From the NCBI GenBank assembly GCA_044356725.1, contig JBIKVS010000005.1, positions 7,876 through 71,875 of the forward strand: 64,000 nucleotides of DNA. The letters are read 5' to 3'. The stretch is from Minisyncoccia bacterium (lineage in GTDB: Bacteria; Patescibacteriota; Minisyncoccia; SW-4-49-11). The notes below the pieces were generated by a model. That model searched no databases. It was not told where the DNA came from and saw only the letters and a program-made list of their open reading frames with translations. Positions within the stretch are counted from its first letter, which is position 1. The number at the start of each line of letters is the position of its first letter. This document shows, piece by piece, positions 1 through 64,000 of the stretch. The translations under genes were made by a program, and so were the position numbers.

Positions 1-765
1 TAATTCTTTATCTAAATTAGCTAATTCATCTTCTAAATCAATACCAGCAAAAATCTCTCTCAAAACAGTAGATCCAGTCTGAGCCTTGAATACAGGAGCA
101 AATTTCATAGACATTAATCTATAATCAATTTCTGAGATAATATTCCATTTCTCAAGTGCATTAAGAAACTCTAAGTTCTGTTGTTTAGAATCAAACAATT
201 CTTTTAGAGCTTCTTCACTATCATTTCCACCACTAGTTAACTCTTTAAGTTTAGACTTATACTCAGCTTCTACCTGTTTGGCATAATCTTTTTTCAAGTT
301 TTCATCAACTTCAGTAATTATATAGCTAGAATAATAAACTACCTTCTCTACATCAGCTAAAGTTTGGTCTAAAACCAAAGCAATTCGACTAGGAATATTT
401 CTCAAGAACCAAATGTGTGCAATAGGTACAGCAAGTTCAATATGTCCCATTCTTTCTCTTCTTACAGAAGCTTTGGTAACTTCCACGCCACATTTATCAC
501 AGACAATTCCTTTATATCGAATTCTTCTGTATTTACCACAAGAACATTCAAAGTCACGAACTGGACCAAATATTTTCTCTGAAAATAGACCATCTTTCTC
601 AGCTTTTTGAGTACGATAGTTAATAGTTTCTGGTTTAGTAACCTCGCCATGAGACCAAGAAAGGATATCTTCAGGAGAAGCTAAATTTAATTGTATAGAG
701 TCAAAGTCAACCACATTCATAGATATGGTCTCTGGAGCATTGTTAGGTGTAAGTTGATTATTCAT
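1..765 (-). CDS. rpoC: DNA-directed RNA polymerase beta' subunit, N-terminal part (runs off window start)
   Basis: Reverse-strand translation from ATG at 765-763 gives [12 protein letters not shown]...[26 protein letters not shown], with the CX2C...CX2C zinc-binding motif and conserved beta' N-terminus. Immediately downstream of rpoB on the same strand (canonical rpoBC order). Absent from the ORF track only because it is open at the window edge. Confidence 0.85.
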
Positions 766-788
766 AGAGATATCTTATTAAATGATGA

Positions 789-3700
789 TTATTCTTGAGT
801 TTCTTCTACAGTTGTTTTGGCATTTTTCAATTTTACATTGATACCAAGACCTTTTAATTCATTTACTAACACGTGGAAAGATGAAGGAATATATGGAGCT
901 TGAATTTGCTCACCCTTAATGATAGATTCATAAGCTTTAGAGCGACCAATCACATCATCAGACTTAATAGTTAACATTTCTTGCAACATATGAGAAGCCC
1001 CATAACCTTCAAAAGCCCAGACTTCCATTTCTCCCAATCTCTGACCTCCCATTTGAGCTTTACCTCCTAGAGGTTGTTGAGTAATCAAAGAGTAAGGACC
1101 AGTAGATCTCATATGCAACTTATCTTCAATTAAATGATTTAATTTCATCACATACATAACTCCAACCGTAGTCTTCTCTCTATAAGGCTCACCAGTTTTT
1201 CCATCATAAAGCTGAATTTTTCCATCCTCCGGTAAACCAGCTTCTTTTAGGAGTTCCTTGATTTTATCCATACTAATTCCATTCAAAGCAGGAGTAGCAA
1301 CTTTCATACCAAGAGCAGCTACAGCAAGTCCTAAATGAGTTTCATAAACTTGACCTAGATTCATACGAGAAGCAATTCCAAGAGGAGTTAGAAGTATGTC
1401 TAGAGGCATACCATCAGCTGAGAAAGGCATATCTTCTTGAGGTAATATTTTAGCAATAACACCTTTATTTCCGTGCCTACCAGCTAATTTATCCCCAACA
1501 CTAACCTTTCTTAAGTGAACAACACTAACTTGAACTCTTTTAATAACTCCACTAGGAAGTTTATCCCCATTAGCACGAGTAAATATTTTAACTCCAACTA
1601 CTTTACCTTGATGACCATTAGGCATTTTAAGTGAAGAGTCCTTAACTTCTCTAGACTTTTCACCAAAGATAACTCTTAGCAATCTTTCCTCAGCAGTTAA
1701 ATCGGTCTCTCCCTTAGGGCTAATTTTACCAACCAGAATACTTCCAGCCTTCACAGTAGCTCCAATTCTTACAATACCTTCAGCATCTAAGTCCTTTAAT
1801 CTCTCCTCAGAAACATTAGGAATATCTCGAGTTACCTGCTCTTCTCCAAGACGAGTATCAGACACGTCAATTGAGAAATCTTCAATATGCACAGAAGTAA
1901 AGACATCATCTTTTACCAATCTATCTGAGATAATAATAGCATCCTCAAAGTTACTTCCCTCATAGGACATAAATCCTACTCTCAAGTTTTGCCCAAGAGC
2001 TAATTCACCATCTTGCATAGAAGAACCATCAGCTAATAGATCACCTCTCTTAACCTTTTGTCCAGGAACACATTTTACCTTTTGGTTAACGCTAGTAGAT
2101 TGGTTAGAGTTTAAGAATTTAGTCAAATCAAATCTAGTCCTTTGCTTAGATTTAGCATATTCAAATACAATATGAGAAGCATCAGCCTCAATAACAACAC
2201 CATCCTCAGGAGCCAGAATCAACTGCCCACTATAAATAGCAGCATCCTTTTCCATACCAGTTCCAACCATAGGAGAGTCGCTTTTAATAGACGGCACTCC
2301 CTGCTTTTGCATGTTTGAACCCATCAAAGCTCTAGCAGAGTCATTATGCTCTACAAAAGGAATCAAAGAAGTGGAAACAGAAATCAATTGTTTTGGAGAA
2401 ACATTAATAAATTCAATTTCATCTCTATCAGCTACAATCACATTACTGTCCTTACGAGCAATAATTCTATCATTTTGAATCATTCCCTTCTCATCAATCT
2501 CAACCACCGCAGAAGCAATAAGATAAGTTTTTTCAGTAGCAGCATCAAAATACACAACTTCATCAGTCACTTTTCCCTTTACAACTTTTCTAAAAGGAGT
2601 TTCAAGGAAACCATATTCATTAATATGAGCATAAGTCGCCAATTGACCAATCAAACCAATATTTGGCCCTTCAGGAGTTGCAATCGGACAAATTCTACCA
2701 AAAGAAGTAGGATGTACGTCACGAACCTCAAATCCAGCTCTATCACGAGCAAGACCATTTGGTCCAAGAGCAGAAACTCTTCTCTTATGCTCTAACTCAG
2801 ACAAAGTATTAATCTGATCCATGTACTGAGATAATTGGCTAGATGAGAAAAATTCATGAATAGCAGCCACAAGCGGCCTAGCATTAATCACACTAGTAGG
2901 AGTAATATTCTCAGGATCAGCAGTACTCATTCTATCCTTAATAATTTTCTCCATACGAGCAAAACCAACTCTAGCTCGCTCTTGCACCAACTCTCCAATC
3001 AATCTAACTCTTCTATTGCTAAGATTATCAATATCATCAGGCATAGCCTCAGGAGTATTATTCATTCTAATGATTTCTTTAACAATCATTACGAAATCTT
3101 CCACCTGCAGAACTCTATGTTTTGGCTCCTCACTAAGGTCAACACCTAATCTTGAATTAACCTTATATCGCCCAACCTTACCAAGATCATAACGACTAAA
3201 GTTGAAGAACATACCCTCAATCAACTGCCTAGCATTGTCATCAGTAGCTAAATCACCCGGTCGAATTCTTCTATAAACCTCCACAAAACCAGATTTCTGA
3301 TCTTTGGCAACATCCTTAGCAATAGTTTCTTTAATAAACTTAACATTGCCAGTATCAACATCAGCAAAAGTAGAAATCAAATCACTATTTTTGCTAATTC
3401 CAAAAGCTCGAAGCAAAGCAGTAAGAGCTACTTTTCTCTTTCTATCGATTTTGGCCCACATAACACCAGTTCCATCAGTCTCAATCTCAATCCAAGCCCC
3501 GCGAGTAGGAATAAGTTTAGCTCCAAAATATCTCTTATCACGAGAAATATTCTCAGTGAAGAACACACCAGGAGATCTCAAAATCTGAGCAATAATAACT
3601 CTTTCAGTACCATTAATAATAAAAGTACCTCGCTCAGTCATCATAGGAACGTCCCCTAAGAACACTTCCTGAGTAGTTTTCTTTTTAGTTTGATTATTAA

Positions 3701-3977
3701 TCAGAGTGATTTTAGCTCGTAGAGGAGCTTCGAAAGTGATATTTTTAGCTCTAGATTGAACCTCAGAGAGTTTAGGTTCATCTATTCTATAACCAGAGAA
3801 TTCCAGTCTATATTCCTGACCAGTCCAGTCCAATACAGGATAATGTTCCTCGAACAAATCTCTCAACCCTTCTTGCAAAAACCACTTATAAGAAGTTAAT
3901 TGAGGCTCAATTAGATTTGGCAACTCCAAATCAACTGATTTCTTAAAGAAAACTCTCTGATTTTTTGACATATGCAT
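789..3977 (-). CDS. rpoB: DNA-directed RNA polymerase beta subunit
   Basis: 1062-aa ORF with conserved beta-subunit blocks (GTFIINGTERVI, NMQRQ-like SNMQKQ, GEMEVWA, NVGELKGL-like C-terminus). Confidence 0.95.
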   Translation of the reverse strand: MHMSKNQRVFFKKSVDLELPNLIEPQLTSYKWFLQEGLRDLFEEHYPVLDWTGQEYRLEFSGYRIDEPKLSEVQSRAKNITFEAPLRAKITLINNQTKKKTTQEVFLGDVPMMTERGTFIINGTERVIIAQILRSPGVFFTENISRDKRYFGAKLIPTRGAWIEIETDGTGVMWAKIDRKRKVALTALLRAFGISKNSDLISTFADVDTGNVKFIKETIAKDVAKDQKSGFVEVYRRIRPGDLATDDNARQLIEGMFFNFSRYDLGKVGRYKVNSRLGVDLSEEPKHRVLQVEDFVMIVKEIIRMNNTPEAMPDDIDNLSNRRVRLIGELVQERARVGFARMEKIIKDRMSTADPENITPTSVINARPLVAAIHEFFSSSQLSQYMDQINTLSELEHKRRVSALGPNGLARDRAGFEVRDVHPTSFGRICPIATPEGPNIGLIGQLATYAHINEYGFLETPFRKVVKGKVTDEVVYFDAATEKTYLIASAVVEIDEKGMIQNDRIIARKDSNVIVADRDEIEFINVSPKQLISVSTSLIPFVEHNDSARALMGSNMQKQGVPSIKSDSPMVGTGMEKDAAIYSGQLILAPEDGVVIEADASHIVFEYAKSKQRTRFDLTKFLNSNQSTSVNQKVKCVPGQKVKRGDLLADGSSMQDGELALGQNLRVGFMSYEGSNFEDAIIISDRLVKDDVFTSVHIEDFSIDVSDTRLGEEQVTRDIPNVSEERLKDLDAEGIVRIGATVKAGSILVGKISPKGETDLTAEERLLRVIFGEKSREVKDSSLKMPNGHQGKVVGVKIFTRANGDKLPSGVIKRVQVSVVHLRKVSVGDKLAGRHGNKGVIAKILPQEDMPFSADGMPLDILLTPLGIASRMNLGQVYETHLGLAVAALGMKVATPALNGISMDKIKELLKEAGLPEDGKIQLYDGKTGEPYREKTTVGVMYVMKLNHLIEDKLHMRSTGPYSLITQQPLGGKAQMGGQRLGEMEVWAFEGYGASHMLQEMLTIKSDDVIGRSKAYESIIKGEQIQAPYIPSSFHVLVNELKGLGINVKLKNAKTTVEETQE

Positions 3978-4207
3978 TCTGTTATCTAATATAATATCAA
4001 AGAAATTAAGTAAGAACTCAAGGCATCACTAATAAACAAAAAATAAGCAAAGGGTATCCCGTTACTTTAATTATGCATTAATTACTGATATCTGTATTAT
4101 CATCAAATTTGACAATATCTTATTTAATATGAACTCACTCTCATCACTCATCCATTCTTTTGATGATAACACAGAAATATGATTGAGTCAATAGTGTATA
4201 TAGAATA

Positions 4208-5125
4208 TTAATTAGTATTTATAAAGTTATTAAATTCCGATTTTGCTTTTTGACTCTCGAATAGTGCTGTATGTCCCTCCCCATCTATTTCAACAAAGTT
4301 ACTATTTTTACAATTATTACAATTTAATATATACTCTTTAAATTTTGGCCAAGAATACATTTGAATAGCCATATCATCTAATCCTTGTATAAACAACATA
4401 TCTGCTTTAAAACCACTTGTAAAATTTAATAAGGATCTTTGATAATAAGCATTTGGATTTTCTGATGTGGTGCCATATGTATTTCTTAAATTATCACAAA
4501 CATAACTTGCTTGAGTTTTTCCATTTTCCTCTAGTTGACATCTATATACTAAATCTAAAGGTCCTGGTGCATTTGCGATTACACCATTTGTTTCATGCAT
4601 TGCGTTAAGACGAGTAACTAAATATCCTCCTTGTGAATGTCCTGCTAAGAATATTTTTTTAACTTTAATTCCTAAATCTTGACTTGCTTGATTCTTTACC
4701 CATAATAAAGCAGCCTCTGCTTGATTTATATTATCCCCAAACAGAATATCTAGCTGCGGATGTGCTACACTAACAATCATCATATCTTTACGATTGAGAG
4801 TATTTTTAAATTGATTAAGTGTAGTTTCAGCAGCAGATAATATCTTACTATCACTTTGCACAGTCCCATGATAGACAAGCAGTACATCCACTTCTTTAAT
4901 ATCTGGTTTATCAATAATCACATCGACATTAACTTTATTATATGTAATAGACTTTGTTATTTTATAAGACTTGGAGTTATTATCTATTGGGGTTGATGTT
5001 GATGAATTTGTAGATACAGTATCGGATTTTGGATTTAATGATGTTCTGTTTTTTATATTATTATACAAGAATAATAATATTACTGATACAGATAATATTA
5101 TAATAAAGCTTAATTTGTGTTTCAT
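4208..5125 (-). CDS. secreted alpha/beta-hydrolase (esterase/lipase-like serine hydrolase)
   Basis: N-terminal signal/TM segment (KLSFIIILSVSVILLF), Ser/Thr-rich linker, GHSQG nucleophile-elbow pentapeptide (GXSXG). Confidence 0.55.
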   Translation of the reverse strand: MKHKLSFIIILSVSVILLFLYNNIKNRTSLNPKSDTVSTNSSTSTPIDNNSKSYKITKSITYNKVNVDVIIDKPDIKEVDVLLVYHGTVQSDSKILSAAETTLNQFKNTLNRKDMMIVSVAHPQLDILFGDNINQAEAALLWVKNQASQDLGIKVKKIFLAGHSQGGYLVTRLNAMHETNGVIANAPGPLDLVYRCQLEENGKTQASYVCDNLRNTYGTTSENPNAYYQRSLLNFTSGFKADMLFIQGLDDMAIQMYSWPKFKEYILNCNNCKNSNFVEIDGEGHTALFESQKAKSEFNNFINTN

Positions 5126-5271
5126 ATAAAATTTATTGATGGGAACAAATTATAGTTGTAAATTTCTAATATAATTATATCATATCCTTATTATTTACTT
5201 ATTCCTTTCTTATTATATACTGTTGCATTAGATCTCTGAAGAAAAGTATATAATAATGTAATGTAAAAATT

Positions 5272-5574
5272 ATGGATACAAAAGAAATTCAAAAAATACA
5301 AGCAGAATATGATCAATTATATTGGCAACACAATAATCCAGAATTTGAAAAAATAAGACATATAACTTTACACATAACTAAATTATTAGGCAAGTTAGCA
5401 GAATATTGTGAAAAAACTGAACATGGAGATATTATTGATAAAAGTAAAATAACAGATCAGGTTATACCAGATTTAATATTCTATTCTGCACAACTATCTA
5501 ATTTATTAGAATTAGATTTAGGAGATGCTTATATGAAAAGAATTGAGGAAAATAAGAAAATTTTTGGTAATTAA
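5272..5574 (+). CDS. MazG-like nucleotide pyrophosphohydrolase domain protein
   Basis: 100-aa all-alpha protein. Pattern KLLGKLAEY...E..D resembles the small MazG/NTP-PPase family. Confidence 0.4.
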   Translation: MDTKEIQKIQAEYDQLYWQHNNPEFEKIRHITLHITKLLGKLAEYCEKTEHGDIIDKSKITDQVIPDLIFYSAQLSNLLELDLGDAYMKRIEENKKIFGN

Positions 5575-5590
5575 TTATGCCTAAATGACA

Positions 5591-5613
5591 TATAGCTACA
5601 ATCTGTGCTCCCG
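5591..5613 (-). repeat. 21-bp direct repeat identical to the 3' end of tRNA-Arg (att-like)
   Basis: ctacaatctgtgctcccgcag occurs at 5591-5613 and again at 6064-6085 (3' acceptor/T-arm end of the tRNA at 6072-6146). Confidence 0.6.
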
Positions 5614-6012
5614 CAGAGGATAGCCTAAATTTTTCAAGTGCATAATTAAATCATTAACATCTTCAGCAACATAGTCAAACCAGCAATATCCCCATTCTGA
5701 CATTTTTCTCGTTTCAGGTAGCATTATAGCATATACTTTTTTACCAATTCCTTTTGCATATCCAGCTTCTAAATATATACCACGAGTATCCGATAGTAGA
5801 ATTATAATAAAATCTGAATTATGTATCACTTCTAATTCTTTATCTAGAGTTTCTTGCATTGAAGGATATTGATTTTCTTGGGGTAAAAAAATATCAAGTC
5901 CAGAATTAATTAATGCATCTGCAATTTTTCTATTGCTTGCGAATTTATCTATTGAATGAGACCATGAATTTTTAACTTTTGTTGATGCCATTGGGCTAGC
6001 TAGATATATCAT
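5596..6012 (-). CDS. nucleoside 2-deoxyribosyltransferase-like protein
   Basis: 138 aa, MIYLASPM...FLPQE...SDTRGIYLEAGYAKGIGKKVYAI, a pattern typical of the Rcl/NDT fold. The last 9 codons are encoded by a duplicated tRNA 3' segment. Confidence 0.4.
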   Translation of the reverse strand: MIYLASPMASTKVKNSWSHSIDKFASNRKIADALINSGLDIFLPQENQYPSMQETLDKELEVIHNSDFIIILLSDTRGIYLEAGYAKGIGKKVYAIMLPETRKMSEWGYCWFDYVAEDVNDLIMHLKNLGYPLREHRL

Positions 6013-6071
6013 ACAATAATCTATTTAATATGTTATAGTTTTAGTTGTCAATGTTTATTAGTACTACAATC

Positions 6072-6146
6072 TGTGCTCCCGCAGGGGTTCGAACCCCGAA
6101 TGACGGTTCCGAAGACCGTAGTGATATCCAGTTTCACCACAGGAGC
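6072..6146 (-). tRNA. tRNA-Arg (anticodon TCG)
   Basis: Reverse complement folds as a cloverleaf: acceptor GCTCCTG/CGGGAGC, D-loop with GG, anticodon stem ACGGT/ACCGT with loop CTTCGGA, T-loop TTCGAAC, discriminator A. No encoded CCA. Confidence 0.75.
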
Positions 6147-6163
6147 AAAATAAATAAAATTAG

Positions 6164-6238
6164 TAGCCTCGACGGGATTCGAACCCGTGTTACCAGGATG
6201 AAAACCTGGCGTCCTAGACCGGACTAGACGACGAGGCC
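6164..6238 (-). tRNA. tRNA-Glu (anticodon TTC)
   Basis: Reverse complement GGCCTCGTCGTCTAGTCCGG...CCAGG-TTTTCAT-CCTGG...GGGTTCGAATCCCGTCGAGGCT. Anticodon loop and T-arm are canonical. Ends are uncertain by +/-2 nt. Confidence 0.75.
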
Positions 6239-6479
6239 AATAAAACTATAGTAAATTATAACAAAATTTTTCTTTTCGGTCAAATTTTTATAAGTATTTT
6301 TGCTTTAATGTCCTCCTTTCTACCTACGGAAGATAAATGGAGGAGGTGGCACGAAGTGCCGGTGGTGGACTGAGTTTAAATTCCCCTCTCTGCCTACGGT
6401 AGATAAATTGAGGGGTGGACTGCGTAAGCAGGACGGGGTGGAAATACACTTTATCCACCCTCTCCCCTACTACAATATC

Positions 6480-7748
6480 TTATTGATGCTTTACAAAAGT
6501 CAAAGCCCAACCAATTTTACCACCACGACCAGTACGACCAATTCTATGAATATAATCCTCCTCGGTTCTAGGTAATTCGTAGTTAATTACGTGAGTAATA
6601 TCCCCAACATCAATACCACGAGAAGCCACATCAGTACCAATCATAATCCAAGCTTCATTGTTCTTAAATTTCTTCAAAGCAATTTGGCGATGCATTTGAG
6701 TTTTGTCACCATGAATAGACTCTACATCAAAACCATGCTGTTGTAAATCTCGATACAAATTCTCAACCGCCATCTTAGTCTCACAGAAAATAAGCACCTT
6801 CTTGACCTCATCTTTATTCAAGATATCCATCAACAAGTCCATCTTATTATCATTACGAGTCACAGGCACAATGTCCTGATGCACATTGTTACTAGACACA
6901 TTCTCAGACAAAAGTACACTCACAGGATCAACCAAGAAAGTCTCCATCAATTGCTTAGTCTTACCTTCAGTAGTAGCAGAGAAGAATAATTTTTGAGTCT
7001 CCTTAGGCAATAATTCTAAGATATATCGAATCTCATCAATGAATCCCATATCCAACATTCTATCCACCTCATCCAATACAATAGTAGAGAAAGTATTCAT
7101 ATCAATAGCCTTACGATTGATTAAATCTTTGAATCTACCAGGAGTTGCAATAATAAACTGATTATGACGAGACAAACGGAACATCTGCTTACGAATAGGA
7201 GTACCACCAATACAAACAGTACTATAAATACCTCTACCACGATTAGTAATCTTATGTAGTTCTTGTTCAATTTGCAAAGCCAACTCACGAGTAGGAGCCA
7301 GAATCACAGCAGACTGTTTAGGATCTAAAGTCATCTTATGCAAAAGAGGCAAAAGGAAAGCCAAAGTTTTACCAGTACCGGTCGCAGCCAGACCAATAAT
7401 ATCCTTACCTTCCATAATCGGCTTGATAGACTGATCTTGAATCGGAGTAGGATTAATCATCCCCTTTTCAGACAAAGCCTGTTGAATCCAATCAGCAAAA
7501 CCAAAGTCAGCAAAAGTGTGAGAAATCACAACTTCAGCAGCAGGAGTAGGTTTAGCAACCTTTACAAATAAAGAGTGATTTAATTGCTTAGGACCAGCTT
7601 TTCTTCTACCATATCTACCTCCGCCTCCAGCACCACCAAATCGTGACCTAGAACCAAAAGAACCACGAGAAGAACCATTATTATTATATCTATTAGAAGA
7701 ATTAGAGCGATTAGAAAATCGACTACTACTATTATTAGAGTACGCCAT
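6480..7748 (-). CDS. DEAD-box ATP-dependent RNA helicase with N-terminal RG/S-rich tail
   Basis: Q-motif region, GTGKT (motif I), DEVDRM (II), SAT (III), HRIGRTGR (VI). Probable start is the Met at 7748 (MAYSNNSS...); the ORF is open upstream to 7793. Confidence 0.85.
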   Translation of the reverse strand: MAYSNNSSSRFSNRSNSSNRYNNNGSSRGSFGSRSRFGGAGGGGRYGRRKAGPKQLNHSLFVKVAKPTPAAEVVISHTFADFGFADWIQQALSEKGMINPTPIQDQSIKPIMEGKDIIGLAATGTGKTLAFLLPLLHKMTLDPKQSAVILAPTRELALQIEQELHKITNRGRGIYSTVCIGGTPIRKQMFRLSRHNQFIIATPGRFKDLINRKAIDMNTFSTIVLDEVDRMLDMGFIDEIRYILELLPKETQKLFFSATTEGKTKQLMETFLVDPVSVLLSENVSSNNVHQDIVPVTRNDNKMDLLMDILNKDEVKKVLIFCETKMAVENLYRDLQQHGFDVESIHGDKTQMHRQIALKKFKNNEAWIMIGTDVASRGIDVGDITHVINYELPRTEEDYIHRIGRTGRGGKIGWALTFVKHQ

Positions 7749-7965
7749 ACAAAAAATATGTTTAAAAAATATGATATGGAATATAGATACCAATCATATA
7801 CATACTTAGTATAAACGACATCTATTGACCACATTGTCAAATATAATAACATATCAACCTAAATTTGTCAAGCTTTAATAACACCGATTGAAGGTGTCTA
7901 TTCTGTCCTCCCTTGGGGGAGGTGGCACCGTAGGTGACGGAGGAGGACTGAGCTAATTCCCCTAA

Positions 7966-9018
7966 TTATTCATTATCTTTCAAAAATTCTTTGATCTGTT
8001 TATCAAAATCAGATTCAAACAGCCTATCTTGCACAATTCTATATTTTTCAAATTGAGTTTCTGCATAAAGTTTAGCCTCCTCACTACTAATTTTACCTGC
8101 ATTGATAAGTATATCTCTATCATTAAATTCCAAAAAAGAATCAAGCCGCCTACTCCAATCCTCCATTGTCATAGGGATATTTCTCTCAGCCTGTAGCTCC
8201 GCATAATCAAGATACATAGAAACTATTCTTTCCAAAAAATTTATTTCCTTTTCTGTAAGATAATTTTTCGCAATACTTACATCATATTTTTGAATTTTAC
8301 CATTTGGAGCATCCAACCAGCTAGTAAGCCCCATATTTTCTTTATCAGCATTAGCTCTTTTTACAATCAATTCAGGAGCTGTATGTCTATGCACCGCATA
8401 ATGCAATTTATTTTGTACAATTTGGAAAAACTTAATAGTAGTAGAAGCAGAAGAATCATAATCAACACTAGTTGCATAAATATCCGTCACTTTTTGATAA
8501 AACATTCTTTCACTAAGCCTAATTTCTCTAATCTTTTGTAATTGTCTTTCAAAAAACTCTTTATCAAATTGATTAGCTTGCTTTAACCTTTCACTATCCA
8601 TAGCCCAACCCTGAATAGTATAATCTTTTACTATTTGTCTTGCCCATTTACGAAATTGTACAGCTCTGTCATTTTCTATCTTGAATCCAACTGCGATAAT
8701 AGCTTGGAGATTATAATGGTCTATATTCCTTTTTACTTCTCTTATACCTTCTCTTTGAACTATCAAGTATTGCTTGATAGTTGCTGAATCAATTTCTTTT
8801 TTTTCTACCAAAGTAGCAATATGCTGTTGTATAGCTTGCACAGATACCCCATACATTTCCGCCATCATTTTTTGAGTCATCCAGATATTTTCATCTTCAT
8901 ATCTGACCTCTATACTTTCCGAATCATCTCCACTCGAAGATACAAAAGTCAAATACTGAGCCGTACTTGCCTGAATAAGCTCCGCTGCAGATTTTTGCTT
9001 TAGTGTTTTTTTGGGCAT
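7966..9018 (-). CDS. RhuM-family protein (putative DNA-binding/virulence-associated)
   Basis: Conserved RhuM blocks: YNLQAIIAVGFKIENDRAVQFRKWARQIV, YQKVTDIYATS.DYD, KLHYAVHRHTAPELI. Paralogous to 43215-44222 and to the N-terminal half of 44785-45762. Confidence 0.6.
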   Translation of the reverse strand: MPKKTLKQKSAAELIQASTAQYLTFVSSSGDDSESIEVRYEDENIWMTQKMMAEMYGVSVQAIQQHIATLVEKKEIDSATIKQYLIVQREGIREVKRNIDHYNLQAIIAVGFKIENDRAVQFRKWARQIVKDYTIQGWAMDSERLKQANQFDKEFFERQLQKIREIRLSERMFYQKVTDIYATSVDYDSSASTTIKFFQIVQNKLHYAVHRHTAPELIVKRANADKENMGLTSWLDAPNGKIQKYDVSIAKNYLTEKEINFLERIVSMYLDYAELQAERNIPMTMEDWSRRLDSFLEFNDRDILINAGKISSEEAKLYAETQFEKYRIVQDRLFESDFDKQIKEFLKDNE

Positions 9019-9240
9019 AATTTTTATAATCAGGATATATATATTCTATTATACTATAATAATGACCTAATTTACAATATAAATTCATAGCGGAGGGTTT
9101 TGTTTTTCTATCACTCGCCTACGATGGTGTCAATAAGTGCCGGGTGTGGGATGAGTTTAACTATAAATGATGAATTATGAATTGTAGGGAGGGACCTTTC
9201 AGTCACATGTTTAACAAACTATTGCAAAAATATAACTTAT

Positions 9241-9636
9241 ATGGTATTTATTACTGGAACTCTATTGGATTCTCTTATGGCCATTTCTCTCATTACATTA
9301 CAAGGAGAAGGTGTTGTCCCTGCTTTCTTTCGCCACAATGAGACAACATATATACTTAGTACTTTCTTTTCTTATTTACAAAAAAGGGATATTGACATAG
9401 TTATCCAAACGGAGAACTATGCTCTTAGTCTAATGGTTTACAATAAATTATGTCAATATATGCCACTAAAAGAAGACCATACACTTTTAAAGTGTATAAG
9501 TAAATTCTTAGAGTCAAATAATTCATCAGATTGCCCACATACCAAGATATGTTATATAATCCACGGATACCTTCTCTTAGTTGAAAGTGGAATAATGGAT
9601 GTTGAAGCCGCCCCTAATGATGGAGGCTTTATGTAG
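9241..9636 (+). CDS. hypothetical protein
   Basis: 131-aa ORF followed by a strong terminator. No recognisable motifs. Confidence 0.3.
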   Translation: MVFITGTLLDSLMAISLITLQGEGVVPAFFRHNETTYILSTFFSYLQKRDIDIVIQTENYALSLMVYNKLCQYMPLKEDHTLLKCISKFLESNNSSDCPHTKICYIIHGYLLLVESGIMDVEAAPNDGGFM

Positions 9637-9660
9637 TAACTCTTTTACCACATTCCCTAC

Positions 9661-9690
9661 TTATCACTATCCCCCGCCACTGCGGGGGTT
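9661..9690 (+). terminator. Rho-independent terminator
   Basis: cccccgc-cact-gcggggg followed by a T7 run. Confidence 0.7.
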
Positions 9691-9776
9691 TTTTTCTTTC
9701 TGGTAAAAACCTAATATATGATATAATTAATAATATAAATATATTCGTAAAATTATTATCAATAATTACATAAACT

Positions 9777-10508
9777 ATGTCTAATCCCGAAAAATACAAT
9801 CCAAATTCAGAGTCTAATGTTTACGAAGAAGTTAGTGCCGCAGAAATTTTTGCAAATAGAGCTCAAAGAGGAGAAAATGCAGATGTGAGGGAAACAGATG
9901 AAGGAATGGTCGAGAAAAGTGATAAGGCTGGTAAAACACCATTAATTGCTAGAGAATTCATAATTACAGATTATCTTCGTAATACCGGAGTAGTGCCAAA
10001 AGTAGATGTAGATTCCGGTTTATATGGATATCCTTTAACTTTTCAAATGGAAAAAATTAATAATGGTGCATCTTTACAAGATTGGTTATACTATTACTCA
10101 CAAAGAGACAGAGGTATTTATGTCCCCAAAGAAACTATTGCTGAAATTCTAGACAAAACTGCAGAAGCTATCAAAAAAGTTTGGGACGAAGGAGTTGTAC
10201 AAGGTGATTTACATTTGAATAATATTATTATAGGAGAAAAGAAAAGAAAGCTAGCCCCACATATTATAGATTTTGGACTATCTGTTATTGACAGGGATAC
10301 CCTCCTAGAAGCAGCTCATAGCCTGGGGATTGAAGATGAAGTAGAAGAAGCCCAAGATTCTTTTACAAGAGAAATCATCTCCTCCTATGATGATTCAGAC
10401 GGAGAAGCGGAATTTTTGATATCACATCTTGAGAGCTATATTTGTGAAGCCAATATCCCTGGGTTAAATGACTTGGTTGTTAAACTAAACAAAAGCCTAA
10501 AGTTATAA
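9777..10508 (+). CDS. protein-kinase-like fold protein
   Basis: VVQGDLHLNNIIIGE (catalytic-loop-like HxDLxxxN) followed by IIDFGLSV (DFG). Confidence 0.4.
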   Translation: MSNPEKYNPNSESNVYEEVSAAEIFANRAQRGENADVRETDEGMVEKSDKAGKTPLIAREFIITDYLRNTGVVPKVDVDSGLYGYPLTFQMEKINNGASLQDWLYYYSQRDRGIYVPKETIAEILDKTAEAIKKVWDEGVVQGDLHLNNIIIGEKKRKLAPHIIDFGLSVIDRDTLLEAAHSLGIEDEVEEAQDSFTREIISSYDDSDGEAEFLISHLESYICEANIPGLNDLVVKLNKSLKL

Positions 10509-10566
10509 ATAATTGACATTTTGTACAATCTATGCTAACATGGGTAGCATTTTGTGAAGCTACTTA

Positions 10567-10968
10567 ATGAAAGGATCTTGGTTCATTGAGATAGATAAGG
10601 ATATTCTTAAGTTTATCAAGCCAATATACAGTCAAGTCCCTCAGAAACTTACAATTCCCTTGGGTTTTGGTGTGTTTGATGAGGATGACTACAATCTTTT
10701 CAAAACATGGTTAGATCTTGAGATCCAGATTCCGATAAATGGTATTATTGTTTTATCTCAACTAGGAGTACAGTTACTAAAATTCAATCTTTCAGAAAAC
10801 CTTCTAAGAGATTTTGCAGGATTAGATTATCCAGTAAAATCACAATGTGCTGTACTCTCTTATGAGAATCAATTTGACCCAGACATCCTTTTCCAGGATA
10901 TTGAGGGGAATACATCTAATTGCCATTTAACATCGCTTACTGGAAAAATACAATTCCAGTCTCTTTGA
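10567..10968 (+). CDS. hypothetical protein
   Basis: 133-aa ORF. A hairpin plus T-run (ccagcctgcttttaggctgg-atattttt) follows at 10976-11010. Confidence 0.3.
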   Translation: MKGSWFIEIDKDILKFIKPIYSQVPQKLTIPLGFGVFDEDDYNLFKTWLDLEIQIPINGIIVLSQLGVQLLKFNLSENLLRDFAGLDYPVKSQCAVLSYENQFDPDILFQDIEGNTSNCHLTSLTGKIQFQSL

Positions 10969-11187
10969 ACTAATCTGTCCAGCCTGCTTTTAGGCTGGAT
11001 ATTTTTATTTATATACTACCTTATTTACCTAATACTTCCCCTAAAAAATCCCCTCTTGAGGGGTGGACAGCTTCGCTGGACGGGGTGGATAATTAGTAAA
11101 AATATCTCCAAATGGAGAAAAAATCCAGATATTTGTCTTGCTCTATTCTATCCTGCAAGATAGCATATTGTAGTTGTACGTATTCAA

Positions 11188-12339
11188 TTACCGGAACCGA
11201 TACTTTTTCTGACATTTTTTCCAATAACTCATAAATGAACCATAATATGAATTAATCTCAGGATACATATAATCAATTGGTATAAAATTAATGTTAGGTA
11301 TCACATTCCAATGCTCAATCGCAGGATATTGTCTTGCTGTGATGGTTTTATAGTTACTAAGGTCTAAATCACCTATTTCACCCACAAATACCTGGAGATT
11401 ATCGATATTGGAGGCAAGATCAAGTATAAAATTAATTCGCTTTTGAGACATTGGAAACTTAACAAAATGACTTGGTTCTAGAATTAATATTCTATCAGAT
11501 TGAGAGATATGGCTAGCAAATGTTGGATCTAGACTCCAAGGATGAAACAATATAAGGTTTTCTGACTGTACGCCATTATGTTGATATAATTTCATAGCTG
11601 AATCTTGCTCCTGGTACTCCTCTATCCATATATTGAGGAGACATACCAAATCCAAATTCACTGTCTTAACAAGAACATCCGGTGTCTTTAATATTGCTAA
11701 TTCCTCATAAGACACATCAAGAAAGGTGTTATATTGATTTGTCTTAGAATACTTGTTGATATTTTCTTGATTTGCAAAATACTTTTTGGAACTAAATGTC
11801 CCTGATACCCATTGCCATGACAAAGTATTGGAGGCTATATCTCCATCTAGTAGATGATAATACATCCATTGACTTGGGATTTTCCAATATGATTTAGCGA
11901 TATTAGTGACTAGAGAAGCCGTCCACATTCTTGCATGATTATGCATATATCCAGTCTGGTAGAGTTCTTCAATGGCTGAGTCTATAGTATTGATACCAGT
12001 ATTAGCATCCACTATATTTAAGGAGATTTGAGTATTAGAATAAGATGCTGGATGTTTTAGGTCAGTCCAAATATCATCCATTTTATTTTCCCACACTCTA
12101 AGAAAATACTCCTTCCACGCAAGTTCAAATAGCAGCTTTTCTATCTTTTCAGATGAATAATTAGTTTCTAAAAAAGTTTTGACTTGATTTAGACCTATCA
12201 CCCCATGAGTAAGATAGGGCGATAAACGCGTCACATTTCCATCAAGAAAATCACGAGATTTAGAATAAGAAACTGGATCTATGTTGCTTATCAGGTCAAT
12301 TATTTGGCTATACTGAGTAGTAAATTGATTATCCCTCAT
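11188..12339 (-). CDS. cryptochrome/photolyase-family protein with permuted domain order (FAD-binding domain first, alpha/beta domain second)
   Basis: N-terminal half carries TRLSPYLTHG, QTGYMHNHARMWTASL and LLDGDIASNTLSWQWVSG, all hallmark FAD-binding-domain motifs. C-terminal half (LILFHPWSLD...) resembles the photolyase N-terminal alpha/beta domain. The start overlaps the stop of the upstream gene (TAATG). Confidence 0.6.
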   Translation of the reverse strand: MRDNQFTTQYSQIIDLISNIDPVSYSKSRDFLDGNVTRLSPYLTHGVIGLNQVKTFLETNYSSEKIEKLLFELAWKEYFLRVWENKMDDIWTDLKHPASYSNTQISLNIVDANTGINTIDSAIEELYQTGYMHNHARMWTASLVTNIAKSYWKIPSQWMYYHLLDGDIASNTLSWQWVSGTFSSKKYFANQENINKYSKTNQYNTFLDVSYEELAILKTPDVLVKTVNLDLVCLLNIWIEEYQEQDSAMKLYQHNGVQSENLILFHPWSLDPTFASHISQSDRILILEPSHFVKFPMSQKRINFILDLASNIDNLQVFVGEIGDLDLSNYKTITARQYPAIEHWNVIPNINFIPIDYMYPEINSYYGSFMSYWKKCQKKYRFR

Positions 12340-13643
12340 TACTCTTCGCTCTTAGCATTAGCAGGAAGTTCCGCAAACATTAATTGCATAGTAGAGTTAT
12401 CACGAGTTAATCTCTTGATCGTGAGGTCCTCTGCTTTATTATTAGCTAATCTTAGATTATTCTCAGAAGACAAGAGAGCATCTTTTGTTTTTTGTAAATG
12501 GTCGATAGTTTTATCTATCTCTTCAATAGCAGTTTTAAATTTACGACTAGCAAGGTCATAATTTTTAGCAAAGCCTTCTTTGAATTTATTTATATTATCC
12601 TCAAAGTTTGTAATATCAATATTTTGACTTTTTACCAAAGCAAGTTCTGCTTTATACTCCAAAGAATTCATAGCCGCATTGCGTAACAAAGTAATAATTG
12701 GAATAAAAAATTGCGGACGAACAACATACATTTTAGAAAACCGATGAGACACATCAACAATTCCAGAATTATACAGTTCATTATCAGCTTCCAACAGTGA
12801 CACAAGTACAGCATATTCACATTTCTTTTCTGTACGGTCCTTATCCAATTCTCGTAAAAAATCTTCATTTCGCTTTTTTGTAGCAGTTCCGTCTCCCTCA
12901 TTCTTCATTTCAAACATAATTGAGATAATCTCATTACCTGCTTGGTCTGTCTCACGATAAATAAAGTCACCCTTGCTACCAGTTTTAGAGTCATTATCTT
13001 TCTCAAAATAAGCATTCTGAAAAGCAGTCGCACGAAGTTTATTGAATTCTGTCTCACAATGCTGTTCCAGAGTTTCACCAACCATTTTGGTAGATAGTTT
13101 GAGCTTCATATCTTTACGAAGAGCAATTTCATCATCTTTCATTTTTATAATATCATCCTTTGTCTTCAGTTCAGATGCAAACTTCTCATATAGAGATTTC
13201 TCTAATAATTGTTTTTCAGTTTCCTTATTTTTCAAATTATGAGCCAAATCATCTCGCTCTTTTTCAATCCTTTTGACAGCCTCAGTAACACTAAGTTTTT
13301 TCTCTATCTCGGACTTATCAATTTTAGACTTCATCTCAGCTAGTTCAGCCTCTTTCTTTGCCAATTGCTCAGCTAATTTCCGATCCTTTTCAGCCTTTAA
13401 GTCTAATAAATCTCTATCCTTCTTGGCTAATTCCTCTTGTAATTTATTTTTTAAGTTAGATTCAGCTAATTTGACAGCAATTTCTTTTTCTTTCTCAGCA
13501 ATAGATAATCTCTCTCTTAATTCCTCCTCGAATTTATGGTCGCGAACCTGTTTAATAATATCCGCAAAACCAGCCTCATCAACTTTGAAAGCTTTTTTAC
13601 AATTTGGACAAATAATATCGTTCATAATTTTATTCTTATTCAT
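12339..13643 (-). CDS. DUF2130-like protein: N-terminal zinc ribbon, long coiled coil, C-terminal PD-(D/E)xK-like region
   Basis: [33 protein letters not shown], then about 200 aa of heptad-rich E/K sequence, then ...[22 protein letters not shown]... Translationally coupled to the photolyase-like gene. Confidence 0.45.
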
Positions 13644-13701
13644 TCAATATATTTATAAAACACCTCGTAGATAATAAATTCCCTACGAGGTGTTGATGTG
13701 T

Positions 13702-14886
13702 TTACAAAACCTGTCTCAAGACTTCGTTTTCAACTTTATCGTAACAACTTTGCCACACATGTTTATTTTTACCTAACTTATTTGCACTCTTTGCTTCCTT
13801 AAGATGATCAATTACTCTTGTAACTAACTCTGTTTTCATTTCATGAAACATTAAAATTGGATCTGTCTTCCATTTGCATAATCCATCTTTAATCTCAACT
13901 AAGTTCCTAAAAGAGGCAAGTATTGGTAGAATAAATGACGATGGAATAATATATTCTGAATATCCTTCAATAAATTCTAATTCAATTTGCTTCGTTCTTT
14001 TCTTGTTAGCAAGATACATAATACCTTCAAGTTTTCCAAATTTACCTCCCGTTGAATTCCATGTATCTGGCATTTCTTGGTAAATAATATTTTTTAGTTC
14101 AAGAATCTTAGGTAATAATGGTAAATACTTATTCAGCTTATCTCTATGATTTTTAAAATGATTTAGTACTCCAGCCTTACTGCTATAGGCCATTATAGGA
14201 TGACTATTATTATCAAAAGATTCTATGTCAAAACAAATTAAATATGATAATATATCTTTTATATCAATATCCTTTTTGGATCCATCATCATCAAACTCTG
14301 TTTCTTTATAGGCAATTCGATTTGCATAAGTTTCAGAACTCAAAATGTTTTTGATTAAATCAAAGTTACCATATAAATCTTCAATTCCCTGATCTTTCAC
14401 AGCTGCAGACTTATTGCGAGCATATACAATATTGACAGCTTCCTCTTTATCAGTAAATCCACTCAAAATTTCTATTCTCAGATATGCCTCATCAAATGTT
14501 ATACCATCCCCAAGATCTAGTTCATCTAAAAGATATCGTATCACTGTATATGTATGACCTCCATCTAAAATTCCATGTAGATCTGATTGAACCAATTCGA
14601 GATACATATCTTTAGTATTAGTTTTAAAGTCAACCTTATCTACAAGTAATGTAATTCCTCTATTTTTAAAGAAGAATTCTTTTGGGGCATCAGTTAAAGA
14701 TTTTGAAATAATTTTAGAAACTCCAGTTTTTTCTGTAGCTTCTCTAGGATTTATTTTTTTCCATTCTTGTAATTCCTTGGGTACATTTTCAACTTTTACC
14801 ACAGCAATATACATTTGTTTTCCTTCTTGTTCAAGAGGGTTAGGAATACGGCGAAATGATTCTACAGGGACTTTAATAATTTCCAT
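13702..14886 (-). CDS. ParB/Srx-superfamily (DGQHR/DUF262-like) protein, putative defence component
   Basis: GILDGGHTYTVIRYL resembles the DGQ(Q/H)R signature of DUF262/DndB-type ParB-like domains. 394 aa, lies inside the defence island. Followed by a 10-bp-stem hairpin at 13663-13698. Confidence 0.3.
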   Translation of the reverse strand: MEIIKVPVESFRRIPNPLEQEGKQMYIAVVKVENVPKELQEWKKINPREATEKTGVSKIISKSLTDAPKEFFFKNRGITLLVDKVDFKTNTKDMYLELVQSDLHGILDGGHTYTVIRYLLDELDLGDGITFDEAYLRIEILSGFTDKEEAVNIVYARNKSAAVKDQGIEDLYGNFDLIKNILSSETYANRIAYKETEFDDDGSKKDIDIKDILSYLICFDIESFDNNSHPIMAYSSKAGVLNHFKNHRDKLNKYLPLLPKILELKNIIYQEMPDTWNSTGGKFGKLEGIMYLANKKRTKQIELEFIEGYSEYIIPSSFILPILASFRNLVEIKDGLCKWKTDPILMFHEMKTELVTRVIDHLKEAKSANKLGKNKHVWQSCYDKVENEVLRQVL

Positions 14887-15135
14887 AAAATTTAGTTAAG
14901 TTAATAAGTACATAGGACGATATTGTCGTATAAGAATGCTACATATATTTGATAATTAAACTAATTCATAACACAAAAAAGTGCGGTATATGCGCACTTA
15001 GAATTATCAAAACTTATTTTATAATTGTATTATATTAAGTACTAGATATAATCTAAGCACCTTTCTGAGCCTTAGCTACAGACACTGTAGAATGGGTAGA
15101 CCAAAAGTCATTCACTCTACCAGAGACCAACGCGC

Positions 15136-15185
15136 ATAGCAGTCGGTTAGGTTGTTTTTAATATAGCACAATTGATTAAGTTTGT
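15136..15185 (-). promoter_or_regulatory. sigma70-type promoter (TTGACA-17-TATATT) on minus strand
   Basis: Reverse complement of 15145-15185 reads ttgaca aacttaatcaattgtgc tatatt. It drives transcription towards 14886 through a structured leader. Confidence 0.45.
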
Positions 15186-15197
15186 CAAACTATAACA

Positions 15198-18100
15198 TTA
15201 TTTCACAATTTCTCGCTCTTCGGGGGTGAGTTGGTATAAGTCCATTACGAGTTCGTCAATTTCGGCTTCGAGGTGGATTGTGTCGCCATCTTTATTATAT
15301 TTTTTGGCTTCTAGAATTTGGTCTACTAAAGTTTGAATTTTATTAACCATATTTTCATTGGTTTCTGAGATTTTAGGGATAGGTATTTTTTCAAGAAATA
15401 TTTTTTTATATCTATAACCAGTTTCTCCTAGTCCTCCTCCAGCATAATATTTTTTAAAAATATAAGTGACAAAGTTTGAATTTAATAAACCACAAATATA
15501 TTTAATATTATTACCTGTAATCAAAAAAGTAGTAGCCTCACAATATAACTCACCCTTATCAAAATAAAATCTTGGCTCTCTCACAATTTCTGAGTACACC
15601 ACCTTCTCCTTTTCAAATTCGCCCATATAAGCACAATCTCTGAGATTATACTTTGTTTTACCTTTATCACCTCTTTTTGAAAGTTTTGGCTCATATTGAT
15701 TTAGGTGATTTTTTATAGCAGGATACCCATCTATTTGGATTGATGGCACACCTTTATATCCATTATGTGTAGTAATAAGGTATAATCCACTCTCTTCATA
15801 TCCATATCTTTTTATATCTCTTCCTCGTAGTATTAGCTTGATTATCTCTTCACTTTTTGGATCTTCTTTGATTAGTCTTGTTCTGGTCTCTTCATCAATG
15901 ATAAAGGCTTCATTTAGTCCTGTTAGAACTCCTCTATAAATATTTACATCCCAATTTTTGAGTGGTTTACCAAGCTTTTCAATTTTTTCTTTGAGGGCTA
16001 TTTCAGCTTTAGAGCCTATAAACCAAGTGTCTTTGGAAAGTTTATCTATATTTAATGAGTTTTTAGTAATATATTCAGTCAGGTTGTCTCCTTCTTTGAA
16101 ATCATTTTTGAAATGTATAGCTTGGAGTTGGTATTCTTGGGGAGTTCCTTTTTTAGCTAGATAAATATTGGTGTCTACTGTGGCTGATTTGAAGACTTTG
16201 AAGCCTCCAAAATCAATAAGTTGTAAGGGTATGGTATGATCGGCAAAATATCCCCTCAAAGCTTCGCCATAGCCTGCCCGCATCCATTTATTGGAGGTTA
16301 TGTAGCATAATATTCCGTCTTTTCGTAGTAAATCAAAACCTCTTTCATAAAATAAGGCATAAATATCTCCTGTAGATTTGAAAGTTAGATATCCCTCAGA
16401 TTTATAGGCTTTACTTATATATTCTGGGATGAGTTTTTTGTTTTGCAATTGTATATATGGCGGATTTCCAATTACTATGTCAAATCCTTCCGTGACTCCA
16501 AACATCCACTCTGGATCGAACCAGTCTGTGGCTTGATGAATAAATGGCTCCCAGTCTGCAATTTTTTTTGACATAATGCTACTGAATAATTTATCATATT
16601 TTTTTGTTAATTGCTTTTGAATTGATACAAATTGAGTTTTCAAACTTTCTTTTTCAGTATGTTCATTAAAAAATCTAGCTCTTAATGATTTTAATTTTGC
16701 AATTAATACTTCAATTTCTGGATCAGATAATTTACCTTGTCTAGTATTATTATCTAGGGATAATAAAGTGTTAGCGGATACAAATTTGAAGTCTAGGTTT
16801 GGGAGGGCTTCTATTCCCCTATTTTCTTTATTTTCTTGTATTTCTTGGTCAACTATTAAGGATAGGAAAAACCTTAGTCTAGAGATTTCTACGGCTGATT
16901 CTTGTATATCTACTCCGAATATACTAGTTTCTATAATTCCTAGTTTTCTTATATAGTCTATAGCTGGGTTAGATCTAAGTTCATTTCTTAGAGTCTCATT
17001 AGGTAATTTAGCTGTCATTAATTCTAGCCATAGGCTATTATCTGGGTCAATTTTTTGTAATATTATGAATATCTGTTGCAATATTCCCATTGGATAAGCT
17101 CCTGATCCACAGGCGGGGTCTAGGATTTTGAGTGTATCAAGGGCATTGATTATTGCTATTTTATTCTCGGGTGAAATATTGGATTCTTTATCAAAATTTT
17201 CAAAGCATAGGTCATCTAATATTTCTTTATTGATAGAAGTTTTATCTGCTAGATATTGTATGATTGTCTGTCTAACCATATATTCTACGATTGATCTTGG
17301 GGTATAAAAACTTCCTGTAGATTTGCGGGCTGTATCCCCTGTTTCTGGGTTTATCTCTCCTAGAAGATTTTCAAAGATTCTTCCGAGCATTTCTGGGTCT
17401 ACTGAGACTTCTACATCGGTAGTGCTATTCTCATCTATGGTAAAGTTATATCTTTCTAAAATTTGGAATATATCTTCAAAAAGAGAGTTATCTATTATTA
17501 GATTATTTTGATGTAATGAATATCCAGAAAAATTATCTAATTCATAGTAGTCTTGATTTATAGCTTCGAATAATCCTCCATTAAGATATGGTATTTGTTG
17601 AGAATACTTCAAACATTGACCTAGTGCATTATCGTCACGAGATCTAATTTTTTTATTAAGCATTTCAAAAAACACTTTTTCTAGTATTTGGTGATAATAG
17701 TCTGTATAATTCTGAACTGCTTTGGTAGAAATTAGTTCATCTGGGATTAAGCCTTTGCCTTGATTGTCTTTTTTGAATTTGAGAAACCAGACAAAAACTA
17801 ATCTTCCAATAAGTCTGACTGCAAAATCTTGATATATCTTGTGTCCTGTAATTGGATCTGTTGATGGTAATTTGAAAGCTGTATCATATTGTGCTTTAGC
17901 TGTTTTAGCTCCGACGAATTTATGAAACCAAGTGGCTATTTCCTTATAAAAGGCTTCGTTGACTTTCTCTACTGAAAAGGCTTCTATGATTTCGGCTAAA
18001 TTGATGTAGTTTAATTGTGAAATTCTATCTAGGAAGGTTTTATTGCTTTGTTCTCTATCTACAAAGTAGGTATATCTTTTGAAATTATTGTATTTTCTTT

Positions 18101-18482
18101 TATCATCTTGAATGTAGTTATAGATAAAGCTAAATCTGAAGTTAAAGTTGGAGTCATAGAATAAAAAGATTCCGTATTCAAATTGTTGTTGATTTTCTCG
18201 GATGAGATTTTTGGCTAAATCGTATTGTGCTTTCTTACCTGTTTTTTCGGATAGACTTCCATTGACTTTGACACTGATAAATCCTATTTTTTTATTATCT
18301 TCTAATACTTTGATTGCATATAAATATGGCTCAGAGAATTGGTTTTTGTCTATATTATATGTATATAATTCTTGCACTTGTATCATTGTGATACCTGGTA
18401 TATGACTGATATACTCTTCAAATGTATTATGAATTGAGTTTTCTGTCTGAGCCTGTATTATTTCTTGTAATAGGTGTTTCAT
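15198..18482 (-). CDS. Eco57I/MmeI-like N6-adenine DNA methyltransferase with TaqI_C-type specificity domain (Type IIG/IIL-like R-M protein)
   Basis: LDPACGSGAYPM (motif I), VIGNPPYIQ (motif IV, NPPY), C-terminal LTGLNEAF...RGRDIKRY target-recognition motif. 1094 aa. Confidence 0.75.
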   Translation of the reverse strand: MKHLLQEIIQAQTENSIHNTFEEYISHIPGITMIQVQELYTYNIDKNQFSEPYLYAIKVLEDNKKIGFISVKVNGSLSEKTGKKAQYDLAKNLIRENQQQFEYGIFLFYDSNFNFRFSFIYNYIQDDKRKYNNFKRYTYFVDREQSNKTFLDRISQLNYINLAEIIEAFSVEKVNEAFYKEIATWFHKFVGAKTAKAQYDTAFKLPSTDPITGHKIYQDFAVRLIGRLVFVWFLKFKKDNQGKGLIPDELISTKAVQNYTDYYHQILEKVFFEMLNKKIRSRDDNALGQCLKYSQQIPYLNGGLFEAINQDYYELDNFSGYSLHQNNLIIDNSLFEDIFQILERYNFTIDENSTTDVEVSVDPEMLGRIFENLLGEINPETGDTARKSTGSFYTPRSIVEYMVRQTIIQYLADKTSINKEILDDLCFENFDKESNISPENKIAIINALDTLKILDPACGSGAYPMGILQQIFIILQKIDPDNSLWLELMTAKLPNETLRNELRSNPAIDYIRKLGIIETSIFGVDIQESAVEISRLRFFLSLIVDQEIQENKENRGIEALPNLDFKFVSANTLLSLDNNTRQGKLSDPEIEVLIAKLKSLRARFFNEHTEKESLKTQFVSIQKQLTKKYDKLFSSIMSKKIADWEPFIHQATDWFDPEWMFGVTEGFDIVIGNPPYIQLQNKKLIPEYISKAYKSEGYLTFKSTGDIYALFYERGFDLLRKDGILCYITSNKWMRAGYGEALRGYFADHTIPLQLIDFGGFKVFKSATVDTNIYLAKKGTPQEYQLQAIHFKNDFKEGDNLTEYITKNSLNIDKLSKDTWFIGSKAEIALKEKIEKLGKPLKNWDVNIYRGVLTGLNEAFIIDEETRTRLIKEDPKSEEIIKLILRGRDIKRYGYEESGLYLITTHNGYKGVPSIQIDGYPAIKNHLNQYEPKLSKRGDKGKTKYNLRDCAYMGEFEKEKVVYSEIVREPRFYFDKGELYCEATTFLITGNNIKYICGLLNSNFVTYIFKKYYAGGGLGETGYRYKKIFLEKIPIPKISETNENMVNKIQTLVDQILEAKKYNKDGDTIHLEAEIDELVMDLYQLTPEEREIVK

Positions 18483-18545
18483 ATATTAGGTTATTACCTA
18501 TAATATTCTCACTTTTATGATATATTGTCAATTTAATATTTTATG

Positions 18546-18656
18546 ATTTCTATCGACAAAAATTGTCGATAGAAATTTATTACCCGCTATATTGGCTTAT
18601 TTATAAGCTTTTTCTATCGACAATTTTTGTCGATAGATTGTCGATAGAAATTATTC
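18546..18656. promoter_or_regulatory. conserved operator-like module with perfect palindrome ATTTCTATCGACAA-AAA-TTGTCGATAGAAAT plus two further half-sites
   Basis: 31-bp perfect inverted repeat at 18546-18576. Second inverted repeat ctatcgacaa-ttt-ttgtcgatag at 18615-18637. Extra half-site ttgtcgatagaaat at 18640-18653. The same roughly 115-bp module recurs at 40965-41080. Confidence 0.5.
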
Positions 18657-20102
18657 ATCTAAAAATTTAGGGTTTAGATAATATCTAGTGTATCGATTCT
18701 CTCCTTGTTTTATTAGAATATCATTTTCAACTAGCATCGTAATTTCATATCGTGCCTTTCTATCATCTCCTTTCTTTTCCATATTATTGAGTTTACAATA
18801 TTCAGGATTTGATAATCCTTTGGCTGGATTATGTTTTAATTCCAAAAGAGCAACTAATTGAGTATCTTTCAATTTATATTTTTTTCTAAACTGAGCCAAC
18901 CAATTATGATCATTTTCCTGAACAAATGCCGATGTAAATAATGTTGTTTTGAATATTTCTCCGTTATTTTCAAATTTTGGCATAGGTAATCCTGAATCTT
19001 TTGTAGCATTTAATATGGTTCGTATTCCTCTACCTCTTGTCTCGGTAATACTATAATCTCGAAGGAATTTAATAAGTAAAGGATTTCTTGATTGTGGTGT
19101 TGCATTATCTATATTCTCTATTGGTACAAGACTTCTACCAGGATTTGCAAATTCTACTCTATCAGAGTAAATATCTATCTGTATTCTAGCGGTACGATTA
19201 GTATAATCTCTATGTGCGATTGCATTAGCTAAGGTTTCACGAATAGCAATTTCGGGAATTGCTAAATATTCTTTTCGTTTCAATTCTGTACTGATTTCAC
19301 TATGTACTGGTAGTTTGGAAATAATAAATTTAAGTGCATTATCAAATTGCTCGAGAACTGTCCCATTGAACTCTTTATCATCAATACTAACTTCCTCAAT
19401 ATTTTGTGATACTTTAGATACTCCTCTATATTGAGTGACTGCTATATTAAATGTAGGTGATCCTATATCTTGTAATGCTTCTTGTTTTGAAAATACTAAT
19501 AGCCCCAATAACGTAGGTTTATTATCTTTAATTACCTGCATCTTAGTTAGAATTTGATTAGGAGTAAAATCTTGATATATATTATATCTTTTTTTATTTA
19601 CTACTTTTATATAATCTAATACTTTTGTATTATCTATTGATTCTTCTATTGAGTTATCTAAAATTTTTAATTCTGCACCTCCTTCATTTGCTAATGCAAA
19701 TCTACGAATATGATCATCTGTTATTTGAGCATTTGTAGTCCCAGCTCTAATTCTTGCTCCTCGAGGGACACCTCGCTTTTTAGAATATATTGGTCGATGA
19801 TATGTAGGAGCTGGAGGTATATAAATTTGTATTATAGAATCTTTTGTAACTTTTACATCAGGAATAATCTCCACATTAAATACTGATTTACATATACTAT
19901 ATACACTCTGTTGTAATGTATCTAAATATTTGTTCTCAATACCATGTATAACACCATTCGTATCTATACCTAAATAGATAGTACCTCCATCTAAATTAGA
20001 AAAGGCTGAAATAGTTTCCCATAAAGCATCTGGTAATTTATCTTTTGTTATGAATTTAAACTCAACTGTGTCAGTTTCTATATTAGGGTATAAAGTATTC
20101 AT
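18651..20102 (-). CDS. AlbA_2 (Schlafen-like divergent AAA) + HATPase_c_4 domain protein (putative DNA-binding regulator/defence-associated)
   Basis: N-terminus TVEFKF...ISAFSNLDGGTIYLGIDTNGVIHGIEN (AlbA_2 signature). C-terminus RETLANAIAHRDY...IDIYSDRVEFANPG (HATPase_c_4). The start overlaps the stop of the upstream PLD-SNF2 gene. Confidence 0.65.
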   Translation of the reverse strand: MNTLYPNIETDTVEFKFITKDKLPDALWETISAFSNLDGGTIYLGIDTNGVIHGIENKYLDTLQQSVYSICKSVFNVEIIPDVKVTKDSIIQIYIPPAPTYHRPIYSKKRGVPRGARIRAGTTNAQITDDHIRRFALANEGGAELKILDNSIEESIDNTKVLDYIKVVNKKRYNIYQDFTPNQILTKMQVIKDNKPTLLGLLVFSKQEALQDIGSPTFNIAVTQYRGVSKVSQNIEEVSIDDKEFNGTVLEQFDNALKFIISKLPVHSEISTELKRKEYLAIPEIAIRETLANAIAHRDYTNRTARIQIDIYSDRVEFANPGRSLVPIENIDNATPQSRNPLLIKFLRDYSITETRGRGIRTILNATKDSGLPMPKFENNGEIFKTTLFTSAFVQENDHNWLAQFRKKYKLKDTQLVALLELKHNPAKGLSNPEYCKLNNMEKKGDDRKARYEITMLVENDILIKQGENRYTRYYLNPKFLDE

Positions 20103-23100
20103 TATTGTTTCTTATTTTCTATTGCAATTATTATATCTACGGATATTTTATCTGTTTCTTGTCTGATATTATTGAGATAATTTTCACTTAAATAGGATTT
20201 TAATTTGGTCAAAATATCTGTAAGTTCATCTATATTTTGAACTTTAGTGATTTTGCGAGCGGTTTCATCTGAAGTTGTTCCATAGGAGATTATATCTTCT
20301 CTGAGTTCTCTTGCGATTGTTTCTAGGTTTTTAGGTATTTGAAAATTATCTAAGTATTTATCTAAGACGGTAAGGGCTTTATCTTGTACGGTTTGGCTGG
20401 ATGTTCTGAGGGGTTTTTTACTTATAAACTTCTTTTGTAATTCTGGGTAATGTTGCCAAAAATTATTAGATAATTCAACAGCTTTATCGTCTGGATTGGC
20501 TTTAATATTATCTATTATTGATTCTATGGTTGGATCTTCTATTGTACTATCTGGTTCATAATTGGTTGATCTTACCTGGAAGGCTTTGCCTTTTTTGAGG
20601 AATACATATAGATTGTCTTGAGTACCTGTTTTGGCTACTTTTATTCTATCTGGTAGTCTTATGATTTTTTGGTATAGTTCTGGATGTTGTGATTGAAATT
20701 CAAAAAATTCTTTTCTAATTTTAGTTAGGAAGCTGGAGCTTTCTTCTTGTTCCGGATTGGTGGTGAGTCTTGTATATAGTCCTGCTGGAGTTGGTTGTTC
20801 GTCTATGTCAAAGATCTTAGCATCTTCTCCTAAGATTGTGTGTATCATAAACATTTTGTTGGTGGCGATTTCTTTGCTTTTGAGAATATTATTTCCTTTA
20901 TCTGTTGGGAAATAGTTATAAATATATAGTTTTTCGAATACTTTTGCACTGAGTCTGTTGATTCTTCCTACTCTTTGGATTACTCTTGTTGGATTCCATG
21001 GGATATCGTAGTTGATGACTATTCCTGCTCGATTGAGGTTGAATCCTTCTGAGATACGATCTGTTCCAAGTATAATATCATAATCATTGGCTTGTTCAGA
21101 TAATGATACTGAAGCGTCAAAATTAGTTTGAATTTTTTTATTTATATTATTATCTATACCTTTGTTAATTACTAAAACTCTGTTTGGGAAATACTTTTCT
21201 AATAATGGCTTAATGTATTCCAATGTATCTAAAAACTCTGTAAAAATTACTGTTTTACGATTTGGTTCTTTGTGTAATGACGATTTTATGGATTCTATTA
21301 GTTTTTGGGCTTTTGGATCTTGGTTGACTTGATTTAGCGATAATTCTTCAATTTCACTTTTGATGTGTTTTAATAATTCTATATCTGCTTTGATATTATT
21401 GATAAAGTCATTTTTTTGTAAGAATGCTTTACTGTATAGGTTGTATACTGATTTCTTAGTTTTAACTTTATTTATATCTTTTTTTGATTCTTGTTCTAAT
21501 CTTTCGATTTCTTTTCTAATTTCATTGAAATCTAGGTCTTCATCATCTTGGAATTTATCGAATAATTCTCTAGCGAAGATGTATTTTCCTGTTTCATCTA
21601 TAACTTTATCTACAAATTCGTATAATTTGAGTGTATTTATAATACTTTGATAAAATGAACCGAAGGAACTTTCAAATCTTTTGACTAAATGTCTAGTCAT
21701 AAAGTCAAAAAGATTGTTCTGAGCTTGGTATTCAAAGTTTTCTGCAAGTCCTGTTATTTTCTCGGGGGACTTTTTATAATTACCAGCTTCATATACTACT
21801 GGTCTATATATTGCTCCAGTGAATTTGCCTTCTCTTCCAAAATATCTTTGTATAACATTGTCATAAAATTCAGATTGCTCAGGGTCTAGTTCAAATAACT
21901 GAGCTTCTGGATCTTGAACTTGTGACATATCTGGGATGTCTTTTTGATAGACTGGATCTTGTTCTAAATCTTTACGATTTCTTCGGATTAGGACGGGTTC
22001 TATAATTGATCTTACTTGATCTGATAGGTATCTAGCTCTAATATTGAGATGTTCTATGTCTATTTTGTCTACTTTTTTTCCTATCAAAGACTGATAATCT
22101 TGCAATGCTCTTTGTTGTTTGAGAGGGTCTGGCGATTTATAATTTTTACGGATGTCTGAGATTCTCTTGAAATCATTTTCAAATACTCTGAATTGGTATT
22201 CTAAATTACCATCTATTGAAATCCTTGATTGTTTTGGTATATCAAATAACTTAACCATTGAGAAAAAGTCAGATGGTGAGTTGTTAAAAGGGGTTGCTGT
22301 TAATAAAATTACTTTGCGGTTTTTACAAAGAATATTGAGGGCTTCATATTGTGAGGTATTTTCATTACGAAATCTATGTGCCTCATCTACTAAAACATAT
22401 TCATATTTGTCTCTTAATTTGTCTGATTGGTATTTTTCTAAAAAGCCTTCTACATTTCCTGATGAAATAATATCCCAATGCTTAAAATCAAAGGTTTCTT
22501 TATAATTTGCCCAACCACTTGTATGTGCTTCTCCAATTAGTCCTGGTGGGCTGACTATTATTCCTTTGCCTAAGCCAAGTTCTCGGATTATCATACTGGA
22601 TATAACTGACTTCCCTAGCCCTACAACATCGGCAATAATTACTCCATTATAATTCTCTATTGCTGATAGTGCTTGTTGTACGGCATCTAATTGATATTGA
22701 TATGGAGTAAATCCATTTGCTCTTAGTACATCTTGTATCCCTGATGAAACTTCTTGTTGACTTTTTGACTTGATATATGTCTCCAAAACCTTCATATATG
22801 CTTCATAGGGAGTTATATTGGCAACTTGGGTTTCGTCTTGTATGGTTTCAAATAATCTTTGTTTAATGACATCATTTTCGGTAATTTCAATAGATGTGTC
22901 CCATAGGGTATCAAAATATTTTATACTTTCTTCTACTGGATGATTATCTAACAGTTGTACATTATATTCATTCTGAGTGTTTAATCCAGCTTGTGTGAGA
23001 TTACTGCTACCTGTAATTACTACACCTTTATTGACTATATTATTTTCTAATTCAAAAATGTATAATTTAGCATGATTTGGATCTAAGGTTTTGCGAATTA

Positions 23101-23500
23101 TTAATTTGTTTTCCTGTATCATTTGTAAAAAGAACTTTACTTGTTCATAAAACTCTTTGGTATCATTATTTTTATGATTTAATGACTTTTTAATGGATTG
23201 TATATAATCGTCTATATGTTGCTCTTTACTTTTTTTGATATAACCTATTCTTTCTCTCTCTTTGCGGGACTCGGGAGGAGTGACACCAAATTCCACTACT
23301 TTTTGTATGTCACTATCTATATTTAGTCCTACTAGAATCTTGAGTTGTATATTAGGTTTTTTCATTAAGCTATCGAGTAAAACCTCTATCCCGGAAAAAT
23401 AAAAAAATCCAACTAAAAATTTCAGCTCTTTACTTTGTGAAATAAGCTCTTTTACTCTAGTTTCAAGAGTTAAATTTTTATCTGAATTAGAAATAAACAT
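20102..23500 (-). CDS. PLD-family nuclease (HKD) fused to SNF2-family helicase
   Basis: N-terminus HAKLYIFE...GSSNLT (HxK...GSxN PLD motif). Helicase motifs GLGKS (I), DEAHRFRN (II), LLTATPFNN (III), QRVGRINR (VI). 1132 aa. Confidence 0.75.
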   Translation of the reverse strand: MFISNSDKNLTLETRVKELISQSKELKFLVGFFYFSGIEVLLDSLMKKPNIQLKILVGLNIDSDIQKVVEFGVTPPESRKERERIGYIKKSKEQHIDDYIQSIKKSLNHKNNDTKEFYEQVKFFLQMIQENKLIIRKTLDPNHAKLYIFELENNIVNKGVVITGSSNLTQAGLNTQNEYNVQLLDNHPVEESIKYFDTLWDTSIEITENDVIKQRLFETIQDETQVANITPYEAYMKVLETYIKSKSQQEVSSGIQDVLRANGFTPYQYQLDAVQQALSAIENYNGVIIADVVGLGKSVISSMIIRELGLGKGIIVSPPGLIGEAHTSGWANYKETFDFKHWDIISSGNVEGFLEKYQSDKLRDKYEYVLVDEAHRFRNENTSQYEALNILCKNRKVILLTATPFNNSPSDFFSMVKLFDIPKQSRISIDGNLEYQFRVFENDFKRISDIRKNYKSPDPLKQQRALQDYQSLIGKKVDKIDIEHLNIRARYLSDQVRSIIEPVLIRRNRKDLEQDPVYQKDIPDMSQVQDPEAQLFELDPEQSEFYDNVIQRYFGREGKFTGAIYRPVVYEAGNYKKSPEKITGLAENFEYQAQNNLFDFMTRHLVKRFESSFGSFYQSIINTLKLYEFVDKVIDETGKYIFARELFDKFQDDEDLDFNEIRKEIERLEQESKKDINKVKTKKSVYNLYSKAFLQKNDFINNIKADIELLKHIKSEIEELSLNQVNQDPKAQKLIESIKSSLHKEPNRKTVIFTEFLDTLEYIKPLLEKYFPNRVLVINKGIDNNINKKIQTNFDASVSLSEQANDYDIILGTDRISEGFNLNRAGIVINYDIPWNPTRVIQRVGRINRLSAKVFEKLYIYNYFPTDKGNNILKSKEIATNKMFMIHTILGEDAKIFDIDEQPTPAGLYTRLTTNPEQEESSSFLTKIRKEFFEFQSQHPELYQKIIRLPDRIKVAKTGTQDNLYVFLKKGKAFQVRSTNYEPDSTIEDPTIESIIDNIKANPDDKAVELSNNFWQHYPELQKKFISKKPLRTSSQTVQDKALTVLDKYLDNFQIPKNLETIARELREDIISYGTTSDETARKITKVQNIDELTDILTKLKSYLSENYLNNIRQETDKISVDIIIAIENKKQ

Positions 23501-23647
23501 TTAGATGTATTTATATTTATATATTATAGCATATTTTGATGTTTTGTCATATTTAATCATTAATTTATAATATAGTATTCTTTACTTTAAATTATAATAA
23601 AAGTATAATATTGATAAAATTGACTTACATTAATATTTTATAATAAA

Positions 23648-25159
23648 GTGATTCCTAAGACTAAAAATCAGCTTATACATAAGATTAGAAGGACTATATT
23701 AATAGATATCGAGTCTCAAAAACATAGTGTTCAGCTCAAAGATCTAATTAATGATGATTCTACTGTTGTTTTATTAAATGAGGCTGGTATCTTCACTATT
23801 TCTGATTTAGTGACAATAGATATATTCAAGTTAAGTTCTATTGATGAGGGTGTTCTTACTGAAATCAATAGTCAAATAAATCTTTTATCAAAAGGATTAG
23901 ATTCTAATCTGGTTATCCCTGAAAGGCAGCAAGATATTCATCCAATCAATCAAATTGAACTAAATTCTCTTGAAGAGGTTATCAATTCTATTGAAGAAAA
24001 AGATAGAAATATAATAATAGAAAGGTATGGATTGTTGGGCGAAAAGAAAAAACTGAACGAGATAGGTGAAGATTTGGGGGTATCTCGTCAAAGAGTTCAT
24101 CAAATTGTAGAGAGAAATTTAAATGATATAAATAAGAAATATGTTCCCAATCACTTTATAGAGTCTGAAAATGTATCAAAATTAGCAGATCAGGTTATAC
24201 CTATTGATGCTATTGGTAATCTTTCGAATACTTATAGTAATATTGGTTTGATTGAATTTATTATTGATGCTTTCCCATCTTTGTGGATTGTCATTTATAA
24301 TGATAAGAACTTAAAGACCGATATTTTGATTAACAAGGATTTAATTAAATCTTTGCTGAATAAGATTTCTAGGGTTAAGAGCTTTTTGAAGCAACAGAAA
24401 GAATTTGTATCAATCCAACAGATCTCTGAATTATTTGAAATCAACATTGAGGTTATAAAAATAATTGATAATACTGTGATTAAAAATGAAACTATTGCCA
24501 TTAAAACAAATAAGAATATTCCTTTTGGGATGTTTGGGATAATTTATGATGTTATTAAATCAGCTGGTAAGCCATTGAAAATCCAAGAGATTGTAAAAGT
24601 GTCTGGGTTAACTCAAAATCAGGTTAGAAGTAGACTGGATAGAGATAATGGGAAGTTTTTCATTAATGTTGGTAAAAGTATTTATGCTTTGTCAGAGTGG
24701 GGCTTTTCAAAGCTACAAACTAATGATTTGATCTATAATTATATTAAGGAGTCGAATGAACCGAAATCGATTATGGAAATTCTCAGGTTTGTACGTATGC
24801 ATAAAAGGATTAATGACTCTTCTATTATTGCTGCTATATCAATAGATCCTAGAATAGTAACTATTAGACCAAAAACATACTCCCTAATAGAATGGGGTGC
24901 TAAACCTTATCATACTAGATCTGGTACAAAATATGCTATTAATTGTTATGATGCTCTTATATCTATATTAAGTGAAGTGGATACAGATTTAACCATAAGT
25001 GAAATTTGTAATTTGTTAAATGATAAATATGGAGATGATGTAACTTCTTCTCAGACAACAATTTACGCTAACTTAAAGAAATTAAAGGAAAGTGGGAGGA
25101 TTGAATTTATTATTAATTACGGTAAACAATATTATAAATATAAATTAATTAAGGTATAG
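23648..25159 (+). CDS. putative regulator: RNAP alpha-CTD-like HhH + sigma70 region-4-like HTH + three winged-helix-like repeats
   Basis: LNEAGIFTISDLVTIDIFKLSSIDEGVLTEINSQI (alphaCTD-like). IIIERYGLLGEKKKLNEIGEDLGVSRQRVHQIVERNL (sigma r4-like). Repeated ...Y(A/S)L(S/I)EWG motifs in C-terminal tandem wH-like units. Divergent from the PLD-SNF2 operon. GTG start. Confidence 0.4.
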   Translation: MIPKTKNQLIHKIRRTILIDIESQKHSVQLKDLINDDSTVVLLNEAGIFTISDLVTIDIFKLSSIDEGVLTEINSQINLLSKGLDSNLVIPERQQDIHPINQIELNSLEEVINSIEEKDRNIIIERYGLLGEKKKLNEIGEDLGVSRQRVHQIVERNLNDINKKYVPNHFIESENVSKLADQVIPIDAIGNLSNTYSNIGLIEFIIDAFPSLWIVIYNDKNLKTDILINKDLIKSLLNKISRVKSFLKQQKEFVSIQQISELFEINIEVIKIIDNTVIKNETIAIKTNKNIPFGMFGIIYDVIKSAGKPLKIQEIVKVSGLTQNQVRSRLDRDNGKFFINVGKSIYALSEWGFSKLQTNDLIYNYIKESNEPKSIMEILRFVRMHKRINDSSIIAAISIDPRIVTIRPKTYSLIEWGAKPYHTRSGTKYAINCYDALISILSEVDTDLTISEICNLLNDKYGDDVTSSQTTIYANLKKLKESGRIEFIINYGKQYYKYKLIKV

Positions 25160-25211
25160 GTGGAAATAAAGTTTTTTTTAGGAAGTTTTGGTCAAAATTT
25201 TTGGAGGAAAG

Positions 25212-25247
25212 AAAAAAGCCTCTGCGATGCAGGGGCTTGTGGGGTTT
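25212..25247. terminator. hairpin terminator module (bidirectional)
   Basis: aaaaaagcctctgcgatgcaggggcttgtggggttt. On the minus strand the stem is followed by a T7 run. The leader aaatttttggagNaaagaaaaaagcc is shared with 41121-41168. Confidence 0.5.
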
Positions 25248-25270
25248 AGTCGATCTAGATATTTTGTGGT

Positions 25271-25456
25271 TCATATATACTCTATAGAGTGAATATAAGA
25301 TCCATCACTTAATTGATTCATTTCTTCACATATACTCTTTACCTGTTCGACGGAATCATATTCAATAATTTTTCCCTTACCTTCACTACCAGTTCCTATG
25401 TGTTTCCAGTTAACCCGGGCTTTGATTTTGTTGTGCTCCTGCATATTAGGATCCAT
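25271..25456 (-). CDS. small conserved protein (61 aa), member of a 3-copy family in this window
   Basis: MDPNMQEHNKIKARVNWKHIGTGSEGKGKIIEYDSVEQVKSICEEMNQLSDGSYIHSIEYI. Has its own terminator. Paralogues at 42540-42735 (pseudogene) and 41916-42074 (GC-rich). Confidence 0.4.
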   Translation of the reverse strand: MDPNMQEHNKIKARVNWKHIGTGSEGKGKIIEYDSVEQVKSICEEMNQLSDGSYIHSIEYI

Positions 25457-25539
25457 TTTTTAGATGAAGCTTTTGTTTACTGAATACTTATAGCATAATA
25501 TTACTACTTTGTACATAGCTTAATTCTTCTTCGATAATA

Positions 25540-25800
25540 TTAGTCCACCCTCCGCCTACTGGTACTCCCTCCGAAGGGAGACATTAGCTCAGTCCACACC
25601 CGTCGCAAATGTCCTCCTCCCCCGTCGCAAATAGGATTTGCTCCTTGAAAATCCAGGGTTTCCAACACTCGGTCTTTGACCTCTTTGCCTTCCTCCACGG
25701 TAAAACTACCGTTTTCCCGACCCCTTTCCCAAAGGCTAAAGCCTTTTTTAGGTACTCCCTCCAACTACTTACGGCAGTTAAAAAGGGAGACATAAATACA
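25540..25800. repeat. GC-rich modular intergenic repeat cluster (modules A-B-C)
   Basis: gtccaccctcc..tactccctccgaagggagacattagctcag / ccgtcgcaaat(g/a)ggatttgctcc / ttgaaaa(c/t)ccacggtttccaacactcggtctttgacct... shared with 41630-41900, 42150-42530, 42815-43150, 44350-44750. Confidence 0.8.
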
Positions 25801-25838
25801 TAGATCCATAAATTGTCCTCCTTGATTTTTTGTAAATA

Positions 25839-27635
25839 CTATAAGCTCTTATAATATTTCTTAATCTTTTCAGCCATTAGCTTTCTTCTTTGTTTCAGAA
25901 AATCATCATAATCATCAATTGTCATATCAAAGATTGATTCAGGAATGCAATTCACCTCTAAATTCTGTTTTAACTCTTCTATCGAGTTTATACTTCCATA
26001 CTTGAACTCTCCCCCATTACACTGTTCTGTAACCGCTGCAAAATATTCATTAGGGGCTTTTTTACCTATACGAATATTAATCTCGGATTGAGAATATACA
26101 AAATTAGCAATTTGATTATAATCTCCCCTTGAAGTATATTTTTGCCTTAGATACTCTTTAGGGAAAATATGATGAATATCTCCTCTATGACTAATCAAGT
26201 TCCCAACGGTTATATCATTAGACAAAAATCCCTTATCATTAGCTTTCACTTGTGCAGCAAAGAAAACACTGAGAAAAGGACTTGTTCGAACTGAACGATC
26301 TAAATTCTCAACCAACCCAATATTCCAAAAAACATCAGATAGATCAGCAGATTCAATAGATTCTAAATATTTTTCAACACCATTTTTTACAATATTTTTG
26401 ATATCAAAATCAAACCATGATTCAGGAGAACCAGAATATCTTCCCGTCAAAACAGACATCACAAACCACCGCTGAACATAGCGAGCAATCAAAGCCTCAT
26501 CCATCCCATCATCCTTTAGCTTTAAGTATAAAATATAAGCAAAATTCAAAGTCGCTTTAGAACTAATCAAATCAGAATCAATAAATCCTGATGACTTAAT
26601 AATCATAATAAATCTCTTGAAATGAGTCTGATTGACAAAATCAAGTACACTCTCACTCAAGCGATAAAAAGACCTATCCATAATTTCCTGCTCAAAAGCT
26701 CTAGTCTCAAAATTCCTACCCGATAATAAACTAACCAAGTCACTCATTCTACCTCTTTCAAACTCCTTAGTAAAACTAACCCGCAAGACATCAGAATAAT
26801 TAGGATCATATAAATCATCATTTTCATCTTTCAACCAGCCAATTTTATGATAATATGGTGTCTCTACAAAGTCTTTATCATTTTCTGTAATTTGCTTAAA
26901 GAATTTAGGCTCTTTAGCTAGGTGACAAAAATAATCAATAGCCTTACGAAGATTAACCCCAAAATTATCCTCCACATCATAAGAAGCAATCTTAGACATT
27001 GCAAAATCTGCCTGACTTAAGACCACCCCTTCAGAATTAATACGGATAAATATCTCAGTCACTGTCTCAATATCCAAACTAGAATCAAGTTCAATAAATC
27101 CAATTTGTTTATTTTTAATATCCAATAAATTCTCAATGCTTTTCTCAACAATAGCCCTATCAATATCTGGATTCTTTTCGCAATATGTATTAACCGCTTG
27201 GAATAAACCAGCACCTTTACCCATCAATTCAGAAATATCTGGGATCCAAGCCACATCTTTTTCAATAGCAGGAGTAAAAGTTGCAAACTCTTCGTTTACT
27301 GGATGAAAAGCAATTTTAACCTTTTGCTCCTTATAATCTTTATCCACAATAGGCTCACCCAATACAGCAGCTCTTAAAGCAGTAATCCTCTGCTGTCCAT
27401 CAATCAAAACCTTTTTACCACTAGAAAGAGTACCATCTTTTAGCCTTACATCTGGATTTTTCCATGCAATAATATAGCCAATAGGATAACCTTGATACAA
27501 AGAATCCATAAGGTCACGAATTTTAGTAGTATCCCACACAAAAGGCCTTTGAATCTCAGGAATAGCAATCTCTTTTTCTTGAACCCAGCTTAAAATGTTA
27601 CTAATTAGATATTGATTAACAGTATATTTTTGCAT
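25839..27635 (-). CDS. GmrSD-like Type IV restriction endonuclease (DUF262 + DUF1524)
   Basis: EIQRPFVW and VLIDGQQRITAL (DUF262 DGQQR signature). C-terminal HIHHIFPKEY (His-Me finger/DUF1524). Confidence 0.75.
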   Translation of the reverse strand: MQKYTVNQYLISNILSWVQEKEIAIPEIQRPFVWDTTKIRDLMDSLYQGYPIGYIIAWKNPDVRLKDGTLSSGKKVLIDGQQRITALRAAVLGEPIVDKDYKEQKVKIAFHPVNEEFATFTPAIEKDVAWIPDISELMGKGAGLFQAVNTYCEKNPDIDRAIVEKSIENLLDIKNKQIGFIELDSSLDIETVTEIFIRINSEGVVLSQADFAMSKIASYDVEDNFGVNLRKAIDYFCHLAKEPKFFKQITENDKDFVETPYYHKIGWLKDENDDLYDPNYSDVLRVSFTKEFERGRMSDLVSLLSGRNFETRAFEQEIMDRSFYRLSESVLDFVNQTHFKRFIMIIKSSGFIDSDLISSKATLNFAYILYLKLKDDGMDEALIARYVQRWFVMSVLTGRYSGSPESWFDFDIKNIVKNGVEKYLESIESADLSDVFWNIGLVENLDRSVRTSPFLSVFFAAQVKANDKGFLSNDITVGNLISHRGDIHHIFPKEYLRQKYTSRGDYNQIANFVYSQSEINIRIGKKAPNEYFAAVTEQCNGGEFKYGSINSIEELKQNLEVNCIPESIFDMTIDDYDDFLKQRRKLMAEKIKKYYKSL

Positions 27636-27682
27636 AGAATTGTATTATTTAAATTTATTATAGCATATTATTATATAAAATA

Positions 27683-27714
27683 ATAAAAAATCCGCAACCA
27701 AAGGGAAGCGGATA
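27683..27714 (-). terminator. Rho-independent terminator for the GC-rich ORF
   Basis: Minus strand reads atccgcttccctttggttgcggat followed by a T7 run. Confidence 0.5.
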
Positions 27715-27742
27715 AATGAGGGATGATTGGTGGAAAGCAACA

Positions 27743-28045
27743 CTAGGATTCCTTGATGTGACGAATCTCCTCTTCGAGATAATTGATGTCACGCTGAGTG
27801 TATCCCAGCATCTGTGCCGCCATGAAGACGACAAACAGTGCTGCCCCCAGCCGCTGTGGCATGGCATCAATCCCCCGCAACAGTGCGAGGAAAAAGAATC
27901 CCAAGCACACAAAGCCCCCGACGAAATAGAATGCCTGCAACACCTTCAGGAACTTCACTCCTCCCTTCAAGAGGCGCTCCTGCTCGACGGCAGGATACTT
28001 CTTGGAATTGTGAAGCATGTTTTCGGCGATGGAAAGGTAGGCCAA
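27743..28045 (-). CDS. small two-TM membrane protein encoded in an anomalously GC-rich (about 53%) segment
   Basis: 100-aa ORF with two hydrophobic helices (FYFVGGFVCLGFFFLALL, AALFVVFMAAQML). The surrounding genome is about 30% GC. Four overlapping ORFs on both strands are a GC artefact. Confidence 0.35.
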   Translation of the reverse strand: MAYLSIAENMLHNSKKYPAVEQERLLKGGVKFLKVLQAFYFVGGFVCLGFFFLALLRGIDAMPQRLGAALFVVFMAAQMLGYTQRDINYLEEEIRHIKES

Positions 28046-28125
28046 AGTTCAAAATAGGTAACTTCAATTGCAAATGTAGCACATTATTATAAAAATGTCA
28101 ATACTTATAAACTTAAATGTTTCCC

Positions 28126-31100
28126 TTACCTCATCACCTTATCCATCAAATGTTGATAGGTATCCACTACATCATATATTACAGAGTCATGTCCTAGAGC
28201 TTCAAAATGCTTTTTAGCATAGTCAATTTTTAATTTTTCCACCGTTTTGAGTTGCATACTACTCAAAGAACCTTTGGTCTCAGCAATAAAATAGATATGT
28301 TTAATATTTCTCTCATAGAATACTATTGCCCAATCTGGATTATAATTGCCAACTGGAGTCGGGATAAAGAATCCTCTTGGTAATTTTGCATAAACTAAAA
28401 CATTTTCATTGTTTTTTTCTAAATCATCAGCAAATCTATATTCAATTTCAGAATCTGTCTTAACATAAGAATAAATATGCCTCTTAACCTCTTGAATGTT
28501 TTTACCTAATTCACCTCTCAGATTATTGATAGTAAACACATCATCCTCATATATCTGACCTGTCTGATTATAAGTAATATGATTGATTAGAGTAGTAGCT
28601 TTTTGTTCTTGAATAATTCTTGAGACCTCTTTAATAAAGTGTTCTGGATTTTCTTGGAATAGCATAAATTTATGTGGACTAATCCTAGATAAAATTTTAG
28701 CTACGGTTTTTCGTGTAATATTAGCTTCTTTGGCAATTTCAGCTATTAAGTCATATTTCAAATCCCCCAAAACATTTTCTGCTTTATGCATTTGGGAAGA
28801 TAATTTAGTCATAGTAGTTTTGGTTTTTACATATTCAGTTCGTATTTCATTGACTTGCTCTCCTTTTGTCACTTGAATCATCACTCTTTGGACATTTAAC
28901 TCTCTATCAATAGCCTTTATGCTCACATCTACCAATTCTTCAGTATCAAAAGAAACCGTATAACTTGTTTTGACCTTCAATTTAGACCATAGATTTTGAA
29001 ACTCCTGTTTATAAAAGTTATCATTAGGCTTTATATTCTCTTCTTTAATATTTTGTTTTCTATCATTTTCTGTAGCTTTATAAACACTAGTATTGTATAC
29101 ACTCATCAGAATTTCAGCCAAATGCTCTTTATAAGGCTCTAAACTTTCAGGAACAGACCAATCTCCCGTACTAATACCTTGTACTAAAGTATCAGTAATA
29201 TGATAATTCTCATCAATATAATTTTCTTTGTTTAACTTCATAATTAAGTCCATAGCATCTTTAGAAGTCATAGTCATACTATCTTCACCATCTTTAGACT
29301 TTAGCAATTTACCTTCAAATAAAGGAACTTCTACTATAATTGGACGATGCGAGAGCGAGTCAAAAATTTCTCTTTGTAATTCATTGGCAAAAGTATCATA
29401 AGATTCATTAGCAATAATAGTCACCGTATTAACATCAAAAAATCTATCATCTAAGGCACTAAAATCCATTCTCTCCCCATATTGATTAACCGCAATTCTC
29501 AATCCTCGTCCAATTTCCTGCCTTTTAGAAATACTAGAACTGCTATGTCTCAAAGTACAAATTTGGAAAATATTAGGATTATCCCAACCCTCTCTCAAAG
29601 CAGAATGTGAGAAAATAAATCTAGTAGGTTCAGACAAACTCAATAATCTCTCTTTTTCCTTCATAATCAAGTTATAGGCATCAATATCATCACTCCCACC
29701 TTCGCTTTGTTTATCCTTAGAATCAATAGCTCGACCTTTTTTATCAATCGAAAAATACCCATTATGAATTTTAGAAACTTCCCATTGATTCAAATACTGC
29801 TCATATTCAGGAGCTAATAAATTCTGCTGAGACACCGCTCGGGTATATTCTCTTTCAAAAATTTCCTCATATTCAGAGCGAATAATATTCCCCGCCTCAT
29901 CATAAGCCCGATATTTAGACACTTCATCAATGAAAAACAAAGTCAAAACTTTAATCCCTAAAGCATACAATTCCTGCTCCTTCTCCAAATGCGAAGCAAT
30001 CGCCTCCCGAATTTGAATCGTACGAATATGTTTCTCATCAATATTCCCCATCACTTGTCCCACTTCCAAACTAACTCCATTAGTAAAGCTAACCGTATTA
30101 GTCAAAGCATTGATTTCCTTGACTACAAAACCTTGATACTGAGCTAATTCTCCAGAAATATCATACAAATTATCCCCTTCTCTAATTTTTTTCAAAACCT
30201 TTTTGATACCATTACCTTGTTTAGTCTCAATCTCCATCTGAATAGAAGCATTCGGATATTCTCTCGTGCTAATATTAATCCTATCCAAAAATAGATAACT
30301 ATTGGTACCAGTACTTCCCTTCGCCTCAATTCCCTTGACCCGAATTTTCTTCACCAACTTTTTATTATAGGCATCAATCGCATCCAGCCGATAAATTTTA
30401 TTAAATTCCTCTTTGTGAGTAGCACTATATCTGACAATAAATAAAGGACTAAACTCCTGCAACATAGACTCGGCAGTTTTCCCAAATCTCTGTGGTTCAT
30501 CAATAATCAAAATCGGATTAGTCTTGCGAATCAAATCAATTGGTTTTTCGGAATTAAGAGCGTCAATTTCTTGAAAAATCTTCCTATTATCCTTACCTCT
30601 ACTCCCAAAAGCCTGATAATTCATCACAATAACCTCAATCTCACTACTTTGGACAAATTTTTTAATATTCACCAGATTAGATGAATTCTTAGTATCATAA
30701 GCAAAATAACGAAGCTTTTTGCCATATAATTCTTGAAAATGATCCGATGTAATCTGAAGTGACTTCAAAACCCCCTCCCGAATTGCAATAGACGGCACCA
30801 TAATAATAAATTTATTCCAGCCATAAGCTCGATTTAATTCAAACATAGACTTGGTATAGACATAAGTCTTACCTGTACCCGTCTCCATCTCAACTGTAAA
30901 ATTATAGCCACCTTCCAGTTTTTGACTCACTGGTAAACCTTGCTCTTTTTGAATTTTTTGGAGATTAGATAAAAGTTTAGAATAATCCAAATCTAACCTT
31001 CTATTCGCAAACATATACTCATCCACCCATTGCTGGTCTAATTGTCCTTTATTATATAATTCCCGACCTAAGACTTGCTTCCCAGACTCTTTATTCTGCC

Positions 31101-31170
31101 CATCAAAAACCCTAATCAAAGCCTCTGTCGCTTCTATTTGGTATTGTTGTTGTTTGAAATGCAGTTTCAT
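28126..31170 (-). CDS. res: Type III restriction enzyme Res subunit (helicase + PD-(D/E)xK endonuclease)
   Basis: TGTGKTYVY (motif I), IIDEPQRF (motif II), C-terminal PDWAIVF...IYFIAETKG nuclease motif. 1014 aa. Confidence 0.8.
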   Translation of the reverse strand: MKLHFKQQQYQIEATEALIRVFDGQNKESGKQVLGRELYNKGQLDQQWVDEYMFANRRLDLDYSKLLSNLQKIQKEQGLPVSQKLEGGYNFTVEMETGTGKTYVYTKSMFELNRAYGWNKFIIMVPSIAIREGVLKSLQITSDHFQELYGKKLRYFAYDTKNSSNLVNIKKFVQSSEIEVIVMNYQAFGSRGKDNRKIFQEIDALNSEKPIDLIRKTNPILIIDEPQRFGKTAESMLQEFSPLFIVRYSATHKEEFNKIYRLDAIDAYNKKLVKKIRVKGIEAKGSTGTNSYLFLDRINISTREYPNASIQMEIETKQGNGIKKVLKKIREGDNLYDISGELAQYQGFVVKEINALTNTVSFTNGVSLEVGQVMGNIDEKHIRTIQIREAIASHLEKEQELYALGIKVLTLFFIDEVSKYRAYDEAGNIIRSEYEEIFEREYTRAVSQQNLLAPEYEQYLNQWEVSKIHNGYFSIDKKGRAIDSKDKQSEGGSDDIDAYNLIMKEKERLLSLSEPTRFIFSHSALREGWDNPNIFQICTLRHSSSSISKRQEIGRGLRIAVNQYGERMDFSALDDRFFDVNTVTIIANESYDTFANELQREIFDSLSHRPIIVEVPLFEGKLLKSKDGEDSMTMTSKDAMDLIMKLNKENYIDENYHITDTLVQGISTGDWSVPESLEPYKEHLAEILMSVYNTSVYKATENDRKQNIKEENIKPNDNFYKQEFQNLWSKLKVKTSYTVSFDTEELVDVSIKAIDRELNVQRVMIQVTKGEQVNEIRTEYVKTKTTMTKLSSQMHKAENVLGDLKYDLIAEIAKEANITRKTVAKILSRISPHKFMLFQENPEHFIKEVSRIIQEQKATTLINHITYNQTGQIYEDDVFTINNLRGELGKNIQEVKRHIYSYVKTDSEIEYRFADDLEKNNENVLVYAKLPRGFFIPTPVGNYNPDWAIVFYERNIKHIYFIAETKGSLSSMQLKTVEKLKIDYAKKHFEALGHDSVIYDVVDTYQHLMDKVMR

Positions 31171-31178
31171 ATAATCAG

Positions 31179-33116
31179 CTATATCACTATTATCTTAGTC
31201 TCTCTCGGAGATAAAGTCTTAAAACTAGTATCCAATTGAATGCGGTCATTCTCATTGGCAAAACTACTATCTCTGAATACAGCTGTATCAGCTCCTAGCT
31301 TAGCTAAATCATCTACAATACTAATATCCAAAACAGGATCCACACAAATAATCAAATCATTCTCCCCTACTATATAGACAGTATTCTGCTTGTACTTCAT
31401 ACTCTTAATTGGTAAATCCAAAGTCAAAGCCTTATCTAATAAAATATGAATCAAAAGATCCTCCCCCGAACGGTCAGCCTTAATTGTATCCACCAATTGC
31501 ATCAAATCTTGTTGTTTGATATTAGCTGGATGTAGCCTGATATCTTTCATATTACTGCTATCCACTCGAAAAGCTCTAAACCCAATATCCAACTCTGATG
31601 TAGTCTGGTCAGTTGTATTATCTTGTCCTCCTTTGGAGGAGGTGACCTTTAGGTCGGAGGAGGACTGCTTGGATTTCAAATCAGCTACAATCTTCTCCCC
31701 TGCTCGGCGAATTCGCTCACGAGATAATTCCGCAATAGTCTTATACCCAGCCTTATAAGCCTCTGACTTCTCATCGGTCTCCTCATCTAATTGCACCATT
31801 ATAAATTTACGATTACCAGCATCCTCAGCATTCAGTTGCATTACCGCATGAGCCGTAGTCCCAGATCCAGCGAAGAAGTCAAGGATAATGTCATTTGAAA
31901 AGGTTGATGTTTCTATAATCTTTTTGAGTAAAATAATAGGTTTAGGATAAGAAAATTCTACATTTGCACCCATTAAAATCTCAAAGTCTTTTCTACCATT
32001 TGTTGTTCCACCATAATTTAAAATTGACAATAAAAAAGCTGTTCTTCTTTCATCTGTTGGTATTATTAATCTAGGTTGTTTATGCCCATCACTTCCCCAG
32101 TATATTAAATCTTGTTCTATCAATTTATCAATTTCCTCTTTACTCCATTTCCATTGTCTCGTAAATTCATCGCCACTGTTATTTTTTATAGTAAAATAAT
32201 TTTTATGATCTATTTTTTCATTCTCTAAATTAACTGCAAGATTAGCTGTTTGCAACTCATTTTCTCTACCAACTAAAGGTTCTTTGATTTTACTAAACTG
32301 TATATTATTATAATTTCTATAGACACATAAAATATATTCATGAATTCTTCTTGTTGTAGATGTTTGTTTTAATGTTCCTGATGAACCTTCTGCCTCTTTA
32401 TTCCATATTAAGGTCTCCACATTCTCCTCCCCAAATATCTCATCACAGATTTTCCTTAGATTATGGACTTCATTATCATCTATGGAGATGAATATTACTC
32501 CATCTTCTCGGAGTAAGTCTCTGGCAATATGTAATCGTTCATACATCATAGATAGCCAATCGCTATGATATCTAGGGTTAGTTTTGAAATTCTCTTTGAA
32601 TAATTTATTTTTCTCCTCATCGTATTGACCGATTTTTTCGGCATATTCTGACTTATTTATGGTGAATTTATCCGAGTAAACAAAGTCTTTACCAGTATTA
32701 TAAGGTGGATCAATATAAATCATTTTGATTTTGCCAAGATAAGATTCTTGTAGGATTTTGAGAGCTTTGAAATTATCTCCTTCGATAAAGATATTCTGAG
32801 TATTTTCCCAATTCTTACTATTAGCTATATCTGGTCTTAAGGTCTCGGTGATAGGAGTATTAGCTTTGAGTAAAGAGGCTTTTTTACCTGGCCAATCTAG
32901 ATGATATTTTTCTCTTGGACCATCTACTAATTCTTTGGATAATAGTTGTTTTAATAAATCAAAGTCTACACCTTTAGTGATATTCCCCGCTTCATCCTCT
33001 TTTTCTATAATTACATTTGGAAAAATTGCACTGATTTTATCTATATTAAGATTAGTCAAATCCTTAGTCTGAGACTTCAGATTTAGTTTATCAAACTCCA
33101 CCTTCTCCTTTGCCAT
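31179..33116 (-). CDS. mod: Type III R-M Mod subunit (beta-class N6-adenine DNA methyltransferase)
   Basis: IYIDPPYNTG (motif IV) precedes ILDFFAGSGTT (motif I). The IV-then-I order is typical of Mod. Immediately upstream of res. Confidence 0.8.
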   Translation of the reverse strand: MAKEKVEFDKLNLKSQTKDLTNLNIDKISAIFPNVIIEKEDEAGNITKGVDFDLLKQLLSKELVDGPREKYHLDWPGKKASLLKANTPITETLRPDIANSKNWENTQNIFIEGDNFKALKILQESYLGKIKMIYIDPPYNTGKDFVYSDKFTINKSEYAEKIGQYDEEKNKLFKENFKTNPRYHSDWLSMMYERLHIARDLLREDGVIFISIDDNEVHNLRKICDEIFGEENVETLIWNKEAEGSSGTLKQTSTTRRIHEYILCVYRNYNNIQFSKIKEPLVGRENELQTANLAVNLENEKIDHKNYFTIKNNSGDEFTRQWKWSKEEIDKLIEQDLIYWGSDGHKQPRLIIPTDERRTAFLLSILNYGGTTNGRKDFEILMGANVEFSYPKPIILLKKIIETSTFSNDIILDFFAGSGTTAHAVMQLNAEDAGNRKFIMVQLDEETDEKSEAYKAGYKTIAELSRERIRRAGEKIVADLKSKQSSSDLKVTSSKGGQDNTTDQTTSELDIGFRAFRVDSSNMKDIRLHPANIKQQDLMQLVDTIKADRSGEDLLIHILLDKALTLDLPIKSMKYKQNTVYIVGENDLIICVDPVLDISIVDDLAKLGADTAVFRDSSFANENDRIQLDTSFKTLSPRETKIIVI

Positions 33117-33265
33117 AAGTTTACTGATTTTATGATTTAGCTATATATTGTATTATATCATATTATTATGTTTTTAATATAAAAATTATCTTATATTGAT
33201 AAAAGTTGAATAATTATGTAATATGTATTTAGGATATTAGATAGCAAATAATTAAATTCAATATT

Positions 33266-36200
33266 ATGGAAAATGAAAGATATTTTAGATCACAAACTGA
33301 AGAAGAAATAAAGGAATTTGATGAACTACAAGCTAAGAAAGATGAGATAATTCTATTATTGAAAAGTGGTGATATTGAGGGAGTAAAACAAATTCAGCAG
33401 GAATTTGCTCTGTCTGATGACATTATGCAATCACCAGAAGTTCAAGAAGCTGCAATAGAAGGGTTTATTGATAACTTAAAATATGCTGAGATTAGGAGTG
33501 CAAAAGAAATTCAGCAGGAATTTTCTATCTCTGATGAGATACTACAGTCTTCCGAAGTCCAAGAAGCCGCTAAGGAAGGGATAATTTATAGATTAAAAAA
33601 GGGTAATATTGATACAGTAAAAAAAATAAAAGAAGAATTTTCTATATCGGAGGAAATAATACAATCTCCAGAAGTCCAAGAAGCCGCTAAGGAAGCGATA
33701 ATTTATAGATTAAAAAATGGAGATATTAGGAGTGCAAAAGAAATTCAGCAGGAATTTTCTATCTCTGATGAGATAGTCCAAGAAACTGCAATAGAAGGGT
33801 TTATTGATAACTTAAAATATGCTGAGATTAGGAGTGCAAAAGAAATTCAGCAGGAATTTTCTATCTCTGATGAGATACTACAGTCTTCCGAAGTCCAAGA
33901 AGCTGCTGTAAAAGGGATAATATTTATTTTACAGCAGGGTGATATTTATACAGTAAAAGAAATAAAAGAAGAATTTTCTATATCGGAGGAAATAATACAA
34001 TCTCCAGAAGTCCAAGAAGCTGCTGTAAAAGGGATAATATTTATTTTACAGCAGGGTGATATTTATACAGTAAAAGAAATAAAAGAAGAATTTTCTATAT
34101 CGGAGGAAATAATACAATCTCCAGAAGTCCAAGAAGCTGCTGTAAAAGGGATAATATTTATTTTACAGCATGGTAATATCGATAAAGCTAAAGAAATAAA
34201 AGAAGAGTTTAGTATATCAGAAGAGATAAGCCAGTCTCCAGAAGTCCAAGAAGCTGCTATAAAAGGAATAATATTTATTTTACAGTATGGTAATATCGAT
34301 AAAGCTAAAGAAATAAAAGAAGAGTTTAGTATATCAGAAGAGATAAGCCAGTCTCCAGAAGTCCAAGAAGCTGCTATAAAAGGAATAATATCTCTTTTGA
34401 AGATATATATGTTGGAGGAATATCCCCATGCAGCTATCGGAATAACTAGAGAAATAATAGATGAATTTAATGTATCAGAAGAGATAATACAACAAACTCC
34501 TAAAATTCAAGAAGTAGCGAAAGAAGGAATTATTTCCCAATTGAAGAGAGGAGATATTGAGATAGCTAAAAAAATACAGGAGGTATTTTTTGTTCCAATT
34601 GGAGAGGATATGAAAAATATGATTGAAATGAGTACACTATTTTCTACCTCTACAACCACTTCTTTTCAAACAATATCCATTAATTTAGATACTTATACAG
34701 AAGAACAATTAGCAACAATGTGGTCAAAAGCTCAAGAGTATGAATCTTGGGAAGATGAACATACTGTAAAAGCTCCCTTTGAGGCAGGTGTTGAAATATT
34801 TGGATATAAAAGAATGTTGCAGTATATAAAACGAGAAGGTTTAAGTCTTCATGATGCGGTGCATACTTTTGAGGGTGTTATTGACTTATACAATGTATCT
34901 GAGCTTGGCGAATCTGAATTTTATGGACACATTCTTCAGCAAGTTATGATGGATACCCGTGAATACGATGAAGGAAATGCACATCAACACTTTAATAGAA
35001 TTGTACAAACTATGAATAAAGATATTGCTGGAGTTTTGTCAAAAGCTGAGCAATATAATGAAGTCCAAAGATTACAAGATTTGATCTTATATTTTAATAA
35101 TCCTCAAGCAGTTTTTTCTTCTTGGAGTGATTTAAAAAGATATAGTGAGATTGAGCAGTTACTTGGACAAACCGAAATCTTAGATGAGCTAAAAGCATTA
35201 AAAGCAGAGGGAAAAGAAAAATTATATACTTATATTGAGACCCTTGCCTTCCACCCAGATAGTAAAGTTAATATGCAATCAGTTATGCAATTTTGGCGCG
35301 ACCCAGATGCATTTTTAGCAGCAGATGCTTCACATACCCCATATGAAATTCATAATAGAAAAAAGCCATCAAATTATATTGATATACCTAATTTAGATTT
35401 AACAGCATCAGAACTTAGAGATGCTTTGGTTGAGGGCAAGATGGATGGACTCTCTGTATTTACCCCATTAGAAATACGTTATACTATTCCTATAGAAGAT
35501 ATAAAATCTGAACCATTTCCAGATTTAGTCAATAAAGCACTCGGGTCAAGTAAAAAAGGTATTGCAGGAGAAGCAAGGAATCCACGTAAATTATTTAATG
35601 AGCTTGGGAAATTACTCAAACCTCATGGGGTAGGAGTGATTGAATATATTCAAGGACAATCATTACCAGAAGATATACATATTGATCAACAAATTCAAGA
35701 TTTGCTATATAATCCTGAATTTGGTATGAAAAAGTTAGAAGTTAAAGCAAGAGATTTTATAGCAAAAATAAGTCAGAAAAGTGATCCTGAAGGAGCAATA
35801 GCGGGAGATGATACTGTTAACTGTATGCCTTTTGGAGATGGCAAAAATACCTTATATACATTTAACCCAAATACTTCACAATTTGTAATTAGAGCGGTTA
35901 AGGGTGATGGAAAAGAAAGGACTATAGCTCAAAGTGTGTTGACAAAAGATATTGATGTACAAAAACCAGTCCCATATATTACACAACAATTAGAGCATAC
36001 GGGTGGACATCTTGAAAGTGTGTTATCTGAAAATCTTGTAATAAATGCTCCTGTTTATCTTGCTTGTGATAATATTGAAGTAGCTCCAAATTATTCTGAT
36101 GAAAGATATAAGCAAATTATTGAGGCAATATATAAAGATTTCTTTAGAGAGTATATGACTAAATACTCATCAACTCAAAACTTAGACCCTACTAAGGTTC

Positions 36201-36973
36201 CTATAGGAATGGGTTATACCGATGCTCTTAGTACATTACAAACAGAATCTAATACCTTTATCCCACAAGCTCCTGTGAGTTATTCAGACAAAACAGGAGA
36301 ATATGTATATACACTTGATCTTAGAAATGAAGAAAATTTAAATCTTATCTTAAATAAAGCGGTGCAAGAAACAGAAGTGGAAGCTCAGGGAGAAGTCCCT
36401 ATTCCTAACATAAAAGGATTAGATTACTTAACATTTGAGGATACACTTAAAGCCTCATATCTTGAGGGCAAAGCATATTCAGATAATCAAGGACTTATGC
36501 AGTTTTTAGCTAATATGGAAAATAGTTTAATTGCCAAAGACATAAATAATGCAGCTAAAGATAGACCTAATATGAGTCTTAAATATACAGATGAGGCTGG
36601 ACGAATTAAAGGCTATATGCTTTCCTGGGAGGGACATTTAAATGATAGAAATATTCAATACGATATGCCAAATTTATCTAATGAACCTTGTATTTATATT
36701 ATGGATCTTGCAACAGATTTAGAAAGTAGTATGGCTGGGGGGAGGTTGATACAAGGTTTTATAGAGTTGTATAGACAGAATTATCTCGATAAAGGAAATC
36801 TTATGCCAATTTTCACTCAAGCAAGGGAAGCTACTTCATATAAAATTATAAAAAAACAGTTAGATAGATTAGGTCAAAGTACTGGATTTGCTTTTGAACT
36901 GGTAGAATTACCTACATATAAAGTTGGAGATGATGTAATGTATCCTGTTATTATAAGTCCAGTCTCAACATAA
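33266..36973 (+). CDS. large repeat-containing protein (about ten 39-aa tandem repeats plus an 800-aa C-terminal domain of unknown function)
   Basis: Repeat unit EFSISEEIIQSPEVQEAAVKGIIFILQQGDIYTVKEIKE. 1235-aa ORF. Confidence 0.55.
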   Translation: MENERYFRSQTEEEIKEFDELQAKKDEIILLLKSGDIEGVKQIQQEFALSDDIMQSPEVQEAAIEGFIDNLKYAEIRSAKEIQQEFSISDEILQSSEVQEAAKEGIIYRLKKGNIDTVKKIKEEFSISEEIIQSPEVQEAAKEAIIYRLKNGDIRSAKEIQQEFSISDEIVQETAIEGFIDNLKYAEIRSAKEIQQEFSISDEILQSSEVQEAAVKGIIFILQQGDIYTVKEIKEEFSISEEIIQSPEVQEAAVKGIIFILQQGDIYTVKEIKEEFSISEEIIQSPEVQEAAVKGIIFILQHGNIDKAKEIKEEFSISEEISQSPEVQEAAIKGIIFILQYGNIDKAKEIKEEFSISEEISQSPEVQEAAIKGIISLLKIYMLEEYPHAAIGITREIIDEFNVSEEIIQQTPKIQEVAKEGIISQLKRGDIEIAKKIQEVFFVPIGEDMKNMIEMSTLFSTSTTTSFQTISINLDTYTEEQLATMWSKAQEYESWEDEHTVKAPFEAGVEIFGYKRMLQYIKREGLSLHDAVHTFEGVIDLYNVSELGESEFYGHILQQVMMDTREYDEGNAHQHFNRIVQTMNKDIAGVLSKAEQYNEVQRLQDLILYFNNPQAVFSSWSDLKRYSEIEQLLGQTEILDELKALKAEGKEKLYTYIETLAFHPDSKVNMQSVMQFWRDPDAFLAADASHTPYEIHNRKKPSNYIDIPNLDLTASELRDALVEGKMDGLSVFTPLEIRYTIPIEDIKSEPFPDLVNKALGSSKKGIAGEARNPRKLFNELGKLLKPHGVGVIEYIQGQSLPEDIHIDQQIQDLLYNPEFGMKKLEVKARDFIAKISQKSDPEGAIAGDDTVNCMPFGDGKNTLYTFNPNTSQFVIRAVKGDGKERTIAQSVLTKDIDVQKPVPYITQQLEHTGGHLESVLSENLVINAPVYLACDNIEVAPNYSDERYKQIIEAIYKDFFREYMTKYSSTQNLDPTKVPIGMGYTDALSTLQTESNTFIPQAPVSYSDKTGEYVYTLDLRNEENLNLILNKAVQETEVEAQGEVPIPNIKGLDYLTFEDTLKASYLEGKAYSDNQGLMQFLANMENSLIAKDINNAAKDRPNMSLKYTDEAGRIKGYMLSWEGHLNDRNIQYDMPNLSNEPCIYIMDLATDLESSMAGGRLIQGFIELYRQNYLDKGNLMPIFTQAREATSYKIIKKQLDRLGQSTGFAFELVELPTYKVGDDVMYPVIISPVST
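33420..34560 (+). repeat. 117-bp tandem repeat array inside the CDS (some adjacent units identical)
   Basis: 33901-34017 is identical to 34018-34134. The flanking units are progressively diverged. Confidence 0.8.
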
Positions 36974-37016
36974 GTCTGCATTTAATGGTTATAATTTACA
37001 GGGAGATGTTTATTTG

Positions 37017-37637
37017 TTATAGATAACCACTATACTCCTTCTCTAATTTTCTTAATTGTTGATTTAATTCTATTCTACGGTTTAATTGGACTTCTTTACT
37101 GATTTGACTTTTTAGTTTATTGATTTCTTTTTCTAATTTTATCTTAGCTTTATGTGTATTTACTAATTCTTGTAAATTGCTCTTAGTTTGGGTAAGTGGT
37201 ATGAATTTTTTGACTAGATTTTCGTATATAATTTCTAGATTATGTCCTATAAAATTGAATTCCATTTGTTGATTCCATACACTATAATAAATGTCTCGCT
37301 CTTGTGTGGTTTTTAGGTTAATTGCATAACAATAATCTGTATCTTGATAAGTTATATAAAATAATATGGGATATGGGATGGATTTATCTATAATTTGTAA
37401 TATTTCTTTTGGGAATATTTTTTGCTTAAGTTCAATTTGAAATATTTGGATTTCTTCTATTTTTAGGGTAGCTGGGACTTGTATTGTATGTGGTGAAATT
37501 GTATGTAATATTTTAATTCTTTCAATATTATGAGTGAACGCTTCTTTGTGTTTTGTATTCAAATTATACCTTTTATAGAAGGCGTTTTTGGGTATTACAC
37601 GATTGACTTTGGTACTATTTGGTAAGTTAAAGTCCAT
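37017..37637 (-). CDS. small protein with C-terminal coiled coil (possibly DUF4391-like), partner of the downstream SNF2 gene
   Basis: 206 aa. The start lies 5 bp after the SNF2 gene stop. C-terminus KAKIKLEKEINKLKSQISKEVQLNRRIELNQQLRKLEKEY. Confidence 0.35.
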   Translation of the reverse strand: MDFNLPNSTKVNRVIPKNAFYKRYNLNTKHKEAFTHNIERIKILHTISPHTIQVPATLKIEEIQIFQIELKQKIFPKEILQIIDKSIPYPILFYITYQDTDYCYAINLKTTQERDIYYSVWNQQMEFNFIGHNLEIIYENLVKKFIPLTQTKSNLQELVNTHKAKIKLEKEINKLKSQISKEVQLNRRIELNQQLRKLEKEYSGYL

Positions 37638-37641
37638 AGAT

Positions 37642-40600
37642 TTATCTCACTACAAGGAAGCTAATCAATTCAAAATCTTCTAGTCCCTGTACATTTTGTC
37701 TAGTAAAAGTAGTTCCTCCTGGTCGGAATAGGCTATCTAGATCGGTTTCCTCTTTAAGGTTAATAATTGAGTCGATGGCTTGGTCTAATAGTTCAGAATA
37801 TTCTTGCATATTATTGCCATCATCGGTTTCTTGGTTGAATGGTTGATATACTTCTGGAATTGGAGTATTGTCATTTCTGGCTATGGCTCTCATTATATCT
37901 AGAGTTTTTTTGACATTAAGATGATTGACTACAATTTCGCCATCTTGTGAGATATATACTAGATAAAATGGGTGTAATTGATTTATATTATTGATATTGA
38001 TTTCATTACGACGATTTTTGAGTATAAAGATAACTCCTGGATTGGCATTGATTTCTGGTTTGGCCTTACAAACTGCATGCATTCCTGTGGGCATATTTTG
38101 ATAGGTTTTGAGGTCATTAGCTTTACCTATCAAATCCATTCTAAAATCATTGAGTCCTAAATCGGTGATTGAAACTCCTGTATCCATATCTTCCAAATCA
38201 ATTACTTCATTTTGTAGTTTTTGTAATTGTTTTTTACGAAATTCTAAATCAACTGAGCTATTATTTAAGACATTATCCTCTCCTGTAGATACATTCACCA
38301 TAGTCATTCTATTCTCTACTCTATTCTTAAGGTCAATATAAGAGTCTAAATCTATTGATGGCCAGAAATTTACTAATTGTATATCTTTGTTTTGAGACCC
38401 GATTCTATCTATTCTTCCAAATCTCTGAATAATTCGAACTGGGTTCCAATGTATATCATAATTTACTAGATAATCACAATCTTGAAGATTTTGTCCTTCC
38501 GAAATACAATCTGTGGCGATGAGAATGTCTATTTCTGGATAATCTTGATATTTATCTTGTCTTTTCTTCGATTTTGGGGAGAAAAATGTGAGCAAGGTAT
38601 TAAAATCTGAACCTATATTTAAGGTGGATTTATTATTACCAGAACCTATAATTTGAGCTACTTCCAAGTTTAGATTATTCTTAGCATAAACTGATATATG
38701 TTCATATAAATATTCGGCTGTATCTGCAAAAGCAGTAAAGATTAAAATCTTTTTATTATTTGGGTTAATTGGATGCTTTTGTTTATATTCAATAATATTT
38801 TTTAAGGCTCTTAGCTTACTATCTTGTTCTGGTGTGACTCTTGTCATTTCTAAAAGTATGGAGTTAATTATGGCAAGGTCAGCTTCTAAATCTCGCTTCC
38901 AAGTCAAGGTATCCATATCTTCTAATTTGATTTGGACTTTTTGTCCTATAATTGAGTCTTCGTCATCTTCTTCGGTTATAGTATTGAAACTTCCTGCTTG
39001 ACTACTATGATTTGTTTCAAATGCTGATATTTTTTGTAAATTCTCTTCAATATTTTGTTGTAAACTAGATAGAGTTAAGCGAAAAGAATGAACCGAACTT
39101 TCTAATCTTTTTAGTAAATTAGTAAATATGAGCTTTTTAAGACTCATTTCTCTAGTAGATTGCTGAAAACTAACTCTATCTGTGACTTTAGTGTCGTATA
39201 GATCACTATAATAATCTTGCTTTCCTATTAGAATATAGTTGGTGGGAGAATATACAGCTAAAGATAATTTTAATAGCTTATCTGCCACTTCTGACATATC
39301 CATAAAGTCTGGTAAATCGGTTATCTCAGGGTTTAAAGGAATTGGTTTAAGTCTATTAGGGAATTGTCCAATTTGAGACATATCATAGTATTTTTGTATA
39401 TGTTTACGACTTCTAGCTATGGTTATGCTATCTAATAATTTGAAGAAATCAAAGTGGCTACTTAGTCTATTCAATAATTCTGATGTTGTCCTCTCCTCTG
39501 CTGGTAATTTAGACCATTGATTAAAAGTTGTCTGAGCTCTTTTGATAATAGAATCTATGGAATATTTAGGGTCTATATTCTCATCAATTTGATTGGTCTT
39601 ACCTTCATAAGCTAATGCGATCTGATTTTTGAGATCTGATAATTCATTATTTACCGGAGTTGCTGAGAGCATTAAAACTTTAGTTTGAACTCCAGCTTTC
39701 ATAACGTCATCTAAAAGTTTATCATAACGAGTTTTCTTTTTGCCCTCATCTGTTGAGCTATTATTTTTATTACGAAAATTGTGAGACTCATCTATGACTA
39801 CTAAATCGTAATTCCCCCAATTAATTCTAGATAGGTCAATCTCTCCTGAGCGACCAAACTCTCTTGATAAATCAGTGTGAAATAAGACATCATAATTAAA
39901 TCTATCTTTAATAAGAGGATTGTCATAATAAGTTTTAGTATAAGTCTGCCAATTATCTCCTAACTTTTTTGGACAAAGCACTAATATATTTTGATTTCTC
40001 TCTTGATAGTATTTGATTACTCCTAATGTGGTGAATGTTTTTCCTAGACCAACACTATCTGCTAATATACATCCGTTATATCTTTCTAGTTTATTTATTA
40101 TTCCTATAACGGCATCTTTCTGAAAATCGTATAAAATATTCCAAATTTGGGATTCTTTGAAACCTGTTTTTTCATTTGGCAATTCATCTTCAATGATATT
40201 TTCTAAAAACTCATTAAAAATATTATATAGAGTAAAATAATAAATAAATGATGGTGGATTTTCTTTATATAAATTACTAATATAGTCCACTACTTCATCC
40301 GTCACATCTTTCAAAGCTTTTGGATCATTCCATAAGTTGTTGAAATTATTTAGATATTGCTGAGTTAATTCTTTACCTAATAATTTGGTTGTCCCTCGTA
40401 GAATAACTCCATCACTTTCATATCCAAAACCTGCACTACTAAATTCATCTAAAGGCAAATAAACAGTGGATTCATCCTTATTGTCTATGGCTAAATTAGA
40501 ATGTATGCCTCCATGTATATTGGATTTAAACTTTACTTTTTGCTCTATCCATTGTTTACACTCTTTGGCAATTGCCCTGCCAGTCAATTCATTTTTTAAA

Positions 40601-40881
40601 TTTATTTCAAATTCTGATCCACCAACAGATTGTTTCTTTTTATCTGATCTAATTTCAAATAACTTTTGCTCTCGTGAAGTTTTTTCAGCTTCTATAAAGG
40701 TTGGGTCTGTAAAAATAAATCTTAATTCATCAATATCGGACAACTCTTTTTTTAAGCTATTATACCCATACATTGAGAATATAGAGGCAGCAACTGAAAC
40801 CTTTGCCCCAGATTTGAGATCTTTTTTTAGTTCATCTCCAATTTTATCAGTGGTATTATTTAACAGCTTTGGAATTGACAT
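37642..40881 (-). CDS. SNF2-family helicase with degenerate PLD-like N-terminal domain
   Basis: GLGKTFT (I), VVIDESHNFRN (II), MLSATPVNN (III), QRFGRIDRIG (VI). The N-terminal 150 aa align in pattern with the PLD domain of 20102-23500 but lack an HxK. Confidence 0.65.
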   Translation of the reverse strand: MSIPKLLNNTTDKIGDELKKDLKSGAKVSVAASIFSMYGYNSLKKELSDIDELRFIFTDPTFIEAEKTSREQKLFEIRSDKKKQSVGGSEFEINLKNELTGRAIAKECKQWIEQKVKFKSNIHGGIHSNLAIDNKDESTVYLPLDEFSSAGFGYESDGVILRGTTKLLGKELTQQYLNNFNNLWNDPKALKDVTDEVVDYISNLYKENPPSFIYYFTLYNIFNEFLENIIEDELPNEKTGFKESQIWNILYDFQKDAVIGIINKLERYNGCILADSVGLGKTFTTLGVIKYYQERNQNILVLCPKKLGDNWQTYTKTYYDNPLIKDRFNYDVLFHTDLSREFGRSGEIDLSRINWGNYDLVVIDESHNFRNKNNSSTDEGKKKTRYDKLLDDVMKAGVQTKVLMLSATPVNNELSDLKNQIALAYEGKTNQIDENIDPKYSIDSIIKRAQTTFNQWSKLPAEERTTSELLNRLSSHFDFFKLLDSITIARSRKHIQKYYDMSQIGQFPNRLKPIPLNPEITDLPDFMDMSEVADKLLKLSLAVYSPTNYILIGKQDYYSDLYDTKVTDRVSFQQSTREMSLKKLIFTNLLKRLESSVHSFRLTLSSLQQNIEENLQKISAFETNHSSQAGSFNTITEEDDEDSIIGQKVQIKLEDMDTLTWKRDLEADLAIINSILLEMTRVTPEQDSKLRALKNIIEYKQKHPINPNNKKILIFTAFADTAEYLYEHISVYAKNNLNLEVAQIIGSGNNKSTLNIGSDFNTLLTFFSPKSKKRQDKYQDYPEIDILIATDCISEGQNLQDCDYLVNYDIHWNPVRIIQRFGRIDRIGSQNKDIQLVNFWPSIDLDSYIDLKNRVENRMTMVNVSTGEDNVLNNSSVDLEFRKKQLQKLQNEVIDLEDMDTGVSITDLGLNDFRMDLIGKANDLKTYQNMPTGMHAVCKAKPEINANPGVIFILKNRRNEININNINQLHPFYLVYISQDGEIVVNHLNVKKTLDIMRAIARNDNTPIPEVYQPFNQETDDGNNMQEYSELLDQAIDSIINLKEETDLDSLFRPGGTTFTRQNVQGLEDFELISFLVVR

Positions 40882-40964
40882 AAAGCTATGATCTTTTATA
40901 GAGATTTATATAATTACTAATTCATATTATACCACATTTTTGCCTTTTTGTTTAGGGTAGTGAG

Positions 40965-41080
40965 AAAATGCAAAATCTATCGACAAAAATTGTCGATAGA
41001 AATCTAAACTCCCTTATATTGGCTGATTTATAAGTATTTTTTATCTGCCAAAATTGTCGATAGATTGTCGATAGAAATTA
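40965..41080. promoter_or_regulatory. second copy of the palindromic operator-like module
   Basis: atctatcgacaaaaattgtcgatagaaat at 40965-40993, then cccttatattggctgatttataag..., then attgtcgatagattgtcgatagaaatta. About 85% identical to 18546-18656. Confidence 0.5.
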
Positions 41081-41142
41081 TTTAGTCCTGTTTGAGTTCT
41101 AAATTATGGCAAATTCGCTATAATTAAAATTTTTGGAGTAAA

Positions 41143-41168
41143 GAAAAAAGCCACCTTGTGTGGTGGCT
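41143..41168 (-). terminator. Rho-independent terminator
   Basis: Minus strand reads gccaccacacaaggtggc followed by tttttt. Confidence 0.5.
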
Positions 41169-41187
41169 TGGGGTTGAGAGAAAATTC

Positions 41188-41556
41188 TCAGATTGGGCTT
41201 TTGGGAACAAGTCCGAGGCGCTCAACCTCAGGTTTGAGGTGGCAGACCTCTGGTTGTTCTGTTCTTTCTAACAATGGATCTCCGAGCAGAGCATACCCTG
41301 AAGTTGATGAACCCCCACTGTAGTAGGGAGCACAGTTAATGGGGCGGGATGCCCTGATCTGATCTCGAGCATCAGAGGCTGCGGCTATGTGAAGCATAGC
41401 AGCGTGAAGCATAGCAGCAGAAGCTTCGGCTCTGTGAAGCCTTGGAAGGAAGTAAATACTTGGTGTAGAACCAACTATTACTCCGAAAAGTAAGAAGAGA
41501 ATACGAGAGTCAGGCTTCCAAAGAGAATTTTGTTTGATAACTTCAGGTTTTTTCAT
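41188..41556 (-). CDS. small N-terminally anchored protein in a GC-rich (about 50%) segment
   Basis: 122-aa ORF with a TM segment (ILFLLFGVIVG). Contains the internal tandem 15-bp repeat gtgaagcatagcagc x2. Confidence 0.3.
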   Translation of the reverse strand: MKKPEVIKQNSLWKPDSRILFLLFGVIVGSTPSIYFLPRLHRAEASAAMLHAAMLHIAAASDARDQIRASRPINCAPYYSGGSSTSGYALLGDPLLERTEQPEVCHLKPEVERLGLVPKSPI

Positions 41557-41629
41557 TGAAAAATGAATTTGTTTTTCAAATAGACATTAGCACATAAAAC
41601 ACATTTTGTCAATAGTAGTCGTCAATTTG

Positions 41630-41900
41630 TAGTATGAGAGGCGATATGTCCACCCTCCGCCGTCGCAAATGGGATTTGCTCCTTGAAAACCCACGGTTTC
41701 CAACACTCGGTCTTTGACCTCGTTGCCTTCCTCCACGGAAAAACTCCCGTTTTCCCGACCCCTTTCCCAAAGTCTAAAGCCTTTTTACGGTGACACCTCC
41801 CCCAAGGGAGGACACAATACTTTTCCACCCCGTCAGGCAAAGCCTGCCACCCCTCAAGAGGGGAATTTAAAAAGCCACCGTGAGCGGGTGGCTTGGGGGG
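41630..41900. repeat. GC-rich modular repeat cluster (modules B-C-D-E)
   Basis: Shares over 85% identical blocks with 42150-42530 and 44350-44750. Ends with the gccaccgtgagcgggtggc terminator hairpin. Confidence 0.8.
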
Positions 41901-41915
41901 CTATGTATGAAGGAA

Positions 41916-42074
41916 TCAGGCACGAACTGCCCAGTGGCGGATACCAGGGCACTCCTGGTCCATCTCGTCACACATACTCTTGGCTTCTTTATCAGAGGAC
42001 ATGAGGATGGGAGAGGTTCCATGACCTGTCACTCCTGTGAAGGTTGATTTCCAATGAATTACGTAACGAAACAT
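41916..42074 (-). CDS. GC-rich paralogue (52 aa) of the 25271-25456 small-protein family
   Basis: MFRYVIHWKSTFTGVTGHGTSPILMSSDKEAKSMCDEMDQECPGIRHWAVRA aligns with ...VNWKHIGTGSEGKGKIIEYDSVEQVKSICEEMNQ... The terminator hairpin sits immediately downstream. Confidence 0.3.
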   Translation of the reverse strand: MFRYVIHWKSTFTGVTGHGTSPILMSSDKEAKSMCDEMDQECPGIRHWAVRA

Positions 42075-42149
42075 GGCCTTAGAGGTCAATTTACGATATT
42101 ATATATACCATATTTTACCAATTTTGTCAATAGTAGGCGTCAATTTGTA

Positions 42150-42530
42150 GTATGAGAAGCAATGTCCACCCTCCCCCTGCGGGTACTCCCTCCGAAGGGA
42201 GACATTAGATCAGGACACAATCCCCCGTCATAAATGTCCTCCTCCGCCGTCGTAAATAGGATTTACTCCTGTCCTCACTCCGTCGTCGCAAATGGGGATT
42301 TGCTCCTTGAAAACCCACGGTTTCCAACACTCGGTCTTTGACCTCGTTGCCTTCCTTCACGGTAAAACTACCGTTTTCCCGACCCCTTTCCCAGAATTTC
42401 AGTCTAACTACGGTGACACCTCCCCCGAGGGAGGACACAATACTTTTCCACTCTGTCCAGCAAAACCTGCCACCCCTCAAGAGGGGCATTTAAAAAGCCA
42501 CCGTGAGCGGGTGGCTTGGGGTTTAGTCGA
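42150..42530. repeat. GC-rich modular repeat cluster (modules A-B-B'-C-D-E)
   Basis: See the repeat family above. Confidence 0.8.
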
Positions 42531-42539
42531 TCTAGCTAT

Positions 42540-42735
42540 TTTGTGGTTCATATATATTCTACAGAGTGAATATAAGATCCATTACTTAATTGATTCATTT
42601 CTTCACAGATACTCTCTACCTGTCCGACTGAATCATATTCAATGATTGGTCCCTTACCTTCAGTACCATTTCCCATATGTTTCCAGTTAACCCGGGCTTT
42701 GATTTTTTTGGACTCCTACATATTAGGATTCATTT
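42540..42735 (-). pseudogene. pseudogene copy of the 25271-25456 small gene (CAG to TAG at codon 6)
   Basis: About 88% nt identity to 25255-25460, including flanks. Reads MNPNM*ESKKIKARVNWKHMGNGTEGKG... Confidence 0.5.
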
Positions 42736-42814
42736 TGGAGATACAGATTGTGTTTACTCAATACTTATAGCATAATATTGTTACTTTGTACATAAATTAA
42801 TTCTTCTTCGATAA

Positions 42815-43150
42815 TATTAGTCCACCCTCCCCCTACGGGTACTCCCTCCGAAGGGAGACATTAGCTCAGTCCACACCCGTCGCAAATGTCCTCCTCCCCC
42901 GTCGCAAATGGGATTTGCTCCTGTCCTCCTCCGTCACCTTTGGTGCCACCTCCCCCGAGGGAGGACAGAATGAAATCCATCCCAGCCTTGCAGGCTTTCC
43001 CCTCCGAAGGGGGACAATAACTCAAGTTACAGAATACTTCCACCCTGTCCAGCAAAGCTGTCCACCCCTCAATTTATCGACCGTAGGTGGAGAGAGGAAT
43101 TTTAATACAAAACACAGGCGACTGTAAGGTCGCTCCTAGGAAACAAATGG
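42815..43150. repeat. GC-rich modular repeat cluster (modules A-B-D-E')
   Basis: Contains cctcaatttatcgaccgtaggtggagag...ttttaatacaaaacacaggcgactgtaaggtcgc, the same module as 44665-44745. Confidence 0.8.
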
Positions 43151-43214
43151 TGTGGCAAGAGACCTTAAGGTTTATAAATACTATTTAGATATCACAGAAC
43201 AATAGCCTATAAAG

Positions 43215-44222
43215 TTATTTTTTTATTTTCTCTACTAATTTATCAAAGTCATTTGCGTAATTTTTATCTTGAATTACTCTAAATTTATCATATTCTGCTT
43301 CAGCTTTGAGCTTAGCTTCAAGCATTGATACTTTACCGTTATCTAGCAAAATTGGATCCCCTGAAAGTTCTAAGAATTGGTGTAAGAAAATATCCCAATC
43401 TTTCATATTCATTACTTTTCTATTTCTGGCTCTACTTTCTGCTAGATCTAAATAAGCCGATACTATTCTCTCTAGTTCTTTAATATGATTTTGATCAAGA
43501 TAATTCTTAGCTATTACAACATCACTTTTTAAAATTTTACCACTGGGAGAATGTTTCCAAGTTTTTAAACCCATAAATATTTTTTTATGATCAGCCTCAT
43601 TGTATATAATTTCAGCTGCGGTCTTCCCAGTGATTGCCCAATGTAATTTATTTTGTACTGTTGCAAAAAAATGTTTAGTGATATCTGCTTGACTATCATA
43701 ATCTGCTGAAAGTGTGTATATATCTGTTATTTTCTGATATAGTCTCCTCTCACTCATTCGTATTTCACGAATTCTTTCAAGCATTTCATCAAAATAATCT
43801 TTACCAAAATGCTTGATTTGTTTCAGCTTCTCATCATCCATAGCAAAGCCTTTGATTATGTATTCTTGCAGAACTAGAGATGCCCATTTACGGAATTCTA
43901 TTGCTCTATGTGAATTTACACGATATCCAACTGCTAAAATAGCTTGCAAGTTATAATATTCTAATTTTCTTTTAACTTTTCTTTTACCTTCATTTTGAAC
44001 TATTTCCAAAATGGAAACAGTTGCCTCTTTGATAAGCTCACCTTCTGTATAAATATTATCTAAATGCTTTGAAATAGCTGGGATTTTGACCTCGAATAAC
44101 TCAGCCATCTTCTTTTGGGTAAGCCATAAGGTTTCATCTTTAAAAAAAACATCAATGTTAATCTTCCCTGAGTCTGTTTGGAATATAACGAAATTATTTA
44201 ATAGCTCTAAATCTTGGCTCAT
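43215..44222 (-). CDS. RhuM-family protein
   Basis: YNLQAILAVGYRVNSHRAIEFRKWASLVL, YQKITDIYTLSADYD, KLHWAITGKTAAEII. Confidence 0.6.
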   Translation of the reverse strand: MSQDLELLNNFVIFQTDSGKINIDVFFKDETLWLTQKKMAELFEVKIPAISKHLDNIYTEGELIKEATVSILEIVQNEGKRKVKRKLEYYNLQAILAVGYRVNSHRAIEFRKWASLVLQEYIIKGFAMDDEKLKQIKHFGKDYFDEMLERIREIRMSERRLYQKITDIYTLSADYDSQADITKHFFATVQNKLHWAITGKTAAEIIYNEADHKKIFMGLKTWKHSPSGKILKSDVVIAKNYLDQNHIKELERIVSAYLDLAESRARNRKVMNMKDWDIFLHQFLELSGDPILLDNGKVSMLEAKLKAEAEYDKFRVIQDKNYANDFDKLVEKIKK

Positions 44223-44349
44223 ACTATTATGTTTGTATATTATGTAATTTAATTATACCGCATTTTAAGATTTTTGAGGAGGGGTGAAATTATAAATTAT
44301 GGATTGTTAATTATTAAATGATAAATTAGTAGAGTCGGTGCCCTCACCG

Positions 44350-44750
44350 ACATTATTCTAGAATTCCACCCTCCCCCTACGGGTACTCCCTCCTAAGGGA
44401 GACATTAGCTCAGTACACAATCACCCGTTAAAATGTCCGACGCCGTCGCAAATTGGATTTACTCCTGTCCTCACTCCGTCGTCGCAAATGGGGATTCGCT
44501 CCTTGAAAACCCACGGTTTCCAACACTCGGTCTTTGACCTCGTTGCCTTCCTTCACGGTAAAACTACCGTTTTCCCGACCCCTTTCCCAGAATTTCAGTC
44601 TAACTACGGTGACACCTCCCCCAAGGGAGGACAAAATACTTTTCCACCCCGTCAGGTGAAACCTACCACCCCTCAATTTATCGACCGTAGGTGGAGAGGG
44701 GAGTTTTAATACAAAATACAGGCGACTGTCAGGTCTCACCTATAAATGCA
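44350..44750. repeat. GC-rich modular repeat cluster (modules A-B-B'-C-D-E')
   Basis: See the repeat family above. Confidence 0.8.
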
Positions 44751-44784
44751 AAAGCTCTCGAGAGTGAAATTTTATATTCTAGGA

Positions 44785-45762
44785 TTACTTCTTACTTAAC
44801 AATAAACTTACTAAGTCTATCATTTTATCTTTGTCTTTTGGGTTACTGGTGGCGATGAGTAGGGTTATAGCGGTTAGGGCTTCTGGGGTGATTTTGTGTT
44901 GGAATGGGATTTTAGCTTTTTGTAAAAACCAGATAAAACTAAAGGCTCCGGTTCTTTTATTACCGTCATTGAATGGATGGTTTTTGATGATTAAATACAT
45001 CAGGTTAGAGGCTTTAGCTTCGATTGTAGGATAAACATCTTCTCCAAAGGCTGTTTGGAATATATTCCCAAAGATTCCTTCTAGACTTCCTGTCTGTTTC
45101 TCTTGGGCGAATAGGTCGGTGGCTTCTCCTCTACTCTGTAATTCTTGCCTAAATGTTGTAAGGTCATGATATAATTGGTTGGATTCTAGTTGTATGCTCT
45201 TTTGTGTTTTGGACTTGGCTTTTAGTTCAGATTTATCGTAGGCGTCTAGTGAAAACCATGTTTGGCTAAAGGCTTTGATTAATTCTAATATATCATTGGA
45301 GGATAGTTGATTCTGAGATATATTTTGTATATCTGTGAGTGCTTGTTGGAATAGTTTATAATTCTTGGAGATTAGCTTTTTGTTGATGGTATAGCCTTCA
45401 GTAATGTGTTGTCTGAGGGTTTGGGTTGCCCATTGTCTGAATTGAGTTGCTATTTTAGAATTAACTCTGTATCCGACTGATATTAATACATCTAGGTTAA
45501 AATATTCTATATTCCTTTCAACTTCTCTTTCTCCTTCTTTTTGAACTGTTGCAAAAAATGCAACAGCTGAATTTCTATCTAATTCTTCTTCTTTAAAAAT
45601 ATTTTTAATATGTCTTGATATTACTGATTTATCTCGGCCAAAGACAGAGGCTATCTGATCAAGATTAGCCCAGACTGTTTCTTTACTAAAGTCTCCTTTG
45701 AGTTCTATAGCTCCATTTGGTGCTTGATAGATGATGGTATTGGGTGATTTTTTATTTTTCAT
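44785..45762 (-). CDS. RhuM-like N-terminal domain fused to Fic/Doc domain
   Basis: N-terminus FNLDVLISVGYRVNSKIATQFRQWATQTL (RhuM block). C-terminus HPFNDGNKRTG (Fic/Doc HxFx(D/N)GNKR motif). Confidence 0.6.
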   Translation of the reverse strand: MKNKKSPNTIIYQAPNGAIELKGDFSKETVWANLDQIASVFGRDKSVISRHIKNIFKEEELDRNSAVAFFATVQKEGEREVERNIEYFNLDVLISVGYRVNSKIATQFRQWATQTLRQHITEGYTINKKLISKNYKLFQQALTDIQNISQNQLSSNDILELIKAFSQTWFSLDAYDKSELKAKSKTQKSIQLESNQLYHDLTTFRQELQSRGEATDLFAQEKQTGSLEGIFGNIFQTAFGEDVYPTIEAKASNLMYLIIKNHPFNDGNKRTGAFSFIWFLQKAKIPFQHKITPEALTAITLLIATSNPKDKDKMIDLVSLLLSKK

Positions 45763-45849
45763 ATTTTAAGTTATTAATGTTAATATTATACCACATTTTT
45801 GTCTTTTTGAAAAGGGGTGGGGCTAAATTATGAATTGTGAATTGTGAAT

Positions 45850-45975
45850 AATGTCCACCCCCGCCTTGCAGGCTACCCCCTCCAACTACCTACGGGTTTA
45901 CCTCTCGTAGGGATGGAGTTAAAAAGGGAGACAATAACTCAAAGTTTCAAAAATACTCCAATCCTTCAAGAGGTA
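45850..45975. repeat. GC-rich repeat element (variant modules)
   Basis: gtccacccccgccttgcaggct...ggagttaaaaagggagacaataactcaa, related to modules in 42815-43150 and 25540-25800. Confidence 0.6.
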
Positions 45976-45979
45976 ACTT

Positions 45980-46933
45980 TTAAATATTTATTAAAATCTC
46001 TATACACTCTTCAGCTTTATTACATTGCATAAGTTGAGAGCGGATATCACTGGCTCCTGGAAAATTATTGAGATACATTTTGAAGCATTTTTTCATCACG
46101 GCAAAGTTTTTCTCTTGTCGCCAAGTTTGGTCAAAAAGTTGTATATGCTCGATGAGTTTTTGCACCTTTATCTCTGTATTAAGTGTATTGTGGTCTATAT
46201 TGGGATCGAATATCCAAGGATTATGGAATACTCCTCTTCCAATCATTATGCCGTCGACTTTATATTGTTCTGCCATTGCTAATCCCTGTTGATAGGATAA
46301 TATATCACCGTTGCCGATTATAACTGTCTCTGGACTTAGCTGATTTTTTAGTTTGACGGCTTTACCTATTTCATCCCAATGTGTCGGGTAGTCTGATAGT
46401 TCTTTGACTGTGCGTCCATGTACGGTGAGGGCGTCGAGATTATGTTGTAATAAAAATCCAATCCATTCTTCGGTTTGAATCTCACCAAATCCAATTCTAG
46501 TTTTGACACTGACTGGTATATCGCCCGCTCCCTCTTTGGCGGCTTGAATAATATCTGATGCTAAGTTTGGGTTCTTGATTAAGGCTGAGCAGGCTCCTTG
46601 TTTGATTACTTTTTTGACTGGGCAGCCCATATTGATATCTAGGCCAGCAAATCCTTGTTCTCTAGCATAAACTCCCGCCTGATAATAATGCTCTGGTGTA
46701 ATGCCCCAAATTTGGGCTACTAGGGGCTGTTCCTCTGGAGTATACTGCAATCGATGAATTACCTTTGATCTTCCAATTTCAGAGGCGAGTCCTTCAACGC
46801 TGGTAAATTCTGTCACCATCACATCAGGTCTTCCACAAGAGCTAATAATTCTCCTAAAAACAGTATCTGTGACTTCCTCCATAGGAGCTAAGACAAAAAA
46901 TGGTTTAGGTAATGTTTGCCAAAAATTAGACAT
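45980..46933 (-). CDS. dus: tRNA-dihydrouridine synthase
   Basis: FVLAPMEEVTDTVFRRI..., TIM-barrel Dus family pattern with conserved Cys (GCPVKKV) and Lys. 317 aa. Confidence 0.8.
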   Translation of the reverse strand: MSNFWQTLPKPFFVLAPMEEVTDTVFRRIISSCGRPDVMVTEFTSVEGLASEIGRSKVIHRLQYTPEEQPLVAQIWGITPEHYYQAGVYAREQGFAGLDINMGCPVKKVIKQGACSALIKNPNLASDIIQAAKEGAGDIPVSVKTRIGFGEIQTEEWIGFLLQHNLDALTVHGRTVKELSDYPTHWDEIGKAVKLKNQLSPETVIIGNGDILSYQQGLAMAEQYKVDGIMIGRGVFHNPWIFDPNIDHNTLNTEIKVQKLIEHIQLFDQTWRQEKNFAVMKKCFKMYLNNFPGASDIRSQLMQCNKAEECIEILINI

Positions 46934-47044
46934 AGATATATTTAATATACTGCTTATGTTAGCATAAAAGTAGGATATTGGCTACTAGGTTTAATGTTTA
47001 TAATATTAATAGATCGTAGACAAATTATTAGTTATGAATTATGC

Positions 47045-47170
47045 TTCGACAGGCTCAACAAACTAAGTCCTCCTCCGTCACCTACGGTGCCACCTCCCCC
47101 AAGGGAGGACACAATACTTTATCTACTAGAAAGAAAAAAGCCCCCGCTATCAGCGACGGCGGGGGTAAAT
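47045..47170. repeat. GC-rich repeat module D plus terminator hairpin
   Basis: gtcctcctccgtcacctacggtgccacctcccccaagggaggacacaatact, then gcccccgc-tatcagcgacg-gcggggg with a T-run on the minus strand. Confidence 0.6.
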
Positions 47171-47185
47171 ATCAATAATCTTAAC

Positions 47186-47584
47186 TCATTGGAGTGGAAG
47201 TATAACTTTTTTTCTATCTGCAACGTATTCTAGTATTAAATACATTATAGAAGCTACTAACCATATTGCTAAAGCAATCAATTTATCTAGGTATCCAAAT
47301 ATAGATATAATAGGTGATATTACTACTATTACTAAGATTAGCCAAGCAACGATTATCAAGATTTTTTTACTTTTAAGAATCTGAATCCACCTTTTAAATA
47401 AAAATAATTGAAGACCTATAACAGCACCTAAAATCACAATAATTATATAAATTACAAGCGCAATTAATTCAATTGCTGGTGATACTATATATTTCCCAAA
47501 TATACCAAACTTGTTTTTAAAGTATTCTGTACAAGTCTCAACAGTGTTGATTAAACCTAGACAAAACTTCAATAAGAAGTTCAC
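47186..47584 (-). CDS. small multi-TM membrane protein
   Basis: 132 aa with 3-4 hydrophobic helices. Confidence 0.35.
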   Translation of the reverse strand: MNFLLKFCLGLINTVETCTEYFKNKFGIFGKYIVSPAIELIALVIYIIIVILGAVIGLQLFLFKRWIQILKSKKILIIVAWLILVIVVISPIISIFGYLDKLIALAIWLVASIMYLILEYVADRKKVILPLQ

Positions 47585-47643
47585 TCATCATTTAAGGTGC
47601 GGGACCACAAATATATTACACCAAACACTATAAAATAGCAACA

Positions 47644-48444
47644 CTACCCCACCAATCTCTTCTTTTTACTATCTACACTTGTTAGATAATACTGATATAA
47701 TCCTTTCCATTGGGAGATAGATAATTCCTGAGGTTTAGCTTGAATATGGAATTGATGGGTTTTAGAGAGTCTTTTCCATTGCTCATAGGTAAATATTTCC
47801 TCTAAGTTCTTTCCTAAATTACTCTTTTGTTGGCTAAAGGCGTAGCTTATGAAGTTGATATAATCTTGTTTATGTTCCCAAATTGGAGTAGGTATCTTTT
47901 CTAATCTCAATAATTTCACTTCTACATTTGGTTTGGGTGAGAAATCTTCTGACTCAAAATTATAAACTATTTCACATTTATAGAGTGAATTTAGGATAAT
48001 TGAGATTATACTAGGCTCAGTTTGTCCAATTACTCTCTCAATGGCTTCTTTTTGGCCAAATATCAATGCGGCTTCCGGATTGTTCTTTGCTAGATATATT
48101 CCTTTTATTAGTTCTGAGAAAATATTAAAGGGTGGGTTAGAGATGATGTAAAATGGTGCTACTGGATATTGTATTTTACGAATATCTTGCTGTATAACTT
48201 TAGCCTTAGATCCAAATTCTTCTTGAAGTTGCTGATAAAGTTGGCTATCTAATTCGATTGCTTCAACTGTATAATTTCTCTGGATGAGTTCTCTGGTTAT
48301 AATTCCCTGCCCAGCTCCTAGGTCTAGAACTAGTGAACCTGCTGGGAGCCTAATAAAGTCTATAATATATCTGATTAAACTTGGGTTTTTGACAAAGTTC
48401 TGAGCATAGGTCTGTCTTTGCTGGGAGTTATATTCTTTGGGCAT
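47644..48444 (-). CDS. rRNA adenine N6-dimethyltransferase family protein (Erm/KsgA-like)
   Basis: AQNFVKNPSLIRYII, LDLGAGQGIIT (SAM motif), ISNPPFNI (NLPY-type motif), FSPKPNVEVKLLRL. The start lies 5 bp after the ABC-F stop. Confidence 0.6.
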   Translation of the reverse strand: MPKEYNSQQRQTYAQNFVKNPSLIRYIIDFIRLPAGSLVLDLGAGQGIITRELIQRNYTVEAIELDSQLYQQLQEEFGSKAKVIQQDIRKIQYPVAPFYIISNPPFNIFSELIKGIYLAKNNPEAALIFGQKEAIERVIGQTEPSIISIILNSLYKCEIVYNFESEDFSPKPNVEVKLLRLEKIPTPIWEHKQDYINFISYAFSQQKSNLGKNLEEIFTYEQWKRLSKTHQFHIQAKPQELSISQWKGLYQYYLTSVDSKKKRLVG

Positions 48445-48448
48445 ACAT

Positions 48449-50185
48449 TTAATTCTCTAAATGCTCTATCAAATCCATAACTTTTACCCAGATAGCTTCT
48501 TCTTTGGCTAATTTATCTATGGCTTCTGGGATGCCTAGTCTGACATCTTCTTTAAGATTAGCTATTCTTTTGTCGATTTTACTTAATTCTTTTTTCGCCT
48601 GATATAATTCTCTTTTGCGAGTTTTATCATCTCCTGTGTATTGTGTGGTTTCTTGTTGAATTTGCTGGGTATTTTGAGCTTGAGTTATGTCTGTATGTTG
48701 TTTTAGACTCCAGACATATTCCTCGTAATTCCCGTTATATTTGGTGATATTTCCATCTTTGACTTGCCAGATTATAGTGGCGAGATTATTCACAAAACTT
48801 CTATCATGGCTTACAAAAATTAAAGTTCCATTCCACTCGGATAATGAACTTCCCATAATCTCTACAGTTTCCATATCTAAATGGTTAGTTGGCTCATCCA
48901 AAATCAAGACGTCATATCCTTCTAAGAATACGGCTGCCAGTCTTAGTCTTGCTTTCTCCCCTCCAGACAATACATTGAGAGGTTTATCATGTTCTGCTTT
49001 AGAAAACAAAAAGCTACCCAATGTCTTCTTAACATCATCGTCACTGATATTAATATCTGCCACTTTGCGTAGATAATCATACACTGTGGCTTGATCTTGG
49101 GTATCAAATTCTACGCTTTGAGCAAAATACCCTACTCTTAACCCATTCCCAAATTTGAATTGACCTTCTAAAGCCTGTAGTTCTCCAGCTAGAGTTTTAA
49201 GAAGAGTCGATTTACCTTGTCCATTATCTCCTAGCACGGCAACTTTTTGTCCTCTTTCTACATATAAATTTTGTCCTTCGGCGATTTTGGTTGTACCATA
49301 ACCAATTGTAATAGTACTCACATCTAATCCCATTCCTGAGCTTTTAGGTATATGTGGTAAATGCATTCTAATTTTAGAATTTGGGGTATATATTGACTTT
49401 TTCTCTTGTTCTAGTCGCTCAATATGTTTTTGCTTAGATTTAGCTTGAGCAGCTTTGGTAGCTTTAGCTCCAAAACGATTGATGAATTCCTGTAATTGAG
49501 CTTGTTTTTTCTCTATGTTTGCATTGGTACGGATTATTTGGTTTTGTATCATTTGCTTGTATTCAAGATAATCATCTACATTGCCCGGATATAGAGTTAC
49601 CTGCCCTTGATCTACTTCAATTGTACTTGTCATTACTCGGCGTAAAAACTCTCTATCGTGAGTAATTAGCAACACGGTTCCTTTATAAGATAATAGCCAG
49701 TTTTCAAATAATAAAATTGTGGATAAATCCAAATAGTTAGTCGGCTCATCTAATAGAATTAGATTTGGTTTGGCCATTAACATCTTGACTAATTTTAATC
49801 TCATTCTATAACCTCCAGAGATATCCGCGATTGGTAAATCTAGCTTTTCTTTAGGCATATCGAACTCTAGAGCTTGCTTGACGATTTCCCAATCTTGAGC
49901 TTTAGTTTTTTCTAAGAGATAGTCTAGTCCAGTTTGAGTGAAATCAAAATCGTCTTCTTGGGCAATATAGCCAATTCGAACTGTTTTATCTAAACTTATC
50001 TCTCCATCATCAGCTTCTTCTAAACCTAAAATCATCCGAAATAGTGTACTCTTACCGGCTCCATTACGTCCTAGCACTCCATAGATTTCTCCTTCGTGTA
50101 TTGAACAGTTAGCTGTATTAAATATAACCTTGAGTCCATAATGTTTCTCAAGGTTATATATACGAATTAGTTCTTTCTTTGCCAT
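48449..50185 (-). CDS. ABC-F family ATPase (two ABC domains, no TMD; translation factor/ribosome-protection type)
   Basis: Two Walker A motifs (GRNGAGKST, GDNGQGKST), two signature motifs (ISGGYRMR, LSGGEKAR), two Walker B motifs (LILLDEPTN, VLILDEPTN), interdomain linker. 578 aa. Confidence 0.85.
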   Translation of the reverse strand: MAKKELIRIYNLEKHYGLKVIFNTANCSIHEGEIYGVLGRNGAGKSTLFRMILGLEEADDGEISLDKTVRIGYIAQEDDFDFTQTGLDYLLEKTKAQDWEIVKQALEFDMPKEKLDLPIADISGGYRMRLKLVKMLMAKPNLILLDEPTNYLDLSTILLFENWLLSYKGTVLLITHDREFLRRVMTSTIEVDQGQVTLYPGNVDDYLEYKQMIQNQIIRTNANIEKKQAQLQEFINRFGAKATKAAQAKSKQKHIERLEQEKKSIYTPNSKIRMHLPHIPKSSGMGLDVSTITIGYGTTKIAEGQNLYVERGQKVAVLGDNGQGKSTLLKTLAGELQALEGQFKFGNGLRVGYFAQSVEFDTQDQATVYDYLRKVADINISDDDVKKTLGSFLFSKAEHDKPLNVLSGGEKARLRLAAVFLEGYDVLILDEPTNHLDMETVEIMGSSLSEWNGTLIFVSHDRSFVNNLATIIWQVKDGNITKYNGNYEEYVWSLKQHTDITQAQNTQQIQQETTQYTGDDKTRKRELYQAKKELSKIDKRIANLKEDVRLGIPEAIDKLAKEEAIWVKVMDLIEHLEN

Positions 50186-50243
50186 AGTGTGTATAATATA
50201 TTTGTATACTATGCCACAAAAACTATAAATTTACAATATCAAA

Positions 50244-50570
50244 TTACTGTACAGGAGCTGGAAGAATAGTTTCATTATCTAAAATCTCACTTTCTACAGT
50301 TGATTCATCCAAGATAGTATCTGAATCTTCTACTAAAGGTAATTCATTAGTTACTTCTGGATCTGTAGTATTTGTTGGTAATTCTACTGTTTCCACTACT
50401 TCATCTAATACAGGTGCTGGTTCTTGGCTTTGTCTGTATAGCAAGAATGCTAATACTCCTCCGCCACCTAGAATTAGAATTAATAGTATAGCTATCAAAG
50501 TAGGATTATTTCCTTCTTTTTCTACTGGTTCTGGTTGCATGTTTGGTTGTCCGAATACATTACTATCCAT
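50244..50570 (-). CDS. membrane-anchored acidic protein
   Basis: TM helix (IAILLILILGGGGVLAFLLY) followed by a D/E/T-rich tail. Confidence 0.3.
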   Translation of the reverse strand: MDSNVFGQPNMQPEPVEKEGNNPTLIAILLILILGGGGVLAFLLYRQSQEPAPVLDEVVETVELPTNTTDPEVTNELPLVEDSDTILDESTVESEILDNETILPAPVQ

Positions 50571-50593
50571 AAGTTTTTACTTAATTATTAATA

Positions 50594-51079
50594 TTATGGG
50601 GATATTCTACCCATTGGTCTTGAATATAGTTCAAATATCCCTATCTCTTCAAATGGTGGTCTTCCATCTAAACCTTCTTTAACAGCTTTTGTACCGTCTT
50701 TACCACAAATTACAGACATATCACCTAAAAATCTTGAGCCTCTTCTTATAGAATCTGTTATGTCATATACTACTCCATCTATAATTGTCCAGCAAGAGTC
50801 CATATTAGAGTTAGCAAGTAATTGTTCTTGTGTAATTATAATCTCAGGGACTGGAATGTCTCCTGGATTTATGACTGGGGGGGATGATGGTTCTATTGGA
50901 GGTTGGGATACCTGTGCGATAGGTTGTTCTGATATAGTAGATTGTGCACTATTATCATTATTCTGGTTAATCAATAAAAAAGCTAAAGCACTTCCAGATA
51001 TCAAAACTAATAATATTAATATTATTGTTGATCTAGTAACTTTATTTGAATCTTGTTGAATTAAGTTTGTATTATCCAT
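50594..51079 (-). CDS. membrane-anchored cytochrome b5-like domain protein (degenerate haem motif)
   Basis: TM anchor, Pro/Ser linker, CWTIIDGVVYDIT...ICGKDGT, paralogous to 51107-51619 but lacking HPGG. Confidence 0.4.
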   Translation of the reverse strand: MDNTNLIQQDSNKVTRSTIILILLVLISGSALAFLLINQNNDNSAQSTISEQPIAQVSQPPIEPSSPPVINPGDIPVPEIIITQEQLLANSNMDSCWTIIDGVVYDITDSIRRGSRFLGDMSVICGKDGTKAVKEGLDGRPPFEEIGIFELYSRPMGRISP

Positions 51080-51106
51080 ATTTTTACGTTTATTAATGTA
51101 ATAATA

Positions 51107-51619
51107 TTACTGAAGGTCTCCTACTTTAAATCCAGAAAGAATCCTATCTACCCCACCAGTTTTATGTTGTTGGGGTTTAGAAAATAACTGACTCCCATCT
51201 TTACCACATATTTGAAGAATTTCTGATTCCCCTCCTGGGTGATTTGGTATATAAGAAGTGATATTATATACACTTCCATTTATAATTGTCCAACAAGAAC
51301 TTTTATTATTATTCTCAGCTACCTGAGCTATAGTATATACCTGTTCAAAGTTGGTATTTTCATCTACAAGAGATGTGTTATCTACTTGTGTCACTGCGTC
51401 AGAATCATTAACTTGACTAGTATCTGATTCTTGAGAAATTGGTGTAGACGAATCAATAGTATTAGTCTCATCAGCCTGATTAGTACTATACACAGAATAG
51501 GCTAGATAAGCTCCAGCTAATACAATTAGAACTATAAGAACAATTACAAGTTTAGAACTCTGTTTTTGAGTATTAGGTTGTGTAGTTTGTTCTGAGAAAG
51601 ATTGATTTTCAAAAGGCAT
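51107..51619 (-). CDS. membrane-anchored cytochrome b5-like haem-binding domain protein
   Basis: CWTIINGSVYNITSYIPNHPGGESEILQICGKDGSQLF (b5 HPGG motif). N-terminal TM anchor and S/T/D-rich linker. Confidence 0.55.
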   Translation of the reverse strand: MPFENQSFSEQTTQPNTQKQSSKLVIVLIVLIVLAGAYLAYSVYSTNQADETNTIDSSTPISQESDTSQVNDSDAVTQVDNTSLVDENTNFEQVYTIAQVAENNNKSSCWTIINGSVYNITSYIPNHPGGESEILQICGKDGSQLFSKPQQHKTGGVDRILSGFKVGDLQ

Positions 51620-51666
51620 TGATTTATATTTATAATATTTTATTATGTTTTAATTATAACATATAA

Positions 51667-52806
51667 TTATTTTTTCGTAAAGTTTAAAATTATAGTTTTA
51701 GGAATATCGTATATTTTAGCTAGAATAAAGGCTAAAATAATGCTAATGAGAGAAGTAAGAATAAAATTATGGATAAGTTTAATTGAAAGTGATAAATTTA
51801 ATTCTATAATATTGTTGAATAAAACTTGTTGAATTGGAAAATGTATCAAAAATATCCATAAGCTAATCTTACTTATTGGAGCAGAGATATTAGTTATAGT
51901 TTGAGAGCCAAATTTATGGGATTGTAGATATTGGAATAGCATAAAAATAAATCCAAATCCTAGAATTGGTTGAAAATTATAAAAATATAATAATTTAAAT
52001 GTATTTGTCGATAGATTATTATAAAGCATAGATATTATAAATATAGCATTTAGTATGGTATATATTAAAATCAGCTCTTTCCATATATTAGATATTTTTT
52101 CACTTAAAATATCTTGTCGCAACATACCATACACAAAAAATATTAGATATTGTGTAGCTAAAGGAAAATTATAAAAATACCAAGTTGCTGGTGTCAAGAA
52201 TGAAGTTATAGATACAACAAGCGATATGACTAGTAAGTATTTTGGTTTAATTCTACGGATATAGTCTAGCAGAGGATATAAAAGATAAAGTTGAAATAAA
52301 ATTGGTACGAAATAAAATGGAAGTGCCATACCGCCTGTGAGAATTAGTTCCCACAATGGATCAGAACTATTATATCCTATTTGCCACAAAACTATATTTA
52401 TTAATATAAAAGGAATTCCAATTCTTATAAACTTATCCCCGTAAAACTTAAAAATATATTTTTTCTCCCAAAAAAATGGCTTCAATAATAAACCTGAAGT
52501 AAATAAAAAAACAGGAATTGCAAAACGAGATATATTATTTATAAAATTTAAAGTTATAATCTCAAAAGTGTCATTGTATTGATAAAGTAATAAATAACTA
52601 GTATGAATAAGAATTACAGCAAGAATTGCTATTCCCCTAATAGAATCTACGCTTTTAAGTCTTTTTTTATTAGTAGGATTATGATTAGTATTTATATTCC
52701 AAAAAATCTTAGAGTATCTAGGAATAACTAATAAAATTATAAGACTAAAGATAACAAATAAATTTTCAAATATAAACTGACTGCTGTAAGATGTTAATTC
52801 CATCAA
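51667..52806 (-). CDS. acyltransferase family 3 (integral membrane O-acyltransferase)
   Basis: 10-TM pattern. SIRGIAILAVILIH near the N-terminus is typical of Acyl_transf_3. Confidence 0.55.
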   Translation of the reverse strand: MMELTSYSSQFIFENLFVIFSLIILLVIPRYSKIFWNINTNHNPTNKKRLKSVDSIRGIAILAVILIHTSYLLLYQYNDTFEIITLNFINNISRFAIPVFLFTSGLLLKPFFWEKKYIFKFYGDKFIRIGIPFILINIVLWQIGYNSSDPLWELILTGGMALPFYFVPILFQLYLLYPLLDYIRRIKPKYLLVISLVVSITSFLTPATWYFYNFPLATQYLIFFVYGMLRQDILSEKISNIWKELILIYTILNAIFIISMLYNNLSTNTFKLLYFYNFQPILGFGFIFMLFQYLQSHKFGSQTITNISAPISKISLWIFLIHFPIQQVLFNNIIELNLSLSIKLIHNFILTSLISIILAFILAKIYDIPKTIILNFTKK

Positions 52807-53243
52807 TTAATTTTCTTATATAGCTCTGGGGTGTAGGATTCAAGGGGAAATAGGTATTTTCTAGTTCCTGCTTTGATAATTAAATCATTAACTATATCCA
52901 CATTTTCATTATGTAAATTGATTAGCTCATCATATTCTTCTATAGAAATATTCAAACTATTTACCTTATCGTTATAGTCCTTCAACGATTCATTATATTG
53001 AGCAAACTTCTTATCGGTAATCAATTTATCCAGCTTAGTTTTTTCTTCATCAATGATAGTTCTTTTTCTTTTTATATCTTGTTCCTTTTCTTCTATATTG
53101 ACTCTTGCAATATTAATAGTATTACCAAGGCTTCTTATTGTTTGTGTATCTTCATAATTGATATACTCCTGATACCCCCAAAAGACTACATTGGCTATGA
53201 AGTATAGACTTAAAAATATAAATAAGTATTTTAGTATTATCAT
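52803..53243 (-). CDS. membrane-anchored coiled-coil protein
   Basis: N-terminal TM segment then a heptad-rich region. Overlaps the downstream gene start by 4 nt. Confidence 0.3.
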   Translation of the reverse strand: MIILKYLFIFLSLYFIANVVFWGYQEYINYEDTQTIRSLGNTINIARVNIEEKEQDIKRKRTIIDEEKTKLDKLITDKKFAQYNESLKDYNDKVNSLNISIEEYDELINLHNENVDIVNDLIIKAGTRKYLFPLESYTPELYKKIN

Positions 53244-53361
53244 ATAATAATATTATATATGATTTTATAATTTTATGGAAGAGTTAAAATTATGACTAAT
53301 AAATTTTTATTAAAAATTATAATATTTAAGCCTATTTACAGAGTTTTTAAGGTGTGATATA

Positions 53362-54285
53362 TTGGGATATAATTATTTTCCTAATTTAACTAATACCTCT
53401 ATGAATTCTATAGAAATAAATGTTAATTCTGAATACGGAAAGCTTAAATCTGTAATTGTTAATGATGCATCAACAATTGTATCTTTTGGTAAAAAATTAA
53501 GTTTGATAGAAAATAAGTACGAAGCTTTTTATTCTGAGAAAGAATCAAAGTATCATCCTGAAGATGGGTTGTGGGATATTAATAAATTAAAGAAACAGGT
53601 TCGTAATTTTCAAAAAATACTTCAATGTAAAGGTGTTCAATTGATTTATTCAGCTAATATCAAAGATGCATATCTTCAATTGTTTACACGTGACATAGGA
53701 TTTTCAGTAGGAGATACTTTCTATATTGGTAAAATGCGTCACAAAATTAGATCCTTGGAACAAAAAGGTATTGATACAATAAAATCGTCTTTCTCAAAAG
53801 TTATTGAATTGAATATACCATATATTGAAGGAGGAGACATATTTGTTCATCACGATAAAGTATTTATTGGGTTAAGCCGCCAAACAACTTATGATGCATT
53901 CGAAGAACTAAGGCCATATTTAGAACAACAGGGATTTAAGTGTTATTCAATTGTATGTGACGAGAGTGTTTTACATTTAGATTGTAGATTTAATATTATA
54001 AATAAAGACACGGCTTTTCTTTCTGAAGCTGGGATATCAAAAGAAGGAGTAAATATTATCAAAGAACATTTCAAGACAATACAAATAACTGATGATGAGA
54101 TAATTTCTCTTGCATCTAACTACTTTATAATAAATTCTAAAGAGGCAGTTGTTGACACAAGGAACAAAAGAATTGCCAAAATTTTAAAAAAATATGGATA
54201 TAATGTTACAGAAATTGAATGCACAGAGCTAACCAAATTATGGGGTTCACTTAGATGTGCAACTTGTCCATTATATAGAGAATAG
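53362..54285 (+). CDS. amidinotransferase-superfamily enzyme (DDAH/agmatine- or arginine-deiminase-like)
   Basis: C-terminal ...WGSLRCATCPL (catalytic Cys in a GGxxxCxT-like context). Internal EGGDIFVHHDKVFIG. 307 aa. Confidence 0.45.
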   Translation: MGYNYFPNLTNTSMNSIEINVNSEYGKLKSVIVNDASTIVSFGKKLSLIENKYEAFYSEKESKYHPEDGLWDINKLKKQVRNFQKILQCKGVQLIYSANIKDAYLQLFTRDIGFSVGDTFYIGKMRHKIRSLEQKGIDTIKSSFSKVIELNIPYIEGGDIFVHHDKVFIGLSRQTTYDAFEELRPYLEQQGFKCYSIVCDESVLHLDCRFNIINKDTAFLSEAGISKEGVNIIKEHFKTIQITDDEIISLASNYFIINSKEAVVDTRNKRIAKILKKYGYNVTEIECTELTKLWGSLRCATCPLYRE

Positions 54286-54348
54286 TTTTAGTGATAATAT
54301 TGGATCTAATATGAATGTTAGCTCAATGTATTTTTAAATAATAATTTT

Positions 54349-55173
54349 ATGAAGGTAAAAATAGCAGTAGTACAGTTTGAAATTAATCAGTATAAACCAG
54401 ATTATAATCTAATGAGAGCTGAGAAATTTATAGCCCAAGCTGCTGATTCAAAAGCGGATATTATTGTATTCCCTGAGGATTTTATTACAGGTCCGATTCA
54501 GTTAAGATTAGAAGAATTTGCAGATAATTCTCAAAAATATTGTAAACATTTTCAAAAGCTAGCTAAACAATATAAGATTAATATTGTTCCAGGTAGTATT
54601 ATTGAAAAAGCAAGTTTGGGATACTATAATACAACTTATTACATAGATTCAAAAGGTGAAGTTAAGGGGAAATATAAAAAAATCAATTTATGGCATCCAG
54701 AAAAACGATATCTTAATAGAGGTAATGAAATCAGCGTCTTTAATACAAAATTTGGTAAAATTGGGTTAATAATCTGTTGGGATCTTATGTTTCCTGAGAT
54801 ATTTAGACAAATGTTACGAAAGGGAGTCAATATTGTAATTTGTCCTAGTTATTGGACTTTTGAAGATGCTTCAATTGGTTTAAAATATGATAAAAATTCA
54901 GATGTAAATTTAGTAGACTCACTTTGTCCAGCAAGAGCTTTTGAAAATGAAATTATCTTGGTATATGCTAATGCATCAGGTAAACTTGAATTACCCAACT
55001 TCCAAGGAAAATTACTTGGACATTCTCAGATTACAACTCCATTCTTAGGTACATTAAAAAAATTAGATCATCAGAAAGAAGAAATGTTTATCCAAGAAGT
55101 AGACACCGACATACTAAAAGATGCCGAAAGGGCTTATAAAATAAGATATGATATTAAAAATAGGATACTATAA
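54349..55173 (+). CDS. carbon-nitrogen hydrolase (nitrilase superfamily; N-carbamoylputrescine amidase-like)
   Basis: Catalytic triad contexts FPEDF (Glu), KKINLW (Lys), ICWDLMFPE (Cys). Confidence 0.75.
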   Translation: MKVKIAVVQFEINQYKPDYNLMRAEKFIAQAADSKADIIVFPEDFITGPIQLRLEEFADNSQKYCKHFQKLAKQYKINIVPGSIIEKASLGYYNTTYYIDSKGEVKGKYKKINLWHPEKRYLNRGNEISVFNTKFGKIGLIICWDLMFPEIFRQMLRKGVNIVICPSYWTFEDASIGLKYDKNSDVNLVDSLCPARAFENEIILVYANASGKLELPNFQGKLLGHSQITTPFLGTLKKLDHQKEEMFIQEVDTDILKDAERAYKIRYDIKNRIL

Positions 55174-55240
55174 TGTTGTATTGATTAAAGTACAAATATC
55201 TTGTATTATAATATTTGTTGTTACTCTTTAATCTAATCTA

Positions 55241-55720
55241 ATGATTAGAAGTGATTTTATGTCGTTAGTTCTAAGCTTTATTGGTTTAAAATCATCAAGT
55301 TACAACAGAGCTAATATAGGGTCTATTGAATCAGGATTTGACTGTTCAGGGTTTGTAAACTATGTTTTGATAAAATCAGAATATAAATATTCTATACCTA
55401 GACATGCTAATGAGATGTTTGATAGATTTGGTATAACAATCCATTATGAGTCTATTTTACCAGGAGATTTAATATTTTTTAGCAATAAAGGAGGCACATA
55501 TGCAGATCATGTTGGAATATATTGTGGTAATAATAAATATATCCATTCGCCGGGTAGAAATAATTGTAAAATATGTATTAAAAATTTAGAATTCAAAGAA
55601 ATAAAACCTAGAATAAATTCTAATTATGAACAAATATATTTTATAAATCCGATAGGTTTTAAAAGGATAACAATACCAGATGAGAAAGGAAGATATAATA
55701 TAAACTTTTTAACATCTTAG
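55241..55720 (+). CDS. NlpC/P60 (C40) cell-wall peptidase
   Basis: GFDCSGFVNYVL (Cys nucleophile), ADHVGIYCG (His), YIHSPG. Confidence 0.65.
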   Translation: MIRSDFMSLVLSFIGLKSSSYNRANIGSIESGFDCSGFVNYVLIKSEYKYSIPRHANEMFDRFGITIHYESILPGDLIFFSNKGGTYADHVGIYCGNNKYIHSPGRNNCKICIKNLEFKEIKPRINSNYEQIYFINPIGFKRITIPDEKGRYNINFLTS

Positions 55721-55747
55721 ATATGCTATAGTAGAACTATAGCATTT

Positions 55748-56431
55748 TTACTTCTTATACAAAACCATACGATTTAAGTACATAAAAGGGATATCTACAA
55801 TACCTACTAGCCATTTGATAGCCATAGTCCCTACGATAATAGGCAAAAGTGGTTGTACGCCAGCAAAAGCAATAATAACAAAAATAACAGTGTCCAAAGC
55901 CATAGCTGGGATAGAGCTAAACACATTTCTCATCCAGAGATATTTTCCTTTGGTTAATTTTTTGAACCAATCAAAAATATAAGCATCTATATTCCCACTG
56001 ATTAACAAAGCCACCCAACTAGCAATCATAATTCTTGGAGTATAGCCGATGATTTGAGCAAAGTTTTCCTGCTCTGTCCAAAAAGGAGTTGGCTGTAAGG
56101 AAATTGCCAACCAGATGAAAAAAGCTATAGCAACTTGAGTGATAAAGGTAATGAATATCATCTTTTGGGTTTCTTTTATTCCAAATTTCTCATTAACTAT
56201 ATCTGTTAATAGAAAAGTGACCGCAAAGACCAAAGTCGCTGTATCAGAATAAAATTTAATAAACCCAAGATCAAACTCAGCAATTTTATAAGCTATAATA
56301 TTACTAGTCAGCACAAAAGCCACATATAATCCAACCAAAGCATCTACCCTATCATATCTACGAGCATACCAAGACCCAAATAAGGAAAAGGCTGTGATGG
56401 CTGTAATCCAAAATAAAGTTTGTGATAGCAT
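55748..56431 (-). CDS. VUT-family (DUF165/YhhQ-like) putative queuosine-precursor transporter, copy 1
   Basis: 227 aa, 6 TM, FLLTDIVNEKFG motif. About 92% identical to 59669-60352. Confidence 0.5.
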   Translation of the reverse strand: MLSQTLFWITAITAFSLFGSWYARRYDRVDALVGLYVAFVLTSNIIAYKIAEFDLGFIKFYSDTATLVFAVTFLLTDIVNEKFGIKETQKMIFITFITQVAIAFFIWLAISLQPTPFWTEQENFAQIIGYTPRIMIASWVALLISGNIDAYIFDWFKKLTKGKYLWMRNVFSSIPAMALDTVIFVIIAFAGVQPLLPIIVGTMAIKWLVGIVDIPFMYLNRMVLYKK

Positions 56432-56602
56432 AATTTTATAAATTAATTGATATTTTTATTATACACTATTTAGTGAATATATTGTAAATAATTGAATATT
56501 ATATTTTAAGTGCTGGAAACATCTAAGTTGCCTAGTAAAATTTAGTATAAATACAATAATTATGATATTATATAAATATATATTAATTTATTTATATAAT
56601 CT

Positions 56603-57142
56603 ATGTTCCCCAAAAAATTAGATAGAAAAGTTATATATAAAAGCAATTTTATAAATCTATATGTTGATAAAGTGCTTTTACCATCAGGTAAAATTATAGA
56701 GAAATATCATCAACTAGATTATCCAAAAGATTCAGTGTCTGTATTGATATTAAATCAAAAAAACGAAGTTTGTTTTATAAAATCGCTTAGATATACTACT
56801 CAAAAGGTAGAATGGGAAATACCAGCTGGACAAGTGGAAAAAGGAGAAAATATTATAGAGGCAGCAAGAAGAGAGGCTTTAGAGGAAACAGGATTTAAAG
56901 TAGAATCATTGAAATTAGTTTATTTATATAATCCAGCTAATGGAATGTCTAATCAGAATGTACATATTGTTTTTGGTAAAGTTATAGATAATGAAAATAT
57001 AAAATTTGATAAAGATGAAGTTCAAGAAATATTTTGGTTATCAAAAGCAGAAATAAAAGATTTAATATTGAATAAAGAAATCGCTGATGGTATATCTTTA
57101 TTATCAATATTATTATACTTGAATAATATTTTTTCACAATAA
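56603..57142 (+). CDS. NUDIX hydrolase
   Basis: Nudix box GQVEKGENIIEAARREALEETGF. Confidence 0.75.
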   Translation: MFPKKLDRKVIYKSNFINLYVDKVLLPSGKIIEKYHQLDYPKDSVSVLILNQKNEVCFIKSLRYTTQKVEWEIPAGQVEKGENIIEAARREALEETGFKVESLKLVYLYNPANGMSNQNVHIVFGKVIDNENIKFDKDEVQEIFWLSKAEIKDLILNKEIADGISLLSILLYLNNIFSQ

Positions 57143-57159
57143 ACTTTATAGTTAAATTT

Positions 57160-57633
57160 ATGATAGAATGTATAACATTATTCGGAGATAAAAAACTAAT
57201 CCCTAAAGAGGCTTTAATTTTTCGTCCAGCTGGATATGCAATTATTATACATAACGATAAAATATTACTTTGTAATACCAAAAGTACAGGTAAATATTGG
57301 TTTCCAGGAGGTGCTTTGGAATTAGGAGAAAATATAGAAAAAGCGATTGAAAGAGAAGTTTTAGAGGAAACTGGTATAAGAATTGAGAAAGTAAAATTTA
57401 TTTATTTTAAGGAGATATTTTTTTATTATAATCCACTTGAAACTGCATACCATAATTTTTCATTTTTCTATCTTTATAAACCATTAGATACAAAATTAAT
57501 TGACGATGATAAAGTTGATATAACGGATGAATCAAATAATCCTCGCTGGATAAATTTATCATCCTTAAAGAAAAAAGACTTTCAACCTGGTGTGGAAGAA
57601 ATTATAGATATAATATTAAATAAAAAATTATAA
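57160..57633 (+). CDS. NUDIX hydrolase
   Basis: Nudix box GGALELGENIEKAIEREVLEETGI. Confidence 0.7.
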   Translation: MIECITLFGDKKLIPKEALIFRPAGYAIIIHNDKILLCNTKSTGKYWFPGGALELGENIEKAIEREVLEETGIRIEKVKFIYFKEIFFYYNPLETAYHNFSFFYLYKPLDTKLIDDDKVDITDESNNPRWINLSSLKKKDFQPGVEEIIDIILNKKL

Positions 57634-58349
57634 TGCTACCCACCCACCAAGACATTCAACAATCCCTCAGAAAATACGCCACTATAGAGCGAAAGAGGAA
57701 AATTGAGTGGTTTTTCAAAACTGGTAAAGGTCAATATGGTGAGGGAGATCAATTCATAGGTGTCACTAATCCTGATGTTAGGAAAGTCGCTAGACAATAT
57801 CAAGATATAGACTTGCAGGAAATAGAATTTCTCTTGCACTCCCCTATTCATGAAGATAGATTATGTGCTCTCATAATACTCGTCAATCAAAATAAAAAAG
57901 CGAATTTAGCAACTAGACAAAAAATTGTAAAATTATTTCTTAATAATTTAGAATTTATAAATAACTGGGATTTGGTGGACTGTTCAGCTCATTATATTCT
58001 GGGCAGAGCCATAGCTGAAGAAGTAGAAAACATAAAAATACTAGATAAGTTGGCAAATTCTCAGACACTTTGGGAGCGAAGAATTGCAATTATCTCTACA
58101 ATGTATTTTATCTCTCAGAATAATATCACTGAAACTCTAAGAATAGCTAAAGTCTTACTGTCAGATAAAGAAGACCTGATTCATAAAGCCGTCGGCTGGA
58201 CATTAAGAGAAGCCTGGAAAAAGCAACCTCAAGAAGTTGAAAATTTTCTAAAAGACAATTATACCCAAATTCCTCGTACAACCCTCAGATACACCATAGA
58301 GCGAATGGAAGAGAGTAAGAGAAAAATGTTTTTGAGGGGGGTGTTTTAA
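57633..58349 (+). CDS. DNA alkylation repair protein (AlkC/AlkD-like HEAT-repeat glycosylase family)
   Basis: N-terminus LRKYATIERKRKIEWFFKTGKGQYGEGDQFIGVTNPDVRKVARQY matches the DNA_alkylation family start. 238 aa, all-alpha. Confidence 0.55.
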   Translation: MLPTHQDIQQSLRKYATIERKRKIEWFFKTGKGQYGEGDQFIGVTNPDVRKVARQYQDIDLQEIEFLLHSPIHEDRLCALIILVNQNKKANLATRQKIVKLFLNNLEFINNWDLVDCSAHYILGRAIAEEVENIKILDKLANSQTLWERRIAIISTMYFISQNNITETLRIAKVLLSDKEDLIHKAVGWTLREAWKKQPQEVENFLKDNYTQIPRTTLRYTIERMEESKRKMFLRGVF

Positions 58350-58359
58350 TTGCGGAGAG

Positions 58360-58450
58360 AGGTATATTACGAACTCGTCGTGAATGGGATTTGCTCCTAT
58401 CCACCCTCCCCCTTCGGGCACTCCCTCCAAAGGGAGACAAAATAAATTCC
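58360..58450. repeat. GC-rich repeat element (modules B'-A)
   Basis: cgaactcgtcgtgaatgggatttgctcc...ccaccctcccccttcgggcactccctccaaagggagac. Confidence 0.6.
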
Positions 58451-58620
58451 AACCTCAAAAAAACAATGTCTACGATGTTTCTCATCTTTTTCAGGGGTAA
58501 AAATTATAATATTTAAGGCTATTTACAGAGTTTTTAAGGTGTGATATATTGATAATCTAATTATAGATGTAAATTTACTACTCTATAATTATAGTTATCC
58601 ATACTATCGGGAGCTTCCGA

Positions 58621-59610
58621 ATGTCTCTTCAAAATCTTGTCTTACACACTGGATTTACAAATCAAATTTTCTACACTATTTTAAATAAAGTCTTAATGCT
58701 AATTCAGAATAAGATCTCAAAAGAATTAAATCAAGATGTTGATGTTGAGTCAATATTTAAAACTCATAATTTGAGTTTTGTTGAAACTAGATTTTTTCGA
58801 GAGAAGACAAATGTAATTAGAGTTAGAGATAATTCCTCTGGAAAAAATTTAATTCTTAAAATTGGTAGAATAGATCCTTTTCAATTAGAATTATTGCTGT
58901 TAGCAAAAAAAATTGAGGATAAACTTAGTTTCAAAGTTCCAGCAATATTTTTTTCTGGTGATGGGTATATTGTTATGGAAGAAATTAGAGGTCAATTTTT
59001 GAATAATTTCTATGAAAACAATATTGAGTGGTGCGTGTCTCTTAGTAAAACCGTAGCTGATAGCTATCAAGTTCTGATTGATGAGTTTATCCAATCCAAT
59101 AGCCTTGGGGACTTACAAAAAGAGGCTGAGAAATGGTTCCTTTCTAGACTTAATATGTGGAGTAAGCCAATTATAGAACAAGGGCTAATTAGTTTCCAAT
59201 TTACTCAGGATCTAGCAGATCAATTTCAATACTACTCAAGTGGAGAAAATTTCTTTTCCTGGGTTCATGGGAATACAATTGGAGATCATATTATTATAAG
59301 TGACAATCAAGTATATTTAATTGATCTAAGTGCAGAACCTAGAGCTGGAGGAAAATACTATGATTTTTTGAGATCTATTGATTTTATGATACTGAAGTCG
59401 TCTAAACCCAATTTAATCTTTGCAAATATTCCAATATGGATAAACCAATATCTCTCAGAATTTGACGAAGAAGAAATTAAATTCATCCTAACTTTTAGAG
59501 CCATTGGTGCTTTAGGATGGGATATATTGCATCACAAGGTTGAATATACCAAAGGGGATATTGAAGAAAAAAAAGCAATACTATTAAATATAATCAAGGG
59601 AGAGTATTAA
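58621..59610 (+). CDS. aminoglycoside-phosphotransferase-like (APH/ChoK family) kinase
   Basis: WVHGNTIGDHIIISDNQVYLIDLS resembles the catalytic HGDxxxxN...IDxE region. Confidence 0.45.
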   Translation: MSLQNLVLHTGFTNQIFYTILNKVLMLIQNKISKELNQDVDVESIFKTHNLSFVETRFFREKTNVIRVRDNSSGKNLILKIGRIDPFQLELLLLAKKIEDKLSFKVPAIFFSGDGYIVMEEIRGQFLNNFYENNIEWCVSLSKTVADSYQVLIDEFIQSNSLGDLQKEAEKWFLSRLNMWSKPIIEQGLISFQFTQDLADQFQYYSSGENFFSWVHGNTIGDHIIISDNQVYLIDLSAEPRAGGKYYDFLRSIDFMILKSSKPNLIFANIPIWINQYLSEFDEEEIKFILTFRAIGALGWDILHHKVEYTKGDIEEKKAILLNIIKGEY

Positions 59611-59668
59611 AATTAGGACCAAATAATCGCTCTACCCTATTATACTCCAGGCTAGCAACTTGGAGTTT

Positions 59669-60352
59669 TTACTTCTTATACAAAACCATACGATTTAAGT
59701 ACATAAAAGGTATATCTATAATCCCTACAAGCCATTTTATAGCCATAGTCCCCACTATAATAGGTAAAAGTGGTTGTGCCCCGGCAAAAGCAATAGCCAC
59801 AAAAATCACAGTATCCAAAGCCATTGCTGGGATAGAGCTAAAAGCATTTCTCATCCAGAGATATTTTCCTTTGGTTAATTTTTTGAACCAATCAAAAATA
59901 TAAGCGTCTATATTCCCACTGATTAACAAAGCCACCCAACTAGCAATCATAATTCTTGGAGTATAGCCGATGATCTTAGCAAAATTTTCCTGCTCTGACC
60001 AAAAAGGAGCCGGTTGTAAGGAAATTGCCAACCAGATGAAAAAAGCTATAGCAACTTGGGTTATAAAGGTAATAAATATCATCTTTTGAGTCTCTTTTCT
60101 CCCAAATTTCTCATTGACTATATCAGTTAAGAGGAATGTGACCGCAAAGACTAAAGTCGCTGAATCAGAATAAAATTTCGTAAACCCAAGATCAAACTCA
60201 GCAATTTTATAAGCTATAATATTACTAGTCAAAACAAAAGCCACATATAATCCAACCAAAGCATCTACCTTATCATATCTACGAGCATACCAAGACCCAA
60301 ATAAGGAAAAGGCTGTAATAGCTATAATCCACAATAAAATTTGTAATAACAT
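59669..60352 (-). CDS. VUT-family (DUF165/YhhQ-like) transporter, copy 2
   Basis: Paralogue of 55748-56431. Flanking 40 bp are also conserved. Confidence 0.5.
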   Translation of the reverse strand: MLLQILLWIIAITAFSLFGSWYARRYDKVDALVGLYVAFVLTSNIIAYKIAEFDLGFTKFYSDSATLVFAVTFLLTDIVNEKFGRKETQKMIFITFITQVAIAFFIWLAISLQPAPFWSEQENFAKIIGYTPRIMIASWVALLISGNIDAYIFDWFKKLTKGKYLWMRNAFSSIPAMALDTVIFVAIAFAGAQPLLPIIVGTMAIKWLVGIIDIPFMYLNRMVLYKK

Positions 60353-60460
60353 ATTTTATAATTTAGTTATATTTTTATTATACACTATTTATAAACTTAA
60401 ACAAGAGTGATTTTTTACCTATTTTAATAGAGCCTTTGTGTTATTATACAAAGGCTCTAT

Positions 60461-60925
60461 TTAGTGATTTAAATGTAATTTATACCAATCAAATCTAGAA
60501 TCTAGATATATAGGTATGTCTAATATTTTATCAAAATTATTTCTTTCAACTGCTATTTTATAAGTAAAAGAATTACCACTTATAGCTCTACCCCATAAGA
60601 TATTATAATTTTTGGATCTACTGTAATTTATTGCCTTCTTGATAATAGAACACCCTATATCTATATAATGTCTACTCCTTGGTTTTACGAGTAAATGGCA
60701 CATTTCAATCTCATCATTAAGTATAGTCTCTAAAGTACAAAAACCAACTATATTTCTATTTTCATCTTCTATGGAAATATAATGTATAGATTTATCTAAC
60801 CAAGCATTTAAAATATCTATAGTTAGACTATTACCATCATCACCAGAGACTCTAGCTAATGTTTGTTTAGATTTTACCCAGCTTACTATAATTAGTTTTT
60901 TTTCCAATGATAATAGTTTACCCAT
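60461..60925 (-). CDS. small protein, possibly GNAT-like acetyltransferase
   Basis: 154 aa. Weak GNAT-like pattern (IVGFCTL...HLLVKP...GCSIIKKAINYS). Confidence 0.25.
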   Translation of the reverse strand: MGKLLSLEKKLIIVSWVKSKQTLARVSGDDGNSLTIDILNAWLDKSIHYISIEDENRNIVGFCTLETILNDEIEMCHLLVKPRSRHYIDIGCSIIKKAINYSRSKNYNILWGRAISGNSFTYKIAVERNNFDKILDIPIYLDSRFDWYKLHLNH

Positions 60926-61012
60926 TGATTTTTATTAATTTTACTTCTAATTTATAACATATATACATATATTGTCAAATTATGGTATAATAAACAAAAA
61001 TAATTTATAAAT

Positions 61013-61519
61013 ATGTATAAAAAACGATTTTTCATCACATTTGCTGGAGTAATAGGAAGCTCTAAAACTCCAATAGCTCATTATTTAAGTATAAAATTGA
61101 ATTTACCAATATTTAATAATGATGCTATTCGATCAGAAGTAAAAGGAGATATTGGATTTTTGGATGAGGAAGAATATCTAAGGAGACGCGATATAAGATT
61201 GAAAGAAATATTCCATAATGGGATACCATTTATTTATGATGCCAGTATGGATAGGTCTTGGAAAGGTAAAAAAGAAGTTATTATACAAACACAATATGAA
61301 CCTTATATTATTAGCCTTGATTTTAGTAAAGAATTATTACTTCAATTATATCAGCAAACAAAATATTATGAGGCAATGCCATTACTTGATACATTTATGA
61401 AGGATCACAATAATTTTTTAGATCAATATGCAAATGATATTAATTTACATATTACAGATAAAGATTTTAAAGATAGACTAAATATTGCTTATTCTAATGT
61501 AAAAAAATATCTAGAATAA
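61013..61519 (+). CDS. small P-loop NTPase/kinase-like protein
   Basis: N-terminal Walker-A-like FAGVIGSSKTPIA. 168 aa. Confidence 0.35.
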   Translation: MYKKRFFITFAGVIGSSKTPIAHYLSIKLNLPIFNNDAIRSEVKGDIGFLDEEEYLRRRDIRLKEIFHNGIPFIYDASMDRSWKGKKEVIIQTQYEPYIISLDFSKELLLQLYQQTKYYEAMPLLDTFMKDHNNFLDQYANDINLHITDKDFKDRLNIAYSNVKKYLE

Positions 61520-61544
61520 TAAAATAAAAAACAATGCTACCCAC

Positions 61545-61856
61545 CCACCAAGACATTCAACAATCTCTCAGACACTTTGGGAGCGAAGAATTGCCATTAT
61601 ATCCACAATGTATTTTATATCTAAGAACAATATCACTGAGACTCTAAGAATATCGAAATTATTACTATCAGATAAAGAAGATCTCATGCACAAAGCTGTG
61701 GGCTGGACACTGAGAGAAGCCTGGAAAAAGCAACCTCAAGAAGTTGAAAATTTTCTAAAAGACAATTATACCCAAATTCCTCGTACAACCCTCAGATACA
61801 CCATAGAGCGAATGGAAGAGAGTAAGAGAAAAATGTTTTTGAGGGGGGTGTTTTAA
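61545..61856 (+). pseudogene. internally deleted, frameshifted copy of the AlkD-like gene
   Basis: First 12 codons (MLPTHQDIQQSL) are joined at a ctcaga microhomology to the 3' third of the gene (...SQTLWERRIAIISTMYFIS...RGVF). Out of frame across the junction. Confidence 0.6.
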
Positions 61857-61869
61857 TTGCGGAGAGAGG

Positions 61870-62075
61870 TATATTACGAACTCGTCGTGAATGGGATTTG
61901 CTCCTTGAACCCCCTCAGTTCCCTCAATCCCCCTACAACCCCATCTCGGACACCCACGGTTTTCGACATTCGGAGCAAGCTCCTTATTGCCTTCCTCTCT
62001 AGGGGTATTGATTACATCCTCCACGGGAAACTCCCGTTTCCCGACCCCTTCCCTAGTTCTAATCTCTCCCCACTA
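61870..62075. repeat. GC-rich repeat element (variant B'-C-like)
   Basis: Same start as 58360 (cgaactcgtcgtgaatgggatttgctcc), then a divergent module-C-like sequence. Confidence 0.6.
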
Positions 62076-62124
62076 CTACACATAATATAAAAAAATGGGG
62101 ATATACCCCATTTTCTATATTTAG

Positions 62125-62213
62125 CGGAGAGAGGGAGATTCGAACTCCCGATAGGTTTGACCCTATACTGCGTTTCGAATGCAGCGCAATAAACCGGACT
62201 ATGCGATCTCTCC
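62125..62213 (-). tRNA. tRNA-Ser (anticodon CGA), type II with long variable arm
   Basis: Reverse complement GGAGAGA...anticodon loop TTCGAAA...variable arm TATAGGGTCAAACCTATC...GGGAGTTCGAATCTCCC TCTCTCC G. Confidence 0.65.
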
Positions 62214-62245
62214 TTTAAGTTTTATTATATCTCTTTTTATGAAGT

Positions 62246-62938
62246 TTATTCAAGTTTTTTAGGGAATTTTATATTTCTATAAGATTTATCAGATATATAA
62301 TATTTATAGATTAAATAAATTGCTATTGTTGTAATGTAGTGAAATATTCCTCTTCCCTGTAACCAATCAGATGGAAAACAGTATAAATGTAACCCATCTG
62401 GTATCCAAAAAGCTACTCCTATCACAAATGTTAATAATCCTATTATAAAATATTTTGAATTTAAGTTGTTTCTTTTTTTGATTAAGATTATACTCTCTAT
62501 TATAATATAAAATAAAATATTTACTGCAAACCATATTTGACCAATTCTTGCTTGTACAACTAGAGCTAAAGCTAAGTATAATATTTGATTCAAAGCTAGT
62601 ATAGGTATAAGTAATTTGTGATTTTTAATAATGTTTTTTAATGATATATAAAAAAGAACATTAAGAAGTATTAACATCCCCATCAAATCAAGAATATTAG
62701 CATAAAATGTATAAGAGGCATCATATATGCTTGAGAATGTCCCAACTAATATTGAGCTAATTCCTATTAATTTAGCACTTTGATTTTTTGGTATTAGTAA
62801 AAGATATATTCCTAGTAAAATATAAGGAATATTAGATACAAAATATCCTGGTCTAGCTATAAACTGACTTGTTGCTTCTTCACAAAAATAGACACTTGGT
62901 AGTTTTGATCCAAAAATAGATTGCCAAAATGGATGCAT
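62246..62938 (-). CDS. polytopic membrane protein of unknown function
   Basis: 230 aa, about 7 hydrophobic helices. Confidence 0.35.
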   Translation of the reverse strand: MHPFWQSIFGSKLPSVYFCEEATSQFIARPGYFVSNIPYILLGIYLLLIPKNQSAKLIGISSILVGTFSSIYDASYTFYANILDLMGMLILLNVLFYISLKNIIKNHKLLIPILALNQILYLALALVVQARIGQIWFAVNILFYIIIESIILIKKRNNLNSKYFIIGLLTFVIGVAFWIPDGLHLYCFPSDWLQGRGIFHYITTIAIYLIYKYYISDKSYRNIKFPKKLE

Positions 62939-63033
62939 AAATTTATATATTAGTTGTTTGATTTATTATATCACATTATTTGATAACACTCGCCTTTTAT
63001 GCTATAATATTATTATATTACAAAATTTATAGT

Positions 63034-64000
63034 ATGAGTGAAAAAAATTCCCTAGACACCAAAAGACATACTGGAGCACATATTCTAGCTACAGCTATTT
63101 ATGATATGTTCCCTGAGGCTCAATTTGGAGTTGGTCCTACTACTGAGAATGGATTTTATTACGATGTTTTGCTACCCCGCACTCTGATTCCTGAGGATTT
63201 GGCTATTCTAGAGGATAAGATGAAAGCTATTATCAAAGCTAATCTGCCTGTTGAGAGAGCTGAGATGAATATTGATGAGGCTATTGAACATTTTAGGGAA
63301 GCTGGACAAATGTTAAAGGTTGAGTTATTGCAAGACCTTAAGACTCATGGAACTACTAATTTTACTGAGATCTATGGAGATGAGGAAGTTAACTCTAATG
63401 AGAAAGAAGTCTCTACTGTAAGTGTTTATAAAATTGGTAATTTTGTAGATTTATGTCGTGGTCCGCATATTGAATCTACTGGACAAATTGATTCTCAAGC
63501 TTTTGCTTTAGATAGTATTTCGGCTTCTTATTTTCGTGGAGACCAGAATCGTGAGAGCTTACAGAGAGTTTATGGTATTTTATTCAATTCCAAAAAAGAA
63601 TTGAAAGAATTCCTACATAATCGTGAAGAGGCAAAGAAAAGGGATCATAGAGTATTAGGGAAAAGTTTAGGTTTATTTACCTTCTCAGAATTAGTCGGTG
63701 CTGGACTACCACTCTATACTCCAGCTGGGACTACTCTTAAAAATAATATTGCAGGATTATTAAGGCAAATTAGTAAAAAATATGGTGCTCAAGAGGTATC
63801 CATACCACATATTGCCAAAAAAGAGTTATATGAGATTAGCGGCCATGCTCAAAAGTTCACAGAAGAATTGTTGAGTGTACATAGCCACTACAAACAAGAT
63901 TTTGTATTAAAGCCAGTAAACTGCCCTCATCACACTCAGCTGTTTGCATCGGAACCTCGTAGTTATAAAGATTTACCTATTCGGTATATTGAGTCTACTA
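63034..64000 (+). CDS. thrS: threonyl-tRNA synthetase, N-terminal part (runs off window end)
   Basis: TGAHILATAI (second additional domain HxxxH), KRDHRVLGK, class II catalytic-core start ...NCPHHTQLF. A TATAAT box at 63004-63009 lies upstream. Confidence 0.85.
   Translation, partial: MSEKNSLDTKRHTGAHILATAIYDMFPEAQFGVGPTTENGFYYDVLLPRTLIPEDLAILEDKMKAIIKANLPVERAEMNIDEAIEHFREAGQMLKVELLQDLKTHGTTNFTEIYGDEEVNSNEKEVSTVSVYKIGNFVDLCRGPHIESTGQIDSQAFALDSISASYFRGDQNRESLQRVYGILFNSKKELKEFLHNREEAKKRDHRVLGKSLGLFTFSELVGAGLPLYTPAGTTLKNNIAGLLRQISKKYGAQEVSIPHIAKKELYEISGHAQKFTEELLSVHSHYKQDFVLKPVNCPHHTQLFASEPRSYKDLPIRYIEST

Follow-up and report, generated by a model that had tools for sequence, protein, structure and literature searches.

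Photolyases with an 'inverted topology' have been described as a class of their own, termed NewPHL (Emmerich et al. 2020, NAR, PMC7736829), which is the same class as the short photolyase-like proteins (SPL) of Xu et al. (2021, MBE, PMC8476157). The class is defined by (i) an FAD domain that comes first (PF03441 matching from residues 71-78 to 196-212 in the published NewPHLs), (ii) absence of the antenna domain, (iii) residues for binding cyclobutane pyrimidine dimers (CPDs), (iv) an incomplete tryptophan triad, and (v) a Z-domain of ~150 aa with a conserved tryptophan and a GFF motif. In a sequence-similarity network cut at E<1e-70, the class groups with DsNewPHL (A8LJA9) and MmNewPHL (M7YZC8); binding of FAD only and light-driven CPD repair in single-stranded DNA count as further class criteria. 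Repair of CPDs was shown for two NewPHLs and one SPL, and the two characterised NewPHLs act on single-stranded DNA. The DUF2130 family was included in a survey of the PD-(D/E)XK superfamily (PMC3424549).

The window, i.e., the whole 64,000-nucleotide stretch of DNA analysed here, contains one gene of each kind in direct succession on the minus strand: a DUF2130 gene (PF09903/COG4487; 12339..13643, 434 aa as called) and a NewPHL/SPL-class photolyase gene (11188..12339 including the stop codon, 383 aa; called from the ORF, PF03441, the AF2 model and Foldseek). Both ORFs and their TAATG stop/start overlap (12337..12341, minus strand), as reported in the initial annotation, were confirmed; the minus-strand junction reads GAAGAG-TAATG-AGG, with one base common to the TAA stop and the ATG. 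One-base overlaps of stop and start codons are common operon junctions and in themselves nothing unusual. The surroundings likewise agree with the defence island proposed earlier (AIPR, Type IIG RM, RhuM, GmrSD, Type III RM and others). This hypervariable island spans ~38 kb, and the pair lies in its variable part, flanked by AIPR/Type IIG RM genes on one side and by RhuM on the other.

The only Pfam match in the 383-aa protein is PF03441 (photolyase FAD domain) at residues 71-206 (E 3e-21), no match to the antenna domain PF00875 being obtained from Pfam. Residues 12-203 align to positions 219-423 of the 431-position NCBIfam CRY-DASH model. Taken together, these matches place the FAD domain at the N-terminus. 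The C-terminal half had no Pfam match even at E≤10, while the AF2 model of the protein (pLDDT 95.3) resolves it well as an alpha/beta domain, so that the previously noted arrangement of FAD-domain motifs followed by an alpha/beta domain holds. Best Foldseek matches of this model are photolyases and cryptochromes (~210-240 columns), and more than 5000 full-length homologues of ~375 aa each were found. An N-terminal antenna domain overlooked through a wrongly called start can be ruled out, since the DNA upstream encodes DUF2130 in a different frame; for the same reason, and for lack of a PF00875 match, the protein is not a canonical two-domain photolyase/cryptochrome of class I or DASH type.

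Active-site and FAD-contact residues are encoded at 11809..12126 (minus strand), as located by BLASTP against E. coli Phr and by phmmer against 1TEZ. The following residues correspond (window protein given first): E72=E274, W75=W277, N134=N341, R137=R344, M138=M345, W152=W359, D165=D372, D167=D374, N171=N378, W175=W382 and W177=W384. Both FAD- and lesion-binding residues, whose retention had been proposed as a check, are thus kept in these alignments. Specifically, the CPD-binding residues are E72, W75, N134, M138 and W177, with W75 and N134 invariant and the other three at least 90 % conserved among 50 homologues. FAD contacts R137, D165, D167 and N171 are conserved, whereas A377 and G381 of the E. 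coli enzyme are replaced by S170 and S174. The tryptophan triad is incomplete, comprising the proximal W175 and the medial W152, while the distal W306 falls into an alignment gap. With only two cysteines, an Fe-S SPL subtype is ruled out. Every class feature that was assessed on the sequence is present, assigning the 383-aa protein to the already-described NewPHL/SPL class; this assignment rests on the class features as published.

The Z-domain (residues 228-383; 11191..11658, minus strand) is predicted as a five-stranded alpha/beta domain with conserved W268, S298 and F369, the latter in an S-F-M motif that reads S-F-F in the consensus of relatives. In the window protein the domain runs from about residue 228/250 to the C-terminus at 383; across 43 diverse NewPHLs, F369 is invariant and W268 reaches at least 90 % conservation. 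Modelled alone, the domain shows the five-stranded alpha/beta architecture (AF2 pLDDT 90.5). Its fold was previously reported as unknown, and the confident AlphaFold model now provides one. The initial annotation had interpreted the protein as a circularly permuted photolyase. Its reversed domain order is real and a known trait of NewPHL/SPL proteins, but a true circular permutation, in which the Z-domain would be homologous to the antenna domain, is a possibility for which the comparisons gave no significant match: (i) the isolated domain retrieved nothing below E 0.001 from the PDB with Foldseek (cryptochrome 3 at E 0.17, TM 0.41), all other matches of the domain alone being methyltransferases of generic Rossmann-like type with E values above 0.009, (ii) a profile HMM of the 43 Z-domains gave a single spurious match among PDB sequences (E 0.27), (iii) hhalign against the N-domains of 8 canonical photolyases collected from the fetched loci was colinear and non-significant (P 0.009, probability 4 %), and (iv) a second BLASTP HSP joined residues 275-323 to residues 22-70 of E. 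coli Phr at E 0.67. The order of strands and helices parallels that of the photolyase antenna domain, which bears weakly on whether NewPHLs are ancestral or domain-swapped.

The product of the upstream gene matches PF09903 far above the cut-off (E 7.5e-88, 294.5 versus 26.7 bits). Since its homologues comprise 425-428 aa, translation probably starts at Met7 (ATG at 13625). They are 85-100 % identical across many Patescibacteria, with 85-98 % between numerous CPR groups, and identity is still ~60 % from CPR to Bradyrhizobium plasmids. Of the zinc ribbon, coiled coil and PD-(D/E)xK block originally proposed for this protein, the nuclease signature is intact, with D226 and E245-x-K247 (D226 ... 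E245-M-K247; 12903..12968, minus strand) near-invariant in an alignment of 83 homologues, and the coiled coil is retained as called from composition and Pfam boundaries. The supposed zinc ribbon reduces to a single CxxC knuckle at the N-terminus (C12-P-N-C15; 13599..13610, minus strand), whose cysteines are near-invariant in the same alignment, Zn_ribbon_4 scoring below its cut-off (E 0.014, 15.8 versus 30.3 bits). We know of no DUF2130 protein for which a function has been shown.

The nearest neighbours of DUF2130 are diverse (97 Pfam families upstream, 79 downstream), the commonest being HsdR, OLD/AAA_15, GmrSD, HNH and DUF4011 helicase-nucleases. The gene frequently neighbours restriction or defence genes and often comes last, at the 3' end, in an RM operon; as HsdR lies upstream in only 4 of 75 loci, it is not an obligate RM subunit. 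It was found on 73 plasmids (in pBel61 amid hypothetical proteins, transposases and LigD), and tblastn against 50,697 phage records yielded no DUF2130. Neither NCBIfam for DUF2130 nor PADLOC for either protein of the pair provided a matching model. DUF2130 is a solitary, very conserved and mobile PD-(D/E)xK coiled-coil protein. Being conserved, mobile, phage-free and linked to RM and defence genes, with the nuclease site intact, it represents a reasonable candidate for a defence or recombination factor encoded by a single gene.

In case of the window, both genes probably form a transcription unit of their own. A 13-bp hairpin followed by UUUU separates the stop of AIPR from the start of DUF2130 (13659..13694, minus strand) and proved strong in RNA folding (-19.3 kcal/mol, z = -5.45; equalled by none of 200 shuffled sequences). 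It is probably the AIPR terminator, which would separate DUF2130-NewPHL from the upstream gene. Two further terminator-like hairpins with T-runs (11105-11118 and 11050-11063; region 11050..11118, minus strand) were found downstream of NewPHL by a consensus scan, where the block of sequence conserved with relatives ends at 11123 (blastn), and no terminator was found between the two genes. All four contigs carrying the pair (L007, L008, L009 and L098) preserve the overlapped junction, either as TAATG or, in L098 and L007, as TGATG. This conservation, together with the missing internal terminator and the strong hairpin insulating the pair from AIPR, indicates that the two proteins are very probably co-produced here; in this strain, the overlap itself probably causes the two genes to be transcribed together and their translation to be coupled. 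Purifying selection acts on both genes (dN/dS of NewPHL 0.09-0.17).

The pairing is nevertheless restricted to one narrow bacterial lineage and is not a conserved two-gene system. Among 75 DUF2130 loci whose downstream flank covers at least 1.2 kb, none carries a NewPHL; conversely, of 59 NewPHL loci having 1.3 kb or more of upstream flank, a single one (L098, 98 % identical) carries DUF2130. The pair was observed only in the four contigs named above, which match the window with 90 % identity or more in both genes, whereas NewPHL homologues of 76 % and 61 % identity lack DUF2130. A sister contig with the same chromosomal flanks (L011) carries a 96 % identical DUF2130 gene and no NewPHL; the homology breaks off 35 nt before the DUF2130 stop, and other genes fill the stretch up to the DEAD helicase, where it resumes. 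Moreover, at synonymous sites the window and L007 diverge by 0.25 in NewPHL and by 0.69 in DUF2130. In relatives, the genes next to NewPHL are of photolyase type, in keeping with its identity: an FeS-BCP together with a FolC-like gene (L001), or canonical photolyases (L110, L118 and others). The original proposal of a candidate uncharacterised two-gene system, for which synteny across genomes had been suggested as a check, is therefore not sustained.

We consider it likely (probability about 0.8) that two functionally independent genes have come to lie side by side in a single narrow lineage of Patescibacteria (CPR)-like type, in that part of the defence island which varies. The all-alpha N-terminal domain of the NewPHL protein would bind FAD and flip in a CPD; excitation of FADH- by blue light would then lead to electron donation and splitting of the dimer. 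The C-terminal Z-domain is predicted to pack on the FAD pocket, taking the place that an antenna domain at the N-terminus usually has. Single-stranded DNA is the probable substrate, judging from the two characterised members. DUF2130 is most likely a Mg-dependent DNA nuclease that works on its own and has spread by horizontal transfer; it may act against foreign DNA or in recombination control in the manner of RmuC-domain proteins. Co-expression of the two would then be a local accident of cassette shuffling and reflect no conserved partnership.

Considering the kept junction and the shared unit, DUF2130 and NewPHL may still be functionally linked within this lineage. Such a link could take the form of a lineage-specific repair operon, a recent but functional pairing in which both co-expressed proteins process damaged or single-stranded DNA, e.g., with the nuclease resecting or cleaving stalled intermediates and the photolyase clearing dimers from the exposed single strand. 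Retention of the overlapped junction in all four related contigs, a terminator-like hairpin upstream of DUF2130 with none between the genes, purifying selection on both and the activity of characterised NewPHLs on single-stranded DNA are consistent with this possibility. We regard it as unlikely, since no other sampled locus of DUF2130 or NewPHL has the pair, the closest sister locus has DUF2130 without NewPHL, and the synonymous divergences of the two genes are discordant.

Same-strand genes follow DUF2130 within ~20 nt in roughly 15 of 77 loci, those identified among them including HARE-HTH genes, large helicase-nucleases and NewPHL. This proportion could mean that DUF2130 has swappable partners, as opposed to none. 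On that assumption, DUF2130 would be a stand-alone RmuC/ShdA-like nuclease against foreign DNA with interchangeable, translationally coupled downstream modules (NewPHL in the window, HARE-HTH proteins in the case of L015/L017, large helicase-nucleases at other loci), and the photolyase fold would have been recruited in this lineage as a specificity module binding single-stranded DNA or lesions for defence. We hold this to be very improbable.

A new anti-phage system, in which a photolyase-like sensor of phage single-stranded DNA or unusual bases activates or guides the DUF2130 nuclease and does not repair dimers, would fit the position between the AIPR/Type IIG RM and RhuM genes, the frequent occurrence of DUF2130 at the 3' end of RM operons and its absence from phage genomes. 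It appears very unlikely, because the NewPHL protein is an ordinary family member retaining the full repair active site, its relatives reside in housekeeping or photolyase contexts, PADLOC matched neither protein and their co-occurrence is not conserved. Equally hard to credit is a light sensor (bacterial cryptochrome) regulating the neighbouring gene, for although Xu et al. (PMC8476157) suggest that SPLs with C-terminal extensions may be cryptochromes and report weak repair by RfSPL, the equivalents of E274 and N341, which separate repair enzymes from NewCRY-type sensors, are present, and CPD repair is established for three members of the class.

Like RmuC (PF02646) and ShdA of Shield, DUF2130 combines a long coiled coil with a subsequent PD-(D/E)xK nuclease domain. 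A further trait in common with ShdA (Macdonald et al. 2023, PMC10270631) is that it is encoded by one gene, which frequently lies in defence islands and is accompanied by accessory genes that vary. It differs from both in that neither Pfam nor PADLOC matches it to them, in a non-significant hhalign comparison with E. coli RmuC (P 0.23), and in carrying a CxxC knuckle at the N-terminus, whereas ShdA is described as membrane-bound (PMC10270631).

With class I CPD photolyases and CRY-DASH (1TEZ, 1DNP, 1NP7), the 383-aa protein shares the all-alpha FAD domain (22-28 % identity) and the same active-site residues, the catalytic domain matching 1TEZ at E 5e-15 and with a Foldseek probability of 1.0. 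It departs from them in its reversed domain order, the missing PF00875 domain and distal tryptophan, the lack of about the last third of the PF03441 profile (146-203), and a Z-domain that resembles the antenna domain only weakly, colinearly and non-significantly.

From described NewPHL/SPL proteins, the window protein differs in its S-F-M motif (S-F-F in relatives, G-F-F in the class), in the location within a defence island overlapping DUF2130, a context absent from the portions of the main texts of PMC7736829 and PMC8476157 drawn on here, and in its host, apparently a member of the Patescibacteria (CPR), which is not among the SPL hosts listed in the same portions of PMC8476157. NewPHL/SPL photolyases thus occur in what looks like a Patescibacteria genome, outside the hosts given there. 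The following features agree with the class: an N-terminal FAD domain from about residue 71 without antenna domain, kept CPD-binding residues, only the proximal and medial tryptophans of the triad, a C-terminal Z-domain of ~135-155 aa with one conserved tryptophan and a G/S-F-F motif, a length of 383 aa inside the class range of 250-400 aa, and only two cysteines, a 4-Cys Fe-S site being absent here just as it is from SPL subgroups A, Ba and Be. The apparent novelty of the locus was therefore a false lead, now resolved: the reversed-domain photolyase belongs to a class described since 2020, and the nuclease beside it is likely to be a chance neighbour.

Both ORFs of the overlapping pair, i.e., the DUF2130 gene (12339..13643, minus strand, 434 aa) and the NewPHL photolyase gene (11188..12339, minus strand, 383 aa), as well as their TAATG overlap at 12337-12341 are confirmed by ORF calls and by the junction sequence (GAAGAG TAATG AGG on the minus strand, TAA and ATG having one base in common). 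The initial annotation described the features of this pair accurately, except for the strand, and proposed a photolyase homologue and a putative nuclease as a candidate uncharacterised two-gene system in a defence island. The reading favoured here (probability about 0.8) is that the photolyase is an ordinary member of NewPHL/SPL and that DUF2130 is nuclease-like, solitary and mobile; the two genes would have become overlapping neighbours by cassette shuffling in the defence island.

A two-gene system is not supported by synteny, the refuting criterion set initially, in loci fetched from other genomes (designated L): NewPHL is found downstream of DUF2130 in 0/75 loci with at least 1.2 kb of downstream DNA (loci of 88-96 % identity included), and DUF2130 upstream of NewPHL in only one (L098, 98 % identical) of 59 loci whose upstream DNA spans at least 1.3 kb (0/4 at 60-90 % identity, 0/54 below 60 %). 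No DUF2130 gene adjoins the NewPHL homologues of 76 % (L006) and 61 % identity (L001, L004), and the pair is limited to one narrow lineage (L007, 91 %; L098, 98 %; short contigs L008 and L009, 96 %). The most telling locus is L011/L012, which shares the flank of the window (rpoB, nucleoside deoxyribosyltransferase, DEAD helicase; 92-99 % DNA identity) and carries a 96.5 % identical DUF2130. Homology ends at 12374 (35 nt ahead of the stop codon of DUF2130) and returns at 7908, with 1.6 kb of other genes in place of the 4.4 kb of the window (NewPHL, three small ORFs, RhuM). The NewPHL block stops at 11123 in L008, L009, L010 and L097, the continuation differing in each. Synonymous divergence between window and L007 is 0.25 for NewPHL and far higher (0.69) for DUF2130, which suggests separate histories of the two genes; both are under purifying selection (dN/dS 0.07-0.17).

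Nearest neighbours of DUF2130, surveyed by Pfam in 75-77 loci, comprise 97 families upstream and 79 downstream, with PF03441 (photolyase FAD domain) in L007 and L098 only. The commonest are HsdR (4), AAA_15/AAA_21 (4) with OLD-TOPRIM (3), GmrSD (3), HNH (3), DUF4011/MTES_1575 helicase-nucleases (3) and HARE-HTH (2). In two loci (L015, 6289-7026; L017, from ~7250) an HsdR-DUF2130-HARE-HTH arrangement recurs: DUF2130 comes immediately after a Type I HsdR gene and is followed after ~1-10 nt by a gene for a HARE-HTH protein with a nearly identical N-terminus, MNTFKQSAIEILK. In three Bacteroidota genomes (L020, L022, L029), a gene for a ~1936-aa protein begins 12-33 nt after DUF2130 (~7279-13107); Pfam family counts, rather than per-protein assignment, suggest that it combines DUF4011, an AAA_11/AAA_12 helicase, MTES_1575 endonuclease and DUF3320.

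NewPHL of L001 has an FeS-BCP/DPRP photolyase upstream and a FolC-like (ligase) gene downstream (locus 4385-8673). Other photolyase genes also adjoin NewPHL in L110, L112, L118-L120, L153 and L155, and several marine/freshwater contigs carry a full-length canonical photolyase 0.3-1.1 kb downstream. Such neighbourhoods match the operon reported by Xu et al. 2021 (PMC8476157), in which the SPL gene is in some cases joined to an FeS-BCP photolyase gene.

Within the narrow lineage, a hairpin (13 bp followed by UUUU; 13659-13694, -19.3 kcal/mol, z -5.45) in the interval from the AIPR stop codon to the start of DUF2130, terminator-like hairpins 3' of NewPHL (11105-11118 and 11050-11063) and retention of the overlap (TGATG at the equivalent junction in L098 and L007) point to DUF2130 and NewPHL probably forming one transcript with coupled translation. 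A lineage-specific repair operon of DUF2130 and NewPHL would agree with this layout, but is regarded as unlikely in view of the partner counts and the exchanged segment in L011/L012.

Judged by the names of the closest MAG matches, the window appears to be part of a Patescibacteria (CPR) chromosome. The claimed defence-island setting holds: RhuM, AIPR, restriction-modification (RM), GmrSD and other defence genes occupy ~38 kb (7966-45762) between housekeeping flanks, with a DEAD helicase, tRNA-Glu/Arg and rpoB at the left and Dus and KsgA at the right. The island encodes RhuM/PDC-S05 (7966-9018), AIPR (13702-14886), a Type IIG RM protein (15198-18482), a Schlafen/AlbA_2 protein with HATPase_c_4 (18651-20102), a PLD-SNF2 helicase (20102-23500), GmrSD (25839-27635), Type III Res (28126-31170) and Mod (31179-33116), a 1235-aa ORF on the plus strand in mid-island (33266-36973; HTH_11 and HEAT matches, both sub-threshold), DUF4391 with an SNF2 helicase (37017-40881), a second RhuM (43215-44222) and, as third RhuM copy, a RhuM-Fic fusion (44785-45762). 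At 9777-10968, a small protein-kinase-like ORF (243 aa; Pkinase match below cut-off, weak PADLOC matches to PD-T4-6 and MkoA) adjoins a 133-aa ORF without family. Both form an indel cassette, since the 2-kb segment 9112-11123 is absent from L008 (96 % identical) and replaced by ~460 nt. As NewPHL of distant relatives is located near rpoB (and groEL; L004) or near Dus (L001), one may speculate that NewPHL settled in this region long ago and that the island expanded around it. A defence system with the photolyase fold as its sensor would suit such surroundings, but is very improbable beside the rarity of the pair.

The sole Pfam match of the NewPHL protein is PF03441 (residues 71-206, E 3e-21), and its residues 12-203 align to positions 219-423 of the 431-position CRY-DASH model of NCBIfam, a stretch which in conventional photolyases forms the catalytic half at the C-terminus. 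For the last 183 residues of the NewPHL protein, no Pfam match was obtained even at E≤10. Among 5.8 billion proteins, >5000 full-length homologues (~360-400 aa) were found, all with PF03441 alone and many from Chitinophagaceae and other Bacteroidota, annotated as 'FAD-binding domain-containing protein'. Structure prediction with AlphaFold2 (50 homologues as input), suggested earlier as a check, gave a confident model (pLDDT 95.3, pTM 0.93), for which Foldseek retrieved exclusively photolyases and cryptochromes from the PDB over ~210-240 columns, the extent of the FAD domain.

The reversed domain order noticed initially is real (FAD domain N-terminal) but not new, belonging to a class described by Emmerich et al. 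(NewPHL; two members repair CPDs, in single-stranded DNA only; PMC7736829) and independently by Xu et al. 2021 (SPL, short photolyase-like; PMC8476157). Judged by published class features rather than by direct alignment to DsNewPHL or MmNewPHL, the 383-aa protein appears to be an ordinary member: (i) its PF03441 match starts at residue 71 (71-78 in five published NewPHLs), (ii) of the electron-transfer Trp residues, proximal W175 and medial W152 are kept, while the position of distal W306 is an alignment gap, exactly the NewPHL/SPL pattern, and (iii) it has only two Cys and hence no Fe-S site; the four Fe-S cysteines are also absent from SPL subgroup 'Ba' (Bacteroidetes; PMC8476157). Alignment to E. 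coli Phr and Synechococcus 1TEZ, addressing a further earlier question, revealed all CPD-binding residues to be kept (E72, W75, N134, M138 and W177, corresponding to E. coli E274, W277, N341, M345 and W384), likewise FAD contacts R137, D165, D167 and N171. A cryptochrome-like regulator is highly unlikely beside this full set of lesion-binding residues.

The C-terminal Z-domain, modelled alone (residues 228-383), is confidently predicted (pLDDT 90.5) as an alpha/beta domain with five main strands. Across 43 diverse members (17-70 % identity), F369 is invariant, and W268 and S298 are conserved in ≥90 %. Evidence for its homology to the antenna domain, which would imply a true circular permutation, is weak. 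Foldseek against the PDB gave no match below E 0.001, Rossmann-like methyltransferases dominating the list; cryptochrome 3 ranked 47 (E 0.17), yet with the highest query TM-score (0.41). A Z-domain profile HMM found nothing among PDB sequences. Using hhalign, the domain aligned colinearly with eight canonical N-domains (E. coli Phr and seven photolyases adjoining NewPHL genes in the fetched loci), but with a P-value of 0.009 and a probability of 4 %: strand 1 (ILFHPWSLDP), strand 2 plus helix (RILILEPSHF..PMS..R..FIL) and strand 3 (LQVFVGE) correspond to LVWFRQDLRL, LYIATP...MS... and L.V..G. A second BLASTP HSP is in the same register (residues 275-323 versus E. coli Phr 22-70, E 0.67).

The 434-aa protein belongs to DUF2130 (PF09903, residues 157-414, E 7.5e-88); its true start is probably Met7, because homologues comprise 425-428 aa. 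Of the zinc ribbon assigned initially, the C12xxC15 knuckle is conserved among 83 homologues; Zn_ribbon_4 scores below its threshold, and no second Cys pair is present in the vicinity. The next ~150 residues are charged and of low complexity, and resemble a coiled coil. In the C-terminal domain, E192/E197, D226, E245-x-K247 and E276 are near-invariant in the 83 homologues, in agreement with the PD-(D/E)xK-like block recognised earlier and with the listing of DUF2130 in a PD-(D/E)XK superfamily survey (function entered as 'unknown'; PMC3424549). Identity is 85-98 % in MAGs named Paceibacterota, Spechtbacterales, Azambacteria, Falkowbacteria, Magasanikbacteria and Roizmanbacteria, 57-81 % in Bacteroidota, Pseudomonadota and others, and ~60 % for the copies carried by 73 plasmids (Bradyrhizobium, Ralstonia, Lactococcus); 50,697 phage records contained no match. 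Conservation of DUF2130 is extreme, unusually strong for a mobile gene. No PADLOC model matches DUF2130. Likeness to E. coli RmuC is in architecture only (hhalign P 0.23). Among characterised proteins, ShdA of the Shield system comes closest in plan; this nuclease with an RmuC domain defends alone and is accompanied by variable accessory genes (PMC10270631).

Follow-up and report, generated by a model that had tools for sequence, protein, structure and literature searches.

MANTIS (also Gao_RL, or the Type-2 DUF499-centred BREX-related system; MtsA-D) relies on an effector that combines an N-terminal HKD/PLD nuclease, with one HKD per chain, and an SF2 ATPase; an N6-adenine methyltransferase is encoded in the same operon, self being methylated and non-self restricted. 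That an HKD-helicase and an N6-methyltransferase act together by such RM-like logic is a proposal for BR type 2; for MANTIS it has in part been demonstrated. Class 1 DISARM and ARMADA contain an SNF2 helicase (DrmD/ArmA) and an Eco57I/PglX-like adenine methylase (DrmMI/ArmB), and DISARM also makes use of a PLD nuclease (DrmC). In Type I, III and ISP systems, the nuclease is driven by a motor and coupled to a methylase/specificity component; in the ATP-dependent PLD systems of the NgoAVII/CglI type the partners are a PLD nuclease and an SF2 ATPase. Type IIG/IIL enzymes (MmeI, BpuSI, DrdV, Cj0031) and PglX/BrxX of BREX have in common an N-terminal domain, a helical spacer, a gamma-class methyltransferase and a TRD, in that order.

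The locus described here lies in a window of 64,000 nucleotides of a Minisyncoccia bacterium (contig JBIKVS010000005.1) and comprises three genes, HEL, SLFN and MT. Its features, in window coordinates, are:

23523..23550 (-), promoter-like site 5' of HEL, ATGACA-16-TATAAT with a TG extension (11/12 matches in a consensus scan; consensus match only)
20102..23500 (-), HEL, 1132 aa: N-terminal single-HKD PLD nuclease domain, SNF2-family motor and a C-terminal region of about 230 aa
23000..23074 (-), codons of the single HKD motif, H143-x-K145 ... G164-S-S-N167, read from the HEL translation
18651..20102 (-), SLFN, 483 aa: prokaryotic Schlafen nuclease domain, HATPase_c_4 (a minimal ATPase of His-kinase-like type) and a putative C-terminal wHTH-like tail
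18549..18648 (-), iteron-like array with five exact TCTATCGACAA: two direct and one inverted, followed by a palindromic pair
18502..18531 (-), promoter-like site for MT within the inserted segment, TTGACA, spacer, AATATT/GAATAT (consensus match only)
15198..18482 (-), MT, 1094 aa: DNA methyltransferase (N6-adenine, gamma class) carrying a TRD of its own; N-terminal half MmeI/PglX-like, probably without nuclease activity
14979..14999 (-), intrinsic-terminator-like hairpin and T-run 3' of MT, probably the end of the transcription unit

The three minus-strand ORFs, their domains and the stop/start overlap of HEL and SLFN at 20102 (TAATG) had been recognised in a sequence-only reading and are borne out by the ORFs and by Pfam. 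The ATG of HEL lies 23 nt downstream of its promoter-like site. Genes for GmrSD, Type III-like RM, AIPR and RhuM share a defence island with the locus, and this island is mosaic between 96%-identical strains. As that reading had also held, core genes of DISARM and BREX are absent, and so are those of MANTIS: Pfam and PADLOC scans of the neighbouring ORFs found no DrmA, DUF1998, PglZ, BrxC, DUF499 or DUF3780. Thus, unlike MANTIS, the locus has neither an AAA+ DUF499 loader (MtsA) nor DUF3780 (MtsB); unlike DISARM and ARMADA, it lacks the defining YprA-family helicase (DrmA/ArmC) and DUF1998 protein (DrmB); and unlike BREX, it lacks PglZ, BrxC and the other BREX genes. PADLOC returned partial DrmD matches (~1e-31) and DrmMI matches (3e-18), but the PLD nuclease, a separate protein (DrmC) in DISARM, is here fused to the SNF2 protein.

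The HEL-MT pair

HEL matches PLDc_2 (4.7e-09), RE_NgoFVII (5.7e-08, a likeness to the NgoAVII/CglI type), SNF2-rel_dom (3.2e-14) and Helicase_C (9.1e-17). Its catalytic and motor motifs are invariant among homologues, including the HKD columns (H143, K145, G164-S-S-N167), and just one HxK motif occurs in the N-terminal 250 aa. An active site with one HKD per chain needs a dimer, as in BfiI, SauUSI and MtsD; since each HEL chain carries a single half-site, HEL would have to dimerise. The fold found by Foldseek is SNF2, with RapA first and CSB and Ino80 also among the top matches. Set against that of MANTIS, the motor is SNF2-type, and SauUSI is not among the matches listed. The SNF2 motor family and the subunit layout also distinguish the pair from Type I, III, ISP and NgoAVII/CglI systems, and the nuclease family from the first three; the resemblance is one of expected function, not of membership.

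MT matches Eco57I (3.2e-39), TaqI_C (5.9e-11) and N6_Mtase (2.7e-09). Motif I (D455-P-A-C-G-S-G) and motif IV (N673-P-P-Y) are invariant among homologues, which agrees with the NPPY and TaqI_C-like domain noted earlier. By comparison, MtsC of MANTIS belongs to the alpha class (DPPY) and has to be loaded, whereas MT is gamma-class NPPY, PglX/MmeI-like, and has its own TaqI_C TRD. Searching with an AF2 model (pLDDT 81.3), Foldseek returned CamA (TMt 0.67), PglX/BrxX over ~1070 columns, and then BseCI, MmeI, BpuSI and DrdV: the methyltransferase and TRD fold is CamA/BseCI/PglX/MmeI-like, the N-terminal domain is alpha/beta, and both fold and domain order are those of the Type IIG/IIL enzymes and PglX/BrxX.

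Whether the N-terminus of MT is an MmeI-like nuclease had been left undecided. The layout is indeed MmeI/PglX-like. However, the homologues aligned (43 or 27) show no conservation of the MmeI-type D...ExK positions, where the window protein reads A-I-K and S-V-K, and the first 100 residues of the family hold no invariant acidic or lysine residue. An active nuclease there is therefore unlikely, and for the same reason HEL is likely to be the nuclease of the pair. E-x-K does occur at the MmeI position in a few members of the family, which leaves room for DNA cleavage by some homologues of MT. MT thus differs from Type IIG/IIL enzymes both in its unconserved MmeI catalytic triad and in being accompanied by a dedicated helicase-nuclease.

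Comparison with the 96%-identical strain L009 revealed two variable segments in MT:

16565-16764 (-), second variable segment
15297..15596 (-), variable TRD segment, residues ~950-1094

Identity is 94-100% outside residues 450-650 (74, 80, 58 and 28%) and 950-1094 (46, 32 and 65%), so that mosaicism is confined to linker and TRD blocks, a pattern also seen in Type IIG and PglX genes that are phase-variable or undergo shuffling. In another locus (L092), MT is 40% and HEL 77% identical. Judged from these alignments, the variation is of the specificity type, by swapping of the TRD.

The recurrence of a PLD-SNF2 protein beside an Eco57I-like methyltransferase, claimed earlier, is upheld. MT is present in 63 of 84 non-redundant HEL-related loci, and in all 34 of those with at least three ORFs on both sides of HEL. 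The two genes are on the same strand in 62/63 loci, in either order (42 HEL>MT, 21 MT>HEL), and often overlap; the loci are spread patchily over many phyla. By its genomic distribution, the conserved unit is the two-gene HEL-MT pair, which is widespread and appears RM-like.

The SLFN gene between HEL and MT

SLFN matches SLFN_AlbA_2 (9.7e-15) and HATPase_c_4 (2.2e-22). Its E9-x4-E14-x-K16 is intact and invariant in 20 homologues, and the family profile matches the active-site regions of SLFN12, 11, 8, 14 and 5. In the report on prokaryotic Schlafens (pSlfns; Nat Microbiol 2026, PMC13056530), Ex4ExK is the catalytic motif, and the Slfn + HisKinase(-HTH) architecture, also that of SLFN, makes up 34% + 19% of pSlfns. 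Pfam found no HTH in SLFN; its C-terminal tail is read as a putative wHTH from the literature and from the appearance of the sequence.

The sequence-only reading treated the three genes as one module. Their comparison across loci argues otherwise. SLFN is absent from the closest relatives, L009 and L010 (HEL 97.5% identical, 98% by BLASTP). In L009 (DNA 96.6% identical), HEL is followed directly by MT and the indel is exact: what is missing is window 18484-20101, from the HEL stop to the MT start. A third locus, L001, whose HEL is 76% identical, also lacks this stretch. SLFN-type genes occur in only 11 of the 84 loci and are absent from 73; they lie between, upstream or downstream of HEL and MT. 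Elsewhere, the slot between HEL and MT holds PDDEXK_3, DUF559, AAA_14+DUF4143, RhuM, Bro-N, AbiEii or DUF1016_N genes. Homologues of SLFN (~50% identical) are also found in housekeeping operons that have neither HEL nor MT, one of them lying between sucC and sucD. Where HEL identity falls to 77%, that of SLFN is 92-93%; being far more conserved than its neighbours, the SLFN cassette may have spread laterally in recent times. SLFN is thus a facultative embedded gene, an optional insert with its own array of putative DNA-binding sites.

Nor is SLFN a stand-in for the DUF4391-type partner, as had been proposed. The 84 HEL loci yielded no homologue of DUF4391, and the gene for it at 37017-37637 is part of another system of four genes, composed of an SNF2 protein of PADLOC family PDLC01075, DUF4391 and Type III-like Mod and Res; an Enterobacter plasmid carries the same gene set. 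Of the earlier reading, then, the domains, the HEL-MT association, the absence of DISARM and BREX and the operator-like repeats stand, while the three-gene unit and the DUF4391 replacement fall.

Proposed mechanism and rival explanations

We consider most probable (about 0.6) a two-gene, ATP-dependent RM-like system whose genes have been parted by the insertion of a separate cassette. MT would recognise a short DNA motif and methylate host DNA. HEL, as the restriction component, would be loaded or licensed at unmethylated MT sites through an interaction of the two proteins, translocate and then cut foreign DNA, a role comparable to that of HsdR, Res, the Type ISP motor-nuclease or MtsD of MANTIS. 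SLFN, as a presumed Schlafen RNase joined to a His-kinase-like ATPase and a wHTH, would have arrived as a cassette whose ends coincide with the HEL stop and the MT start, with its 11-bp-period 3' array and a promoter that may restore transcription of MT; this promoter-like site (18531-18502) is kept in L091 and L092, carriers of the same cassette. The wHTH may bind the TCTATCGACAA repeats, and SLFN would act as an accessory layer, not as an obligate subunit: it might cleave tRNA as a back-up effector, regulate the gene downstream of it, or both. The mechanism need not be a simple two-component one, since the methyltransferase of MANTIS needs its AAA+ loader and cleavage by MtsD could not be reconstituted.

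At least three further contexts (L003, L091 and L092-L096), of which one is an unrelated chromosomal site, contain the trio with an identical 1-nt overlap, so the three genes may travel and work together in this lineage. Such recurrence, the translational overlap of SLFN with HEL and the iterons directly upstream of the MT promoter would also suit a genuine three-component system, in which the HEL-MT pair of this lineage depends on the Schlafen-HisK-wHTH protein as an integrated subunit (sensor, regulator or second effector); that protein could, for example, act on the iteron/promoter region to govern the expression of MT and, should restriction be blocked, set off tRNA cleavage. SLFN-type genes are, moreover, the commonest accessory of HEL-MT pairs, found in a P. 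distasonis plasmid as well, and the literature presents Schlafen-HisK-wHTH genes as back-up effectors in BREX and BR loci of at least 1017 taxa. However, the closest relatives do without SLFN, as do 73/84 loci, its position varies, its homologues sit in housekeeping operons, and its high conservation suggests recent cassette spread; an obligate third component is thus doubtful. His-kinase-type pSlfns assayed alone gave no defence (PMC13056530).

That MT is a self-contained Type IIG/IIL RM enzyme, with HEL separate or auxiliary (a SauUSI-like Type IV helicase-nuclease, or a remodeller helping MT), seems improbable. The best PADLOC matches of MT are Type IIG models (REase_MTase_IIG, 1e-161), its overall fold is MmeI-like and its N-terminal domain alpha/beta, E-x-K persists in some homologues, Milman et al. 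call such genes Cj0031-like Type II RM with an adjacent PLD-SNF CDS, and SauUSI and MtsD indicate that PLD + SF2 enzymes can act autonomously. Yet the nuclease residues of MT are not conserved, the strict same-strand and often overlapping linkage would be unexpected for two independent systems, and a Type IV enzyme encoded in one operon with a methylase would be liable to attack the cell's own DNA. A non-defence pair, formed by a RapA/HepA-like SNF2 remodeller and a regulatory orphan methylase as a housekeeping or epigenetic module, is very hard to reconcile with the data, even though RapA is the top Foldseek match of HEL and CamA, the best structural match of the catalytic half of MT, is an orphan regulatory methylase. 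RapA has no PLD domain and matches only the motor (12-13% identity; sequence E ~2e-4 over ~55 residues); this, the invariant HKD residues, the patchy distribution, the mosaic defence island and the TRD swapping all speak against such a module.

Repeat arrays 3' of SLFN-family genes

The operator-like repeats noted earlier in the SLFN-MT spacer proved real: its 168 bp (18483-18650) contain five exact copies of the partly palindromic TCTATCGACAA, in an array that begins 2 nt past the SLFN stop. Across the window, TCTATCGACAA has 11 matches at <=1 mismatch vs 1.0 expected, and none of 100 shuffles gave as many. Further away lies:

40976..41082 (-), second iteron element, 84% identical over 107 bp, with four exact TCTATCGACAA

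It precedes the promoter of the other SNF2 gene (37642-40881), and tblastn found no SLFN remnant beside it.

The available text of two Schlafen-related papers describes neither a 3' repeat array nor a cassette-like operon insertion; the arrays of the SLFN family are a new finding. They lie 3' of 39/57 (68%) SLFN-family genes vs 9/943 (1%) control genes (Fisher 2e-47), mostly with a period of 11 nt. The repeat sequence tracks one residue of the putative C-terminal wHTH helix of SLFN: K/R follows DD..A where the repeats are of the ...GAC type (21/21), and N/T where they are of other types (12/12), in counts uncorrected for phylogeny.

The three genes and their surroundings

Three minus-strand genes follow one another, and the coordinates and domains that the sequence-only reading had given them were confirmed by ORF calling and a Pfam HMM search:

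20102-23500, minus strand: HEL, a PLD(HKD)-SNF2 protein of 1132 aa with PLDc_2/RE_NgoFVII, SNF2-rel_dom and Helicase_C (Pfam)
18651-20102, minus strand: SLFN, 483 aa, with SLFN_AlbA_2 and HATPase_c_4 (Pfam)
15198-18482, minus strand: MT, a gamma-class N6-adenine methyltransferase of 1094 aa with Eco57I, N6_Mtase and TaqI_C (Pfam), and DPACGSG and NPPY in its translation
23550-23523, minus strand: promoter-like site before HEL
SLFN-MT spacer, beyond the TCTATCGACAA copies, minus strand: TTGACA-centred promoter-like site
14999-14979, minus strand: terminator-like hairpin after MT

HEL ends and SLFN begins within one overlapping TAATG. The spacer between SLFN and MT, previously described as some 170 bp long and operator-containing, measures 168 bp and carries five exact copies of TCTATCGACAA, of which about one match would be expected by chance across the whole window, so that this description stands as well.

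The genes lie in a defence island bounded by two tRNA genes (~6.1 kb) and a Dus gene (~46 kb), which also contains GmrSD and a Type III-like Mod/Res pair. It has three RhuM-family genes (7966-9018, 43215-44222 and 44785-45762), of which one is a fusion to Fic, and FAD_binding_7 (photolyase-like), DUF2130 and AIPR genes form a run at 11188-14886. The AIPR gene (13702-14886) was rejected as a member of the system, being a lineage-specific neighbour that is not conserved with the HEL-MT pair, and the same holds for the gene at 23648-25159. The latter, on the plus strand, encodes 503 aa with sigma70_r4/KorA-like HTH regions and is found divergent from HEL in this lineage only; it is also present in two related loci, L009 (145-1656) and L091 (90-1586), and its 3' end is closely followed in L091 by a TCTATCGACAA palindrome. 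The gap between MT and AIPR (14975-15188, minus strand) holds a strong promoter-like TTGACA-17-TATATT with a TG and, ~180 nt further on, a terminator-like hairpin. With a z of -2.47, this stretch folds somewhat better than its shuffles; it matches no Rfam family, and L009, L001 and L091 do not conserve it. The Rfam families in the window are three tRNAs, none of them in this spacer.

Linkage and domain structure of the HEL-MT pair

The family of HEL is very large, and its full-length PLD-SNF2 proteins are about 1110-1130 aa long. Full-length homologues number in the hundreds, at 44-48% identity, across many phyla, and at least 594 GTDB species representatives encode a relative (594 of 600 candidates confirmed, among the matches listed). 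Most of the named relatives of HEL, SLFN and MT come from uncultured bins, and several bear the name of a candidate phylum. Eighty loci kept from the GTDB species-representative scan (among the matches listed) and the loci from an exact-protein look-up made up 84 non-redundant loci, in which ORFs were called and labelled with the window proteins. Among the matches listed, MT is present in 63 of the 84; in all 21 loci that are devoid of it HEL lies at most two ORFs from a contig end, and it is present in all 34 loci having at least three ORFs on each side of HEL. Again among the matches listed, the order is HEL>MT in 42 cases and MT>HEL in 21, on the same strand in 62 of 63; 38 loci have the two genes side by side, and 25 have one to a few variable genes between them. 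The separating genes (PDDEXK_3, DUF559, AAA_14+DUF4143, RhuM, Bro-N, AbiEii, DUF1016_N) are typical defence-island cargo, and an OLD-family gene stands beside several pairs. The linkage, together with the varying cargo, means that the conserved unit is a pair of genes with a slot that admits others. Gene anatomy and HEL-MT linkage are thus well supported, and the recurrence of a PLD-SNF2 gene next to an Eco57I-like methyltransferase, described in the sequence-only reading, is borne out by these counts.

Nineteen HEL homologues share an invariant H143, K145 and G164-S-S-N167, that is, one HKD motif per chain, as well as Walker A GLGK (294-297), DE(A)H (372-375), TATP and Q-R-x-G-R (842-846). 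A single HKD per chain implies an active site formed by a dimer, as in BfiI, SauUSI and MtsD (MANTIS preprint and general knowledge). That the helicase might be a housekeeping RapA/HepA orthologue, a possibility raised beforehand, does not apply: similarity to RapA covers ~55 residues (E ~2e-4) and is confined to the motor, and the invariant HKD domain, the defence island and the strict linkage to MT led us to reject this assignment. The PADLOC matches of HEL are HmaA (6.5e-27, partial) and PDLC01075 'HKD+Snf2' (8e-28, collinear over residues 10-900).

MT homologues all keep motif I and NPPY, which, with the Pfam matches, upholds the earlier description of a methyltransferase with NPPY and a TaqI_C-like specificity domain. 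The family profile matches CamA, BseCI, BrxX/PglX, TaqI, BpuSI and MmeI, in the MTase and TRD part only. An AF2 model built from an alignment of database homologues (pLDDT 81.3) gave Foldseek matches to CamA (TMt 0.67), MmeI (TMq 0.42) and PglX/BrxX (8q56/8c45), the last aligned over ~1070 columns (TMq 0.45-0.47). The sequence-only reading had left open whether MT also carries an MmeI-like nuclease N-terminus. A sub-threshold MmeI_hel match at residues 253-305 fits an MmeI/PglX layout, and the alpha/beta domain predicted by the AF2 model at residues 36-141 resembles an MmeI-type nuclease fold. Nevertheless, an active D...ExK is not supported: on the hairpin, where we placed these positions by what we take to be the MmeI motif, residues vary among 43 homologues, the window protein reading S70-V-K72 with no conserved acid. 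No acidic residue or lysine is invariant in the first 100 residues across homologues, and Pfam returned no MmeI_N match. With Pfam, profile-versus-PDB comparison and column conservation all failing to support an MmeI-type nuclease, this candidate was rejected; because the motif positions vary and no acid or lysine is invariant, we treat the domain as catalytically dead, a call that depends on the placing of the MmeI positions and is not absolute.

Compared with its counterpart in a 96%-identical strain, MT is 94-100% identical outside two blocks, at about residues 450-650 (of which about 550-650 are assigned to window 16565-16764) and 950-1094 (window 15297-15596), which are 28-80% identical. 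To judge from the alignment, this two-block divergence looks like the pattern expected from an exchange of recognition specificity. In two related loci (L005 13362-17112 and L007 13375-16924) the methylase is split into an Eco57I/N6_Mtase ORF of ~915-935 aa and a separate ORF of 240-346 aa with TaqI_C or M_Eco57I_C, either a separate specificity subunit or the product of a frameshift. A tblastn search found no second MT in the window.

The literature searched contained no name and no experiment for the pair. Its adjacency is noted earlier only in passing, Milman et al. having listed Cj0031-like Type II RM genes with an adjoining PLD+SNF CDS, or else by way of the DISARM, ARMADA, BREX and MANTIS relatives. 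These systems, Hma and BR type 2 share one or both protein types with the locus, but the genes that they require (DrmA/DrmB, PglZ/BrxC or DUF499/DUF3780) are absent here, and each of the six was rejected as a name for the pair on this ground. Core genes, as defined for MANTIS, BR type 2 and Hma-like systems in PMC12839542 and the MANTIS preprint, were sought with Pfam and PADLOC in every ORF from 11.2 to 40.9 kb that encodes 120 aa or more. Neither DrmA (YprA-type helicase) nor DrmB (DUF1998) was found in these ORFs, nor was either seen beside HEL in the Pfam-annotated related loci. PglZ and BrxC/PglY had no match at the locus or its neighbours, and the DUF499 AAA+ ATPase (MtsA/HmaC) and DUF3780 (MtsB) had none in the scanned ORFs. 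The lack of DISARM and BREX core genes, noticed from the sequence alone, is therefore real. As to DISARM class 1, the matches to its SNF2 protein and methylase are only partial, the one to DrmD (4.8e-31) covering the helicase C-half and the one to DrmMI (3.3e-18) covering 384-538. The PglX-type gamma-class methyltransferase of BREX has its like in MT (PADLOC, PglX 4e-20; profile; Foldseek). HEL has in common with MANTIS, BR type 2 and Hma the fusion of an N-terminal HKD nuclease to an SF2/SNF2 ATPase; however, the MANTIS methylase MtsC is alpha-class (DPPY) and needs loading, whereas MT is gamma-class, with motif I before NPPY and a TaqI_C TRD. We class the pair as an RM-like helicase-nuclease/methylase kind.

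SLFN as an optional gene and its 3' repeats

The sequence-only reading had grouped the three genes as one module. The co-occurrence of HEL and MT stands, but SLFN is optional: a gene of its type is present in 11 of 84 loci (between the pair in 6, beside HEL in 3 and nearby in 2, among the matches listed). In the closest relative (L009/L010), whose HEL is 97.5% identical (98% by BLASTP; DNA 96.6%), 22 bp separate HEL from the MT that comes next (43 bp unaligned in blastn); relative to the window, precisely the stretch 18484-20101, HEL stop to MT start, is missing. L001, with a HEL 76% identical, is likewise without SLFN. The trio, with the same overlap and spacer, recurs in L003 (HEL 58%), L091 (HEL 77%) and L092-L096 (HEL 77%), the last at an unrelated chromosomal site. 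In the loci that share the trio, SLFN is 92-93% identical as against 77% for HEL and 40-76% for MT, and the SLFN segment was therefore shared more recently than its neighbours. On a Parabacteroides plasmid the order is HTH > SLFN-like > SNF2 > N6 methylase. Such an optional gene, embedded in HEL-MT loci, agrees with Rakesh & Krishnan, who describe genes of the Schlafen-minimal His-kinase-wHTH type as back-up effectors, widespread and embedded in BREX and BREX-related loci.

The E9-x4-E14-x-K16 of SLFN is invariant in 20 homologues and is the feature that it shares with the pSlfn (prokaryotic Schlafen) HisKinase-HTH class, whose Slfn domain bears Ex4(E/D)xK. According to PMC13056530, this motif is catalytic in prokaryotic and human Schlafens, Slfn-HisKinase(-HTH) is the commonest pSlfn architecture, and no defence was seen with the His-kinase members that were tested by themselves. 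The SLFN family profile matches the active-site regions of SLFN5, 8, 11, 12 and 14, and HATPase_c_4 is matched at 2.2e-22 (Pfam).

For the repeats, 78 further loci with SLFN homologues were fetched and 57 non-identical full-length homologues scored, an array being defined as a non-trivial 8-mer that occurs at least three times in the 120 nt behind the stop codon. Arrays follow 39 of the 57 homologues and 9 of 943 other genes in the same loci (Fisher test, 2e-47). Spacing is 11 nt in 51 cases, 10 in 14 and 12 in 8; the copies are nearly always direct, the first lying 0-15 nt past the stop, and often form two clusters 44-64 nt apart. The repeats are lineage-specific: TCTATCGAC(A/C), TCTAACGACAA, TTATCTACA, TTACCTACA, ATATCGCCCC, ATAGCTAAAA, GGGGCCAAA and a palindromic ACTTGC..GCAAGT. 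The motif also occurs upstream of the SLFN-family gene in one of 39 loci only, for which reason we rejected terminal repeats of a transposon-like element. By eye, a CC(T/C)CTGTTA-like motif appears in the ~45-nt spacer between clusters in L127, L143, L105, L122, L140, L142 and L118.

Pfam finds no HTH in the C-terminal 87 aa of SLFN; an HTH there is suggested by the literature and by a helix residue that covaries with the repeats behind the gene. In the C-terminal helix, a conserved DD..A is followed by K/R in 21 of 21 proteins with ..GAC repeats and by N/T in 12 of 12 with ..TAC, ..CGCCC or ..CGGAC repeats (Fisher test, 2.8e-9, uncorrected for phylogeny). Such a partition is what direct base readout by the helix would give, from which we infer that SLFN probably binds its own 3' array.

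The homologues ~50% identical to SLFN are mostly not beside HEL or MT, and some (~45-50% identical) sit inside housekeeping operons. These sites fit, and suggest, a cassette that lands between genes and brings its own downstream promoter. One homologue lies between sucC and sucD (L118, 6882-10394) and another between a glycosyltransferase gene and sucCD (L133, 2031-6651), each with its own repeat array.

The 107-bp repeat element occurs once more in the window, at 40976-41082, in a form that is 84% identical and has four exact TCTATCGACAA; the promoter of the other SNF2 gene (37642-40881) lies just downstream of it. A tblastn search found no decayed SLFN or MT nearby, and the single SLFN protein may co-regulate this copy in trans. 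An isolated exact TCTATCGACAA lies at 52005-52015.

Functional readings and the second SNF2 module

We favour, at a probability of about 0.6, the reading that MT would mark self DNA and supply specificity, that dimeric HEL would translocate and then cut unmethylated DNA, and that the SLFN cassette would act as an accessory RNase and/or a regulator bound to its own repeats. In its main rival, all three genes would work together as one unit in this lineage. The conserved overlap and spacer speak for this, including at the unrelated site, but the clean absence of SLFN from the closest relative speaks against it, and we consider it unlikely. Still less probable, in our view, is that MT is a Type IIG enzyme with HEL as an auxiliary: gamma-MTase and TRD share one chain in Type IIG/IIL (MmeI-like) enzymes, as they do in MT, but these have an active N-terminal PD-(D/E)XK nuclease and MT lacks a conserved D...ExK. 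A role of the pair outside defence, to which the motor-limited likeness to RapA might point, is very improbable given the island and the invariant HKD.

The favoured reading can be extended, tentatively and at odds that we put well below even, to a joint one, in which Slfn-HisK-wHTH genes would be DNA-tethered, self-contained cassettes, and HEL+MT a minimal two-gene class of SNF2-driven, PLD-cutting RM in hundreds of species. An array with a one-helical-turn period directly 3' of each Slfn-HisK-wHTH stop would be read by the protein's own wHTH. The cassette would insert between operon genes, those of the HKD-SNF2/methylase pair included; array and promoter would govern the downstream gene and, in this window, the second defence operon at 40976-41082 too; and a tRNA-cleaving nuclease would stay parked until infection releases it. 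The HKD-SNF2 and gamma-methylase pair is very common, and with one specificity/methylase protein and one motor-nuclease it has the simplest layout among related methylation-based defences, which makes it a tractable model for the coupling of site recognition to cutting. The arrays offer a concrete, testable DNA ligand for the most abundant, so far phenotype-less class of bacterial Schlafens, and show how accessory effectors can join defence operons without silencing the downstream gene.

The sequence-only reading had seen SLFN as taking the place of the DUF4391-type partner (37017-37637). This did not hold. No DUF4391 homologue occurs in the 84 HEL loci (among the matches listed), and the contiguous gene order of Enterobacter plasmid NZ_CP083835 (WYL regulator, SNF2, DUF4391, OLD-type nuclease, DUF2130, methyltransferase, DEAD/DEAH helicase) places DUF4391 in a separate four-gene system; equivalence of the two middle partners was rejected on both counts. 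The window SNF2, DUF4391, Mod (31179-33116) and Res (28126-31170) are 52, 26, 38 and 46% identical to genes of that plasmid, which makes SNF2-DUF4391-Mod-Res the second module of the window, interrupted by a 1235-aa gene. Its SNF2 is a full-length member of PDLC01075 (3e-129, as against 8e-28 for HEL); HEL, 25% identical to it in the motor only, is not a member of this PDLC01075/DUF4391 system, with its Type III-like Mod and Res. The 1235-aa gene (33266-36973), on the opposite strand, has no confident family match and separates Mod/Res from SNF2 and DUF4391. The DUF2130 protein of the island is 66% identical to that embedded in the Enterobacter SNF2-DUF4391 system.

Follow-up and report, generated by a model that had tools for sequence, protein, structure and literature searches.

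A palindromic repeat module in a bacterial defence island as the most likely DNA docking site of an adjacent Schlafen-type protein

The closest described relatives of the system studied here are the prokaryotic Schlafens (pSlfn) of the HisKinase-HTH class, in which the "Schlatpase" supradomain is combined with a winged helix-turn-helix (wHTH). This class represents about 19% of prokaryotic Schlafens, a family that was recently found to contain anti-phage tRNases (PMC13056530). Proteins composed of a Schlafen domain, a minimal kinase and a wHTH have been reported from over 1000 taxa at positions adjoining BREX-related loci, and have been read as back-up RNase effectors (PMC12839542). In a Schlafen-GHKL-Argonaute fusion, formation of the active tetramer is driven by ATP, and a nucleic-acid-templated filament holds the nuclease off (bioRxiv 10.64898/2026.05.29.728809). 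The protein analyzed here is encoded in a 64,000-nucleotide stretch of DNA from a Minisyncoccia bacterium, the whole of which is referred to as the window. It displays the same three-domain architecture as the HisKinase-HTH pSlfn and is likewise located in a defence island, beside an HKD-SNF2 helicase and a PglX-like methyltransferase, matching the published BREX-related linkage (PMC13056530; PMC12839542; bioRxiv 10.64898/2026.05.29.728809). It is a prokaryotic Schlafen of the HisKinase-HTH class. The literature searched treats the HTH of this class as a possible sensor and contains no DNA target for it. The present analysis proposes a defined target array, places it at the 3' end of the gene and points to a candidate specificity residue.

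Regarding DNA elements of a similar kind, the C-boxes of restriction-modification (R-M) C-proteins and the operators of BrxR/CapW resemble the present module in that palindromes are located beside R-M promoters and are common to more than one defence locus. Two C-boxes are adjacent within about 35 bp and overlap the promoter, whereas the palindromes described here are 64 bp apart, the nearer one ending 17-21 bp upstream of the -35 element, and no small C-protein ORF or Pfam match is present in or beside either locus. In the BrxR/CapW systems a WYL regulator is encoded by its operator, whereas no WYL domain occurs among the proteins of the island. Moreover, the operators of defence regulators precede the gene for their binder, whereas here the array follows it and the binder carries an RNase and an ATPase. 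At sopB-sopC of F, parB-parS of P1, parC of R1 and the iterons of plasmid Rep proteins, phased repeats adjoin the binder gene, often just downstream, and the systems are NTPase-coupled. The present array is similar to these centromere and iteron arrays in its 10-12 bp phased repeats adjoining the gene of the proposed binder and in a binder with an NTPase, but it is chromosomal and lies by housekeeping genes of small-genome bacteria, the protein family is unrelated, no ParA, ParM or Rep partner accompanies it, and no Par or Rep domains are present in the window. The heptad arrays of the omega repressor and of ribbon-helix-helix proteins are built from a short unit, both direct and inverted, in variable number. 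The shared use of direct and inverted units suggests cooperative binding here, with one unit per repeat, although a predicted winged helix and a 10-12 bp unit take the place of ribbon-helix-helix heptads.

The window is chromosomal, containing rpoB, tRNAs, a DEAD-box helicase, dus, ksgA and an ABC-F gene, with a GC content of 32%. The names borne by close homologues of its proteins are those of candidate-phyla-radiation bacteria. The defence island extends from about 8 kb to 46 kb of the window and is mosaic, with 300-bp repeats on both sides of a 17-kb segment. The genes and transcription signals of the two defence loci are as follows.

15198-18482, minus strand: type IIG/PglX-like Eco57I-family methyltransferase gene (Pfam Eco57I 3.2e-39, TaqI_C; PADLOC REase_MTase_IIG 1e-161)
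18502-18531, minus strand: predicted sigma70-like methyltransferase promoter, TTGACA-18-AATATT, called from 10/12 consensus matches only
18651-20102, minus strand: Schlafen(AlbA_2)-GHKL ATPase(HATPase_c_4)-winged-helix gene, 483 amino acids (PF04326 9.7e-15, PF13749 2.2e-22)
20102-23500, minus strand: PLD(HKD)-SNF2 helicase gene, locus 1
28126-31170: type III Res gene, locus 2
31179-33116: type III Mod gene, locus 2
37017-37637: DUF4391 gene, locus 2
37642-40881, minus strand: HKD+SNF2 helicase gene, the first downstream of site B
40926-40954, minus strand: predicted promoter of the SNF2-DUF4391-type III R-M operon, TAAACA-17-TGnTATAAT, 10/12 matches, extended -10
41148-41169, minus strand: intrinsic terminator of the upstream 122-amino-acid ORF, as read from the sequence

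The helicase-Schlafen-methyltransferase trio of locus 1 recurs in two homologous lineages, L025 and L028, and a foreign plus-strand gene is inserted in locus 2. The first-pass annotation of this DNA had placed sigma70-like promoters between the module and the start codon at each locus. Both are present as consensus matches, and the promoter TAAACA-17-TGnTATAAT is conserved in the strains L003 and L076; the coordinates given for its -10 element (about 40905-40925) were off by a few bases.

The module at locus 1, termed site A (18546-18656), contains five exact 11-bp copies of TCTATCGACAA / TTGTCGATAGA, as obtained by direct reading. These form two perfect palindromes with centres 64 bp apart, plus one extra site. 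A second module, site B, occupies 40965-41082. The elements of the two modules are listed below.

18549-18573, centre 18561: core of the promoter-proximal palindrome of site A, TCTATCGACAA-AAA-TTGTCGATAGA, perfect over 31 bp (18546-18576)
18595-18608: inverted repeat GCTTAT-N2-ATAAGC in the spacer of site A, found by inspection
18613-18637, centre 18625: stop-proximal palindrome of site A, TCTATCGACAA-N3-TTGTCGATAGA, perfect over 25 bp
18638-18648, minus strand: extra direct site TCTATCGACAA of site A, on the gene strand, an exact match
40976-41000, centre 40988: promoter-proximal perfect palindrome of site B, also found ahead of the type I hsdM genes of L003 and L076
41040-41050: decayed arm of the distal palindrome of site B, 4/11 mismatches
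41065-41075 and 41054-41064, minus strand: two direct 11-bp sites of site B, found by inspection

In the direction of the gene (minus strand), site A consists of the stop codon, 2 bp, the direct site, a palindrome, a 39-bp spacer and the second palindrome. The array thus starts 2 bp past the TAA stop (18653-18651) of the AlbA_2/HATPase_c_4 gene, and 17 bp separate the second palindrome from the TTGACA of the methyltransferase promoter. Relative to the predicted methyltransferase transcription start, the palindrome centres are located at about -66 and -130. Site B, L028 and L025 all retain one block of the spacer, TATAAGCCAATA. A palindromic module upstream of the methyltransferase gene, as proposed in the first-pass annotation, was confirmed by direct reading, and it is non-random in comparison with shuffled sequence: allowing at most one mismatch, the 11-mer occurs 11 times in the window and 1.28 +/- 0.98 times in shuffles, none of which (0/100) reaches 11. 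In strain contigs from lake metagenomes site A is unchanged. An Rfam scan of the window returned tRNAs only. The proposal that the module lies upstream of both defence loci needs to be corrected for locus 1, where it lies inside the locus, with the stop codon of the AlbA_2 gene (18651-18653) on one side and the ATG of the methyltransferase gene (18482) on the other. The upstream region of the PLD-SNF2 gene (23500-23648) contains no module copy.

As anticipated from a copy of about 85% identity upstream of the second SNF2 gene, site B is 84% identical to site A over 107 nt. This likeness ends sharply at the outer sites, and the longest identical stretch is about 29 bp. The distance between palindrome centres is again 64 bp, and the centres are located at about -69 and -133 from the predicted start of the SNF2 operon. 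The positions of the centres match at both promoters though the intervening DNA is unrelated, which argues for a functional relation to the promoters. The terminator at 41148-41169 lies ahead of site B, placing site B at the start of a transcription unit. In the sister strain L003, labelled Paceibacterota, the flanks are 90-93% identical and one palindrome is present in the same terminator-to-promoter cassette, which drives type I hsdM. The strain L076 carries one direct site plus the palindrome at the site-B promoter, again before type I genes. The type I cargo behind the same promoter in L003 and L076 implies that the promoter and the sites were kept and the cargo was exchanged. It can be observed that the number of sites at this promoter differs among strains, being 2, 3, or 4 plus the decayed one. 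The whole site-B intergenic region is about 90% conserved between strains, so that retention of the palindrome alone is no sign of selection. Recombination between site A and site B, which the shared DNA had been thought to permit, received no direct support: the strain contigs contain no deletion variant, and the shared stretches are short, as given above.

The relation of the array to the Schlafen gene becomes clearer when homologous loci are compared. Eleven lineages with protein identities of 46-92% were analyzed (the window, L028, L025, L031, L036, L074, L029, L034, L035, L038 and L075), mostly from candidate-phyla-radiation (CPR) bacteria. In 11/11 lineages, 3-7 repeats with 10-12 bp phasing begin 0-40 bp past the Schlafen stop codon, with the core TATC[G/T]AC and a modal count of five sites. 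The genes beside the array are unrelated from locus to locus. A blind cluster search, in which any 7-mer present at least 3 times within 120 bp was recorded, recovers 10/11 arrays, with a background of about 1 comparable cluster per 4 kb. In L028 (92% identity) the architecture of site A is found, but a joint change to TCTAACGACAA has affected 4/5 sites, the unpaired extra one among them; the old form persists in one arm of the proximal palindrome. In L025 (67% identity) three direct sites and one inverted site are followed by the TATAAGCCAATA spacer block, and then by two more direct sites. In the eight lineages at 46-53% identity, the Schlafen gene stands alone among unrelated housekeeping neighbours and the repeats are purely direct, with the following units and arrangements.

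L031: repeat unit TTCTATCGACC, arrangement 2+3
L036: repeat unit TCTATCGACAT, arrangement 2+3
L074: repeat unit TTATCGACAC, arrangement 3
L029: repeat unit TTATCTACA, arrangement 1+4
L034: repeat unit TTTA[C/G]CTACA, arrangement 4
L035: repeat unit CTCTATCTACC, arrangement 7
L038: repeat unit TTA[T/C]CTACA, arrangement 5
L075: repeat unit TTTATCTACAA, arrangement 3+2

The dimeric palindrome symmetry, previously regarded as a conserved operator hallmark, is thus a peculiarity of the lineage, the relatives having direct repeats with 10-12 bp phasing. The module is a lineage-specific palindromic version of a conserved Schlafen gene-plus-array unit that was duplicated onto a second defence promoter. 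In some loci the gene after the array points the same way as the Schlafen gene, whereas in L029, L034 and L038 it is convergent, so that these three offer no downstream promoter that could be regulated. In L074 and L075 only 2-20 bp lie between the end of the array and the next start codon, leaving no room for a promoter. It follows from the three convergent neighbours and from these two loci that promoter control cannot be the ancestral function. The interpretation as a dedicated transcription-factor operator did not hold in the form originally given, for what the array is conserved with is the Schlafen gene's 3' end and not the promoter of a defence gene. That both defence loci are controlled by a dedicated operator is no more than plausible, judged from the sequences compared, and control of the methyltransferase and SNF2/type III promoters would be reasonable as a lineage-specific role.

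Among 34 distant homologues (23-29% identity) from IMG/VR, no 3' array was found; at some distant IMG/VR homologue loci other repeated 7-9-mers are seen upstream. When IMG/VR was searched in reverse, with three tandem TATCTAC units as the target, 119 loci were obtained. In two related ones, L202 and L208, the array adjoins a 500-amino-acid Schlafen-GHKL homologue of 24% identity, with 3-4 copies of TTTATCTACG upstream and one near the ribosome-binding site, flanking the promoter of the gene itself.

The domain composition of the protein beside site A was then compared with its homologues and with known structures. The Ex4ExK Schlafen nuclease motif corresponds to E9/E14/K16; across 60 homologues E9 and E14 are invariant and K16 nearly so. 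The GHKL Mg/ATP residues E289 and N293 are both invariant. In the AlphaFold2 model (pLDDT 88) a C-terminal wHTH is located at 413-476, with pLDDT of about 85-94, and consists of H1 (413-424), H2 (432-438), H3 (446-459) and a wing (463-476). Foldseek matched the N-terminus to Schlafen folds, the middle to histidine-kinase CA domains and the C-terminus to MarR/ArsR folds, the best overall match being the uncharacterised 3lmm. Pfam detected no HTH family in the C-terminal 89 residues, and the fold is assigned from the structure model alone. Since the Schlafen nuclease and GHKL motifs are kept, it is more probable that the protein is a defence effector equipped with a DNA-binding domain than that it is merely a transcription factor.

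The key observation concerning the binder is the covariation between the repeat core and residue 451 of the protein alignment. This residue is Arg or Lys in 6/6 TATCGAC loci, and Asn or Thr in 5/5 TATCTAC loci. In the neighbour-joining protein tree the G and T states are interleaved, providing three independent sister contrasts, so that the covariation is based on 11 loci and 3 contrasts.

Contrast 1: L036 (R, G) against L075 (N, T), syntenic
Contrast 2: L031 (K, G) against L035 (T, T)
Contrast 3: L074 (K, G) against L029 and L034 (N, T)

Furthermore, the protein sequence alone was used to predict the motif types of L074 (K, so G) and L075 (N, so T), ahead of any reading of their DNA, and 2/2 predictions were correct. 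G-type and T-type loci are split by 6/516 alignment columns, two of which, 451 and 464, are located in the wHTH and the other four outside it. The model places 451 in the recognition helix, H3, and 464 within the wing. In such helices, no base-specific contact is commoner than arginine or lysine reading a guanine. The covariation at 451, its position in the recognition helix and this preference together make the protein's own winged helix a well supported reader of the repeats, if not a proven one, judging from alignment and model. Between the wHTHs of the window and L028, only I464F and R470K are unique to L028, and no clear substitution explains the change of TCTATCGACAA to TCTAACGACAA (T-to-A). 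The AlbA_2/HATPase_c_4 protein, named early on as the obvious candidate, is by far the best binder in view of its adjacency in 11/11 lineages and the covariation of residue 451, and the view of the module as a protein-recognition array is supported by this adjacency and by the G/T covariation. In all likelihood, the adjacent Schlafen-type defence protein uses the palindromic module to dock on DNA.

Taken as a whole, site A is best explained as an array read by the winged helix of the Schlafen-GHKL-wHTH protein, by which the state of the protein is coupled to R-M transcription, a reading to which a probability of roughly 0.6 is assigned. In the proposed process, the C-terminal winged helix would bind the five 11-bp sites of site A (core TATCGAC) and the four intact sites of site B. 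The lineage would have turned the sites into two palindromes six helical turns apart plus an extra site, just upstream of the methyltransferase promoter. A second copy would have come to lie ahead of the SNF2-DUF4391-type III promoter, at an equal distance from it, and behind this promoter type I cargo is found in sister strains. Since the sites form palindromes in the window lineage, dimers probably bind, and the 64-bp (six-turn) spacing may let two dimers pair through ATP-driven GHKL oligomerisation. Docked on the chromosome in this manner, the Schlafen protein would couple its own state to the transcription of the neighbouring R-M genes. As to the sign of regulation, a bound array that would repress or insulate, blocking read-through and promoter access, is tentatively favoured. 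Arrays of relatives are located in short gaps before co-transcribed genes or between convergent genes, which speaks for blocking or insulation rather than activation. The positions at -66 and -130 upstream are not classical repressor positions.

The attachment of the array to the 3' end of the gene, even without a following promoter, also suits a docking or sequestration array in place of an operator, which is considered unlikely. By analogy, copies of the Schlafen RNase would be held there as an inactive DNA-templated oligomer and freed, for example when host DNA is degraded or remodelled by a phage, after which they would form tetramers driven by ATP, promoter effects being incidental. The modal five sites, one helical turn apart, and the conserved nuclease and ATPase motifs are in line with such an arrangement, and a related Schlafen-GHKL protein is locked off in nucleic-acid-templated filaments and switched on as ATP-driven tetramers (bioRxiv 10.64898/2026.05.29.728809). 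This comparison is pure analogy, however, the compared protein having an Argonaute core and not a wHTH. Moreover, sequestration leaves the second copy at a defence promoter, with its matching distances, unexplained, and the arrays of L202 and L208 around the genes' own promoter look like ordinary autoregulation. It is rather unlikely that the array acts as a chromosomal scaffold, a DNA "antidote" for the Schlafen RNase, by which about five protomers, docked beside their own gene at intervals of one helical turn, would be held inactive until host DNA was lost or remodelled in an infection and they were freed to form ATP-driven tetramers that cleave tRNA. If this were true, the copies of the array at R-M promoters would tie the switch to the first line of defence, and infection would be sensed in a new manner, through the integrity of a specific self-DNA site.

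The absence of an adjacent Schlafen gene at site B could point to an operator for another binder, either a 503-amino-acid sigma70-region-4/multi-wHTH protein encoded between the loci (23648-25159, plus strand) or a regulator encoded elsewhere. The 503-amino-acid protein is encoded within the island and contains several HTH-like domains, but this reading is very unlikely: the Schlafen gene precedes the array in 11/11 lineages, most loci have no homologue of the 503-amino-acid protein among the called neighbours, and the covariation is with the helix of the Schlafen protein itself. Comparative support was absent for two candidate binders, a 1235-amino-acid repeat protein and the 503-amino-acid multi-HTH protein, and no convincing small HTH or RHH ORFs were found near the modules.

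A selfish or neutral repeat, whether a MITE-like element, a res/att-like recombination site or a functionless relic duplication, is highly improbable. The sharp ends of similarity resemble terminal inverted repeats, the island is a mosaic in which a 17-kb segment is bordered by 300-bp repeats, and strains differ in how many sites the site-B promoter has. Nevertheless, only two copies are present in 64 kb, the module ends show no target-site duplication, the window encodes no recombinase, and a spacer of 3 bp is unfit for serine (2 bp) or tyrosine (6-8 bp) recombinase cores. In addition, the core motif is kept across deep protein divergence, in homologues down to 46% identity, which argues for function. 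Palindrome scans of public genome and metagenome collections gave chance-level matches in unrelated organisms, save for the sister-strain locus L003, and a plasmid search with the module DNA gave no match.

RNA or single-strand hairpins that would act between the Schlafen and methyltransferase genes, whether in termination, attenuation or processing, are scarcely credible, for although the palindromes would give 11-bp stems, the proximal hairpin of site B and L003 is followed by a T-rich tract and was flagged as terminator-like, and one L028 palindrome is changed on both arms, no T-tract follows either hairpin of site A, the unpaired extra site of L028 changed in concert and its second palindrome lost symmetry, eight relatives have direct repeats only and are unable to form hairpins, and site B already follows a strong terminator.

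Reading of the array by the Schlafen protein has several implications. With a defined target array and the candidate specificity residue 451, the role of the Schlafen HTH becomes directly testable. It is suggested that a Schlafen effector is wired to R-M promoters in small-genome bacteria that have very few regulators, and the array signature offers a simple sequence search for such wiring elsewhere.

Repeats of a similar kind are observed beside two other homologues. In a staphylococcal SCCmec element, an 11-bp-phased AATC array is located upstream of the homologue, and on a Lactobacillus iners plasmid the homologue is preceded by 14 copies of TAATCGTG, in clusters of 2-3 with 11-bp phasing. 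Both arrays might serve plasmid replication or partition and were therefore not counted as evidence. The clusters of TAATCGTG in L. iners are parted by GGCTAT-AA-ATAGCC palindromes, which recall the GCTTAT-TT-ATAAGC of site A.

The second palindromic array of the window, site B, lies within a cassette composed of a terminator, the binding sites and a promoter of the form TAAACA-17-TGnTATAAT, which is also observed in the sister-strain contigs L003 and L076:

Window 40881-41200: terminator-sites-promoter cassette
L003 5380-5600: the same cassette
L076 430-650: the same cassette

The cargo behind this cassette differs between the sister strains, being SNF2, DUF4391 and type III restriction-modification genes in the window, and, in both L003 and L076, a type I hsdM gene with DUF3800 and hsdR next in order. 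Since homology between the window and the two contigs ends directly past the -10 element, the cassette site has the look of a hot spot for defence genes, one that would provide its own promoter. Direct repeats hint at how the surrounding island was assembled:

25240-25539 and 42517-42816: direct repeats, ~90% identical
25616-25762 and 41654-41800: a further repeat pair
25271-25456: 61-aa ORF, within the segment 25196-25556

The ~90% identical repeats enclose a 17-kb segment containing GmrSD, the type III restriction-modification genes, SNF2 and site B. Furthermore, the DNA directly upstream of the L003 palindrome is 97% identical to window 25196-25556, and a truncated second copy of the 61-aa ORF is located at 42548-42676. 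The flanking repeats, the L003 match and the truncated copy suggest that the defence island arose by recombination at the direct repeats.

Other repeats and genes of the window are placed as follows:

41600-44750, 25540-25770, 47060-47120, 58350-58470, 61880-61925: GC-rich dispersed repeat families
6375-6460, 7899-7961, 11045-11095: inverted copies of these GC-rich repeats
7966-9018, 43215-44222, 44785-45762: three RhuM-family genes, on both sides of the island
23648-25159, plus strand: 503-aa protein, sigma-70 region 4-like HTH and, after it, several winged-helix-like segments
33266-36973, plus strand: 1235-aa ORF, inserted on the opposite strand with DUF4391 on one side and type III Mod on the other
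55745-56044 / 59666-59965, 58054-58353 / 61561-61860, 53311-53364 / 58498-58551: duplications in direct orientation, 93-98% identical
52005-52015: one exact copy of TTGTCGATAGA, inside an acyltransferase gene (51667-52806), where the DNA is very rich in AT

The GC-rich repeats, exemplified by CCACCCCTC...GAGGGG and hairpin-like TCCTCCC...GGGAGGA units in a genome otherwise of 32% GC, are concentrated at the island borders and beside the RhuM genes, one of which is fused to a Fic domain. The 503-aa protein weakly matches MzaA, which is the sigma-like component of the anti-phage system MZA; its gene and the PLD-SNF2 gene form a divergently transcribed pair. The N-terminal third of the 1235-aa ORF consists of ~9 tandem 39-aa (117-bp) repeats with faint HTH_11/HEAT matches. 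The 93-98% duplications are located in the window's right-hand part, with ~3.5-5.2 kb separating the copies, and include the Vut_1 transporter genes and a common promoter-like 54-mer.

Arrays are also found upstream of Schlafen-GHKL homologues. In the IMG/VR contigs L202 (2474 bp) and L208 (9180 bp), distant 500-aa homologues (24% identity) adjoin tRNA genes; 3-4 tandem TTTATCTACG units precede the homologue's promoter and another lies near the ribosome-binding site, a layout that is typical of autoregulation. Large arrays with 11-bp phasing lie upstream of homologues annotated 'RNA-binding domain-containing protein':

L230 300-680: Lactobacillus iners plasmid NZ_CP049224.1
L229 380-620: S. 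aureus SCCmec record NZ_AP024743.1

Among the L. iners units are GGCTAT-AA-ATAGCC palindromes similar to the spacer palindrome of site A, the first array; they might instead be plasmid iterons or centromeres. In L028 (3780-3885), whose Schlafen protein is still 92% identical, four of the five sites switched together from TCTATCGACAA to TCTAACGACAA, which could have come about by gene conversion between the repeat units, or could concern a position that the protein tolerates.

In three high-GC actinobacterial contigs (L007, L016, L017), TATCGACAA-N3-TTGTCGATA lies directly upstream of genes starting like Fur-family regulators, and is probably an unrelated operator sharing the core by coincidence. 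The lone TTGTCGATAGA in the acyltransferase gene is likewise probably a chance match.

What the first reader, a model, noticed from the sequence alone, without database searches (positions are those of the whole stretch)
25255..25460. Three-copy family of tiny genes (52-61 aa) embedded among the repeats, each with its own terminator: one intact, one pseudogene, one re-coded at high GC
25271-25456 (intact, 61 aa), 42540-42735 (about 88% nt identical with a CAG-to-TAG nonsense at codon 6) and 41916-42074 (52 aa, about 50% GC) share a conserved core (N/H)WK...G.G..G......S...K.SxC(E/D)EM(N/D)Q. All three are followed by a strong hairpin plus T-run (gcctctgcgatgcaggggc or gccaccgtgagcgggtggc) and preceded by a repeat cluster. 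Conservation of the peptide across very different codon compositions argues that it is a real, selected coding sequence. Possibilities include a small toxin or regulator, or the cargo of the repeat elements.
Basis: seen in the sequence. Interest (0 to 1): 0.55.

Follow-up and report, generated by a model that had tools for sequence, protein, structure and literature searches.

The report
Phage-related tiny-protein gene cassettes
Three small stand-alone genes (one of them broken) in a bacterial anti-phage defence island encode members of a rare, unnamed family of about 50-60-residue proteins otherwise found in phage genomes; the genes are real, but what the protein does is still a guess.

Summary
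On the minus strand lie an intact 61-aa ORF (25456..25271), a 90%-identical copy with TAG at codon 6 (42733..42548) and a 52-aa, 50%-GC relative (42074..41916). Each has an extended-10 sigma-70-like promoter and a GC hairpin plus U-run. They are coding. A profile built only from this lineage found 11 further clusters of tiny proteins among 1.8 billion, all sharing Y-x-I-H-W...T-G-x-x-G-H-G...C-D-x-L-N...H-W. AlphaFold gives one confident beta-beta-alpha-beta fold for both types (pLDDT 85 and 96). dN/dS is about 0.4-0.5. The five distant relatives whose contigs I read all sit in phage-like contigs among runs of small genes. No Pfam, NCBIfam, PHROG, PADLOC or PDB family matches.

The high-GC copy is not a re-coded duplicate. 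It is closer to the phage relatives (39-47%) than to copies A/B (25-31%).

The units are built like phage morons and sit at junctions of a defence island (RhuM, GmrSD, SNF2, R-M genes). GC-rich hairpin-repeat clusters flank them in direct orientation. Related strains carry them in different numbers and places. Only 1 of 28 other repeat-bearing loci carries a family member, so the gene is not obligate cargo of the repeats.

Function is inferred only: probably a small binding protein in phage-host conflict.

The parts
25271..25456 (-). Copy A: intact 61-aa ORF (MDPNMQEHNKIKARVNWKHIGTGSEGKGKIIEYDSVEQVKSICEEMNQLSDGSYIHSIEYI)
   Evidence: HMM score 83.5 bits. Identical protein P0001 on 8 contigs. 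AF2 model pLDDT 84.8, beta-beta-alpha-beta.
25483..25517 (-). Promoter block type 1 of copy A: TGTACA (25510-25515), 17 nt, TGc-TATAAG (25487-25492), an extended -10
   Evidence: Read. The same 35-mer (two positions left free) is present upstream of A-type genes in 6 related loci, and within 5 mismatches upstream of B-type genes. Function as a promoter is inferred.
25205..25238 (-). Terminator of copy A: AAGCCCCUGC-AUC-GCAGAGGCUU followed by UUUUUUCUUU. It also faces the convergent 503-aa gene.
   Evidence: -11.7 kcal/mol, z -4.28
25540..25838 (.). GC-rich hairpin-repeat cluster between the GmrSD stop and copy A's promoter
   Evidence: (D3, D8-D10, D13); GC 0.47
42548..42733 (-). Copy B: pseudogene, TAG at codon 6 (42716-42718). 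The intact allele is P0004 in other strains.
42760..42794 (-). Promoter block type 1 of copy B
42492..42520 (-). Terminator of copy B (AAGCCACC-CGCUCAC-GGUGGCUU UUUAAAU)
   Evidence: -12.5 kcal/mol, z -2.89
42821..43214 (.). Repeat cluster between the RhuM stop and copy B's promoter
41916..42074 (-). Copy C: intact 52-aa ORF, GC 0.497 (MFRYVIHWKSTFTGVTGHGTSPILMSSDKEAKSMCDEMDQECPGIRHWAVRA)
   Evidence: AF2 model pLDDT 96.1. dN/dS 0.41 against the L033 allele.
42102..42157 (-). Promoter block type 2 of copy C: TTGACA (42125-42130), 17 nt, TGg-TATATA (42102-42107)
   Evidence: (D20). Promoter plus 5'UTR are 95% conserved against L033, while the CDS is 83%.
41869..41897 (-). Terminator of copy C
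   Evidence: -12.5 kcal/mol, z -3.53
42165..42490 (.). Repeat cluster between cassettes B and C
41646..41868 (.). Repeat cluster between cassette C and the fourth cassette
41145..41639 (-). Fourth cassette of the same build but an unrelated gene. It has promoter block type 2 (41603-41639), a 122-aa ORF with an N-terminal hydrophobic helix (41188-41556), and a terminator of the same type (41145-41172).
   Evidence: -13.5 kcal/mol, z -6.09. Homologues of 115-121 aa lie in the same kind of cassette in L002, L004, L005 and L031.

Best explanation
The three ORFs are members of a rare protein family that none of the libraries searched holds. Two are intact and one is inactivated. The family consists of about 50-60-residue, soluble, mostly mildly acidic proteins. 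They fold as a three-stranded sheet packed on one helix (beta-beta-alpha-beta).

The other members examined are carried by phages, inside runs of small overlapping genes. In this low-GC bacterium each copy is instead an autonomous transcription unit. It has its own extended-10 promoter, a short leader without a Shine-Dalgarno sequence, the ORF and an intrinsic terminator. This is the architecture described for phage morons.

The units sit at gene junctions of an anti-phage defence island, downstream of RhuM or GmrSD genes. They lie between directly oriented clusters of GC-rich hairpin repeats.

Because every unit has the same flanks (terminator, repeat cluster, promoter block), recombination in the flanks can add, delete and move units. 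This would explain why related strains carry one, two or three of them, and carry the same gene in different junctions.

Shown: the coding status, the family, the fold prediction, the signal motifs, the phage context of the relatives and the strain-to-strain reshuffling.

Inferred: the protein acts by binding another macromolecule in phage-host conflict. Most likely it is an inhibitor or modulator of a defence or phage protein, captured from a phage and kept by the host. It evolves fast on its surface and is lost in some strains.
For: Coding status and family:
- A profile built from this lineage alone retrieved 11 other clusters of 49-153-aa proteins at E = 5e-7 to 8.5e-4, corrected for 1.84 billion sequences. 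They align motif for motif.
- W17, G23, G28 and H56 are invariant.
- AF2 gives pLDDT 84.8 (A) and 96.1 (C) with the same topology.
- dN/dS is 0.41-0.64 between the A-type and B-type lineages and 0.41-0.44 within the C type. The combined excess of synonymous changes has p about 0.01.

Phage link:
- P0008, P0009, P0015, P0018 and P0019 lie in contigs with terminase, holin, endolysin, P22-type genes, HNH or DnaB. They sit within runs of small co-directional genes.
- Copy C is closer to these relatives than to A/B.

Autonomous units:
- Promoter blocks are conserved across loci.
- Terminators fold at -11.7 to -13.5 kcal/mol.
- The GC of C (0.50) differs from its neighbours (0.31).
- The moron definition comes from PMC3594210.

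Defence-island setting: GmrSD/HEC-05, SNF2+HKD, DUF4391, three RhuM paralogues, type IIG and type III R-M genes, AIPR and Schlafen-like genes.

Reshuffling between strains:
- GmrSD then A in the window and L016.
- RhuM, A, HsdM in L001.
- RhuM, A, SNF2 in L020.
- RhuM, B, SNF2 in L006.
- RhuM, B, 121-aa gene, HsdM in L004 and L005.
- C upstream of RhuM in L003 and L033.

The proteins are hydrophilic, and 11 of 14 carry a net negative charge.
Against: - No experiment or expression data exist. Promoters and terminators are sequence predictions. The simple promoter scan did not list them because their hexamers deviate from the scan's rules.
- Purifying selection is only moderate and rests on 19-27 substitutions per comparison.
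- Copy B is dead and its dead allele is common (P0005 on 9 contigs), which fits dispensability.
- Nothing ties the protein to a particular partner. Neighbours of the phage relatives are not conserved.
- Fold searches gave no significant match. The best were PaaB (E 0.11, TM 0.65) and Dmd (TM 0.56, E 2-4).
- No phage structural genes lie in the window, so the units are not morons in the strict sense.
Confidence: 0.55

Rival explanations
1. Decaying passengers. The genes were dropped into recombination-prone, repeat-rich junctions by horizontal transfer. They have no function for the host and are being lost.
For: - Copy B carries a premature TAG, and that allele is widespread.
- winB differs from its intact allele by 6 nonsynonymous and 0 synonymous changes.
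- dN/dS of 0.4-0.6 is high for a functional gene.
- Presence and position vary between strains.
Against: - Intact A-type and C-type ORFs are kept in many contigs with unchanged core motifs.
- Promoter and 5'UTR are conserved better than the CDS (95% against 83%).
- dN/dS is below 1 in both lineages.
Confidence: 0.2
2. Cargo of a mobile cassette system. The repeat clusters are recombination sites (integron- or MITE-like) that capture and array small genes.
For: - The array reads RhuM, repeats, P-B-T, repeats, P-C-T, repeats, P-122aa-T.
- Whole units differ between strains.
- At least three unrelated small genes use the same flanks.
Against: - No integrase or transposase was found among the 45 window ORFs scanned against Pfam.
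- The repeats are in direct, not inverted, orientation.
- Repeats are dispersed without cassettes in the window, and 27 of 28 other repeat loci lack a family member.
- Each cassette has its own promoter, unlike integron cassettes.
- Unit gain and loss is equally explained by homologous recombination between identical flanks.
Confidence: 0.1
3. Small DNA-binding regulator (an Arm/AP2-like sheet-plus-helix domain) that controls neighbouring defence genes.
For: - One family member hit Pfam Arm-DNA-bind_4 at E 0.0024.
- The sheet-plus-helix architecture is compatible with this.
- The genes always lie next to defence genes.
Against: - Only 1 of 14 members gave that hit, at noise level; ParB_C and DUF1947 scored 0.01.
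- Most members are acidic (pI 4.9-6.8), which is unusual for DNA binders.
- Strand order is beta-beta-alpha-beta, not beta-beta-beta-alpha.
- The neighbouring gene changes from context to context.
Confidence: 0.1
4. Toxin or antitoxin of a toxin-antitoxin-like pair, for example with the adjacent RhuM / RhuM-Fic genes or with an antisense RNA.
For: - A RhuM gene is adjacent in most host contexts.
- A weak, non-significant fold resemblance to the phage antitoxin Dmd, TM 0.56.
- A 56-aa hydrophobic antisense ORF overlaps copy A.
Against: - The units are monocistronic. They are separated from RhuM by 220-400 nt of repeats and have their own promoter.
- Copy A follows GmrSD instead of RhuM in the window and L016.
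- C lies upstream of RhuM in L003 and L033.
- The protein is hydrophilic with no membrane segment.
- The antisense ORF is not preserved at B or C.
- No PADLOC or Pfam toxin-antitoxin family matches.
Confidence: 0.07
5. Not protein-coding. The conserved 320-nt unit is a small RNA gene and the ORF is incidental.
For: - Own promoter and terminator, with a short transcript.
- Substitutions are spread almost evenly over the three codon positions.
Against: - The peptide motif is conserved at 25-47% identity across genomes of 33-69% GC, where the DNA is unalignable.
- Confident AF2 folds.
- No Rfam match over the B and C units and their flanks (41100-44800) at E <= 1, apart from sub-threshold whalefall-1 hits in the repeats. 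The whole window gave only three tRNAs at gathering threshold.
Confidence: 0.03

Closest known systems
Phage morons (autonomous accessory transcription units, first described in HK97/HK022; reviewed in PMC3594210)
   Same: One small gene with its own sigma-70-type promoter and intrinsic terminator, inserted between other genes. Composition differs from the surroundings for copy C (0.50 against 0.31 GC). Relatives are phage-borne. Presence is patchy among related genomes.
   Different: The units are not inside a prophage; no phage structural, integration or lysis genes lie in the window. They sit in a chromosomal defence island and are flanked by host-specific GC-rich repeat clusters. A/B have nearly host-like GC (0.35).
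Small phage anti-defence / antitoxin proteins such as T4 Dmd (about 60 aa, inhibits RnlA/LsoA) or T4 IPI* (inhibits GmrSD). The functions quoted are recalled from my own knowledge.
   Same: Similar size, solubility and a compact sheet-plus-helix fold. Phage origin, fast sequence evolution, and in the host a position next to GmrSD and other defence genes.
   Different: No sequence similarity. The fold match to Dmd is not significant (TM 0.56, E 2-4). No inhibition has been tested. The gene is carried by the host, not only by phages.
PaaB, the small bridging subunit of phenylacetyl-CoA oxygenase (PDB 3egr, 4iit)
   Same: Best structural neighbour of the copy C model (TM 0.65, rmsd 2.8 A over 53 columns, Foldseek probability 0.99). 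PaaB is also a small protein.
   Different: E-value is only 0.11 and identity 15%. There is no paa operon context. The resemblance is probably just a common small alpha/beta fold.
Integron gene cassettes / REP-BIME-type intergenic repeats
   Same: Arrays of small, often orphan genes separated by structured repeats. Cassette content varies between strains. The repeats are short GC-rich hairpins clustered in intergenic regions.
   Different: No integrase. The cassettes carry promoters. The repeats are composite clusters of 220-400 nt rather than single attC sites, and they are dispersed independently of the cassettes.

Membership tests
Phage moron | Own promoter upstream of the gene | tested here: inconclusive
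   TTGACA/TGTACA, 17 nt, TGn-TAnnnT motifs are present and conserved across loci. No transcript data. The simple scan did not list them.
Phage moron | Own factor-independent terminator | tested here: met
   Hairpins of -11.7 to -12.5 kcal/mol (z -2.9 to -4.3) after the three family members, each followed by 5-6 U.
Phage moron | Base composition unlike the flanking genes | tested here: inconclusive
   Met for C (0.497 against 0.31). Marginal for A/B (0.349 against 0.31-0.33).
Phage moron | Located inside a phage or prophage genome | tested here: not met
   The 45 window ORFs scanned against Pfam are chromosomal and defence genes, with none phage-structural. Only the distant relatives are in phage contigs.
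Integron gene cassette | Integron integrase (IntI) and attI nearby | tested here: not met
   No tyrosine recombinase among the 45 window ORFs scanned against Pfam.
Integron gene cassette | Promoterless ORF followed by a single attC inverted-repeat site | tested here: not met
   Each unit has its own promoter block. The spacers are composite clusters of several short hairpins, 220-400 nt long.
Type I toxin-antitoxin toxin | Short hydrophobic membrane peptide | tested here: not met
   GRAVY is -0.39 to -1.11 for all 14 members. The AF2 fold is globular.
Type II toxin-antitoxin pair | Two adjacent co-transcribed small genes | tested here: not met
   The units are monocistronic between a promoter and a terminator. 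Neighbours vary.
Any curated protein family (Pfam-A, NCBIfam, PHROGs, PADLOC, PDB sequences) | Score above the family threshold | tested here: not met
   Best Pfam hit E 0.0024, in 1 of 14 members. NCBIfam 0.01. PHROGs 0.0023, in 1 of 14. No PADLOC hit for A or C. The PDB profile search gave E >= 0.18.
Dmd-like phage antitoxin | Significant structural or sequence similarity to Dmd | tested here: not met
   Foldseek TM 0.56, E 2.0-4.1.
MITE / transposon cargo | Terminal inverted repeats and target-site duplication around the gene | tested here: not met
   The diagnostic repeat motifs flank the genes in the same (+) orientation. 27 of 28 other repeat loci have no family member. Target-site duplications were not searched for exhaustively.

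The most novel reading that the evidence does not exclude
The terminator, repeat cluster and promoter flanks are the working parts of a so-far undescribed, recombinase-independent (or unknown-recombinase) cassette-exchange system. In this uncultured low-GC lineage the system collects phage-derived small genes at defence-island junctions. On this reading the beta-beta-alpha-beta protein is a new class of defence modulator or anti-defence inhibitor that the host has turned to its own use.
Probability: 0.12. Interest if true: 0.7.

Novelty: new member of a known kind. Interest (0 to 1): 0.4.

Why it matters
Small proteins are under-annotated. Those that move between phages and defence islands are the main source of newly found anti-defence and defence-regulating factors.

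This finding defines a clean, testable family:
- a conserved motif;
- a confident predicted fold;
- only 13 clusters (at 50% identity) among 1.8 billion representative proteins;
- both phage-borne and host-borne members.

The host copies are self-contained expression units that can be cloned directly.

It also documents how repeat-flanked junctions of a defence island in an uncultured bacterium exchange small genes between strains.

If the family turns out to have no conflict role, it is just one more orphan small-protein family.

Tried and rejected
- Searches with no usable result: Pfam, NCBIfam, PHROGs, PADLOC and PDB sequence searches of all family members found no family.
- Foldseek against BFVD and PDB with both models found nothing significant. 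BFVD returned only uncharacterised small phage proteins.
- tblastn of four family members against 50,697 GenBank phage records found no true match.
- The distant relatives have no conserved partner gene; the two 101-aa downstream genes are unrelated.
The repeat motif is absent from viral contigs.
- The first metagenome scan, with the terminator/hairpin junction, found nothing.
- Rfam gave only sub-threshold whalefall-1 hits inside the repeats.
- Folding a whole repeat cluster on either strand was no better than shuffles (z -0.7 and -1.5). I therefore treat the clusters as strings of local hairpins, not one structured RNA.
- The 403-aa cluster mate P0023 is an unrelated protein and a clustering artefact.
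- Literature look-ups of the MAG names found nothing.
- The host's taxonomy stays unresolved. The nearest MAGs are labelled Paceibacterota and Saccharibacteria. RpoB gave no decisive placement.

Full report
**1. Observation**

The three ORFs are on the minus strand.

- Copy A (25456..25271) is an intact 61-codon ORF.
- Copy B is in the same frame at 42733..42548. It has TAG (42716-42718) where A has CAG at codon 6.
- A and B are 89.8% identical over the CDS. They are 90% identical over 300 nt that include the upstream and downstream signals (D7).
- Copy C (42074..41916) encodes 52 aa at 49.7% GC. A/B are at 34.9% and the neighbouring genes at 31-33%.
- A and C are significantly similar (BLASTP E = 5e-7).
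- A six-frame HMM search finds no fourth copy in the window.

Each ORF is followed by a GC hairpin plus a U-run. The three hairpins fold at -11.7, -12.5 and -12.5 kcal/mol, with z-scores from -2.9 to -4.3. Each ORF is preceded by a cluster of GC-rich repeats.

**2. Is it a gene?**

In the 5.8-billion-protein collection the close relatives are few:

- P0001 and P0002 are A-type.
- P0004 is an intact B-type allele.
- P0006 is C-type.
- P0005 is the 42-aa product that gene callers report from the TAG allele. It is seen on 9 contigs from several sources, so the nonsense codon is a real and common allele.

I built a profile from these lineage-specific sequences only and ran it against 1.84 billion representative proteins. 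It returned 11 further clusters at whole-library E-values of 5e-7 to 8.5e-4. Ten are proteins of 49-94 aa. One is a 153-aa protein with the domain at its C-terminus.

They align motif for motif: Y-x-I-H-W-[KR]-[SA]-x-x-T-G-x-x-G-H-G, then A-x-x-[IM]-C-D-x-[LM]-N, then H-W-[IV]-E. W17, G23, G28 and H56 are invariant.

The contigs that carry these relatives range from 43 to 69% GC. The peptide is therefore conserved where the DNA is not.

AlphaFold2 gives the same beta-beta-alpha-beta fold for copy A (pLDDT 84.8) and copy C (pLDDT 96.1).

Nei-Gojobori dN/dS values:

- 0.41-0.64 between the A-type and B-type lineages (5-7 synonymous against 12-17 nonsynonymous differences).
- 0.41 between window C and a divergent C-type allele found in L033.

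The pooled excess of synonymous change has p of about 0.01. The sequence is coding and under moderate purifying selection, but it evolves fast.

**3. What the family is**

No Pfam, NCBIfam, PHROG or PADLOC model and no PDB sequence matches. The best hits are single-member, noise-level ones.

Foldseek finds only uncharacterised small phage proteins in BFVD (best E 0.016). In the PDB nothing is significant:

- PaaB with the copy C model: TM 0.65, E 0.11.
- MzrA with the copy A model: TM 0.59.
- T4/RB69 Dmd: TM 0.56, E 2-4.

The proteins are hydrophilic (GRAVY -0.4 to -1.1). Eleven of 14 carry a net negative charge, and several have acidic C-terminal tails.

I read the contigs of five distant relatives, and all were phage-like. 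They carry a terminase with an intein, a holin, an Amidase_2 endolysin, P22-type genes, HNH or DnaB. In each, the gene lies in a run of small co-directional, often overlapping genes. The neighbours are not conserved. GenBank phage genomes contain no detectable member, so the family is rare.

**4. Copy C is not a re-coded copy**

C shares 39-47% identity with the phage-borne members but only 25-31% with A/B. A/B and C are two deep branches of the family, and were probably acquired separately. C and the neighbouring 122-aa gene (47% GC) still look foreign in a 32.6% GC genome.

**5. Anatomy of the units**

Reading the minus strand, the order is:

1. RhuM (44222..43215)
2. repeat cluster
3. promoter block 1, B, terminator
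4. repeat cluster
5. promoter block 2, C, terminator
6. repeat cluster
7. promoter block 2, a 122-aa ORF with an N-terminal hydrophobic helix, terminator
8. AT-rich spacer
9. SNF2 (40881..37642)

Copy A has the same build downstream of GmrSD (27635..25839). It converges on a 503-aa sigma-70-region-4/HTH protein.

- Promoter block 1 reads TGTACA, 17 nt, TGc-TATAAG.
- Promoter block 2 reads TTGACA, 17 nt, TGg-TATATA, or TGc-TAATGT for the 122-aa gene.
- Both blocks are extended -10 types. They recur almost unchanged in related loci.
- For C, the promoter and 5'UTR are 95% conserved while the CDS is 83%.
- The terminators share the outer stem AAGCC...GGCUU. The inner stem differs between A and the others, and pairing is largely kept.

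One gene with its own promoter, its own terminator and a deviant composition is the definition of a phage moron (PMC3594210). However, the window contains no prophage. Among the 45 ORFs scanned against Pfam it carries rpoB, tRNAs, ksgA, dus and a long defence island. The island contains:

- three RhuM paralogues
- AIPR
- a type IIG Eco57I-like enzyme
- a Schlafen/AlbA_2 protein
- PLD-SNF2
- type III Res/Mod
- GmrSD/HEC-05
- SNF2+HKD with DUF4391

**6. Mobility**

Related strains carry the units in different arrangements:

| Arrangement | Loci |
|---|---|
| GmrSD, A | window, L016 |
| RhuM, A, HsdM | L001 |
| RhuM, A, SNF2 | L020 |
| RhuM, B(intact), SNF2 | L006 |
| RhuM, B, 121-aa gene, HsdM | L004, L005 |
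| C upstream of RhuM | L003, L033 |

Whole units, running from inside one repeat cluster to the same point in the next, are gained or lost.

All units share the same flanks and the flanking repeats are in direct orientation. Unequal or ectopic homologous recombination is therefore sufficient, and no integrase or transposase was found in the window.

The repeats themselves are dispersed and independent of the genes. Clusters without cassettes lie at 44365-44742, 47067-47115, 58352-58468 and 61883-61923. A metagenome scan with the core hairpin motif returned 28 loci, of which one (L033) holds a family member. The phage relatives lack the repeats. The genes are embedded among the repeats but are not their obligate cargo.

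A whole cluster does not fold better than shuffled sequence. Rfam gives only sub-threshold hits. I read the clusters as strings of local hairpins of the REP/BIME kind.

**7. How it most likely works**

Shown:
- a real small-protein family with a compact fold
- phage-borne relatives
- host copies built as autonomous units in defence-island junctions
- strain-to-strain reshuffling
- one dead copy

Inferred: the protein acts by binding another macromolecule in phage-host conflict. I favour an inhibitor or modulator of a defence or phage protein, captured from phages and retained by the host. The reasons are:

- the family's phage context among small accessory genes
- the exclusive defence-island location in the host
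- the acidic, soluble, domain-sized nature of the protein
- the fast divergence outside a fixed core

This functional step has no direct evidence. I put it at roughly one in four. The structural and evolutionary description is near nine in ten.

Rivals are listed with their tests:
- functionless passengers
- a true cassette-capture system
- a small DNA-binding regulator
- a toxin-antitoxin component
- a non-coding RNA

**8. Novelty and verdict**

The architecture (moron-like unit) and the setting (variable junctions of defence islands) are known kinds of things. The protein family is absent from every library I searched. Its occurrence as repeat-flanked arrays in an uncultured low-GC bacterium has no counterpart that I know of.

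The nearest MAGs are labelled Paceibacterota and Saccharibacteria, and the taxonomy is not secured.

I rate it a new member of a known kind, of moderate interest. It is a compact, directly testable candidate for a conflict-related small protein.

Noticed in passing
window 41145-41639 (-); L002 3998-4345; L004 6430-6795; L031 7423-7770: A second cassette gene family: a 115-122-aa protein with an N-terminal hydrophobic helix, conserved ends and a highly variable middle. It is driven by the same promoter block as copy C and ends in the same type of terminator. It has no Pfam or PADLOC match.
   Followed up: partly
L002 4448-4732 (-); L033 5521-5802 (+): A third small gene (93-94 aa, MDPRTANKHK.../MKSNTDKTHK...) lies next to the small-protein cassettes in two related strains, in the opposite orientation. 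It is absent from the window.
   Followed up: no
window 7904-7922, 25540-25838, 41646-43214, 44365-44742, 47067-47115, 58352-58468, 61883-61923: A dispersed family of GC-rich (47-54% GC) composite repeats built from short hairpins, such as GCAAAT-nnn-ATTTGC, CTCCCT-nnnn-AGGGAG and CCTCCC-nnnn-GGGAGG, plus GGAGG(N)GGAC motifs. They lie in a 33% GC genome. They were not found in IMG/VR viral contigs or in the phage relatives, and their only Rfam hits (whalefall-1) are sub-threshold. Gene callers place ORFs of 69-127 aa inside them (for example L016 4664-4873 and L003 27-410); these look spurious to me.
   Followed up: partly
window 33359-34487, inside the 1235-aa ORF 33266-36973: About nine tandem 117-nt (39-codon) repeats lie inside a large ORF with no Pfam or PADLOC match. 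The ORF sits in the defence island next to DUF4391 and SNF2+HKD.
   Followed up: no
window 55745-58551 vs 59666-61923: Several blocks are duplicated at 83-98% identity. The duplication covers the Vut_1 transporter genes (55748-56431 and 59669-60352), the 3' part of the DNA-alkylation-repair gene (58054-58353 vs 61561-61860), and an intergenic 54-mer that is 98% identical (53311 vs 58498).
   Followed up: no
window 7966-9018, 43215-44222, 44785-45762: Three RhuM-family paralogues lie in one 40-kb stretch, one of them fused to a Fic domain (PDC-S05 / PDC-S23 candidates). The RhuM loci are the commonest neighbours of the small-gene cassettes across strains.
   Followed up: partly
window 25313-25483 (+): A 56-aa hydrophobic ORF lies antisense to copy A and is preserved in the A-type loci L001 and L002. 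It is not preserved at copies B or C. It is probably a by-product of AT-rich codon usage rather than a gene.
   Followed up: partly
window 789-3977 (-): RpoB is short (1062 aa). It aligns end to end in a single stretch with several chains of 1070-1132 aa, while the highest-scoring chains match in two stretches. The Patescibacteria labels on the nearest MAGs are therefore not independently confirmed.
   Followed up: partly
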